This document shows, one piece after another, positions 1 to 32,252 of a stretch of DNA of 32,252 nucleotides (position 1 is the first letter of the stretch; every line of letters starts with the position of its first letter). The notes under the pieces are model-generated. The model saw only the letters and a program-made list of their open reading frames with translations. It made no database searches and was not told where the DNA came from. The DNA lies in sequence record DRR723986_3087; one strand, given 5' to 3'. The position numbers and the translations under genes are program-made.

Positions 1-597
1 CACATGGGTGACGCCCATATCGTGATCATCCACCACAACCGCCAGCATATAAACGGGCGTGCCATCAGAGCGCAGCAAAACCATATCATCCAGCTGGTCA
101 TTGCGGATGGTAACATCGCCCTGCACCTGGTCTTTGATCACGCTCACCCCGTCGCGCGGGGCCTTGATGCGCACCACATAGGAGGCATCTGGGTGGCTGG
201 CGGGGTCGGCATCGCGCCAGGGGCTTTGGAACAGGGTTGAACGTTTCTCGGCCTGTGCGGCCTCGCGAAAGGCTTGAATTTCCTCTTGGGTGGCAAAGCA
301 TTTATAGGCCTTGCCCGCGGCCAGCAGGCTGTGGGCCACTTCGGCGTGGCGCGCGGCGCGGTCGAATTGGCTGATGATCTCGCCGTCATGATCCAGCCCC
401 AGCCACGCCATGCCCGATAAAATGGCCTGCGTCGCCTCGGGGGTTGATCGGGCGCGATCCGTATCCTCGATACGCAACAAAAACTTGCCACCACGCCCCC
501 GCGCATAAAGCCAGTTAAACAGCGCCGTCCGGGCGCCGCCGATGTGCAAATAGCCAGTGGGCGAGGGGGCAAAGCGGGTGACGACAGGGCCTGACAT
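1..597 (-). CDS. gltX: Glutamate--tRNA ligase, N-terminal part (runs off the window start)
   Basis: My translation from ATG at 597 gives [29 protein letters not shown] (class I aaRS HIGH motif); the frame is open to position 1. Not in the ORF track because its stop lies outside the window. Confidence 0.97.
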
Positions 598-605
598 GCG
601 GTTTA

Positions 606-621
606 GTTAACCTTTCGGTAA
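606..621. promoter_or_regulatory. Putative CtrA box upstream of comEC
   Basis: GTTAA-CCTTTCG-GTAA; the reverse complement TTAC-N7-TTAAC has 1 mismatch to the CtrA consensus TTAA-N7-TTAAC. It lies in the divergent gltX-comEC gap. Confidence 0.6.
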
Positions 622-677
622 GAATTCAGTTGCTAGCTTTTACGCCTGTCTACCGGGGTGCCAAGCAGGGGGCAAGC

Positions 678-2153
678 GTGCGTGTTTTCCAAACACTTGA
701 AACCGCCTTTGCCCTGCAGCGGGGGGCGTTGTTTCCCTGGGCGCCGGTGATGTTAGCCTGTGGGATAGGGCTGTATTTTTCCTTAACGATCGAGCTGACT
801 TTCCCCATTTATACGGCGCTTTTTGTCATTTTTGTAATCGCCAGCGCCGCGGCGCTGCGGGGCGGGCTGTTGGCGCAGGTTTGGGCGGGGGCTGTGGCGC
901 TGGTTGTGCTGGGGGTGCTTTTGGCGGGTTTGCGCGCCCATGCGGTGGCGGGGCCGGTGCTGGGCTTTCGCTATTATGGGCCGGTCGAGGGGCGCATTAT
1001 CGCGATAGATCGATCAGGCAGCGATGCGCTGCGGCTGCTGCTCGATCAGGTGGTGTTGGCCGATACCGCCCCCGACAGGGTGCCGCGCCGCGTGCGGGTG
1101 TCGCTGCATGGGGCGCAGGGTGTTGTGGTGCTGGCGCCCGGGCAACGGGTGATGATGAGCGCGCATCTTTCGGCGCCATCTGGCCCGGTCGAGCCGGGCG
1201 GCTTTGATTTTCGCCGCCATGCCTGGTTTTTGGGAATTGGTGCGGTGGGTTATACCCGCACGCCGGTGGTGCTGGCGGTGGCAGATCGCCAGGGCGTTTG
1301 GCTGGGGCAGCTGCGCCACCACCTGTCGCAAAGGGTGCAGGCGCGCATTTCTGGCGATGCGGGCGGGTTTGCGGCAGCGATTCTCACAGGCGATCGTTCG
1401 GCGGTGGCGCAACCCCGGCTCGAGGCGCTGCGCGACAGCAATTTGGCGCATCTGCTGGCGATTTCAGGGCTGCATATGGGGCTGTTGGCGGGGTTTGTTT
1501 TTGCCCTTATTCGCGGTGGGCTGGCGCTGTGCCCGCCGCTGGCGTTGCGCCTGCCGGCGCGCAAAATTGCAGCTGTGGTGGCCATGGCGGCAGGGGCGTT
1601 TTACCTGGCGCTTTCGGGGGGCAATGTGGCAACCGAACGCGCCTTTAGCATGGTTGCGGTGATGCTCTGCGCGGTGTTGCTGGAACGCCGCGCGTTGTCG
1701 TTGCGATCAGTGGCGGTTGCGGCGCTGGTGGTGCTGGCCTTGCGCCCCGAGGCACTGGCAGGCCCCGGTTTTCAAATGAGTTTTGCCGCCACCACGGCCC
1801 TGGTGGCGGTGTTTGGCTGGCTGACCAAGCAGCGCCCAAATACCGGCTGGTTGGCCCAAAAATGGCTGCGGCTGGCGCTTGGCGTGGTGGTATCCTCGGG
1901 CATTGCGGGGCTGGCCACGGCACCTTTGGCGGCGGCGCATTTCAACCAGATTGCCCATTACGGATTGCTGGCCAATTTGGCCAGCGTGCCCCTGATGGGG
2001 GCGGTGATAATGCCTGCGGCGGTTATTGGCATTTGCCTGATGCCCTTTGGGCTTGACGGGGTGCCGCTGTGGGTGATGGGCCAAGGTTTGGCATGGGTGT
2101 TGTTTGTGGCCGATACCGTGGCGGCCTGGCCCTCCTCATATGTTATTTATTAA
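678..2153 (+). pseudogene. comEC: ComEC/Rec2 DNA-uptake channel, 5' part, interrupted by the integrated element
   Basis: Motifs PGGFDFRR and HLLAISGLH, GFQMSF and many TM helices. Likely start is GTG 678 (ORF track starts at 630). Host sequence ends at the att core (2132); the tail SSYVIY* is element-derived. Confidence 0.93.
2118..2140. repeat. Left attachment junction (core CTGGCCC at 2126-2132)
   Basis: GTGGCG-GC-CTGGCCC-TC-CTCATA; the core is identical to 11120-11126. Confidence 0.88.
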
Positions 2154-2214
2154 CATATTGATTTTAAGTTATAAAAATAGACGAAAATAATGTCGTATAC
2201 CAAACTGTATACCA
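2151..2214. promoter_or_regulatory. Left att arm: IHF consensus site and tandem integrase arm-type repeats
   Basis: Reverse complement of 2151-2163 is AATCAATATGTTA, a perfect WATCAANNNNTTR. GTATACCA occurs at 2195-2202 and 2207-2214, and again at the other end (10994-11001). Confidence 0.65.
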
Positions 2215-2225
2215 CATCATTGGTT

Positions 2226-2585
2226 TTAGCATTCAGGCACCTCCCCGAAGTCATAAACCTCCACAGACCGCTCCCAGATAGCTTTGTGAGTAACTCTGTC
2301 AGCGTAGAAGCGGCCTTCGCCGGTCTGCACTTCAAAAAACCGGTGTTCGCCTTTTTTACGAGCGACAACCAATGTCACATTCGCCATTGGAATCAAGCAT
2401 GGGTTGCCACCTTGATCAAGCACCTCAAGCCAGCGTTTGCCGATTGTGGCCAGCTGATCCACGCCACGGTCCGTCAGTGTTGCTCGGACCCGCTTTCCGG
2501 CCTGCGCCTCGTATTCAATTTCGACATCATCACACCAGATAATCCGGTGATATGGAATTTTGCCCGATTCAGTTTCGATAAGCAT
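2226..2585 (-). CDS. Hypothetical protein (~119 aa, beta-rich), last gene of the element
   Basis: Within ORF 2226-2717. Preferred start ATG 2585 (MLIETESG) has GAGG just upstream and is co-oriented with the other element genes. Confidence 0.6.
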   Translation of the reverse strand: MLIETESGKIPYHRIIWCDDVEIEYEAQAGKRVRATLTDRGVDQLATIGKRWLEVLDQGGNPCLIPMANVTLVVARKKGEHRFFEVQTGEGRFYADRVTHKAIWERSVEVYDFGEVPEC

Positions 2586-2614
2586 AGATGGCCTCATGTT
2601 GCATAGAGAGAGAT

Positions 2615-2852
2615 TGGCCTGACCGAGACGGCGTGAGGTGCCGAGGACAGTTCGGTCAGGCCAGTTTGCATCCGCGCAGCCCTGCAAACCGCCGATGCTC
2701 AGGGGATCTAGAAGCACTCACCCCTGCAAAGTGATCCAAGTTATCTTGCGTGGCGTATGCATTGCAGGATCGCCACTTAATAGGCGCGCGCTTGGCCGAC
2801 GGTTAGCTGAGCAAGATGGGTGGCGCATCGCCCACACAACGCGCCACCCATC
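2615..2852 (-). ncRNA. Candidate structured RNA/ssDNA element between the capsid gene and the last ORF
   Basis: Series of perfect inverted repeats: 2615-2626/2652-2663 (12 bp), 2664-2670/2683-2689 (7 bp), 2700-2705/2721-2726, 2750-2755/2771-2776, 2815-2826/2841-2852 (12 bp), plus long-range 2696-2702/2807-2813. Strand is inferred from the flanking genes. Confidence 0.4.
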
Positions 2853-2857
2853 ATCTT

Positions 2858-4489
2858 TTACGCCGTCGTCAACGAAATCACGTTAAATGCCTGAGGGTGA
2901 CGAACATTCACGTCAGCCAGCATGTGCGATGTGATTGCGATTTTTGCCGACGTTGCGTTGGTATACGGATCGACAATCAGATCCACACCACCGAACATAG
3001 CGACCAGCAGATGCTGCCAAACGCCCAGATAGACGTTGCTTTCCGTTGCCTTGGTGGTCTGGATGACGCGCCGCCCGAGGATCGTATTTGTTGCGGGATC
3101 CACAACGAACCGCCCGGAGCCACTGTCGATCGCTGTCTGAGCGATGCGAGCATAATCCGCTGGGTGCATCACAAACACAGCGCCATCAGTGCTGATATTG
3201 TCAGCCTCGATAGCAGATAGAGCCGTCAGAGCCTCGGCATATGTGATCGTATTACCGGCGGCAGTCAGCGTATTCACGCCTGAGGTATTTGCCACCCCCG
3301 TCGGCTGCCCGTTAGCGCCTGTGCCTTCAAGGCCGGCGGTATCGATCGCCTGCATCAGCGTGGTGCCAATGCTCCGCCGAACAATCTCATCAATTGACGG
3401 CTGCGATTGAAGCAACGCTTCTCGAGTGAAGGTTTGAGACGCGCTCACACGCTTCATCGACATGCTGATGCTATCGACATCAATCGAGCTGTCCGAAACT
3501 GCTGCGCCCTCGGCGAGCCACGCTGCGGTAGCGTCTGCTGCCAGTTTTGGGACAGTGAAGTTGCGGTCAAGACCGGTCATAACAGTTGCACCCGCTGCCA
3601 TCACAGAGGACGCGGAACGCAGCTTGTCGATAAACATGCCTGCATTCAGATCGGTTGTGATTGCGCCTGCTGCATTGCCAGCTGACGTGATCGTTGCACG
3701 CTGACCAAGGATAGCAGATGCAGGCACGACCAGCCCGCGCGCTTGCCCGGGGTAGGAGCGAGCTGCCTCTTGAGACATTTCGCGCTCATAGCCCGCATTC
3801 GACCAGTCACCGGTCACATGCGCGCGCAGCACAGCGCCAATGCTGTAATCACGCGTCCCACGGCTGTGAACCGCAGGAGCCGCAAGATCCAAAGGCGAAG
3901 TTGCAACATCATCTAGCAGCTGATTGCGAAACTGCTCCAGCGACGTGCCAGCTTCGATAGCTGCGGCAGCAAGATCAGTTTTACCATGTTGACGGCCCAT
4001 GGCCGCGATTTGTTTCGCTTCATTTTCCATTGAAGAAGCCTTTCGAATTGCCCGCAAAGAGAACGCGGCGGCTTCCCGGCCTGTGCGTTTTTGCAGATAA
4101 GCGATGCTCAGAGCAGCCCCGCCAGAGGCAAAAGCCGCCATGGCTTTGCGCCCATTTTCCGACCTAGAAAATTTGACGGTTGCTCGGCCATCCTGATCGA
4201 TACTGACAGCGCCCACCTGTTTGCGGGTGTTGCCATTGAGCAGAACGGGAAACGGCCTATCCTGACCGCTCTTTAGCGCGTCATCGCAGCGCGCTTGAAG
4301 TTGATAAACCTCATGTCCCCGCGCAGTCCGCACAGCCGTATAGCGGCCGTCTACAGGCGTCTCTGAGGGGGCAAGACATGAAATCATTGTGGTGCTTTCA
4401 GCTGGCTCAAAATCACGTTTGGCCAGCTCTTTGATCGCAGCAATACGGGCAGCATCCAGCTGCATCGGTGCTGTTGGTGTTAGCTGCAT
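2858..4489 (-). CDS. HK97-fold major capsid protein with N-terminal degenerate prohead-protease-like domain (543 aa)
   Basis: C-terminal capsid signatures AAWLAEG, LEGTGANGQPTGV, FVMHP, ILGRRV, LIVDPYT and VRHPQAF. The N-terminus has SETPV, PVLLN, QVGAV, ATVKFSRS and LSIAY, resembling fused prohead proteases. Confidence 0.9.
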   Translation of the reverse strand: MQLTPTAPMQLDAARIAAIKELAKRDFEPAESTTMISCLAPSETPVDGRYTAVRTARGHEVYQLQARCDDALKSGQDRPFPVLLNGNTRKQVGAVSIDQDGRATVKFSRSENGRKAMAAFASGGAALSIAYLQKRTGREAAAFSLRAIRKASSMENEAKQIAAMGRQHGKTDLAAAAIEAGTSLEQFRNQLLDDVATSPLDLAAPAVHSRGTRDYSIGAVLRAHVTGDWSNAGYEREMSQEAARSYPGQARGLVVPASAILGQRATITSAGNAAGAITTDLNAGMFIDKLRSASSVMAAGATVMTGLDRNFTVPKLAADATAAWLAEGAAVSDSSIDVDSISMSMKRVSASQTFTREALLQSQPSIDEIVRRSIGTTLMQAIDTAGLEGTGANGQPTGVANTSGVNTLTAAGNTITYAEALTALSAIEADNISTDGAVFVMHPADYARIAQTAIDSGSGRFVVDPATNTILGRRVIQTTKATESNVYLGVWQHLLVAMFGGVDLIVDPYTNATSAKIAITSHMLADVNVRHPQAFNVISLTTA

Positions 4490-4860
4490 TTGTCAGCCTC
4501 CTCTAATTTTTTGAAATCGACCCATAGGGCGCTTGGCGACTGCATGCGGAGAGCCAGCGTTAGCCGGTGCAAATACAACGGAACGTAACGCTCGCCTTCA
4601 GACAGCAGCATTACACCGGCGATATGATCGCGAAGCCGCCACGCCGACAGAATAAGCGTAGACGCGCGTGAGAGGGTGCCTGCCGTTACAAGCGGCCCAC
4701 GGCCCCAAGCATCCATGCATGCAGCTAGCAAGGCATCACAGCGGCTTGCAGGCCACTCAGGAAACGCGCCCGCAACAATCGCCTGTGCGTTCTTCAGGCC
4801 TGTGCTGCGAATCCGCTGGGTATCTTCGCGGGTTAGCCATTTTGCTGGGGCGTTCATCAT
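4480..4860 (-). CDS. Hypothetical protein (126 aa)
   Basis: Overlaps the upstream stop (4857-4860) and the capsid start (4480-4489), consistent with translational coupling. Confidence 0.7.
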   Translation of the reverse strand: MMNAPAKWLTREDTQRIRSTGLKNAQAIVAGAFPEWPASRCDALLAACMDAWGRGPLVTAGTLSRASTLILSAWRLRDHIAGVMLLSEGERYVPLYLHRLTLALRMQSPSALWVDFKKLEEADKCS

Positions 4861-5288
4861 AAGATCCCCCGAACATGTGCATCGACGTAATCGCCGATTT
4901 CGATAAAGATGAAGTCAGCTTCCTCAAGCGCGGCAACGGCTGCCTCACGGGAGGTAAAAATGCCGGTGTAGTCTTCCAACTCACTCCAACTGGGAACACC
5001 GACGATCACCGTCTCGATCTCCCGCGCCTGATGCTGGTCGATGGCTTCAGCCAGCGCTTTTTCATCAATCAACTTAAGCAACTCAGCCTGCTTGCTTGTC
5101 GGCACTCCAAACATGCGCAAGCGGCCCATCAGCAGGCTCTTAGCGAGATCAACGGCTCCGTATCGGCGCTGATTTCCAACCCTCACGCCGTCGCTGAAGG
5201 GGAGGTCATAGCGGTAGCATTCATTTACCCAGTTTGAGCGGCTTCGGAAGCCAGCGCCGCGGGCTAAATCGGTAGTGGTAAATAGCAT
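4857..5288 (-). CDS. MerR-like winged-HTH protein (143 aa)
   Basis: N-terminus FTTTDLARGAG...GNQRRYGAVDL...LRMFGVP fits a MerR-type wHTH; GAGG RBS upstream; first gene of the capsid operon. Confidence 0.7.
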   Translation of the reverse strand: MLFTTTDLARGAGFRSRSNWVNECYRYDLPFSDGVRVGNQRRYGAVDLAKSLLMGRLRMFGVPTSKQAELLKLIDEKALAEAIDQHQAREIETVIVGVPSWSELEDYTGIFTSREAAVAALEEADFIFIEIGDYVDAHVRGIL

Positions 5289-5414
5289 TTGGCAACCTCA
5301 AGTTTGCGATGCAGTATATTGATTTAATTATACTATAATGAGGCGTCTGGGTGAATCTCTCCATTGGCTGCAAAGGTGAGATTTGGAGTTTTCGGGGCAG
5401 CCGCTGAGACTGGC

Positions 5415-5458
5415 TCGGGGTAAGAACGACCCGCGTTGCAGGGATTTATTGAGGACCC
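5415..5458 (-). other. Putative lambda-type cos packaging site (cosQ-like plus cosN-like)
   Basis: Minus strand reads GGGTCCT-N16-CGCGGGTCGTTCTTACCCCGA. GGGTCCT is identical to lambda cosQ and is followed at a similar spacing by a GC-rich partial dyad (GGGT-N7-ACCC). Confidence 0.45.
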
Positions 5459-5459
5459 A

Positions 5460-6302
5460 TCAGCGCTTATTCGTTAAGCCTGCTTTGGCTATTTCAACCG
5501 CATTTCGCAGTTCAGTGATCCGAAGATAATTTAACTGATCGGCAGTTCCCAAGCGCACTCTTCTTTTGATTAAATCGTTGAGGCGGGGAATATCGATACC
5601 CAATTCCAAATTATCTCTCTCGCGTTCGAGATACTCAACTACGAAGCCTTGGGGGCGACAGAAAAAAAACTCATGCCCATAACTTGCCACAAGTGAGTCA
5701 AAATTGGCGCCAAAAACTTCCTTCGGAACTTGGTAATAAGCGATACGCTTGGGAAAAGGTGGTAGGCAAACCAAGCTGTCACGATAACCAAAATCAAAAT
5801 AGACCGTTGCTCCACAATCGATCCAATTCTTTGGAAACACTGCAACCCGTGGGGTGGCAAAATGCCATTGGTAATAGAAATTATGCTGCCGAAAATCATC
5901 TTCAAATCTAGATTTATCCCGTTTCAGCCTATTTCCATCAACGATCCAAAGCATATCGCCGTAGAAGTCTTCTCGCGCCTTCTGTTCTTCGCGCGAAATG
6001 GGGCTGTGTTGGAACTCGATGACTAGTCCGCTGGGCGTCTTAACGTCAGCAATGTGCTTTTCACCGTTCGGAGCGAAATGGACAATTTCTTGCCATTCTT
6101 TTGGGAAGTTATCCTTCCAGTTTCGATGCCACTCGGTCTCAGGCTCCCACCAGCGATCGCAGTCGGTTTTACTTTTATGCGCCCAGTGCCAAACTCGCTG
6201 TTTGCCGCACTTGGCCACGACATCAGATCCGCAACACTGGCAAAGAGCCACGCCCCCGGGCGTCGGTTCAACCCTCTTATCCTCAAAGAGCGCGTATCGC
6301 AT
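5460..6302 (-). CDS. CoiA-like Zn-finger plus PD-(D/E)XK nuclease (280 aa)
   Basis: CQCCG...AKCG...WHWAH...DCD...EPETEWH and HIADV...VIEFQHS motifs typical of the CoiA-like family; 3' half is AT-rich. Confidence 0.85.
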   Translation of the reverse strand: MRYALFEDKRVEPTPGGVALCQCCGSDVVAKCGKQRVWHWAHKSKTDCDRWWEPETEWHRNWKDNFPKEWQEIVHFAPNGEKHIADVKTPSGLVIEFQHSPISREEQKAREDFYGDMLWIVDGNRLKRDKSRFEDDFRQHNFYYQWHFATPRVAVFPKNWIDCGATVYFDFGYRDSLVCLPPFPKRIAYYQVPKEVFGANFDSLVASYGHEFFFCRPQGFVVEYLERERDNLELGIDIPRLNDLIKRRVRLGTADQLNYLRITELRNAVEIAKAGLTNKR

Positions 6303-6429
6303 AGCGGTTCCCTAGAGTGAGACGATTGCCAGCAAGCTGAATTTGTAAGAAGTCTATCTTTTTGCTCTGAGCCTATCAGGAAGAGAGAGCAGAGCAAACT
6401 CAATAGAGAAATCAGGCTTTGGTCGCGCC

Positions 6430-6596
6430 AGTGGAAAAGGGGGAACGTTTCCACGCAACTTGCCGAACAGTGACCAAAGATGCCGATGCAATGCGGAAAC
6501 AATTAGACATAGACCTAAAAAGCATCTTTTAATCAGTCACTTAATACATTCTACATGTTGCGTGGGAAAGTAATCCCCCTTTTCCACTCATCCACT
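6430..6596. repeat. Long inverted repeat flanking an AT-rich spacer; putative replication origin
   Basis: AGTGGAAAAGGGGGAacgTTTCCACGCAAC (6430-6459) is inverted relative to GTTGCGTGGGAAAgtaaTCCCCCTTTTCCACT (6557-6588). An extra TCCACT lies at 6591-6596. Directly downstream of the primase-helicase gene. Confidence 0.7.
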
Positions 6597-6623
6597 ATGT
6601 CTCTAAAGACAGGGCTTTTTTTA

Positions 6624-9035
6624 TCAGTTTTCACCGAAATCAAACCCACTCTGATCGGTGGCTTTCTGGAAGGGTATGAGGCCCTTGAACTCACCACGGC
6701 TAGCCTTTTTTCCGCGCGCCCATCCGGCGCTTTGTAAAATCGCACCTACTCTCCGAGAGAGAGCTAGGGTTTGCCGCTCACGTTCAATCCCGAGATGGTC
6801 AAGTAACTCGCGGGCAAAGACATCTGCGCCTTTAGCTGCCGCTTTTTCGGCATAAGTCAAAACGTCACCAGCCCACGGATCGTCCTCACTGCGGTCCATT
6901 ACAAGCTCTGCAGCTTTACTCTCGAGCGCACTGTCCAGCCACCATCTCTCGCCATTGCGGTAGAGAGTCACCGCCTCGGCCCAGAGTTGATCACGGTCTC
7001 GCTTTAAATCCTCGCCACTGATGCGCCCCACGACAACCGGCCAAAAACGGCGCCCACCGGTTGCATCAGTCATCCAGTCTTGGCGGTTTGTTGTGCCGAC
7101 GAACACGCACCGCCTCGGCTCTACAACTTCCGCTCGGCCATACGGCGGGCGGTAGCGCTCAGTTGTGCGAGACAGAAAAGCCTTCGTGCTTTCAATATCG
7201 GTTTTCCGCATTGCCGCTAATTCAGGCAATTCAATTATCCACTTTCCGCGCAGAGCCGCTGCTGCATCCTTGCTGGACAAGTCACCGAGACTGTCGTGGA
7301 ACCAACTATCGCCAGTCAGTATTCGAAGGGCGGTTGACTTGCCAGCACCCTGCGGGCCTTCCAGAACAGGGACGTGATCGGCTTTGCATCCGGGGTCGAA
7401 GGCCCTTGCCACTGCAGAGATGGCCCATGCCTTTCCAACCGTTCTGTTGAATTCAGTATCTTCAGCGCTGAAATAGGTCACAAACAGTCGATCAAGGCGT
7501 GACACTCCATCCCACACGAGATCTTCAAGATAATGGCGAACTGGCGAGATAATGTTGTCTTGGGCTGCTGCTAATATTGCATCAGTGACGACAGCCTTAG
7601 TTGCCCGCGGAAAGCCATTACGATTAAACCATCTTATCGTGTGGGAAATGTCGACATCCGAGACTTCGCGGGGCTTAAATGTAGACTTTGGAGTCTTTGT
7701 GCCGGGTATAGGCCTCATCAGCATAATGATGCCAGCCAACTCGTCGTAGGCAAATACACAATGCCATTCATCTTCGTTTGTCAGCGTAGCGTATGCGGAT
7801 TGATAGCACCAAAGCGGGCGTCCACGGCCATCGCGCATAATCTCTTCTTCTTCGCGTTCGCCTTGAAGGGTCGCTAACTCTGCGCGGCAAAGACGGTATG
7901 ACGTCTTGCAGCCTTCATCATAAACAAACGGCCGCCCCTCTCCGTCGAATGCAATAAACGCAGCCTCAGATGAACTCTCGCGAAAAGGAGCCTCACAGCG
8001 GAGTTTCGAACCCATTTTCATTTCTTTGACCCACTCAGAAAGAGGCTTTTCTACCCCCTTGACCTCGATCGGCGTGTCCAGCTTCAGCGATTTGTGGTCT
8101 TGGGCCGAATAACTGCCGTTGGGATCGAAAACTAACTCCGTTTTGGCTTTTTTATTCATCAGCGCCACATCATCCGAACGCGGAGGCTTACTGTAAGGGC
8201 CGTTGTCGAAGGGACCAGCGCCTTCATTCACAATTGTGATGTCTGCGTCCGCAACATGGTAACCGGGCGCGTTTGATACATCGGGCTTTGCGCAAAAGAC
8301 TAAACGTCCCTGATCCCAAACAGCTAAATCAAAAACCGTCCGATGCTCATGCCCCACTACCTCGCCAGTCGAGCGCGATTTTCTGGGGAAGCTAAACGAG
8401 AGGTTTTTTAACTCCATATGAACGCGCACATGCGCACGAAGGAATGGCAGGAACTCTGGGTTGGAAATGCGCAGCCATGCATGCGTGGCATTTCCGGGCT
8501 GTTCCCCATCCTTCACCACCCGTGCGGACGATGCACGCAATTCTATGCGCTCAGCTTTTGAAATCCCGGGCAGGATTGCCTCCATCAGCTCTAAACGCTG
8601 GCTGATCGTCATTGCCGCCCAATGCTCGGGGATGCCCGGCGGGTTATCGGCGTCTAGCAGCAACCACGAAACAGGATCGATGCCATGCTTAAGGCGAGCG
8701 CCGACAAGTTTTCCGTCATGCTTCACCAAACCTGTGGGCGCCTCTTCGCACTCCACACCAAGCCGTTGGATCAGTTTGGCTTTAGAGAGATAGCAAAACT
8801 TTTCGTTTATTTGGGCGCCCCTCCAGACGCCGGGGCAGATCGCTATGTCACTTCTGTTTGTGACATAATTCAGATGCTTCACCATTTCCTGAGCGGTGTT
8901 AGCAGATAGCGTTATCGCTTCCCCTTCCGACACATTGGCAATGGGTGCCTTTTCAAGAGACCCATTTTGTAGCGTGTAAGTCTTACAAACGTAGGACGGA
9001 TTAGTAGTCCTGATCAGTGTGATTGCGTTCAGCAT
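6624..9035 (-). CDS. Primase-helicase fusion: AEP-like N-terminus plus VapE/VirE P-loop domain (~803 aa)
   Basis: Walker A GPQGAGKST, WIIELPEL, YRPPYGR, FVGTTN, DATGGRRFWP and RDQLWAEA (VapE family). N-terminal LLDAD and THAW resemble AEP motifs. ATG 9035 is preceded by GGAG. Confidence 0.9.
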   Translation of the reverse strand: MLNAITLIRTTNPSYVCKTYTLQNGSLEKAPIANVSEGEAITLSANTAQEMVKHLNYVTNRSDIAICPGVWRGAQINEKFCYLSKAKLIQRLGVECEEAPTGLVKHDGKLVGARLKHGIDPVSWLLLDADNPPGIPEHWAAMTISQRLELMEAILPGISKAERIELRASSARVVKDGEQPGNATHAWLRISNPEFLPFLRAHVRVHMELKNLSFSFPRKSRSTGEVVGHEHRTVFDLAVWDQGRLVFCAKPDVSNAPGYHVADADITIVNEGAGPFDNGPYSKPPRSDDVALMNKKAKTELVFDPNGSYSAQDHKSLKLDTPIEVKGVEKPLSEWVKEMKMGSKLRCEAPFRESSSEAAFIAFDGEGRPFVYDEGCKTSYRLCRAELATLQGEREEEEIMRDGRGRPLWCYQSAYATLTNEDEWHCVFAYDELAGIIMLMRPIPGTKTPKSTFKPREVSDVDISHTIRWFNRNGFPRATKAVVTDAILAAAQDNIISPVRHYLEDLVWDGVSRLDRLFVTYFSAEDTEFNRTVGKAWAISAVARAFDPGCKADHVPVLEGPQGAGKSTALRILTGDSWFHDSLGDLSSKDAAAALRGKWIIELPELAAMRKTDIESTKAFLSRTTERYRPPYGRAEVVEPRRCVFVGTTNRQDWMTDATGGRRFWPVVVGRISGEDLKRDRDQLWAEAVTLYRNGERWWLDSALESKAAELVMDRSEDDPWAGDVLTYAEKAAAKGADVFARELLDHLGIERERQTLALSRRVGAILQSAGWARGKKASRGEFKGLIPFQKATDQSGFDFGEN

Positions 9036-9132
9036 CAACTCAACTCCAAAGTTGAGCCAACAGCGTTCACGTGCTATGAAATACGGGCATAGAGAGAGTC
9101 CCGTCGGCACGCTTAGCAGCTGTCGGCGGGTT

Positions 9133-9327
9133 TTATTTTGCGGTGGTGGCAGTGAGACGCTCTACGAGGGCCTGAACATCAGCCTCACGAAAGGCTACGC
9201 AACGTTCGGATAGCTTGATCGGCTGTGGGAACTGCGGGTCGCGGTTCATCATCCGATACCATGTTGAGCGGGTGTAACCGGTTTGTTTTAGGGCTTCCGG
9301 CAGGCGAATGAGACGATTTGTTGACAT
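9133..9327 (-). CDS. alpA: AlpA-family regulator/excisionase (64 aa)
   Basis: RLIRLPEALKQTGYTRSTWYR...FPQPIKLSERCVAF is a canonical AlpA pattern; AAGGAGG RBS. Confidence 0.93.
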   Translation of the reverse strand: MSTNRLIRLPEALKQTGYTRSTWYRMMNRDPQFPQPIKLSERCVAFREADVQALVERLTATTAK

Positions 9328-9390
9328 GCTGGCCTCCTTGGGCGTTTTGGCATGTCCTCGTCATTAGGCAGGTTTTGGTCTTCGCGAGCC

Positions 9391-9415
9391 TGACAGAATT
9401 TCAGAAATTTTGTCA
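9391..9415. promoter_or_regulatory. Operator-like palindrome upstream of alpA
   Basis: TGACAGAATTT-CAG-AAATTTTGTCA, 11-bp arms with 1 mismatch. Confidence 0.5.
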
Positions 9416-9418
9416 CAA

Positions 9419-9793
9419 TTACTTTGCCTCACCGGCCCACCGCCGATGCATCCTTTCAATCGACTTCCAATCGTAACGGTCTTCGCCTTGATGGGAGAAG
9501 TAAATCTGCCGGATGATCTTATATGCATCCTCGTGGGTTTTGCCGTTTTCAACCGTATAATATCGGAAAAGCCGGTCGATCTCGCGCCACTTTACAAACT
9601 CGTCAGCTTTACTGTCAGGCCGCTTGTTTCGGAGATCGGACGCAATAGCTTTGCCGAGGTCGGGGAGGCCACCGGGAGGCGAAAGCTCAACAAGCTTCGC
9701 TAGAGTCTCATTATCCTTGGTCCGTATCCAGCGATCGTAGAGAAGATCGAACTCACTAGTGAAAAATAGATTGTCAGTTTTTCCCCGTGACAT
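9419..9793 (-). CDS. Hypothetical protein, possible C-terminal HTH (124 aa)
   Basis: Overlaps the integrase 3' end and sits between int and alpA; helical C-terminus GKTHEDAYKIIRQIY...WKSIERMHRRW. Confidence 0.65.
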   Translation of the reverse strand: MSRGKTDNLFFTSEFDLLYDRWIRTKDNETLAKLVELSPPGGLPDLGKAIASDLRNKRPDSKADEFVKWREIDRLFRYYTVENGKTHEDAYKIIRQIYFSHQGEDRYDWKSIERMHRRWAGEAK

Positions 9794-11012
9794 ACCGCGC
9801 CCACCTTTCTAGCACCTCGCGACGCTCTTCGAGCAAATCGCTACGTTGATATGCTGCATCAAGCGATTTTGGTTGATGCGCCTTAATGAAGTCTGTCACA
9901 TCCTTACGCACCCCGTTCTCTGCCATCCAAGATCCTAGAGTGGCTCTGAAGCCGTGAACTGTGACGTTTGGATCGAAACTTTTTAAAGCAAGGAACATTG
10001 CGTTCTGAGAAAGAGGCTTGTCGTGCTTCCTGCCAAGGACGTAGCGTTGATGGCCTGTCAGTGGCTGAATCGCTCGAATCAGTGCGATGACCAGCTCCGG
10101 GAGGGGTTGGCGATGGGCCTTTCGCATTTTCATGCCTGCCGCTGGTGTGGTCCAGATCCCACGCTCTAAGTCTAAATGCGCCCATTCCATATGTCTTATC
10201 TCTCCCGTTCTCTTACAGAGCAGTAAAGCCAGAGTTAGTCCAAGTTTAGTGTGTGGACCCATCCGGGGGCGTTCTTGAAGCCAAGTCCAAAATTCGGGTG
10301 CGCGTTCAGGCTCAAGGGCGCCAAAATGCTCTTCGACGTGATGATGCTTGGGCATAGAGCGAACTGGTGGGCAGGCATTAAATTCGCAGAACTCGAGGTC
10401 AACCGCATAATCCAAGACGCGTTCGATATTGCCGCGCACTTTCTTTCCTGTAGGAGGCTTACTGATCCAAAGCGACCTTATCGCTTCAACGATTTCCCTC
10501 CGCTTGATCTCATTAACTGGCCGCGATCCGAGAACAGGGAAAACGTGGTCGTGTAGTTGCTGAAAGACCTGTCGTTTGTATGGTCCGTCTGAAAGACCAT
10601 CCTTTAAGTGTTTTTCATACCACTCGGTTGCTATCGTTTCGAAGGTTGGCGTCTTACCTTGGCTGGAAATACGTTCGCCCGTTACAAGGCGGGTCATTTC
10701 CAATGGATCGAGTGATAGAGCCACAGCATTCCTGATGGCCTGTGCGCCATGTCCAGCGCTTACCAAAGTCTTGATTGCAGCGGCCGCTTGCCTTGCAGCA
10801 TCAGCCTTCACGTCCGGCCACGGCCCGATGGTGATATTGGTTCTTTTGTCCCCAATAACCACGCGACAGATCCAAGAGACGCGGCCACTTTTGCGTGCGT
10901 TTGCGTAGAGGTTAGGTGCGCCTTCTGGCACCCATGTGTCCTTCTTAGATGCTGCAAGAGCTTCCAGTTCTTTAAATGTCAGGCGCATGTTTTGTATACC
11001 AATTGTAGCCAT
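9774..11012 (-). CDS. int: P4-like tyrosine integrase
   Basis: Arm-binding N-terminal domain (NLY...SGRVSW...ITIGPWP) and intact catalytic set R(KRTGE)-K(MKMR)-HGFR-H(KAH)-Y(AAY). The true start may be ATG 10988 (MRLTFKEL). Confidence 0.95.
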   Translation of the reverse strand: MATIGIQNMRLTFKELEALAASKKDTWVPEGAPNLYANARKSGRVSWICRVVIGDKRTNITIGPWPDVKADAARQAAAAIKTLVSAGHGAQAIRNAVALSLDPLEMTRLVTGERISSQGKTPTFETIATEWYEKHLKDGLSDGPYKRQVFQQLHDHVFPVLGSRPVNEIKRREIVEAIRSLWISKPPTGKKVRGNIERVLDYAVDLEFCEFNACPPVRSMPKHHHVEEHFGALEPERAPEFWTWLQERPRMGPHTKLGLTLALLLCKRTGEIRHMEWAHLDLERGIWTTPAAGMKMRKAHRQPLPELVIALIRAIQPLTGHQRYVLGRKHDKPLSQNAMFLALKSFDPNVTVHGFRATLGSWMAENGVRKDVTDFIKAHQPKSLDAAYQRSDLLEERREVLERWARYVTGKN

Positions 11013-11110
11013 ACATCATGAAACACGATTGGACACGTTGGGATTTTCTGCAACTAAAAAATCAATAAATAATGGCTTTTTGAGACATTTTAGACGTAAT
11101 GATACAAACA

Positions 11111-11135
11111 TGTGGAGTTCTGGCCCGGCGCCACA
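11111..11135. repeat. Right attachment junction (core CTGGCCC at 11120-11126)
   Basis: TGTGGAG-TT-CTGGCCC-GG-CGCCACA: 7-bp overlap flanked by near-perfect inverted core-type sites. Confidence 0.88.
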
Positions 11136-11696
11136 AGCGGCGTGCCCACGCCGCCTGCGGTCGTGTTGCCGCTAATGGCGCTGGGGGCGCTTGGGGTGGT
11201 TTTGTGGCAGGGGCGGTGGGGCCTGTTGGGGTTGGTGCCGGTGGCCCTGGCCTTTGCCTTATGGGCAGGCGTGCAGCGGCCAGTGGCCCTGGTGGCCGAC
11301 AGCGGGCGCTTGGTGGGGCTGATGGGCCCCGAGGGGCGCGCCCTGTCTGCCGCGCGGGGGCAGGGGTTTGTGGCGCGTGTTTGGCTGGAAAATGATGGCG
11401 ATATTGCCACCAGCCAAGCGGCGGCTGCTGCGCGCTGGCCGGCGGTGCCGGTTCTGGGGCAGGGGCGGCTGATGGTTCTGCGCGGTGCAAAAGCCGCGCA
11501 GGCTGCCACCTGCCAGCCGGGCGATTGGGTGATAAGCGATGCCACCTTGCCCCCGGGATTGCCCTGCCAAACCATCGATAAGCGCCGCTTGCAAGACACC
11601 GGGGCAATCGCGCTTTATGCCACGCCAGATGGCGGGCTGCGCATGCGCAGCGTGGCCCAGATGGGCGGGCTGCGCCTGTGGCATGGCGGGCAATAG
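11121..11696 (+). pseudogene. comEC: ComEC 3' part, separated from the 5' part by the element
   Basis: WPGATSGVPTPPAVVLPLMALGAL...RPVALVADSGRLVG...FVARVWLENDG...GAIAL...RLW resembles rhodobacteral ComEC C-termini and is in the same frame as the 5' part across the att core. Confidence 0.88.
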
Positions 11697-11769
11697 GGGG
11701 GGTAGGCTTGCAGGCGGCAGCGCGGGCGGCCGTGCCGCTGGGGCACAGACCGGCGCGCAGCCGCAAAGA

Positions 11770-12465
11770 TTAGTAGGTGCGGATCAACCCCACCAACCGG
11801 CCCTGCACGCGCACCTTATGGCCGGGCAAAACGCGGGTTTCATAGGCCGGGTTTGCCGCCTCTAGCGCCACGCTATCGCCGCGTTTGAAAAACCGCTTTA
11901 ACGTGGCTTCCTGATCTTCCACCAGCGCCACAACGATATCGCCGTTATTGGCGGTGTTGGTTTCGCGGATCACCACGATATCGCCATCGTTGATGCCCGC
12001 CTCGATCATCGAATCGCCCTTAACCTCTAGCGCGTAATGCTCGCCGCGGCCCGCCACCATGCTGCCCGGCACCGCAATGTGATGCGAGATTTCGGCAATC
12101 GCCTCGATGGGCACACCGGCGGCAATGCGCCCCATAACCGGCAATTCGCGTGCATGCAGCGTTTCGATCGCTTGCGCGGCGGCTGGTCTTTCGCTGGGGC
12201 GTTCCCCATCGATCACGCGCAAGGCGGGCTGGGGGCTGGGGGTGGTTAAGGCATCGGGCAGGCGCACCACCTCGATGGCGCGGGCGCGGTGGGCCAGACG
12301 GCGGATAAAGCCGCGCTCTTCCAGCGCTGTAATCAGGCGGTGAATGCCCGATTTCGAGCGCAGATCCAGCGCCTCTTTCATTTCGTCAAAGCTGGGCGGC
12401 ACGCCATCGCGCTGCACCCGATTGTGAATAAAATTCAGTAAGTCGCGTTGTTTTTTCGTCAACAT
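11770..12465 (-). CDS. lexA: SOS repressor LexA (231 aa)
   Basis: MLTKKQ...PPSFDEM...RARAIEV; GRIAAG cleavage site; GDSM Ser and ATLKR Lys; GGAGG RBS before ATG 12465. Confidence 0.98.
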
Positions 12466-12497
12466 GGGCGCGGCCTCCGGCAAATGCGTATTGCTTT

Positions 12498-12512
12498 GTT
12501 CTACGCATGTTC
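12498..12512. promoter_or_regulatory. Alphaproteobacterial LexA box
   Basis: GTTC-TACGCAT-GTTC matches GTTC-N7-GTTC directly upstream of lexA. Confidence 0.85.
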
Positions 12513-12526
12513 CCGTTTTGTGTCAA

Positions 12527-13708
12527 CTATTCGCTTTCGATTGGCATATATTCTACCATTTCGCCCACAGCGCGGGCCGGGTCGCCGACGGGGCGGATCA
12601 CCAATGCGTTGGCGTCGGATAACACGCGCAAAAGCGCGCTGTCTTGGCGCGCAAAGGCGGTGATGCCCTCGGGGGTAAGACGGGCGCGCATGTAATGGGT
12701 GCGCGCGCCATTGGCGCCCAGCGGCGCCAGCAGTGCTGCGCGGCGCGTTGGGCTGTGGGCGGCAGGCAGCCCCGCCATTTTGCGCAGCATGGGCAGCAAA
12801 AACACATAGCCGCATACCATGGCCGATACCGGGTTTCCCGGCAGGCCCAGCACCACGCTTTGCCCCAACCGCCCTGCCATCAGCGGTTTGCCCGGGCGCA
12901 TGGCAACCTTGTAAAACGATTGCTGCACGCCCAGGCTGGCGCCTGCCTTGGCCACCAAATCGTGATCGCCCACCGAGGCGCCGCCGATTGTCACGATCAC
13001 ATCTGCCCCCTCGGCCAGCGAAAAGGCCAGATGCAGCGCCTCCATATTATCGCGGGCGATGGGCAAAATGCGGGTTTGCGCGCCATAGCTTTGCAGCATT
13101 GCGGCCAGGCCAAAGGTGTTTGAGGCAATGATCTGGTTGGGCCCCGGGGTCTCGCCCGGCACCACCAGCTCGTCGCCGGTGCTGATCAGTGCCACCACGG
13201 GGCGCCGGGCCACGGGCACCTGGGCAATATTCATTGCCGCCAGCAAGGCCACATCCATCGGGCTTAGGCGCCGGGGGGCGGGCAGGCTGTCGCCCAGCTG
13301 AAAATCGCAGCCAGCGGGGCGGATGTTTGTGGCGCCATCTGGCGTGCCTGTGATGGTCATATGCGCGCCATCGCGCTGGCAATCTTCTTGCAGCACCACC
13401 ATAGTGGCGCCCTCGGGCACGGGCGCGCCGGTAAAGATGCGCACCGCTTGGCCCGGCCCCACAGTGCCGCCAAAGGCATGGCCTGCGGCCGCCTCGCCGA
13501 TCACCTCAAAACGGGCATTGGGCCGCACGGCAGATGCATCCAGCGCATAGCCATCCATCGCTGATGCGGCAAAGGGCGGCTGGTTGCGCCGCGCATGGCA
13601 GGGCTGCGCCAGAATGCGCCCGCCCGCCTGTGCCAAAGGCACCTGTTCAACGCCCAGATCGGGGGCCAGATCGAACAGGTTTTGCAATGCCGCGTCGACA
13701 GAAATCAT
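12527..13708 (-). CDS. moeA: Molybdopterin molybdotransferase
   Basis: [36 protein letters not shown] and GLPGNPVS motifs. Confidence 0.97.
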
Positions 13709-14181
13709 TTTGCCTCGAACCGCCCCGATTTGCCGCCATCTTTCAGAAGCACACGGATACCGCCAATTTCCATTTCCTTATCCACCGCCTTGGCCATGTC
13801 GTAGACTGTCAATGCGGCGGTGGAAACGGCTGTCAGCGCCTCCATTTCCACGCCGGTTTGGCCTGTGGTTTTTACCGTGGCCTCGATGCGCACGCCGGGC
13901 AATGTGGCATCCAGCGTCAATTCGACCGCCACTTTCGTCACCGGCAGCGGGTGGCACAGCGGGATCAGATCTGGGGTTTTCTTGGCGCCCATAATGCCCG
14001 CCAGCCGCGCCACGGCCAGCACATCGCCTTTTTTGGCCCGGCCTTCGGCGATGGTTTGGTAGGTGGTAGGCGCCATGCGCACATGCCCCTCGGCCACGGC
14101 GATACGTGCGGTGACGGCCTTGTCTGAGACATCCACCATATGGGCATCGCCCTTGCCATCAAAATGCGTCAAGCCCGCCAT
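13705..14181 (-). CDS. moaC: Cyclic pyranopterin monophosphate synthase
   Basis: LTHF...MVDVSDK, KKGDVL, LIPLCHP and TGVEMEALT motifs. Confidence 0.98.
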
Positions 14182-14990
14182 TACGCTGCCCCCGCCACGG
14201 GATTGGCCAGCAAATGCTGGGTGGCGCGGGCCACATCGGCCTGGCGCATCAGGCTTTCGCCAATCAGGAAACTGCGCGCGCCATGCTGGGCCATATCAGC
14301 CAAATCCTGTGGCGTGTTCAGCCCCGATTCAGAGATCAGCAAACGCCCCTGGGGCACCATTTTCGACAACATGCGCGTGGTGTCTAAGGTGGTTTCAAAG
14401 GTTTTCAAATTGCGGTTATTCACCCCGATCAGCGGTGATTTCAGCGCCAGCGCCCGTTCCATTTCTGGCGCGTCATGCACCTCAATCAGCGCATCCATGC
14501 CCCAGGCAGTGGCGGCCTCTTCCAGCTCTTGCGCCTGGGCATCGCTGACCGAGGCCATGATGATCAAAACGCAATCCGCCCCCAGCGCCCGCGCTTCGGC
14601 CACCTGATAGGTGTCATACATGAAATCCTTGCGCAGCGCGGGCAGCTCGCAGGCGGCGCGGGCGGCGCGCAGATAGTCTTTGGCGCCCTGAAAACTGGGG
14701 GTGTCGGTCAGCACCGACAGGCAGGTGGCCCCCCCCGCCGCATAGGCCTGGGCCAAGGCGGGCGGGTCAAAATCGGGGCGGATCAAGCCCTTGGATGGGC
14801 TGGCTTTTTTGATTTCCGCAATCAACCCATAGCCTTTGGCCGAGGCGCGGGCCAGGGCCTGCCCAAAGGGGCGCACGGGCGGGGCTGCGCGCGCGGCCTC
14901 TTCTACGGCCGAAAGCGGAACGCTGGCGCGATCGGCGGCCACCTCTTGCAGTTTATAGGCTTTGATCTTGTCTAAAATCGTATCTGTCAT
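14181..14990 (-). CDS. trpC: Indole-3-glycerol phosphate synthase (269 aa)
   Basis: MTDTILDKI start; [30 protein letters not shown] and SESG motifs. Confidence 0.97.
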
Positions 14991-15673
14991 GGCGTCGTCC
15001 AGTTTATGGGCGTGTCCCCATTGGCAATAAGCCAGTCGTTCACGCGGGAAAAGGGGCGGGCGCCGAAAAAACCGCGCCGCGCCGACAGGGGCGAGGGATG
15101 GGCGCTGGTTAAAATCAGCGCCTGTGGGTGGGTGATCTGCCCGGCAAAGGCCTGCGCGTGCCGCCCCCATAGCAGATAGGCGCGGGCGCGCGTGTTGAGG
15201 CGCGCCAAAACTTCGGTGGTCAGCTGCGCCCAGCCCAATTTGGCATGCCCCCCCGCCAGCCCGGCAGGCACGCTGAGCGCGGTGTTTAACAGCAGCACGC
15301 CCTGATGGGCCCAAAACCGCAGATCGGCATGTGAAGGTGATGCGCCAAGATCGACCTGCAACTCTTTGAAAATATTTGACAAAGATCTGGGTAGGGGGGT
15401 GGTTTTGGGGGCTGCTGAAAAGGCCAGCCCATGGGCATGGCCCGGGGTTGGATACGGGTCTTGGCCCAAAATCACCACCCGCACTTTGGCGGGTGGGCAC
15501 AGCGTAAGGGCTGCAAATAGATCCGCAGGTGGGGGCAACACCTGGCGCGTTTCTTGGGCCAAGTCCTGCGCGATGCGCGGCCATTGCGTGGCAAAAAAGC
15601 GCAAATCAGCCCAGGCATCGGGGGCGGCCAGCTGGGCAAACCCTGCATTGGCCGGATGCGCCCCCATGCTCAC
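14987..15673 (-). CDS. ung: Uracil-DNA glycosylase, family 1
   Basis: [22 protein letters not shown] and HPSPLS motifs; ATGA overlaps with trpD and trpC. Confidence 0.95.
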
Positions 15674-16689
15674 GCGGCGGTGGTGGCGGCGGCAAGCGCG
15701 TGCAGTTTGGCCTTTGCGGCGCCGCTATCGATGCTGTGGCGGGCCATTTCGACCCCCTGTTTCAGATCTGCGGCTTTGTCAGCCACCACCAGCGCCGCGG
15801 CCGCGTTCAGCAACACCGCATCGCGATAGGCGCCCGGCGCGCCATCCAGCAGCGCGCCAAAGGCGGTGGCGTTTTCAGCCGGTGTGCCGCCCAAAATGGC
15901 CTCGAACGGGTGCACCGGCAGGCCGAAATCTTCGGGGTGCAGCTGGGCCTCGCGGATGGTGCCATCGCGTTCCAGTGCGGCCAGCCATGTGACGCCGGTG
16001 ATGGTCATTTCGTCGGTGCCATCGCTGCCATGCACCAGCCAGGCGCGTTCCGACCCAAGCGCGCCCAGGGTTTCGGCCATCGGCCTAATCAGGGCCCGGC
16101 TAAAGGCGCCTGTCAATTGCCGTTTGACACCGGCAGGGTTGGTCAGCGGGCCAAGAATATTGAAAATCGTGCGGGTGCCCAGCTCGGCGCGGGTGGGGCC
16201 GACATGGGCCATCGCCGGGTGATGCATAGGCGCCATCATAAAGGCGATGCCAACAGAATTGATAGCCTTTTCAACAATATCGGGGCCAATCATCACGTTC
16301 ACGCCCAGCGCCCCCAGCGCATCGGCCGCCCCTGATTTCGAGCTAAGATTGCGGTTGCCATGCTTGGCCACACATACCCCCGCACCCGCCACAACAAAGG
16401 CGGTAGCGGTCGAGATATTCAGCGTGCCTTTGCCATCACCGCCGGTGCCCACGATATCCATCGCGCCCGATGGGGCCTGCACCTTGTGGCATTTGTTGCG
16501 CATCACAGCGGCGGCAGCGGCGAATTCATCAACCGTTTCGCCCCGGGTGCGCAGCGCCATCAACAGGCCGCCAATTTGGCTGGGGGTGGCCTCGCCCTCG
16601 AACAAAATCGTAAAGGCAGCCTCGGCCTCGGCCCGCGACAGCGGGCGCTCGCAGGCGGCGGCAATCAGGGGTTTTAGCTGGTCGCTCAT
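15670..16689 (-). CDS. trpD: Anthranilate phosphoribosyltransferase (339 aa)
   Basis: [28 protein letters not shown] and GTDE motifs; start MSDQLKP at 16689. Confidence 0.97.
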
Positions 16690-17267
16690 GCGGGCACTTT
16701 CATCATGGTCAGGAAATTTTTCAACAGCGCATGGCCATGCTGCGAGGCAATAGATTCGGGATGAAATTGCACCCCTTGAATGGGCAGATCGCGGTGCTGC
16801 AGCCCCATGATCGTGCCATCTTGCAGCCATGCCGTTACCTCTAGGCAGTCAGGCAGGCTGGCGCGTTCGACCACCAGCGAATGATAGCGGGTGGCCTCGA
16901 ACGGGCTGGGAAGCCCGGCAAACACGCCGCCACCATCGTGGTGCATTTGCCCCATTTTGCCGTGCACAATTTCGTGGCAGCGCACAACTTTGCCGCCAAA
17001 GGCCTGCCCAATGGTTTGATGGCCCAGGCACACCCCCATCAGCGGGATTGCATGTTGGGCGGCGGCCTTGGTCAGCTCTAGGCAGATGCCTGCCTGGTCT
17101 GGGTCGCAGGGCCCCGGCGACAGCAAAATGCCCTCGGGTTTCATGGCCAAGGCCTGGGCCACATCCAGTGCGTCGTTGCGGCGCACCACGGTGTTGGCGC
17201 CCAACTCGCCCAGATAATGCACCAGATTATAGGTGAAACTGTCGTAATTATCGATCAAGAGTAGCAT
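16686..17267 (-). CDS. trpG: Anthranilate synthase component II (193 aa)
   Basis: [31 protein letters not shown] and QFHPES motifs. Confidence 0.96.
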
Positions 17268-17451
17268 CAGACCGGTCTTTTCCTTTATTCGGGTCTGGAG
17301 GCCCGCGTGTTGCTCGCGGTATACTTGTTCAGTCTTGCGCCGCAAGGTCAAGCCACGCATCACCTGCGGTTTTGATTGGCGAGGGCTGAAAGTGGCGCAA
17401 TGATCCGGGTGGGGGCTGCCTGGGGTGCCTGTAAACAAAGGAAGATTGTCC

Positions 17452-18954
17452 ATGGTGCGCGGATTTTTTGGTGGTGTGGTGGTTGGCAGCTTGCTGTCGG
17501 TGGTGGGGTTGGGCGCTGCGTCGGTTTGGGTGGGCCCTGGCCTTGGGCCTTTGGCAAATGCCCCGGTTCCCGAGGCACAGGTGAATAGCCCAGGCACCCC
17601 TGCGCCCATGGGGGCACCCAGCAATGCACCCGCCAACGCGGGCGAAGAGGCTGCAGCCGCTGTGCCCGCAGGCGCCGCACCAGACACGGCAGAAGAAGCG
17701 GCACAAGAAGCGGCACAAGAAGCGGCGCCGGATACGGCACAAGAAGCGGCACAAGATGCGGCACAAGAAGCGGCGCAGGATACGGCGCAAGAAATGCCCG
17801 CGCCTGCCGATCAGCCCAGCCCTGATGCCGCGCAGATGGCAGATGACATGGCCGCCACCCAGCCTGCCGCCACGCCCGCCCCTGCGCCCCAGGCCAGCCA
17901 GCCCAGCGTGGCCGAACAGCCCACAGCACCTGCGCCGGCGCCCGCGCAGCGCCCCTCTGTGGCGCAATCTGGCCCGATGATCGAGGCGCCCGCCGCACCG
18001 CGCCTGGCGCAAGAGCTGCCCGCCCAAGCCGTGGTTGATACCAATAGCCCCGCCCGCCCCGAGGCCAGCACCGAATTGGCGCCGCCAGATCAGCCCACGC
18101 CCCCCCCGGGCCAAGGGGACAGCCCCGCCACAGCCCTGCCAGCGCCCGCGCCTGCAGTGCCCGCGCCCGCAGCGCCCGCGCCCACGGTGGTGGCCGCACC
18201 CGCCCCCCAGATGCCATCGCGGCTGCCCAGCGTGGGCCAAACACAGCCCGCAGCGCCCCCCGCGCCCCCTGCGGCGCTGGATCTTTATGCCAGCAGTTTT
18301 GAAAACCCCGAGGGCAAGCCGCTGATGTCGATCGTGTTGATCGATCGCGGTGATTTTACCGGCGCGGTCGATGCGCTGGCGAATTTTCCCTATCAGGTTA
18401 GCTTTGCGCTAGATCCCTCGCGCCCCGGCGCTGCGGCGGCCATGGCGCGCTACCGCGAGGCAGGGTTCGAGGTGCTGGCCCTGGCCGATATTCCTGAAAC
18501 GGCCACAGCCGGCGATGTCGAGGCCAGTTTGGCGGCGACGCTTGCAGCCTTGCCCGAAACCGTGGCGGTGCTCGAGGGCGACAAGGCGGGCCTACAGGGC
18601 AGCCGTGAGATATCTGATCAGGTGGCCGCGATTTTGGGTGAAACCGGGCATGGGCTGGTTTTGGCACCACGCGGGCTGGATACGGCCCGCAAAGCGGCCA
18701 GCAAGGCGGGCCTGGCGGCGGCAACGCTGTTTCGGGATTTCGATTCCAAAGGCCAAGATGCCAACGCCGTGCGCCGGTTTTTAGACCAAGCAGCCTTTAA
18801 GGCAGGCCAGGAACAAGACGGCATCATCATGGTTGGCCGGACCCGGCCTGAAACCATTTCGGCGCTTATTTTGTGGGGTTTGGCCGACCGGGCCGAGCGC
18901 GTGGCGCTGGCCCCGGTATCGGCCGTGCTGAAAGCGGCGTTGCAGGCCCGCTAG
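17452..18954 (+). CDS. Divergent polysaccharide deacetylase (YibQ-like) with N-terminal anchor and long Pro/Ala linker
   Basis: N-terminal hydrophobic segment, low-complexity linker, and C-terminal KPLMSIVLID...VSFALDP...RRFLDQAAFKA...RPETISAL; divergent from trpG. Confidence 0.8.
   Translation: MVRGFFGGVVVGSLLSVVGLGAASVWVGPGLGPLANAPVPEAQVNSPGTPAPMGAPSNAPANAGEEAAAAVPAGAAPDTAEEAAQEAAQEAAPDTAQEAAQDAAQEAAQDTAQEMPAPADQPSPDAAQMADDMAATQPAATPAPAPQASQPSVAEQPTAPAPAPAQRPSVAQSGPMIEAPAAPRLAQELPAQAVVDTNSPARPEASTELAPPDQPTPPPGQGDSPATALPAPAPAVPAPAAPAPTVVAAPAPQMPSRLPSVGQTQPAAPPAPPAALDLYASSFENPEGKPLMSIVLIDRGDFTGAVDALANFPYQVSFALDPSRPGAAAAMARYREAGFEVLALADIPETATAGDVEASLAATLAALPETVAVLEGDKAGLQGSREISDQVAAILGETGHGLVLAPRGLDTARKAASKAGLAAATLFRDFDSKGQDANAVRRFLDQAAFKAGQEQDGIIMVGRTRPETISALILWGLADRAERVALAPVSAVLKAALQAR
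17677..17796 (+). repeat. Coding 12-bp tandem repeat, 10 units (consensus GCACAAGAAGCG, AQEA)
   Basis: Units read directly: APDT AEEA AQEA AQEA APDT AQEA AQDA AQEA AQDT AQEM. Confidence 0.9.
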
Positions 18955-18973
18955 GGGCCAGGGCCCCGCGCCC

Positions 18974-20350
18974 TCAGGCCGGGCTGTGGCGCCCGGCCAG
19001 CCAGCCAAGGCTAAGCGCGGCCAGCAGTCCGTTGCCGGATAGATACCCGCTGTCGGCGCTGCCAGATACGCCGCAGGCCGCCCCGCCCACCGCGTAAAGA
19101 TTGGCCAGCACACCCCCGCGCTGCAAACGCGCCTGGGCGGTTGCCGGATCAACCACAATGCCGCCTTGGGTATGAAACAGGGCCCCCGTTACCTTGACCG
19201 CCACAAAAGGCGCCTGCAATGGCTGGGGGGGCAGGCGGCGGCCAAACGGATCGGGCTGGCCAGAGGCTGCAAATTGCGCGGTTTGGGCCAGGGTTTCTGC
19301 CAGGGCCGATTCGGGCAGGCCGGTGGCCAAGGCCAAACTATGGGCATCACCGGCCGTGCGAATGGCACCTTGCGCCTCGGCTTGTTTGAAATCTTCGAAC
19401 TGGCGGGCAATCGCGGCAATGCGGGTATCAAAGATGGTCCATGCCACGCCTTGGGGCTGGGCCAGCACGGCGCGGGCGGCCTCGGAATAGCCTTGGCTTT
19501 CGTTCCAAAACCGCAGGCCTTGCAGATTTAGCTGGATACCCCCCTCCATGATCACCGCCCAGGTGATCAAGATGCCATGGGGGTGGGCCACGTTGCCATG
19601 GCCCTGATAGGCGCCCAAATGGCGGGTTTCGCAGCCCAGGCTATTGGCCCACAGCACCGCCTCGCCGCGGTTGCCATCGTGGCCAAACCACAGGGCGCGG
19701 CTGATGTCTGGCATATGCTGGGCCACCATATCGCGGTTTCCACCATAGCCGTTGCAGGCCAGGATCAACCGCTTGCAGCCCACGGTTTCTGCGCCTTCGG
19801 GGCTGCGCACGCGCACGCCTGCAATGCGCGCATCCGCGCGATAAAGTCGGTCGGCGCGGCGATTGCAGATGATATCCACCCCGGCCGCCTCGGCGGCGGC
19901 GCGCAAACTGTCAACCAATTCCCGCCCGGCGCGCGTGGGCAGGCCATGCATGCGGCGGTGGCTGTGGCCGGGGTAGTCAAAGTTTTCCACCACTGAAAAG
20001 GGCAAGCCATGGCGATCGGCCAGCCATTCCACCACCTGCGCCGCGGTTTGGGCCATTGCCTGCACCAGGGCGGGGTCGTTTTCGCCCTTGGCTTTGGCCT
20101 GAATGTCGGCGGCAAATTCGGCCACGCTGTCGGTGATGCCGGCGGCGCGCTGAAACCTGGTGCCAGCCGCCGGTATCAGCCCTGCCGATAACGAGGTGGA
20201 TCCGGCGGGCACGGCATCGGCCTCTAGCACCAGCACCTCTTGGCCCGCCTCGCGCGCCACCAGCGCCGCTGTCAACCCTGCGGCCCCGGCGCCAATGATC
20301 AGGGTTTCGGTTTCCAGATCAAATTTGGCGGGAGGCGGGGCCAGTGTCAT
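18974..20350 (-). CDS. FAD-dependent oxidoreductase (fumarate reductase flavoprotein/TcuA-like family)
   Basis: IIGAGAAG dinucleotide motif, GSTSLSAG, LACNGYG, LFHTQGG, NLYAVG and YLSGNGL. Confidence 0.85.
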   Translation of the reverse strand: MTLAPPPAKFDLETETLIIGAGAAGLTAALVAREAGQEVLVLEADAVPAGSTSLSAGLIPAAGTRFQRAAGITDSVAEFAADIQAKAKGENDPALVQAMAQTAAQVVEWLADRHGLPFSVVENFDYPGHSHRRMHGLPTRAGRELVDSLRAAAEAAGVDIICNRRADRLYRADARIAGVRVRSPEGAETVGCKRLILACNGYGGNRDMVAQHMPDISRALWFGHDGNRGEAVLWANSLGCETRHLGAYQGHGNVAHPHGILITWAVIMEGGIQLNLQGLRFWNESQGYSEAARAVLAQPQGVAWTIFDTRIAAIARQFEDFKQAEAQGAIRTAGDAHSLALATGLPESALAETLAQTAQFAASGQPDPFGRRLPPQPLQAPFVAVKVTGALFHTQGGIVVDPATAQARLQRGGVLANLYAVGGAACGVSGSADSGYLSGNGLLAALSLGWLAGRHSPA

Positions 20351-21216
20351 GCGCCCTCGCTGCCATCATAGCGCTGGCCTGCGCCAAGCATTTCGTTTGT
20401 GCCGATCACCGCGTTCAGCCCGTCAAAATCGAACATCCGATGGGCAAAGGGCGTGTTGCTGCCATGGGCCTGCAACGAGGTGAAATAATCGCGCGCCGCA
20501 TGGGCCAGGGCGCGCACGATACCGCCGGGAAAGATCACAATATCAAAGCCCAAGGCCTGCAGATCATGGGCCGAGGTAATCGGCGTGGCCCCGCCTTCGA
20601 CCATATTGGCCAGCATCGGCACCCGGCCCTTGAACGTATCAGCCACGCGCTGCAATTCGTCGCCGCTGCGCGGGGCCTCGACAAACAAAATATCGGCGCC
20701 TGCGGCCACATAGGCCTCGGCCCGGGCGATGGCGGCGTCGAACCCTTCGACGGCAATGGCATCGGTGCGCGCGATGATCAGCGTGTTATCATGGGCCCGC
20801 GCATCTGCCATGGCAGAAATTTTTCCAACCATTTCGGCCCGCGATATCAGCGATTTATCGGCCAAATGCCCGCAGCGTTTGGGGTAGGTCTGGTCCTCGA
20901 TTTGCAGCGCATTGGCGCCTGCGCGCTCATAAAGGCGCATGGTGCGTTGGGCGTTTAGCGCATTGCCAAAGCCGGTATCGGCATCGATGATCACGGGCAG
21001 ATCCACCCGATCGCGGATAAGCGCCATGGTATCGGCCATTTCTGAAACCGATGTCAGGCCAATATCGGGCCGGCCAAGGCGGGTATAGGCCACGGCCGCA
21101 CCGCTGAGGTAGAGCGCCTCGAAACCGGCCTGTTGCGCCAACGTGGCGGTCAGCCCGTCATACACGCCGGGGGCGATCAAGATCTGGGGCTGGGCGATGC
21201 GGGCTTTCAGGCTCAT
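20347..21216 (-). CDS. Isocitrate lyase/PEP mutase family lyase (PrpB/2,3-dimethylmalate lyase-like)
   Basis: ALYLSGA, DADTGFG, IEDQ, KRCGH and IARTDA motifs. Confidence 0.9.
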   Translation of the reverse strand: MSLKARIAQPQILIAPGVYDGLTATLAQQAGFEALYLSGAAVAYTRLGRPDIGLTSVSEMADTMALIRDRVDLPVIIDADTGFGNALNAQRTMRLYERAGANALQIEDQTYPKRCGHLADKSLISRAEMVGKISAMADARAHDNTLIIARTDAIAVEGFDAAIARAEAYVAAGADILFVEAPRSGDELQRVADTFKGRVPMLANMVEGGATPITSAHDLQALGFDIVIFPGGIVRALAHAARDYFTSLQAHGSNTPFAHRMFDFDGLNAVIGTNEMLGAGQRYDGSEGA

Positions 21217-21833
21217 GTACGGGCCTCCAGCAGGGCTGTGGCCTGGGCGCAGGTCATTTGTGCGCCAAGCGAGGACAGCGATAACAGGGTTGCGTCATGC
21301 ACCTCGGGGCGGAAGGCGGCACAGCCATCGCTTAGCAGAACGGTATCGATGTTGCGCAAATGCGCATCGCGCAAGGTCGAGGCGACGCCGCCATTGGTGA
21401 CAATGCCGCCAATCAGCAGCGTATCCACCCCGATGGCGCGCAAGATATATTCCAGCCGCGTCTGGTAAAACGCGGAATAGGCTACTTTTTCAACGGTGTA
21501 ATCGGCAGGTTGCAGCGCATCGACCAGGTTATGCCCAAAGGCACCGGGCGCAAAATCGCCAGGGCCTAAAAACGGGCGCAGCTGTTTCAAATGCGGCGCA
21601 ATCAACGGTGCCCCGCCGGGGCCCGGCACCAGGGTGAATTGCGCGCTGACATAGGTGCCGCCCTGGGCGCGCAAGGCATCGCGCAAGGGGGCGATGCGCG
21701 CGGGCAGGGCGCTGATGGCGTCGGCCCCTTGGCCGGCACGGCCATATGCGCCTTTGGGGTGCAAAAAATCATTTTGCAAATCGATGGTCAGCAGGGCGGT
21801 GCGCTGCGGATCGAGCTGGGTGATCTGTGCCAT
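21213..21833 (-). CDS. Isochorismatase-family protein lacking the catalytic Cys
   Basis: IDLQNDF, EK..YSAF..T.L and GIVTNGGVAST.RDA (Gly at the Cys position). Confidence 0.88.
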   Translation of the reverse strand: MAQITQLDPQRTALLTIDLQNDFLHPKGAYGRAGQGADAISALPARIAPLRDALRAQGGTYVSAQFTLVPGPGGAPLIAPHLKQLRPFLGPGDFAPGAFGHNLVDALQPADYTVEKVAYSAFYQTRLEYILRAIGVDTLLIGGIVTNGGVASTLRDAHLRNIDTVLLSDGCAAFRPEVHDATLLSLSSLGAQMTCAQATALLEART

Positions 21834-21834
21834 A

Positions 21835-23898
21835 TTAGCCCCCTGTCCGTTCTATGATGGTATTGCCAAAGGCATCGACCCGCGCCACCAGGCCTGGATC
21901 GACCAATACCGTGGTGTCGGGTTGTTCCAAAATCGCGGGCCCCTGAATTTCGGCGCCAACAGGCAGGGCCAGACGGTGGTAGATGGCGGTATCGTGCCAG
22001 CTGTCGCCAAAATGCACCTGGCGCTGGCCTTTATGCGCCGCGGCAATGGTGCCGCCTTCGGGGGCCAGCGTGGCCAGCTCAAACTTTGGCCGCCGCCCAA
22101 TGACGGCGGTGCGCAGGTTCATCACCCGCCGCGTGCCATTGGGCAAAAGCCGGCCATAGGTGGCCATGTAGGCCTGATCAAAGGCCGCGCCAATCTGGGC
22201 GCGGGTGGGGGGCACAACGGTGCCATTTTCGATGGCAACGGCCAAGGGCACGGCCACGGTGTGGGTTTGGCCCAGATAGGCCATATCCAGCTCGACCACC
22301 ACATCGGTGCGCTCGAAACTTGTGCGGGCGGCCTTTAGCAGGGTGTGACCCCTCGACACATGGTCCTGCAAAAAGGCCGCCAGCGCACTTTCATCCAAAC
22401 CATCTGCAAGCGCATTGATGGTTTGAACGAAATCCTGACGCATATCCGCGATCACACAGCCCATGGCCGAGGTCACGCCGGGGTAGCGCGGCACAATGGC
22501 ACGCCCCAAGCCCACATCGTTGATCAGCGCCGCCGTATGCAGCGCGCCACCGCCCCCAAAGGGCATGAAAGCAAAGCGTTTCGGATCAAAGCCGCGCTCG
22601 ATGCTGACCAGGCGTATGGCGCCGGCCATGCGGGCATTGGCCACGCGCAAAATAGCCTCGGCCGCGGCGATGGTATCTAGCCCCAGAGGCTGGCCCACAT
22701 GGGTGTCGATGGCGCGGCGGGCTGCTGCCACATCGAGCTGTGTCAGCTTGCCGCCAATGGGGTTGTCCGGGTCGATCCGGCCCAGCACCACATTGGCATC
22801 GGTCACGGTGGGGCGGGTATTGCCCAGCCCATAGGCAACTGGCCCGGGGTTCGAGCCGGCGCTTTCAGGCCCGATATTCAGCAAGCCACCCTTATCCACC
22901 CAGGCGATCGAGCCGCCACCGGCGCCGATGGTGGTGATCTCGATCATCGGGGTGCGCACCACCATGCCAAAATCGATCGATGTTTGCGGCGACAACATAG
23001 ATTGGCCGCCCGCAATCAGCGACACATCGAACGAGGTGCCGCCCATATCGCCGGTGATTACATCGGGGTAGCCTGCGGTTTGTGCAATATAGGCCGCGGC
23101 GATCACGCCCGCCGCCGGGCCCGACAGCGCCGTGCGCACCGGCAGGCGGCAGGCTGTATCCACCGCCATCACCCCGCCATTGGATTGCACGATCATGAAT
23201 TCGCCATCAAACCCACCGCCTTTCAGTGCAGTCTCCAACCTGTCAAGATAGCCCGATACCTCGGGCTGCAGATAGGCGTTAAGCGCGGTGGTGGAAAAGC
23301 GCTCGTATTCGCGGATTTCGGGCAGAATTTCATGGCTGGCCGAGACATGCGGGTTTGGCCAGATCTCGCGCACAGCCTGCACGGCCAAACGCTCGTTTTC
23401 GGGGTTTGCATAGGCATTGGCAAACAAGATGGCCACCGCCTGCGCACCGCTTTCCAGCAGTTGGTGCGCGGCGGCGCGCACGGCATCCAGATCGACGGGC
23501 TGGTAAATGCGCCCGTCTGCCAGGGTGCGTTCGGGCACTTCGTGGCGCATGTCACGGGTGACGACAGGTGTGAAATCGCCCCGCAGCCCCCATGTGCGCG
23601 GCCGGTCGCGGCGGCGCATTTCCAGCACATCGCGCAGGCCTTGGGTGGTGATCACGCCAATCTTGGCGCCCTTGCGTTCCAGCAGCGCATTGGTGCCCGC
23701 GGTTGTGCCATGCACCACCACCGCCACGCCTGACAGGTCGCTGACCTGCTGGCTGATACCATCCAAAAACCCGCCCGATTGATCGGGGCGGGTGGTTGGC
23801 ACCTTGGCCACCCGGGCCTGGCCTGTGGCCTCGTCCAGCACGAACACATCGGTGAATGTGCCGCCAACATCGACGCCGATCATGATGCCATTGCTCAT
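21835..23898 (-). CDS. Hydantoinase/oxoprolinase subunit A (ATP-binding)
   Basis: GVDVGGTFTD, HGTT, LSGPAAG, DMGGTS and GAGGGS motifs; start MSNG at 23898 after GGAGG. Confidence 0.93.
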   Translation of the reverse strand: MSNGIMIGVDVGGTFTDVFVLDEATGQARVAKVPTTRPDQSGGFLDGISQQVSDLSGVAVVVHGTTAGTNALLERKGAKIGVITTQGLRDVLEMRRRDRPRTWGLRGDFTPVVTRDMRHEVPERTLADGRIYQPVDLDAVRAAAHQLLESGAQAVAILFANAYANPENERLAVQAVREIWPNPHVSASHEILPEIREYERFSTTALNAYLQPEVSGYLDRLETALKGGGFDGEFMIVQSNGGVMAVDTACRLPVRTALSGPAAGVIAAAYIAQTAGYPDVITGDMGGTSFDVSLIAGGQSMLSPQTSIDFGMVVRTPMIEITTIGAGGGSIAWVDKGGLLNIGPESAGSNPGPVAYGLGNTRPTVTDANVVLGRIDPDNPIGGKLTQLDVAAARRAIDTHVGQPLGLDTIAAAEAILRVANARMAGAIRLVSIERGFDPKRFAFMPFGGGGALHTAALINDVGLGRAIVPRYPGVTSAMGCVIADMRQDFVQTINALADGLDESALAAFLQDHVSRGHTLLKAARTSFERTDVVVELDMAYLGQTHTVAVPLAVAIENGTVVPPTRAQIGAAFDQAYMATYGRLLPNGTRRVMNLRTAVIGRRPKFELATLAPEGGTIAAAHKGQRQVHFGDSWHDTAIYHRLALPVGAEIQGPAILEQPDTTVLVDPGLVARVDAFGNTIIERTGG

Positions 23899-25586
23899 GG
23901 CTGTTCCTCCTGCCAGGCGGGGCCATAGAGCCGCGTGGCGTTTTCGGCCGAGACAAAGCCCATGGCCACATCTTGGGCCACCAGTTTCGGGTTGCGCCCC
24001 TCGGGCGCGCCATAGCCACCACCGCCCGGGGTTTCCAGGCGCACAGATTGGCCCTGTTGCAGGCGAATGCCCCGCATTTTTGACGCCATAGGTGGCTGGT
24101 GCCATCCGTCATTTTGCATATATGCAAATCTATTGCAGGCCGCCTGGGCGCCACCGGCCACACCCTGGGGGGCAAAGCGGCCACGCTCGCCAAACAAAAA
24201 GGCCTCGGCGCCGTTTTCTTCCAGCACTTCAATCTCATAGACTGCACCCAGCCCGCCGCGATGGGTGCCCGCCCCCGCGCTATCGGGGCGCAGCGCCCAT
24301 TGTTTGAACATCACCGGATAGGCCGCTTCGAGAATTTCCAAAGGCGGGATGGTGGCGGTGGAAATCGGCGCATTGCCATGGTTCAGGCCATCGCCTTCGG
24401 GCGTGCCGCCATGGCCACCGCCGTAGAAAGAGAACATCACCCAAGGTTGGCCATTGGCGCGCTTTCCCGCAATCGACAGCGCGTTGATTGTGCCATAGGC
24501 ATTGGCCACCACGCGCCCCGGCGCCACCTGCGCCATGGCCGAGAATATCACGTCGATCATGCGCAAGATGGTTTCGGTATAGCCGCCGACGGGGGCGGGA
24601 AATTCTGCCGCCAAAAGCGAGCCTTCGGGGATGGTCACTGTGATCGGGCGCATCACGCCGGCATTGGCGGGCAGGGCGGGAAAGATGTGTTTGATCGCCA
24701 CATAGGCCGTGGCCACAGCGGTGGGGCGCGCAATATTCACAGGCCCCGCGCAGCGGGCGGCGGTGCCGGTGAAATCCAGCTCCATTTCGCAGCCCTTGAT
24801 GCGCAAGGTCACGGTGATGGGCAGGGGCGTGTCGGTGATGCCGTCGTTATCGAGGTAATCTGTCGCGCTCCAGGTGCCATCGGGCAGATCGCGCAATTCG
24901 GCGCGCATCAGGGTTTCGGCCCGTTCGCCCAGCGCATCTAGCCCTGCGCGCACGGTATCGGGGCCATATTCGGCCAACAGCTCGTCCATGCGGCGCACGC
25001 CCAGATCCAAGGCGCCCAGCTGGCCATTCAAATCGCCCTGCGCGGATTGCGGCAGGCGGGTGTTGCGCAGCAAAATGTCGATCACATCTTGGTTGATCAC
25101 ACCGGCGCGCGCCAGGCGCACGGGCGGCAGCACAAAGGCCTCGGCAAAGGCATCTGTGGCGGCAGGGTTGTAATTGCCGGGCACAGCGCCGCCCATATCG
25201 TGCCAATGCCCCACCGAGGCCAACCAGCAAAACAGCTGCCCATCGTGGAAATAGGGGCGCACAAGGCGCATATCAGACAGGTGGGTGCCGCCGATATGGG
25301 CATCGTTAAAGATGAAAATATCACCATCGGCCAAATCGCCGTTTTGGCCGTATTTATCGATCACGGCTTTCACCGCAAAAGACATGACGCCCACGAAAAT
25401 GGGCAGGCCAGATTTGCCCTGCACCAGCGTATCGCCGCTGGCCGCGTGATAGAGGCCATGGCTGGCGTCATGCGCCTCGGCGATGATCGGGTTAAAGGCC
25501 GCGCGAAACAGCGTGGCGTCCATCTCATCGGCGATCTGTTCCATGCGCCCGGCCAGAACCGCCAGTGTGATTGGGTCGATGCTCAT
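23895..25586 (-). CDS. Hydantoinase/oxoprolinase subunit B
   Basis: MSIDPITL, GGTHLSD, HWHDMGG, DSAGAG..RGG and ETPGGGGYG motifs. Confidence 0.93.
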   Translation of the reverse strand: MSIDPITLAVLAGRMEQIADEMDATLFRAAFNPIIAEAHDASHGLYHAASGDTLVQGKSGLPIFVGVMSFAVKAVIDKYGQNGDLADGDIFIFNDAHIGGTHLSDMRLVRPYFHDGQLFCWLASVGHWHDMGGAVPGNYNPAATDAFAEAFVLPPVRLARAGVINQDVIDILLRNTRLPQSAQGDLNGQLGALDLGVRRMDELLAEYGPDTVRAGLDALGERAETLMRAELRDLPDGTWSATDYLDNDGITDTPLPITVTLRIKGCEMELDFTGTAARCAGPVNIARPTAVATAYVAIKHIFPALPANAGVMRPITVTIPEGSLLAAEFPAPVGGYTETILRMIDVIFSAMAQVAPGRVVANAYGTINALSIAGKRANGQPWVMFSFYGGGHGGTPEGDGLNHGNAPISTATIPPLEILEAAYPVMFKQWALRPDSAGAGTHRGGLGAVYEIEVLEENGAEAFLFGERGRFAPQGVAGGAQAACNRFAYMQNDGWHQPPMASKMRGIRLQQGQSVRLETPGGGGYGAPEGRNPKLVAQDVAMGFVSAENATRLYGPAWQEEQP

Positions 25587-26149
25587 GCCATATTCGCCTT
25601 TGTTTCCGCCATATCGTTCCATACGTCTTGGCGCGTCAGCAGCCCGCCTTCTAATTCAAAGCGGTCAATAAATCGGATGTCTTTAAAGGTGCTGCCATCC
25701 AGCCATTCGCCATAAAGCGTGCCCATGGAGTAAACCACGGTGGTGGGCCCGTTTTGCAGCGCCTCGAACCTGTCATAGGTTTTTTTCACAAAGGCATAGC
25801 GCGGCTTGGCCCAGGCGATCAGCTGCTGCAGCGTGCTCATGCCCGGCGCATCGGGGAAATTCATAACAAAGCCCGGTGCCAGCATGGCCTGTGCGGTTTC
25901 GATATCGCGCGCCTCCATCGCGGCCAGATAGGCGCGCACGGTTTCGCAGGGGTCGGGGCGGGCAGGGGCGCCGCTGCGGCTTTGGCCGCCGCGCATGTAA
26001 TTGGCGTTGGGCATTTCATGGATCATCACCGTCACCGCCTCGGGGGTGGCGGGGATGACCATGCAGGCAGCATCGGTCAACCCGCGGGCAAGGCGCTGTT
26101 TGTCGCTGGCGCTGTAGCCTTCCAGAAGATGGGCCTCGATGATTGGCAT
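25583..26149 (-). CDS. 4-oxalocrotonate tautomerase domain fused to a SnoaL/NTF2-like domain (188 aa)
   Basis: Starts MPIIEAHLLEG (Pro1) after GGAGG; the second half VRAYLAAME.RD...RFIDRFEL..G....QDVWND is SnoaL-like. Confidence 0.8.
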   Translation of the reverse strand: MPIIEAHLLEGYSASDKQRLARGLTDAACMVIPATPEAVTVMIHEMPNANYMRGGQSRSGAPARPDPCETVRAYLAAMEARDIETAQAMLAPGFVMNFPDAPGMSTLQQLIAWAKPRYAFVKKTYDRFEALQNGPTTVVYSMGTLYGEWLDGSTFKDIRFIDRFELEGGLLTRQDVWNDMAETKANMA

Positions 26150-26169
26150 GTGCCGTCCTCCCTGCAATA

Positions 26170-26219
26170 TGTATTTTTGGTAATACAGATTTCGGTTTCT
26201 GAAAAGCGCAAATATTTGC
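26170..26219. promoter_or_regulatory. Candidate operators in the divergent promoter region
   Basis: TGTATT-N6-AATACA (26170-26187) and the perfect palindrome GCAAATATTTGC (26208-26219) in an AT-rich gap. Confidence 0.4.
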
Positions 26220-26299
26220 TGAAATTTGAGATGGATTTCTTGATTTTCGTAACCTCGGTGCTAGGCTTTGCACGAATCCGCAGCAGGAGGGCGTGCCGG

Positions 26300-27124
26300 G
26301 TGACGACAGCAGCAGCCAAGAAAAACGCCAAGGCGGGCCTGCCCGAGGGGGGCAAGGCGCGTAGGGTGTATCTGTTGCTGCGCGATGAAATGTCAAATGG
26401 CAGCTACGGCCCCGGATCTGCCCTGCCGGGCGAGCAGAAACTGGCCGAGATCTACGGCGTTAGCCGCGTTACGGTGCGCCGCGCGCTTGAGGTGCTGGAA
26501 AGCGATGGGTTTATCCAGCGCAGGGCGGGCTCGGGCACGGTTGTGCGGCCCATGGCGCAGCCCGCAGGCCAGGTTGCGGCCGATATCGCCACATTGATGC
26601 CGCAGCTGGTAGAGATGGGGCAAACCACCACCGCGCGTTTGCTGTCGTTTTCTTATGGCCCGGCGCCTGCGGTTGTGGCGCAAGCCATGTCTTTGGCGGC
26701 CCCTGCGCGGGTGCAAACCGCCACGCGCGTGCGCCTGATCGATGGCCAGCCCTTTTCGCACCTCACCACCTATGTGCCCGAGGATGTGGCGGCCAATTAC
26801 ACCGAGGCCGATCTGGCCACCACACCGCTTTTTCGCCTGCTTGAACGTTCAGGCGTCAAGGTGACAGACGCGCGCCAAACCGTCAGCGCCACGCTGGCCG
26901 CCCCCGATGTGGCCGAGGCGCTAGAGGTGGCTGTGGGCACGGCGCTGTTGTCGCTGCGCCGGGTGGTGCGCGATATCAATGGCAAGGGGGTGGAATATCT
27001 CTCTGCGCTTTATCGGCCCGATTTGTTTCGCCTTGAGATGACATTAGACCGGGTGGGCGCCGAAGGCCGCCGCCACTGGGCGCCGGTGATCGACCCCGCC
27101 ACCGGGGCAGGGGGCGCGCAATGA
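26300..27124 (+). CDS. GntR-family regulator, HutC/UTRA subfamily (274 aa)
   Basis: LPGEQKLAEIYGVSRVTVRRAL...RRAGSGTVV plus a UTRA-like C-terminus; GTG 26300 after AGGAGG. Confidence 0.92.
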   Translation: MTTAAAKKNAKAGLPEGGKARRVYLLLRDEMSNGSYGPGSALPGEQKLAEIYGVSRVTVRRALEVLESDGFIQRRAGSGTVVRPMAQPAGQVAADIATLMPQLVEMGQTTTARLLSFSYGPAPAVVAQAMSLAAPARVQTATRVRLIDGQPFSHLTTYVPEDVAANYTEADLATTPLFRLLERSGVKVTDARQTVSATLAAPDVAEALEVAVGTALLSLRRVVRDINGKGVEYLSALYRPDLFRLEMTLDRVGAEGRRHWAPVIDPATGAGGAQ

Positions 27125-28566
27125 TCTCTGCGGCCACAGCCACCGCACCGGCACCAAAACTGGCACCAAAACCGGCCACGCTGTTTGACAAGCTGTGGCA
27201 GGCGCATGAAATCACCCGCCGCGCGGACGGGGCCTCGCTGCTTTGGGTTGATCGCCATCTGGTGCACGAGGGCAGCCACCACGCCTTTGCCAAATTGGCC
27301 GCGCGCGGCGCGCCCGTGGCCGAGCCCAGCCTGACCTATGCTGTGGTCGATCACTATGCCCCCACCCGCGGCCGCGATGCCATTCCCCCGGGCGATATTC
27401 GGCGCATGATCGAAACCCTGGGCCAAAACGCGCGCACCCACGGGCTGCGCCTGTTTGGCCTCAGCGATCCTGACCAGGGCATTGTGCATGTGGTGGGCCC
27501 TGAACAGGGGCTGACCTTGCCGGGCTTTACTGTGAATTGCGGCGATAGCCATACATCCACCCATGGCGCATTCGGCGCCTTGGCCTTTGGCATTGGCGCC
27601 ACCGAGGTGGCGCATGTGCTGGCCACTCAAACGATCTGGCAGATGCGCCCCAAAACCATGCGCATCACGGTTGTTGGGCACTTGGGCCCTGCGGTTGGGG
27701 CCAAGGATTTGGCGCTGCACTGGATTGCGCGTTTGGGGGCCGATGGGGCGCGGGGGCATGCGATCGAATATGCAGGCCCTGCGGTGCGGGCCCTGTCGAT
27801 GGAGGGGCGCATGACCTTGTGCAACCTGTCGATCGAAGGCGGCGCACGGCTGGGTATGGTGGCGCCCGATGAGGCCACCTTTCGCTATCTGCAAGGGCGC
27901 CCCTTTGCGCCCCAGGGCGATGATTGGGCGCGCGCGGTCGATGGCTGGGCACGCCTGCCCAGCGATGCGGGTGCGCAGTTTGACCGCGAGGTTGAAATCA
28001 ACGCAAGCGATATCGCCCCCACGGTGACATGGGGCACATCGCCCGAAGAGGCGTTGCCCATCACAGCCCATGTGCCAAACCCCGCGCATCTGCCGCCCGC
28101 GCGCGCGGCGCGCGCCAGCGAGGCGTTAAATTATATGGGCCTAAGCGCCGGCCAAGCCTTGCAGGGCGTGGCGGTAGACCAGGTGTTTATCGGGTCGTGC
28201 ACCAACGGCCGGATCGAGGATTTGCGCCTGGCAGCCAGGGTGTTGCAGGGGCGCCGCGCCAAGGTACCGGGGCTGGTGGCGCCCGGGTCTGCCCTGGTCA
28301 AGGCGCAGGCCGAGGCCGAAGGGCTGGATCAGATCTTTACCCAAGCGGGGCTTGCCTGGGTCGAGGCGGGGTGTTCCATGTGTGTCGGCATGAACGGCGA
28401 TCTGGTTGCCCCGGGCAAGCGCTGCGCCTCGTCCACCAACCGCAATTTCAAAGGCCGCCAGGGGCGCGGCGCGCGCACCCATTTGATGAGCCCCGCCATG
28501 GTGGCCGCGGCCGCGATTACCGGCACCTTATGCGATGTGCGCCCCTTGTTAGAGGGCCGGCTATGA
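27121..28566 (+). CDS. LeuC-like [4Fe-4S] hydratase/isomerase large subunit (probably a catabolic paralog)
   Basis: TLFDKLW, HLVHEGS, QGIVHV, GDSHT, GSCTN, GCSMC and STNRNF.GRQG motifs. Confidence 0.92.
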   Translation: MISAATATAPAPKLAPKPATLFDKLWQAHEITRRADGASLLWVDRHLVHEGSHHAFAKLAARGAPVAEPSLTYAVVDHYAPTRGRDAIPPGDIRRMIETLGQNARTHGLRLFGLSDPDQGIVHVVGPEQGLTLPGFTVNCGDSHTSTHGAFGALAFGIGATEVAHVLATQTIWQMRPKTMRITVVGHLGPAVGAKDLALHWIARLGADGARGHAIEYAGPAVRALSMEGRMTLCNLSIEGGARLGMVAPDEATFRYLQGRPFAPQGDDWARAVDGWARLPSDAGAQFDREVEINASDIAPTVTWGTSPEEALPITAHVPNPAHLPPARAARASEALNYMGLSAGQALQGVAVDQVFIGSCTNGRIEDLRLAARVLQGRRAKVPGLVAPGSALVKAQAEAEGLDQIFTQAGLAWVEAGCSMCVGMNGDLVAPGKRCASSTNRNFKGRQGRGARTHLMSPAMVAAAAITGTLCDVRPLLEGRL

Positions 28567-29168
28567 GCGGGGGCTGGGTGCATCATAGCGGCAAGGCGGT
28601 GGCCTTGGCCCTGGAAAGCGTTGACACCGATCAGCTGATCCCGGCGCGGTTCATGTCGGTGCCGCGGGTGCAGGGCTATGGGCCGTATCTGCTGCATGAT
28701 CTGCGCCACGATGGTGGGGCCCGTGTGGTGCCTGAGTTTGTGCTCAACCAGCATAATGATGCCAGTGTTTTGGTGGCGCGGCGCAACTTTGGCTCGGGCT
28801 CGTCGCGCGAAGCGGCGGTTTATGCGCTGGTTGATTTTGGCATCCGCGTGGTGATTGCCCCCAGCTTTGGCGATATTTTCTCGGCCAATGCGGTGAATAA
28901 CGGGTTGCTGCCCTTGGTGCTGCCCGAGGCCGATGTTGAACGGGTATTGGCCAGCTTGCTGCACGATCCGGGCCAGGCCTGCGTGGATTTGCAGGCCGGA
29001 TCCTTGCGCATCTGTGGGCAAGAGTTTGCGTTTCAGCTGCCCCAGGTTTGGCGCGAAAAGCTGATGAACGGCTGGGATGATATCGATTTGACCACTGCGC
29101 ACGCGTCACAGATTGCGGCCTATAAAACGGCACGCCGCGCCGATACCCCATGGGTTTGGCCAAGCTAA
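28563..29168 (+). CDS. LeuD-like small subunit (201 aa)
   Basis: VDTDQLIPARF, NFGSGSSREAA and SFGDIF..N..NNGLLP motifs; ATGA overlap with the large subunit. Confidence 0.92.
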   Translation: MSGGWVHHSGKAVALALESVDTDQLIPARFMSVPRVQGYGPYLLHDLRHDGGARVVPEFVLNQHNDASVLVARRNFGSGSSREAAVYALVDFGIRVVIAPSFGDIFSANAVNNGLLPLVLPEADVERVLASLLHDPGQACVDLQAGSLRICGQEFAFQLPQVWREKLMNGWDDIDLTTAHASQIAAYKTARRADTPWVWPS

Positions 29169-29207
29169 AATAAGGGCCCGCGCGGCAGCGATGCCGGGCG
29201 GCTTTAT

Positions 29208-29248
29208 TCGGGGGGGAACCCCCACAACAGGGTGGGGGATACCCCCGA
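29208..29248 (+). other. GC-rich stem-loop just upstream of the dctP RBS
   Basis: TCGGGGG...CCCCCAC-N6-GTGGGGG...CCCCCGA nested inverted repeat. Confidence 0.55.
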
Positions 29249-29263
29249 CAAAGGAGAGCGAAG

Positions 29264-30274
29264 ATGAAACACACACTTATTGGCGGCGTGATTGCCAGCA
29301 CCATGCTGGTGGGCGCGGCGCAGGCCACTGAAACCATCACCGCAGTGCATGCCTTTCCGGCGACGCTGATCTATACCCAGTCGTTTTTGAAATTCGTCGA
29401 CAAGGTCAATGCCGCAGGCGAGGGCGTTGTGCAAATCGAGGTGCGCGGTGGCCCCGAGGCGATTGGCATGTTCCAGCAGCCCGATGCCGTGCGCGACGGT
29501 ATTGTTGATATGGTCTATACCCCCGGCTCGTTCTATGGCGGTGCCTTGCCCGAGAAAGACGCGCTGGTGGCCTCGAACCTGACCGCGGTTGAGGCGCGCC
29601 AAAACGGTGGCATCGAGATGATCGACCAGATCCACCAGGCCAAAATGGGCGTGAAATATCTGGGCTGGTTCGACAGCGGCGTGTGCTACAACCTATGGAC
29701 CCGCAACGCCCCCGAATTCGATGCCGATGGCAACCTGAAAGTCGAAGGGCTAAAGCTGCGCGGCAATGCCGTGTATAACGCCTTCTTCAACGATTATCTG
29801 GGCGCTCAGGTGATCGACCTGCCCACCACCGAGGTATATTCCGCGCTGGAACGTGGGGTGGTGGATGCCACGGGCTGGACCCAGATTGGCCTGATCGATC
29901 TGAAATGGAACGAGTTCCTGAACTACCGGATCGAGCCGTGCTTTTTCTCGACAGATCTGGGCGTGATCGTGAACCTGGATCGCTGGAACAGCCTGTCGGA
30001 TGAGGCCAAGAAAGTGCTGCAAGATGCAGCCATCGCGCATGAGGCCGAAAGCGTGGCCGAGCTGAAAGCAAAACGCGATGCCGATTTTGCCGCACTCGAT
30101 GCCGCTGGCATGAAAGTGGTGTCGCTGGAAGGGGCGGCCAAAGCCAATTATCTGGCAGCGGCACGCGAAAAAACCTGGGCCCGTATGAAAGGCCTGATGG
30201 CCGAGCACCCCATGGGTGACGGCCAGTATGACGCGCTGATCGGCAAATTCTACGATCCGGCACGCGATCAATAA
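29264..30274 (+). CDS. dctP: TRAP transporter substrate-binding protein (DctP family)
   Basis: Signal peptide; GLKLR conserved Arg; EVYSALERGVVD; AAGGAG RBS. Confidence 0.9.
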   Translation: MKHTLIGGVIASTMLVGAAQATETITAVHAFPATLIYTQSFLKFVDKVNAAGEGVVQIEVRGGPEAIGMFQQPDAVRDGIVDMVYTPGSFYGGALPEKDALVASNLTAVEARQNGGIEMIDQIHQAKMGVKYLGWFDSGVCYNLWTRNAPEFDADGNLKVEGLKLRGNAVYNAFFNDYLGAQVIDLPTTEVYSALERGVVDATGWTQIGLIDLKWNEFLNYRIEPCFFSTDLGVIVNLDRWNSLSDEAKKVLQDAAIAHEAESVAELKAKRDADFAALDAAGMKVVSLEGAAKANYLAAAREKTWARMKGLMAEHPMGDGQYDALIGKFYDPARDQ

Positions 30275-30281
30275 AAAACGC

Positions 30282-30310
30282 GGGCCGCGCCACAGGGCGC
30301 GGCCCTTTTT
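30282..30310 (+). terminator. Intrinsic-terminator-like hairpin between dctP and dctQ
   Basis: GGGCCGCGCC-ACAG-GGCGCGGCCC-TTTTT. Confidence 0.65.
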
Positions 30311-30325
30311 GGCCCGGGGGACGCC

Positions 30326-30832
30326 ATGCAACCACTTATCCGCCTATATACCGGCTTTCTTTACGCGATGGCGGGCGTTGCGGGCGCCATGCTGATCTGG
30401 ATCATGATTTCGGTCGTGGTCTCGGTTTTGATGCGCAATGCCGGGGTGCAGCCCTTTGCCTGGCTTTTCACCTCGTCGGAATATGCGCTGCTTTATATGA
30501 CGATGCTGGGCGCGCCCTGGCTGGTGCGTGAAAAGGGCCATGTGCATATCGAATTGGTCACAGCCGCCCTGCCACCGCATCTGCGCCGCATCATCAGCCG
30601 CCTGGTGGCTGCGGCCTGCGTGGGCGTCAGCCTGGTGCTGGCGTGGAAAGGGGCTGACCTGTTTCTAACCAATATTGCGCGCAACGATTACGACGTGCGC
30701 GCCTATTATTTTCCGCGCTGGATCCTGACCATCAGCTTTCCAATCAGCTTTGGCCTGATGGCGGTGGAGTTTTCGCGCTTTGTTTTCGGGCGCGAGTTGA
30801 TGCATTCCGGGGAAGCGGGGATTCACGAATGA
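30326..30832 (+). CDS. dctQ: TRAP transporter small permease
   Basis: Four TM segments and a GHVHIEL motif; located between dctP and dctM. Confidence 0.9.
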   Translation: MQPLIRLYTGFLYAMAGVAGAMLIWIMISVVVSVLMRNAGVQPFAWLFTSSEYALLYMTMLGAPWLVREKGHVHIELVTAALPPHLRRIISRLVAAACVGVSLVLAWKGADLFLTNIARNDYDVRAYYFPRWILTISFPISFGLMAVEFSRFVFGRELMHSGEAGIHE

Positions 30833-32139
30833 TGGAATGGTACGAGGCGCTGGCCATTTTGCTGGGCTCGATCCTGGCGCTGATGGCTGTGGGCATGCCT
30901 GTGGCGTTGGCGTTTTTGGCGGCCAATATCGTGGGCGCGTGGATCTTTATGGGCGGCGAGCGGGGCATTTCTGCGCTGCTCAACAATGGGCTTGGGTCGC
31001 TGACCAGTTTTGCGCTGGTGCCCATTCCGCTGTTTTTGCTGATGGGCGAGATTTTCTTTCACACGGGCCTGGGCGCGCGCATGTTCAACGCGATCGATCG
31101 CCTGTTGGGCCGGCTGCCGGGGCGGCTAAGCTATGTGACCGTTTTGGGCGGCACGGGGTTTTCCACCTTGTCCGGCTCGTCCATGGGGGCCACGGCGCTG
31201 TTGGGCAGTTTGATGGTGCCCGAAATGACGCGGCGCGGTTATAAAAAGCACATGTCCATCGGCCCTATTCTGGGCACGGGCGGGCTGGCGATTATCATTC
31301 CGCCCTCGGCCTTGGCGGTGCTGCTGGCCACCTTGGCGCGCATTGATGTGGGCGCTTTGCTGATTGCGGGCATCATTCCGGGGCTGATTTTGTCGATGTT
31401 TTATATCGGCACGATTTGGGTGCAATGCCGGATCGACCCAAGCGCCGCACCGGCCTATGACGTGGAAGAGATGCGCTTGGGCGAGAAACTGGCGCTGTTT
31501 TTCCGCGATGTCATCCCGATGCTTTCGGTGATGGTGGTGATCGTTTTCATGATGGTTGCGGGCATCGTTACCCCATCCGAGGCGGCAGCCTTTGGCGCCC
31601 TGGGCGTTCTGCTGCTGGCGGTGCTGTTTCGCTGCCTGACGTGGGAGGCGGTGAAGAAATCGGTGGTGGGCGCGCTGCGCGTAACCTTGATGGCCTACTT
31701 GATTGTCTTTGGCTCGGCCACGTTTAGCCAGCTTTTGGCCTTTTCGGGTGCCTCACGCGGGCTGATCACTTGGGCCACGGGGTTTGATCTGGATCCGCTG
31801 ATGATGCTGATGGTGATGTTTGGTGTGCTGCTGCTGTTGGGGATGTTCATGGAACAGATCTCGATGATGCTGCTGACGGTGCCGATCTTTTTTCCACTGG
31901 CGCAAAGCCTGGGCTTTGATCTGGTGTGGTTTGCGCTGATCATGCTGTTGGCGCTGGAAATCAGCTTTACCACGCCGCCCTTTGGCCTGTTGTTGTTTGT
32001 GATGAAGGGGGTGGCCCCACCCGATACCACCATGCGCGATATCTATCTGTCGGCCTTTCCTTTTATGGGCTGTTCGCTGCTGTTGGTGGTGCTGTTGGTG
32101 GCCTTTCCGCAGCTGGCATTGTGGTTGCCGGGGCTGTAG
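30829..32139 (+). CDS. dctM: TRAP transporter large permease
   Basis: IPLFLLMG, LSGSS, IIPPS, TPSEAAA and TPPFG motifs. Confidence 0.93.
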   Translation: MMEWYEALAILLGSILALMAVGMPVALAFLAANIVGAWIFMGGERGISALLNNGLGSLTSFALVPIPLFLLMGEIFFHTGLGARMFNAIDRLLGRLPGRLSYVTVLGGTGFSTLSGSSMGATALLGSLMVPEMTRRGYKKHMSIGPILGTGGLAIIIPPSALAVLLATLARIDVGALLIAGIIPGLILSMFYIGTIWVQCRIDPSAAPAYDVEEMRLGEKLALFFRDVIPMLSVMVVIVFMMVAGIVTPSEAAAFGALGVLLLAVLFRCLTWEAVKKSVVGALRVTLMAYLIVFGSATFSQLLAFSGASRGLITWATGFDLDPLMMLMVMFGVLLLLGMFMEQISMMLLTVPIFFPLAQSLGFDLVWFALIMLLALEISFTTPPFGLLLFVMKGVAPPDTTMRDIYLSAFPFMGCSLLLVVLLVAFPQLALWLPGL

Positions 32140-32223
32140 CGCGGCATAAATTCGGGCGCCGGGGGCAAAAGACGCGATTTGCGTATTGACGCCCCCGGGC
32201 CAAAGCCGTAATCACCCCTCAAC

Positions 32224-32252
32224 GCGGTTGTAGCTCAGTTGGTTAGAGTACC
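32224..32252 (+). tRNA. tRNA 5' part, probably tRNA-Asp (anticodon outside the window)
   Basis: GCGGTTG-TAGCTCAGTTGGTTAGAGTACC has acceptor-stem and D-arm pattern; a TTGACG -35-like hexamer lies upstream at 32186. Confidence 0.8.

Follow-up and report, generated by a model that had tools for sequence, protein, structure and literature searches.

An insertion within comEC

The window (the whole analysed stretch of 32,252 nucleotides from sequence record DRR723986_3087) carries a comEC gene whose two halves are separated by an island with all of its called genes on the minus strand. The features of the interrupted gene and its surroundings are as follows.

678–2132, plus strand: N-terminal 485 codons of comEC, with Pfam domains DUF4131 (PF13567, 5.7e-15) and Competence (PF03772, 7.2e-59)
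2126–2132, no strand: attL core CTGGCCC, where the two flanks overlap by 7 bp on the G001 empty site
2133–11119, minus strand: inserted island, 8987 bp, or 8994 bp with one core copy
2195–2214, plus strand: pair of GTATACCA copies 12 bp apart, attL-proximal arm
10994–11001: third GTATACCA copy, attR-proximal arm
11120–11126, no strand: attR core CTGGCCC, the same 7-bp overlap
11127–11696, plus strand: C-terminal 189 codons and stop of comEC, aligning directly after the N-terminal half with no indel
11770–12483, minus strand: lexA (LexA_DNA_bind, Peptidase_S24), convergent neighbour of comEC outside the island

A preliminary description of this DNA held that comEC was broken at a tryptophan-proline codon pair by an 8994-bp insert between two copies of CTGGCCC, and colinearity with intact relatives confirmed this. 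CTGGCCC by itself is no rarity, as the window has 19 copies where 11.9 would be expected and 6 of 100 shuffles reached that number, so the proof of insertion is the colinearity itself. Using blastn, window positions 1–2132 matched positions 3638–1507 of an intact locus (L001) at 96.9% over 2132 nt, and positions 11120–12646 matched 1513–1 of the same locus at 95.3% over 1527 nt; on L001 the two flank matches share exactly the 7-bp core. The comEC gene is uninterrupted in the nearest genome compared (G001; flanks ∼96% identical), where the empty site reads gtggcggcctggcccggtgccac. GC content falls from 0.62–0.70 in the flanks to 0.44–0.59 within the insert. The close relatives are labelled Lutimaribacter sp. 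in their sources, and the host is a marine member of the Rhodobacteraceae.

Reading frames at both junctions were as first described, with GCC TGG CCC in frame of the left ORF (630/678–2153) and TGG CCC GGC in frame of the right ORF (11112–11696). The open frame of the N-terminal half also reaches back to TTG 630; the GTG 678 start agrees with the N-terminus of an intact 674-aa homolog that is 99% identical (P0063). Past the break this half gains six island-derived codons and a stop (2133–2153). When aligned with 11 intact orthologs using MAFFT, the N-terminal half ran to column 515 and the C-terminal half took over at column 516, so that the two neither overlapped nor left a gap (one row, L002, is a spurious ORF and uninformative), which upheld the seamless rejoined ORF of the preliminary description. 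Compared with the intact G001 protein, the N-terminal half is 97.6% identical at the amino acid level, and dN/dS was 0.10 for the N-terminal and 0.13 for the C-terminal half with no indels, which speaks against decay of comEC, although a recent insertion would account equally well for the low values.

The Competence match covers profile positions 1–243 of 270 and ends at the break. Canonical ComEC proteins possess a C-terminal metallo-beta-lactamase-type nuclease domain. No Pfam domain, this one included, was found in the C-terminal half at E ≤ 1; the intact 674-aa homologs carry only PF13567 and PF03772, and the missing nuclease domain is therefore a trait of the lineage rather than damage.

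The attB half-sites in the window form an inverted repeat around the core, matching at seven of eight positions. The motif GTATACCA occurs four times in the window (0.13 expected; none of 100 shuffles reached four), and three of the copies lie within ∼130 bp of the island ends, with both arms enriched, making them candidate arm-type integrase sites.

Gene content of the island

The island holds nine ORFs, all open and compactly arranged, and a non-coding stretch beside the primase/helicase gene.

2226–2717, minus strand: orf163, no known family, frame kept in metagenome variants
2858–4489, minus strand: HK97-type major capsid protein, 543 aa (PF05065, 2.2e-32 at residues 284–538; phrog_617, 4.9e-79)
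4480–4860, minus strand: orf126, no known family, kept beside the capsid gene
4857–5288, minus strand: orf143, no known family, kept beside orf126 and the capsid gene
5460–6302, minus strand: CoiA-like protein, zinc-finger N domain and nuclease-like domain (PF25164, 1.2e-7; PF06054, 5.2e-5)
6303–6623, no strand: non-coding stretch immediately 3′ of the primase/helicase gene
6624–9110, minus strand: VapE-type primase/helicase, 828 aa (PF05272, 1e-80; phrog_256 and phrog_1313, DNA helicase; phrog_15962, primase)
9133–9327, minus strand: AlpA-family regulator/excisionase, 64 aa (PF05930, 2.2e-13; phrog_66, phrog_2790)
9419–9793, minus strand: orf124, no known family, kept next to related integrases
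9774–11012, minus strand: tyrosine integrase, 412 aa (Arm-DNA-bind_3, Phage_int_M, Phage_integrase; phrog_1, 1.2e-45)

The integrase is of the tyrosine (P4) type based on its arm-binding, core-binding and catalytic domains together with its conserved residues. R268, K295/K298, H353, R356, W362 and Y388 are invariant among six relatives, and we take these R, K, H-x-x-R, W and Y positions to be the catalytic ones. With these residues, the three Pfam integrase domains and the PF05930 match of AlpA, the preliminary description of the integrase catalytic residues and alpA as intact was borne out. Homologs of orf124 (63–66% identical) directly follow the integrase gene at two other loci (L017 and L018). 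The integrase, AlpA and VapE genes all run in one direction, a criterion for Gram-negative phage-inducible chromosomal islands (PICIs), whose genes are described in part of one account as transcribed in one direction (PMC6092414). A long imperfect palindrome (6430–6467/6549–6588) lies in the non-coding stretch, which is a candidate replication origin by analogy, its position matching that of the PICI origin in the relevant part of the same account.

Over residues ∼140–540 the capsid protein shares 32–36% identity with capsid proteins of Roseobacter phages; it also matches the capsid protein of PDB entry 8gta_A (1.8e-33), and its family comprises at least 62 full-length homologs (40–99% identity). 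The conserved N-terminal extension can be aligned (hhalign probability 100%) with the protease portion of protease-capsid fusions, where the invariant His185 of the fusions stands opposite a nearly invariant Gly86 in the island family; the extension thus appears to be a prohead protease remnant. Judged from its sequence, the island protein looks like a capsid-redirecting homolog and not like part of a full head module.

Among the remaining genes, orf126 has a homolog of 36% identity at the corresponding place in another locus (L042) and no match in Pfam, PHROG, PADLOC or PDB, while orf143 has homologs at 35–39% identity at L042 and L045 and no significant family match in Pfam, PHROG or PDB searches. 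Metagenome variants of orf163 have 3 nt inserted at 2312 and, at 2501/2505, a +1/−1 pair; these indels preserve the frame, which suggests a coding sequence. The CoiA-like gene is variable cargo, with low contig depth over this stretch in metagenome runs X3 and X5 and a 478-bp deletion (5458 to 5937) in run X1. The gene set is satellite-like, in keeping with the phage satellite of the preliminary description: integrase, AlpA and VapE primase/helicase are joined by a single capsid gene, and no portal, terminase, tail or lysis family was matched among the 10 ORFs scanned. Pfam, PHROG and PDB searches of orf143, orf126, orf163 and orf124 revealed no packaging-redirection gene (terS, rpp, ppi), though remote homologs may be among them, and no helper phage was identified within the window.

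Comparison with known elements

The island is best read, from its gene complement, as a PICI-like phage satellite. The closest parallels are Gram-negative PICIs with a capsid homolog, such as PmCI172 of Pasteurella multocida (compare SaPIbov5), which share its one-way integrase/AlpA/primase-replicase module, small size, lack of tail and lysis genes and single major-capsid homolog; the section of PMC6092414 on PmCI172 and SaPIbov5 presents both as PICIs thought to build small capsids. The differences are a length of 9.0 kb against ∼12–15 kb for PICIs, for which a lack of structural and lytic phage genes is a criterion; no small-terminase or packaging gene by profile match; a relic protease domain on the capsid protein; a marine Rhodobacteraceae host; and an attachment site inside a protein-coding competence gene. 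Capsid-forming PICIs (cfPICIs) resemble the island in pairing their own HK97-type capsid gene with integrase, alpA and primase genes. The definition given in the pertinent part of PMC10085698 comprises 11 core components, of which at least nine are needed, including portal, head-tail adaptor/connector, terS, terL and HNH; with four of the 11 found (integrase, alpA, primase and capsid), the island falls short of this definition. Marine virion-encapsidated integrative mobile elements (VEIMEs), in the portion of PMC9618062 that introduces them, are likewise small integrative elements with integrase, AlpA and primase/helicase, but they have no major capsid gene and were defined by their occurrence as concatemers in virus particles, whereas the island encodes a capsid protein and was absent from the viral-contig collection.

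Interruption of comEC by mobile DNA has precedents. Sections of PMC12378983 and PMC12637031 cite streptococcal insertions by a genomic island (Del Grosso 2002), by transposons (D'Aeth 2021) and by Phi1207.3/Tn1207.3, along with IS elements in comEC of Piscirickettsia salmonis. In these cases, as here, a mobile element breaks the uptake channel gene, and there transformation is abolished; however, the inserted DNA there is a resistance island, a conjugative prophage or an IS element in Firmicutes or Gammaproteobacteria, whereas the present element is satellite-like and its host is an alphaproteobacterium related to bacteria that receive gene transfer agents (GTAs) through ComEC. The Listeria comK prophage phi10403S and SpyCIM1 in mutL, as outlined in parts of PMC7397523 and PMC4689407, are also elements within a gene that precise excision would restore. 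They are defined by regulated non-lytic excision and re-integration, while the island is known from sequence.

Occupied and empty sites in other samples

Contigs of four metagenome runs, which drop rare forms, were compared with the window. Run X4, from another study, contained a 4124-nt contig crossing attL (window positions 1200–5314, 172 differences) and a 5849-nt contig crossing attR, these occupying contigs being ∼96% identical to the window, and contigs of X1 spanned both junctions. A second comEC lineage (93% identical) also carries an insertion at this codon pair, with element end sequences that differ: one ComEC of this lineage (P0065) ends right after the W-P pair with a different island-derived tail, and in another protein (P0219) island-like residues lead into the WPGATSG of this lineage.

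The two joints that the preliminary description had proposed to look for gave different outcomes. The empty attB (2125 to 11120, skipping 8994 bp, with seven letters fitting both sides) was present in X1, X3 and X5, three of the four runs, and the circular attP was seen in none of the four sets of contigs. In X5 the depth of the empty joint was 417 against ∼25–50 for the island, although contig depths are not copy numbers. ComEC is intact in 30 of the 31 listed proteins spanning the site, and empty sites occur in both lineages. In nature the element is polymorphic, with empty sites commoner than occupied ones. Since the same codon pair is occupied elsewhere and empty sites coexist with occupied ones, comEC appears to be a regular target rather than a chance one, though the coexistence fits a mixture of strains as well as it fits excision.

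Relatives of the integrase, capsid protein and VapE were not found in the viral-contig collection. Targeting of comEC by homologous integrases, as raised at the outset, did not extend to integrase relatives at 51–68% identity, where none of 18 loci lay beside comEC (neighbours included GDSL lipase, DegT, ABC ATPase and PtsP genes). It is therefore confined to a narrow lineage, and drift of site specificity alone may account for this.

Origin and behaviour of the insertion

On balance, we favour as probable a PICI-like phage satellite that uses comEC as its regular attachment site, with ComEC function lost in carriers. The 9.0-kb element would have entered by tyrosine-integrase site-specific recombination at a short imperfect palindrome, with strand exchange across the 7-bp overlap CTGGCCC at codons W-P, ∼485 of 674, a site that would serve this element lineage regularly within one Rhodobacteraceae genus. 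Excision by the integrase and AlpA would rebuild comEC exactly, since the core is in frame; the empty-site contigs and proteins show, by sequence, the intact gene that would result. The element probably depends on a helper phage and may still be able to excise.

That comEC is a neutral landing site, the integrase palindrome merely happening to lie in a dispensable, genus-conserved gene with no advantage from uptake loss, seems possible if rather doubtful. Near unrelated genes, relatives of the integrase do appear to adjoin short G/C palindromes spaced by 7 nt (at putative boundaries), the comEC site is itself palindromic, and carriers look like a minority by the X5 depths and the intact proteins. 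Yet unrelated elements repeatedly insert in competence genes across bacteria, according to passages of PMC12378983, which argues for selection, and the insertion lies inside comEC, not at its 3′ end, with the lost 3′ part not rebuilt by the element. A regulated reversible switch (active lysogeny), in which the element would leave without killing the cell when the host or environment signals, let comEC serve DNA or GTA uptake for a time and then re-integrate, is unlikely. Such behaviour is reported for the Listeria comK prophage and SpyCIM1 in mutL (PMC7397523, PMC4689407), and the exact frame, the intact integrase and AlpA, comEC halves free of stops and indels at dN/dS ∼0.1, and empty and occupied sites together in X1, X3 and X5 would all suit it. 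Such mixtures are, however, equally compatible with strain heterogeneity, and no circular form was seen in contigs of the four runs. An exact LexA-box-like repeat lies at 12498–12512, next to lexA, but none within the island, where one-mismatch matches are no commoner than chance. AlpA is the main regulator discussed for the helper-phage-dependent cycle of Gram-negative PICIs in parts of PMC6092414 and PMC10085698, which points to excision in infected rather than healthy cells; AlpA-type satellites are usually helper-induced and the cell is likely lost, arguing against a switch that serves the host.

It is very unlikely that the island is an immobile remnant, a decayed prophage fragment that became fixed and left comEC a plain pseudogene in the carrier strain. 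The single structural gene, the degenerate protease part of the capsid protein and the lack of relatives in the viral-contig collection would agree with decay, but the open, compact ORFs, the conserved full-length capsid family, variant indels that keep frame, and a second host lineage occupied at the same site with different end sequences, with empty sites in both, speak against it. Scarcely credible is a working split ComEC, in which the C-terminal 189 residues would be made from the in-frame GTG 11112, driven from the island end, and join the N-terminal 491 residues. There is an in-frame start three codons ahead of W-P in the window, and the P0219 variant has a longer ORF from the island into the C-terminal half; against this, the sole promoter-like site near the junction faces the opposite way, toward the integrase gene, and the break falls within the membrane Competence domain.

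Implications for DNA and GTA reception

The insertion cuts ComEC inside its Competence (channel) domain, and carriers of the PICI-like satellite have most likely lost the ability to bring DNA into the cytoplasm. Where relatives of Rhodobacter bear GTAs, this loss would extend to GTA-delivered DNA. Review passages support the two statements of the preliminary description that bear on this, namely that competence genes are known targets of mobile elements and that ComEC is needed for GTA reception (ComEC/ComF for RcGTA uptake in these passages); by analogy with Rhodobacter capsulatus, the island may thus affect GTA reception. In G001 a GTA_TIM gene is preceded, 6.4 kb upstream on its contig and in the same orientation, by a single PF05065 capsid gene. 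The element itself may benefit, for example through protection from curing by incoming homologous DNA.

A more far-reaching reading, which we regard as improbable, is that of a minimal satellite family of GTA-producing Rhodobacteraceae with the GTA/DNA gate comEC as its dedicated attachment site. If this were true, switching off ComEC-dependent import would spare the element from being cured by GTA-borne or free DNA that carries an empty site, and would also keep out additional copies coming in through ComEC. In its boldest form, the island capsid protein would assemble on GTA or helper-phage portals and tails, giving heads that fit 9 kb. Precise excision would reopen the gate, so that within a population the ability to receive GTAs would be polymorphic, on in some cells and off in others.

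The island within comEC

The preliminary description had claimed that comEC is split by an 8994-bp insert bounded by CTGGCCC, and this was upheld by comparison with the nearest genome, G001, in which comEC is uninterrupted. A sequence search placed copies of CTGGCCC at window positions 2126-2132 (attL) and 11120-11126 (attR). Since the heptamer is frequent in this GC-rich window (19 copies versus 11.9 expected), the direct repeat by itself proves nothing, and the proof comes from the intact G001 gene. Window 1-2132 aligned to positions 3638-1507 of the G001 comEC locus (96.9%) and window 11120-12646 to positions 1513-1 (95.3%); the two flank alignments share exactly 7 bp on that locus, the core, and the empty site of G001 reads gtggcggcctggcccggtgccac. 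GC content was 0.62–0.70 in the flanks and 0.44–0.59 in the insert.

When the rejoined ComEC was aligned to relatives, as had been suggested, the N half extended to column 515 and the C half began at column 516, an end-to-end fit across 11 orthologs (the row for locus L002 in this alignment is a spurious ORF). Compared with G001, the two halves are free of indels and have dN/dS values of 0.10 (N half; dS 0.118) and 0.13 (C half; dS 0.122); the neighbouring genes gltX and lexA had values of 0.03 and 0, respectively. The comEC halves are thus undecayed, which recent insertion and continued selection fit equally. A scan of the window ORFs as far as about 24 kb revealed no prophage or gene transfer agent (GTA) genes.

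Features of the split comEC gene, its neighbours and the island
comEC N half: Pfam DUF4131 and Competence domains, the Competence match being broken off at profile position 243 of 270
Flanking genes: gltX on one side; lexA-moeA-trpC-trpD on the other side
Integrase, 412 aa, minus strand: arm-binding, core-binding and catalytic domains
orf124, minus strand: no known family
AlpA, minus strand: PF05930 (2e-13)
VapE-type primase/helicase, 828 aa, minus strand
Non-coding stretch, 320 bp, with a long palindrome: candidate origin located just 3' of the replicase
CoiA-like protein, window 5460-6302, minus strand: zinc-finger N domain and nuclease-like domain
orf143 and orf126, minus strand: no known family
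HK97-type capsid protein, 543 aa, minus strand
orf163, minus strand: no known family

Every island gene lies on the minus strand. No matches to portal, terminase, tail or lysis families were found among the island genes, PADLOC returned no credible defence-system match for seven island proteins, and Rfam reported nothing at gathering score across window 1-13000.

The CoiA-like gene, whose family is named for a competence protein, rides in an element that disrupts comEC; its product had no match in PADLOC or the PDB. This is also where the island varies: contigs of metagenome runs X3 and X5 had low depth over window 5460-6302 (and 5604-7800), and a 478-bp deletion (5458→5937) was seen in run X1. 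A 12-nt palindrome at window 9391-9415 (92% complementary, 1-nt spacer), about 65–90 nt upstream of alpA, is a candidate operator for alpA control.

Attachment-site architecture

On direct reading, the core is flanked by half-sites that are inverted repeats of each other, agreeing at 7 of 8 positions in the window and 6 of 8 in G001. The motif GTATACCA occurs four times in the window (0.13 expected), with three of the four copies within the island arms, both of which carry it, and a promoter-like site at the attR end is directed into int. From these elements we infer what may be a functional tyrosine-recombinase site with a 7-bp overlap. In a variant from run X4 (∼96% identity), the 104 nt between the int start and the attR arm (window 10973-11078) were swapped for 102 others; thus the int promoter/arm region varies among variants sharing one site.

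comEC as a landing site

Occupied sites were recovered from other populations. In run X4, which belongs to a different study, attL is bridged by a 4124-nt contig (window 1200-5314) and attR by a 5849-nt contig (window 5368-11215), both ∼4% different from the window, and in X1 both junctions were crossed by contigs, with a diverged left end. Among the protein-catalogue entries, P0065 is the ComEC of a 93%-identical lineage and ends straight after the W-P codon pair with a different island-derived tail, while in P0219 island-like residues run into WPGATSG of the same lineage. The W-P codon pair thus carries elements with differing ends in at least two host lineages.

More distant relatives of the integrase gave another picture: comEC targeting held for close relatives of the element and failed at 51–68% identity. 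The survey of homologous integrases, proposed in the preliminary description, comprised eight loci from species genomes, six from metagenome contigs, four from a DNA search and none from viral contigs; comEC adjoined 0 of these 18 loci (all 51–68% identical), and no tRNA genes lay beside them. The four loci with long upstream flanks follow genes for a GDSL lipase, DegT, an ABC ATPase and PtsP. Island DNA had no near copy in 201 genomes of the family, with short matches in nine of them (best 64% identity, over int).

At three loci (L015 6320-6510, L016 9830-10020 and L031 2310-2500), a conserved island arm seems to meet short G/C palindromes upstream of the integrases, consisting of five G, a 7-nt spacer and five C, the integrases being about 60% identical. 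Hairpin-like palindromes of varying sequence may therefore be what this integrase clade targets, with the boundaries regarded as putative. Two further ComEC entries of the 93%-identical lineage, P0064 (524 aa) and P0067 (550 aa), pass through W-P and stop 39 and 65 residues on, respectively, in unrelated-looking tails; these early ends could come from independent decay of comEC, from frameshifts, or from contig ends or faulty assembly.

Empty sites, excision and regulation

Junctions were analyzed on the contigs of four of 20 listed metagenome runs (X1, X3, X4 and X5). Of the two junctions expected from excision in the preliminary description, the empty attB was recovered and the circular attP was not: the joint 2125→11120 (8994 bp skipped, with seven letters fitting both sides) had depths of 12.6 in X1, 59.7 in X3 and 416.8 in X5 and was not reported in X4 contigs, and no joint that goes back, as a circle would produce, was reported in contigs of the four runs. 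In X5, depth was about 300–1075 over the flanks and about 1–54 in island bins; contig depth is not copy number, and these values hint only roughly at carriers being in the minority in that run. Among 31 catalogue ComEC proteins spanning the site, 30 run through and one is cut (36 proteins were inspected: 15 of 40, 4 of 4 and 15 of 56 cluster members, and two other matches). Intact 674-aa ComEC was present in both lineages (P0063 and P0066).

As proposed, insertion of the island would most likely disable DNA import, and precise excision from comEC is possible. It had also been suggested that excision acts as a reversible switch. Regulated excision in the service of the host is possible but unsupported, given that no circle was seen among the contigs, that the island contains no exact LexA box, and that excision of AlpA-type satellites is expected upon helper infection. 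The sole exact window match to an alphaproteobacterial LexA-box consensus was at 12498-12512, just upstream of lexA, and is probably the lexA autoregulation site. The total number of matches was 10, below a chance mean of 14.6, and the three one-mismatch matches inside the island were all in coding sequence. SOS control of the island was therefore considered unsupported.

Capsid protein and satellite class

The island capsid protein is 32–36% identical to roseophage capsid proteins over residues about 140–540, and residues 278–534 match the solved capsid protein 8gta_A. Its family has at least 62 full-length members (530–553 aa, 40–99% identity), and the N-terminal extension is thus conserved. 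In profile comparison, residues 78–135 align to the protease part of Peptidase_S78 + Phage_capsid fusions (probability 100%). The invariant His185 of the fusions falls opposite a nearly invariant Gly86 in the island family and Asp227 opposite Ser122; of what we take to be the prohead protease catalytic residues, Ser128 is the only one retained. We read the extension as a probable dead relic of a prohead protease.

The orf143-orf126-capsid module was also found in a Roseicyclus MAG (L042; 39, 36 and 48% identity), and in another Rhodobacteraceae MAG (L041) the capsid gene is the final island gene, adjoining rplU-obgE-proB; the module is therefore carried by islands at other sites too. The single protein as query had no match in species genomes, while an alignment query (A1) retrieved 11 loci, with a full-length capsid relative only in L041 and L042.

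The island follows the Gram-negative PICI pattern: an int, AlpA and primase/replicase module, genes transcribed in a single direction, and a candidate origin immediately 3' of the replicase. PmCI172 and SaPIbov5 are described as PICIs with a capsid homolog tied to small capsids (PMC6092414). cfPICIs have 11 core components by definition (PMC10085698), of which the island has only four, and this identity was rejected. VEIMEs, a class defined from virus particles, carry no capsid genes (PMC9618062), whereas the island has one; this identity was likewise rejected. Searches of a viral-contig collection with the integrase, capsid protein and VapE found no relatives, so the "satellite" label rests on gene content, not packaging. 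Most likely, the island is a mobile PICI-like element with its cognate site in comEC.

GTA context and significance

On G001 contig C27 (4188-12345), a PF05065 capsid gene and a 1306-aa GTA_TIM gene share one strand, the former lying 6.4 kb upstream (loci L052 and L037), and no second PF05065 capsid gene was found in G001. The layout is that of an RcGTA-like cluster, seen here in a relative's genome. At E≤0.001 the island capsid protein matched nothing in G001, so the idea that its gene was copied from the GTA capsid gene was rejected.

DNA entry by RcGTA requires ComEC and ComF (Brimacombe 2015, as cited in PMC12378983), and mobile elements within comEC are known from streptococci and Piscirickettsia (PMC12378983, PMC12637031). 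Our text search found no report of mobile-element insertion in comEC of GTA-bearing Alphaproteobacteria and no paper on phage satellites in Rhodobacterales; the thousands of satellites listed with PMC10085698 and PMC9618062 may include Rhodobacterales elements. The benefit of the insertion to the element, if any, would be protection from curing, an idea drawing its support only from the general pattern of mobile elements in competence genes.

One idea on why bacteria keep GTAs, and who gains, is "chromosomal curing", in which incoming homologous DNA allows deletion of genomic parasites. Attacks by parasites on the uptake machinery are known where transformation is concerned, in pneumococci among others. 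The island would represent a satellite type, in Rhodobacteraceae, that combines int-alpA-VapE with a capsid protein bearing a putatively dead protease domain. If chromosomal curing holds true, parasites should hit the uptake machinery, and this locus may be a natural case in GTA-bearing Rhodobacteraceae; with a regular landing site in comEC and occupied and empty alleles in marine populations, it would provide a directly testable system.

Follow-up and report, generated by a model that had tools for sequence, protein, structure and literature searches.

The comEC gene of the DNA analysed here (sequence record DRR723986_3087, 32,252 nucleotides, hereafter the window) is split by a low-GC island of 8,993 bp. 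The island is discrete and intact, has moved recently and carries a single structural gene, which encodes a major capsid protein (MCP). It is probably an integrated, helper-dependent satellite of the phage-inducible chromosomal island (PICI) kind, residing in a marine host of the Roseobacter group near Lutimaribacter, and its MCP would redirect or co-build the capsids of a helper phage. Riding on such a helper is the most likely way in which the island has spread.

The boundaries of the island are sharply defined. It extends over positions 2133-11125 of the window, limited by two copies of a 7-bp core, CTGGCCC, that mark the att junctions on the capsid side (2126..2132, within comEC codons W484-P485) and on the integrase side (11119..11125). 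The unique part (2133..11118, minus strand) lies between the comEC halves and makes up the full length together with one core copy; the span of 2226..11012 proposed in the first-pass annotation was therefore slightly too small. The GC content changes abruptly, from ~0.48-0.58 within the island to ~0.63-0.66 beyond it. Both parts of comEC are disrupted. The N-terminal part (630..2153, plus strand) retains 485 codons, followed by 7 island-derived codons and a stop, and its Pfam Competence domain is broken off at profile position 243 of 270; the C-terminal part (11112..11696, plus strand) has 191 codons. An intact ComEC allele of 674 aa (P0093) matches the left half at 483 of 487 residues, in an alignment that ends ...VAAWP, and the right half is identical at 191/191 residues to residues 484-674 of this allele, starting at W484. 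Relative to P0093, the W-P codons are duplicated across the two halves. The insertion into this DNA-uptake gene is precise, and the identity of the empty allele to the comEC halves (99% on the left, 100% on the right) shows that the element moved recently. All nine island ORFs are open, and there is no tRNA in the window.

The gene order reported earlier holds: all nine genes lie on the minus strand, in the order int, orf124, alpA, a VapE-type gene, a CoiA-like gene, orf143, orf126, the MCP gene and orf163. Pfam matches were found for five of the nine products (integrase, AlpA, VapE, CoiA-like and MCP). The P4-type tyrosine integrase (9774..11012, 412 aa) carries the Pfam domains Arm-DNA-bind_3, Phage_int_M and Phage_integrase and also matches phrog_1 (E 1e-45) and NCBIfam. 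Between int and alpA lies orf124 (9419..9793), with no match in Pfam, PHROGs, NCBIfam or PADLOC. The AlpA-family regulator or excisionase (9133..9327, 64 aa; PF05930, E 2.2e-13) also matches phrog_66 and phrog_2790, annotated as excisionase and transcriptional regulator. Upstream of alpA, at 9391..9415, a 12-nt palindrome (TGACAGAATTTC/GAAATTTTGTCA), whose arms are 92% complementary and 1 nt apart, is a candidate operator.

The replication gene (6624..9110) encodes 828 aa, and its C-terminal half is a helicase of the VapE/D5 type. PF05272 covers residues 528-737 (E 1e-80), PHROG helicase/primase families cover residues 416-807, and the protein matches 7pds in the PDB at 1e-47. The earlier label of primase/VapE stands for the helicase; a primase is not shown, as residues 1-415 gave no match in profile searches. 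Directly 3' of this gene, in the gap previously marked as an origin candidate, is a strong, imperfect inverted repeat of ~160 nt (6430..6588, with arms at 6430-6467 and 6549-6588). It folds at -38.4 kcal/mol, compared with -18.3 +/- 3.2 for shuffled sequences (z = -6.2; 0/200 shuffles as stable), and matches no Rfam family at E<=0.1. Its place agrees with that of PICI origins as described in passages of PMC6092414, and we consider it a candidate replication origin.

The CoiA-like protein (5460..6302, 280 aa) combines a Cys-rich N-terminal domain (CoiA_N, E 1.2e-7, 31.6 bits) with part of a CoiA nuclease-like domain (CoiA_nuc, E 5.2e-5, 23.9 bits). Both matches exceed the Pfam curated cut-offs, the second spanning only profile positions 47-93 of 158, and no sequence match was found in PHROGs, NCBIfam, PADLOC or the PDB. 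The following gap (5289-5459) had been put forward as a cos candidate. Nothing there marks a cos site; it holds instead a promoter-like sequence, TTCACC-17-TATAAT (5327..5355, minus strand, 10/12 matches), 39 nt upstream of orf143. This is the best of 8 such sites, a count not beyond chance given that shuffles average 5.9.

The genes orf143, orf126 and MCP form a translationally coupled operon: orf143 (4857..5288), the first gene, has an ATGA overlap with orf126 (4480..4860), whose stop in turn overlaps the capsid start. For orf143 we found three homologues plus a 39% identical one at the equivalent position in a related locus (L002, below), and no Pfam or PHROG family. Its earlier description as a wHTH protein came from inspection of the N-terminal sequence and found no HMM support; a DNA-binding or packaging-redirecting protein is possible. 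The product of orf126 belongs to a small conserved family (27 representatives at E<=1e-3, and a 36% identical homologue at the equivalent position in L002) and is modelled with a confident fold (pLDDT 96.0, pTM 0.86) that had no match at E<=0.001 in the PDB or BFVD. Just past the capsid stop, a perfect 12-bp hairpin (2815..2852, minus strand, 100% complementary) may terminate the operon, although the terminator scan, which applies a T-run rule, did not accept it. The last gene, orf163 (2226..2717), is an accessory gene without a match in Pfam, PHROGs, NCBIfam or PADLOC, or by tblastn in 11 loci; neither L001 nor L002 carries it. If translation began at an internal ATG at 2597, its product would be shortened to ~123 aa.

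The MCP (2858..4489, 543 aa) is of the HK97 type (PF05065, E 2e-32; phrog_617, E 5e-79; TIGR01554, E 8e-29). The protein consists of a remnant of an S78 prohead protease that lacks the His (residues ~40-147), a helical scaffold (~150-280) and the HK97 fold (~280-543). In hhalign comparisons it matches protease-MCP fusions with a probability of 100 (E 1.4e-87), and its N-terminal 150 aa do so by themselves (probability 96.2, E 2.7e-9). A profile of this N-terminal part matches 7/10 long fusions at E<1e-3, inside their protease region; in P0053, for example, Pfam places S78 at residues 170-272 and our match falls at 176-241. These alignments trace the MCP back to a phage protease-scaffold-MCP polyprotein, of which it is a shortened form.

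This shortening does not appear to be recent. Among 62 homologues, 59 rows of which were examined at the protease His column, this position is G, A or N in 48/48 short forms (469-568 aa) and His in 10/10 long phage-type fusions (597-816 aa). In the MCP tree the short forms are set apart by a branch that has an SH-aLRT of 100 and whose stem measures 0.99 changes per site; the tree is midpoint-rooted only, and the nearest His-bearing row, L005, is on a long branch. By this phylogeny the short forms are one old, diversified clade, and their length remains stable even where identity falls to 40%. The conserved but dead N-terminal domain could serve another function, e.g. interference. The nearest phage MCPs are just 31-36% identical to that of the island, and thus imply no specific helper lineage; no phage or plasmid MCP was found that exceeds 36% identity or spans the N-terminal 140 residues. 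A structural model of moderate quality (pLDDT 71.6, pTM 0.50) has its best fold match in the capsid of roseophage R4C (8gta_A, E 2.4e-16), and the SaPIbov5 Ccm procapsid chain 7rwz_C is also among the fold matches (E 3.3e-12).

As was noted at first sight, the capsid gene has no recognisable morphogenesis or lysis genes beside it. Searches of the ORFs against Pfam, PHROGs and NCBIfam detected neither a portal or terminase gene nor one for a tail or lysis in the island, and the four ORFs without a Pfam match (orf124, orf143, orf126 and orf163), at 124-163 aa, are too short to encode a portal or large terminase. The first-pass annotation also saw no divergent repressor, and we found none, since 0/15 ORFs on the plus strand or in alternative frames have a Pfam match. 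We recognised neither terS nor a cos or pac site in the island, and the window contains no helper phage.

Two related loci from metagenome-assembled genomes are informative, L001, which ends 83 nt upstream of the capsid gene, and L002, which ends 1.7 kb upstream of it. In both, the capsid gene is the last one, ~220 bp from tRNA-Ser(CGA), which is followed by rplU/obg/proB. The order orf143-orf126-MCP is retained in L002, at identities of 39, 36 and 48%. A direct repeat, GGTATAC-N5-GGTATAC, with a period of 12, lies ~60-80 nt from the junction of the island (2195..2213, minus strand) and provides candidate arm-type integrase sites; it has one match in the window, while 0/100 shuffles contain any. 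A degenerate version, derived post hoc from the island, L001 and L002, has a single match in either of these two loci, between the capsid gene and tRNA-Ser, and in 0/10 other loci.

How does the island compare with known satellites? It had been suggested that it may represent a poorly described family, with a minimal, capsid-only architecture. At the sequence level the first part is borne out, as a megablast search with the island returned no match from 50,697 phage and 72,556 plasmid records. The architecture itself is not new: a lone MCP homologue is described for SaPIbov5 (Ccm; passages of PMC5052747 and PMC8569155), for PmCI172 and, as c1499, for EcCICFT073 (in part of PMC6092414), and for PICI-like tycheposons (bioRxiv 10.1101/2020.12.28.424599). 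The PICI model of SatelliteFinder, as outlined in sections of PMC10085698, includes a capsid-like gene among five core components, of which four suffice. An integrase, AlpA, a replicase-type gene and a capsid gene are all found here and, by gene list against that model description, the island arguably classifies as a PICI. Ccm is an instructive parallel. According to passages of PMC5052747 and PMC8569155, this MCP homologue has the HK97 fold and a shortened scaffold part at its N-terminus, cannot substitute for the helper MCP, sits in pentamers and forces the formation of small capsids.

We propose that a helper phage whose head gene is of the same polyprotein type would turn the island on via AlpA. 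Excision would restore comEC, and the island would replicate from the inverted repeat next to the helicase gene and then express its capsid operon. The satellite MCP might join procapsids nucleated on the helper portal, beside or instead of the helper MCP, and may shift assembly to a shell sized for ~9 kb, with the pentamers of SaPIbov5 Ccm as the model by analogy. As the protease remnant of this MCP is dead, cleavage of the scaffold part would have to rely on the helper, through the active protease of co-assembled helper subunits or a helper protease acting in trans. The helper would also supply the terminase, tails and lysis, with orf143 and orf126 as conserved partners whose candidate roles are packaging redirection or assembly control. 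The island was seen in its integrated form only; we infer its excision, replication, encapsidation and helper dependence, and likewise any building of a whole shell by the MCP.

An unlikely alternative is that the island is devoted to anti-phage interference, with the protease-dead MCP acting mainly as a poison subunit or decoy against polyprotein-MCP phages and protecting the host population, while the element spreads rarely or by other means. In known satellites, interference does not exclude piracy. The loss of His in every short form, in a domain that is otherwise conserved, fits a dominant-negative role, no packaging gene or site was recognised, and Ccm lowers helper titre 10^3-10^7-fold (passages of PMC5052747). 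Against this, the island has retained its integrase, AlpA and replication module and has moved recently, and PADLOC offered no convincing model among 7 proteins (one weak match, E 0.005, and 0 stretches).

It is very improbable that the island is an autonomous, portal-less virus, packing its genome without portal, terminase or helper. Such 'mini' HK97 viruses are proposed in parts of PMC13669383 for metagenomic genomes of 5-11.6 kb that encode an integrase, excisionase and helicase but only an MCP and scaffold, with no portal, terminase or tail; those parts leave open whether these are satellites or use non-canonical packaging. The island resembles them in size (8.99 kb) and gene set. However, it has no entry or lysis function, its phage-type scaffold region and dead protease imply maturation by the protease of another element, Pfam gives Phage_capsid only and no encapsulin domain, the replication gene encodes a VapE/D5 helicase rather than a rolling-circle Rep, and the main group in the same account comes from the gut.

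A similarly slim chance attaches to parasitism of a host gene transfer agent (GTA), in which the island would use the GTA portal, terminase, tail and lysis functions and its insertion in comEC would silence the import of GTA DNA. Uptake of RcGTA-delivered DNA requires ComEC (passages of PMC10883770), the gene that the island splits, and the RcGTA capsid chains 6tb9 and 6tsu are among the MCP fold matches (E ~1e-12). That likeness is at the level of the fold only, at 17-18% identity; the sequence relatives of the MCP are phage polyproteins, no GTA capsid was among the 2 sequences returned by the PDB profile search, and the window contains no GTA gene. In addition, RcGTA packs ~4-4.5 kb, under half the size of the island (from sections of PMC13669383).

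The least probable explanation, that of a decaying prophage which lost its portal, terminase and tail and kept a capsid gene by chance, draws on the partly lost head polyprotein and on complete phages such as CRP-811, whose fused 816-aa capsid gene sits behind terS-terL-portal, and is already largely refuted by the nine open ORFs, the precise insertion, the diversified and uniformly His-less short-form clade, which argues against a fresh deletion remnant, the period-12 repeats common to the island, L001 and L002, and the recurrence in these loci of a terminal capsid gene at another site, with homologues of orf143 and orf126 upstream of it in L002 in place of the portal and terminase genes.

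The window comes from the chromosome of an alphaproteobacterium of the Roseobacter group, with gltX, comEC, lexA, moeA, moaC, trpC/D/G and ordinary metabolic genes in the flanks; its closest named ComEC comes from a Lutimaribacter MAG (92% identity), and those of Roseovarius species are at ~64-66%. Within ~2.1-11.1 kb the GC content is ~0.48-0.58, against ~0.63-0.66 outside. At the left of this region is a 507-aa ORF which Pfam identifies as a ComEC interrupted within its Competence domain, while the 194-aa ORF at the right has no family match in Pfam or NCBIfam. The left part, used as a query, retrieved an uninterrupted ComEC of 674 aa (database protein P0093), to which the left part is identical at 483 of 487 positions, up to W484-P485, and the right part at 191 of 191, from W484 onward. 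The 7-bp sequence CTGGCCC, which contains the W484-P485 codons, stands at both junctions (2126-2132 and 11119-11125). Since P0093 matches both halves and CTGGCCC is found at both ends, the island is a precise insertion of 8,993 bp (2133-11125) that splits its target gene comEC into halves at 630-2153 and 11112-11696. This fixes the gene content: no gene beyond the nine belongs to the element. There are no long direct repeats flanking the island, and the att core, taken from the reading of the junctions and the alignment with the intact allele, is just 7 bp. The island moved recently, and near-identical bacteria without it exist.

Nine minus-strand ORFs pack the island with small gaps or none. 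Five of these are assigned by Pfam: a P4-type tyrosine integrase (arm-binding, central and catalytic domains; phrog_1, E 1e-45), AlpA (9133-9327; PF05930, E 2.2e-13), a VapE-domain protein of 828 aa (E 1e-80), a CoiA-like protein whose two domains each score above curated cut-offs, and the HK97-family major capsid protein (MCP, 2858-4489). The integrase, AlpA, helicase/primase and MCP calls are supported by PHROGs and NCBIfam. The unassigned ORFs, of 124, 143, 126 and 163 aa, are too short for a portal or a large terminase, and none of the 15 other ORFs in the island (plus strand or alternative frames) has a Pfam match. Judged by Pfam, PHROGs, NCBIfam and these other-frame ORFs, the first-pass annotation, which proposed a helper-dependent satellite supplying only its own capsid protein, was correct in its gene order and in its list of absent genes.

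Some of its labels have to be revised. In the gene labelled a primase the helicase half alone is recognisable (residues 416-807 with PHROGs, 483-717 with PDB 7pds), and residues 1-415 match nothing. No Pfam or PHROGs model backs a winged-helix reading of orf143, and the region proposed to hold a cos site has a promoter-like site and no recognisable cos. The proposed origin region, on the other hand, does contain a conspicuous inverted repeat of ~160 nt, much more stable than its 200 shuffles (z -6.2). It lies immediately 3' of the helicase gene, a position where PICI origins lie, which PMC6092414, in its accessible text, places directly 3' of the replication gene. The repeat is no known RNA, as an Rfam search of window positions 1-12500 at E<=0.1 came back empty. 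Tandem repeats or iterons were also considered for the origin; the single array, of 21 nt in 1.9 copies within orf124, is not origin-like.

Two further features of the island deserve mention. The CoiA-like gene (5460-6302) puts a relative of a second competence protein on an island that disrupts comEC. Its product consists of a Cys-rich N-terminal domain and part of a nuclease-like domain, and has no match at E<=1 in a sequence search of the PDB. It may be there by coincidence, may be a packaging or replication nuclease, or may interfere with recombination. Furthermore, a near-perfect 12-nt palindrome (9391-9415) lies within the 91-nt gap upstream of alpA, and may be a site for a helper or host regulator that controls induction of the island. 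Defence models gave one sub-threshold match, which was rejected.

The origin of the capsid protein is legible in its sequence: it goes back to a polyprotein whose protease has been inactivated and has lost one half. The MCP has 62 homologues in a large protein set, of which ~49 are full-length (529-568 aa, 40-99% identity); phage and plasmid-borne relatives align with MCP residues ~140-540 only, at <=36% identity. In those phages the MCP gene is a long fusion, e.g. 816 aa in CRP-811, and in long metagenomic forms the Pfam family Peptidase_S78 precedes Phage_capsid. A profile-profile alignment of the short family with seven long fusions covers 460 columns (probability 100, E 1.4e-87) and begins within the protease core. 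The N-terminal 150 residues of the MCP align to this core even on their own (probability 96.2, E 2.7e-9), and a profile of them recovers 7 of the 10 long fusions at E<1e-3. Where the protease has its invariant His, the short forms, the window's included, carry Gly (44), Ala (3) or Asn (1) and in no case His (0/48), whereas all ten long forms have it; these counts leave out six matches of <430 aa and the database protein P0062, which is gapped there. The protease Ser is kept in 16 of 27 short forms, compared with 7 of 7 long ones. The MCP also lacks the second half of the protease, and its N-terminal domain does not keep both catalytic residues, His and Ser, of an S78 prohead protease. An AlphaFold model (pLDDT 71.6) consists of a beta-rich domain (~40-147), a helical stretch (~150-245) and an HK97 fold, with the capsids of roseophage R4C, D3, RcGTA, the SaPIbov5/Ccm procapsid and HK97 as best fold matches.

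In a quick-search, midpoint-rooted tree of the shared region (385 columns; 58 rows, without P0062), a single branch of length 0.99 with an SH-aLRT of 100 separates the 48 His-less proteins from the rest. The nearest His-bearing row is that of locus L005, on a long branch. We read this as a single ancient loss of protease activity with long diversification under constraint thereafter, and the short forms as a lineage and not debris.

The MCP gene has two close companions. The orf143, orf126 and MCP genes stand behind the best promoter-like site of the island and overlap, by 4 nt (orf143/orf126) and 10 nt (orf126/MCP). The orf126 family has 27 representatives at E<=1e-3 in a library of 1.84 billion proteins, all of 41-132 aa. 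The model of orf126 (4480-4860) is very confident (pLDDT 96.0, pTM 0.86), with four helices followed by a small three-stranded sheet with helices, and nothing in the PDB or BFVD matches it at E<=0.001. The family profile hit only TAL-effector repeat proteins in the PDB, with 0 passing stretches, and these were deemed spurious. For orf143 a word index gave three homologues; the longest contig is 10,848 both for one of these and for the MCP homologue P0012, a coincidence that hints at linkage. The orf143 family has no PHROG match at E<=0.09, and a CobN call from NCBIfam was rejected, having 13.8 bits (E 0.009) where the cut-off is 1235. A predicted complex of MCP residues 1-280 with orf126, run without supplied alignments, scored 0.00, which speaks neither for nor against binding.

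To which class does the island belong? According to the accessible text of the SatelliteFinder paper (PMC10085698), a capsid-like gene counts among the five core components of PICIs, and elements with four of the five are 'Type B'. We took the PICI model from this text and matched it with Pfam, PHROGs, NCBIfam and fold comparison in place of SatelliteFinder's own profiles. The island has an integrase (three Pfam domains; phrog_1), a regulator of the AlpA/Stl/MerR type (AlpA, PF05930), a primase-replicase gene, recognised through its VapE/D5-type helicase half (residues 1-415 of the 828-aa protein contain no primase catalytic domain), and a capsid-like gene (Pfam, PHROGs, NCBIfam and fold match). 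With these four components it would count as Type B in the scheme as set out there. Biologically, a PICI is defined by excision, replication and packaging that a helper induces, and by interference. The small terminase is lacking, with no terminase family among the nine ORFs in Pfam, PHROGs or NCBIfam, and the same three collections find none of the tail, holin, portal and head-tail connector genes that the model excludes. The terL, portal, head-tail adaptor and connector expected of a cf-PICI are likewise absent from Pfam, PHROGs and NCBIfam results, with unassigned ORFs of <=163 aa. The P4-like set of sid, psu, delta and epsilon, which accompanies int, alpA and the alpha primase in those satellites, has no match in Pfam or PHROGs, two collections that should have models for all four.

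The island does resemble Ccm-type systems, with a satellite-borne HK97-fold MCP homologue, a changed N-terminal scaffold and an element without portal or terminase. Ccm of SaPIbov5 is described, in the available text of PMC5052747 and PMC8569155, as an HK97-fold homologue of the helper MCP with a shortened scaffold part; it enters helper procapsids at pentamers, cannot substitute for the helper MCP and forces small isometric capsids. SaPIbov5, a cos-type SaPI, and the island are both integrative, lack portal and terminase and carry one HK97-fold capsid homologue with an altered N-terminal scaffold; the Ccm procapsid chain 7rwz_C is among the fold matches of the island MCP. The two proteins are alike in kind and not kin in sequence, with just 14% identity to 7rwz_C in the fold alignment. 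The source of Ccm is a delta-domain MCP and it has no protease remnant, whereas the island MCP derives from a protease-scaffold-MCP polyprotein. SaPIs also differ in their Stl repressor, divergent transcription and Gram-positive host (Staphylococcus aureus), and the capsid role of the island is proposed by analogy.

Gram-negative PICIs with a capsid homologue are similar in layout. PmCI172 (Pasteurella multocida), which makes small capsids, and EcCICFT073 (E. coli; c1499/c1500) share with the island the one-directional order of int, alpA, replication and capsid homologue, as far as PMC6092414 describes them. However, the island lacks a recognised terS/rpp-like or head-decoration gene, belongs to a different bacterial class, targets the protein-coding comEC and has an MCP with a dead protease domain and two orphan partners, in a comparison with these PICIs by description.

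We consider the island to be probably a helper-dependent satellite. Its MCP would, by analogy with Ccm, the closest precedent for the mechanism, act on helper capsids in the same manner. Because the scaffold region is kept and protease activity is lost, maturation of the MCP should depend on a helper protease, presumably the active one of the helper head subunits. Such a life cycle would further comprise excision, replication starting at the inverted repeat, packaging with the helper terminase, and release. An alternative is that the island is mainly an interference island; this we find distinctly unlikely.

Other small elements share parts of this design. PICI-like tycheposons of Prochlorococcus are likewise marine, with a tyrosine recombinase, a primase/helicase and, as sole packaging gene, a lone MCP or terS (bioRxiv 10.1101/2020.12.28.424599, in the text available). 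They differ in their cyanobacterial hosts and tRNA targets; tycheposons are defined by a shared set of hallmark genes, and our likening goes by description. Like the island, cf-PICIs have int, alpA, a replication module and their own HK97 capsid protein, which in Firmicutes is merged with the prohead protease (PMC10085698, same text). They additionally carry terL, terS, portal, head-tail adaptor and connector, and HNH (9-11 core components), none of which is on the island. VEIMEs and PICMIs, likewise small and marine, are integrative elements that bear genes for integrase, AlpA and primase/helicase. VEIMEs are known as concatemers in virions; the accessible parts of PMC9618062 give VEIMEs no major capsid gene, where the island has one, and those of PMC10803314 give PICMIs no capsid-remodelling genes. 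Charybdis elements, which are archaeal, 4.6 kb long and without hallmark genes in the available text of bioRxiv 10.1101/2025.08.03.668216, were set aside as unrelated.

The portal-less HK97 'twilight-zone' genomes (metagenomic, 5-11.6 kb) raise the question of a mini-virus. In the accessible text of PMC13669383 they resemble the island in having an integrase, an excisionase, a helicase and an MCP with scaffold as sole structural genes, without portal, terminase or tail, and the island's ~9 kb falls within their range. Their main group, compared here by description, is from the human gut, with encapsulin-like MCP domains and RepA, whereas the island is alphaproteobacterial and its MCP has Pfam Phage_capsid only. 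A portal-less mini-virus, as that text discusses for small HK97 genomes, is in our judgement very improbable for the island.

The seat of the island in comEC raises the matter of gene transfer agents (GTAs). Uptake of RcGTA-delivered DNA requires ComEC, as stated in the part of PMC10883770 available, and competence genes are a familiar place for mobile elements, with one comEC case, in S. pneumoniae, listed in the accessible text of PMC12378983. A carrier of the island should fail to import GTA or transforming DNA until excision, and the insertion links satellites with DNA uptake or GTA receipt in Alphaproteobacteria. That the island, whose MCP also has the RcGTA capsid among its fold matches, is itself a parasite of GTAs has only a very slim chance of being right.

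A genome scan with the MCP gave 11 loci, three with close relatives: L001 (55% MCP identity), L002 (48%) and L003, which has no more than a C-terminal fragment. The capsid gene comes last in the foreign segment of both L001 and L002, with a tRNA-Ser(CGA) ~220 bp beyond it and then rplU/obg/proB. Upstream of it L002 has homologues of orf143 (39%) and orf126 (36%) with the order kept, while the L001 sequence ends 83 nt upstream of its capsid gene. In complete phages, e.g. Roseobacter phage CRP-811, the related gene stands behind terS-terL-portal. The first-pass annotation had reasoned that close homologues keeping portal and terminase would make the island a deletion remnant; neither is seen in the two informative loci, L001 and L002, and a prophage remnant is the reading to which we give least credence.

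A GGTATAC-like direct repeat with a period of 12 lies equally far from the att junction in the window (2195-2213), L001 (1859-1877) and L002 (3522-3540). It occurs once per element, in 0/10 other loci and in 0/100 window shuffles, and is supportive only, the pattern having been derived from those three elements themselves. The three have it in common despite their different targets, tRNA-Ser and comEC; a resemblance of the comEC target to the tRNA-Ser target of L001 and L002 was unconvincing and was dropped. Locus L005, from a Paenirhodobacter MAG (9287-11164 and 13608-14468), encodes a 625-aa MCP with the protease His; an integrase gene follows 2.4 kb downstream, along with a gene for a TonB receptor. 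The 7 kb upstream of its MCP gene contain no Pfam portal or terminase, and L005 is possibly a further small element with a capsid gene.

Much is known of phage satellites in Enterobacteria, staphylococci and Vibrio. The Roseobacter group is marine, abundant and rich in GTAs and prophages. In the full-text literature (main texts of open-access papers and of bioRxiv) we found no satellite of this group, nor any satellite whose MCP is a polyprotein with a dead protease. A lone capsid homologue is already in print for satellites: Ccm, PmCI172 and EcCICFT073 c1499 (PMC6092414) and PICI-like tycheposons with MCP or terS (bioRxiv 10.1101/2020.12.28.424599), in the accessible text of each.

A more far-reaching reading, which we offer tentatively and think unlikely as a whole, is that the island belongs to a satellite lineage widespread in Alphaproteobacteria and is its first member to be described. 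Such a lineage would use a deliberately protease-dead head polyprotein as its sole capsid protein, which together with the orphan-fold orf143 and orf126 would build a satellite-sized shell on a stolen portal. Maturation by the helper protease only would act as a dependency lock, and the reversible seat in comEC would shut off import of GTA or transforming DNA while the island is resident.

With its nine genes the island is a compact and testable system. Both partner proteins of the MCP are conserved, and for one of them the confidently predicted fold matches nothing known. If the capsid protein acts as we infer, it would represent a second, independent origin of the Ccm strategy and a new tie between satellite and helper, via the maturation protease.

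Finally, some observations concern the flanks. The SOS repressor gene lexA (11770-12483, opposite strand) lies ~70 nt past the end of the comEC C-terminal fragment and ~0.65 kb from the island. In two flanking ORFs the recognised domain is far shorter than the ORF: IGPS covers residues 204-458 of 467 in 14181-15584, and GntR/UTRA residues 202-426 of 456 in 25754-27124. The mechanically called starts of both are probably too far upstream.
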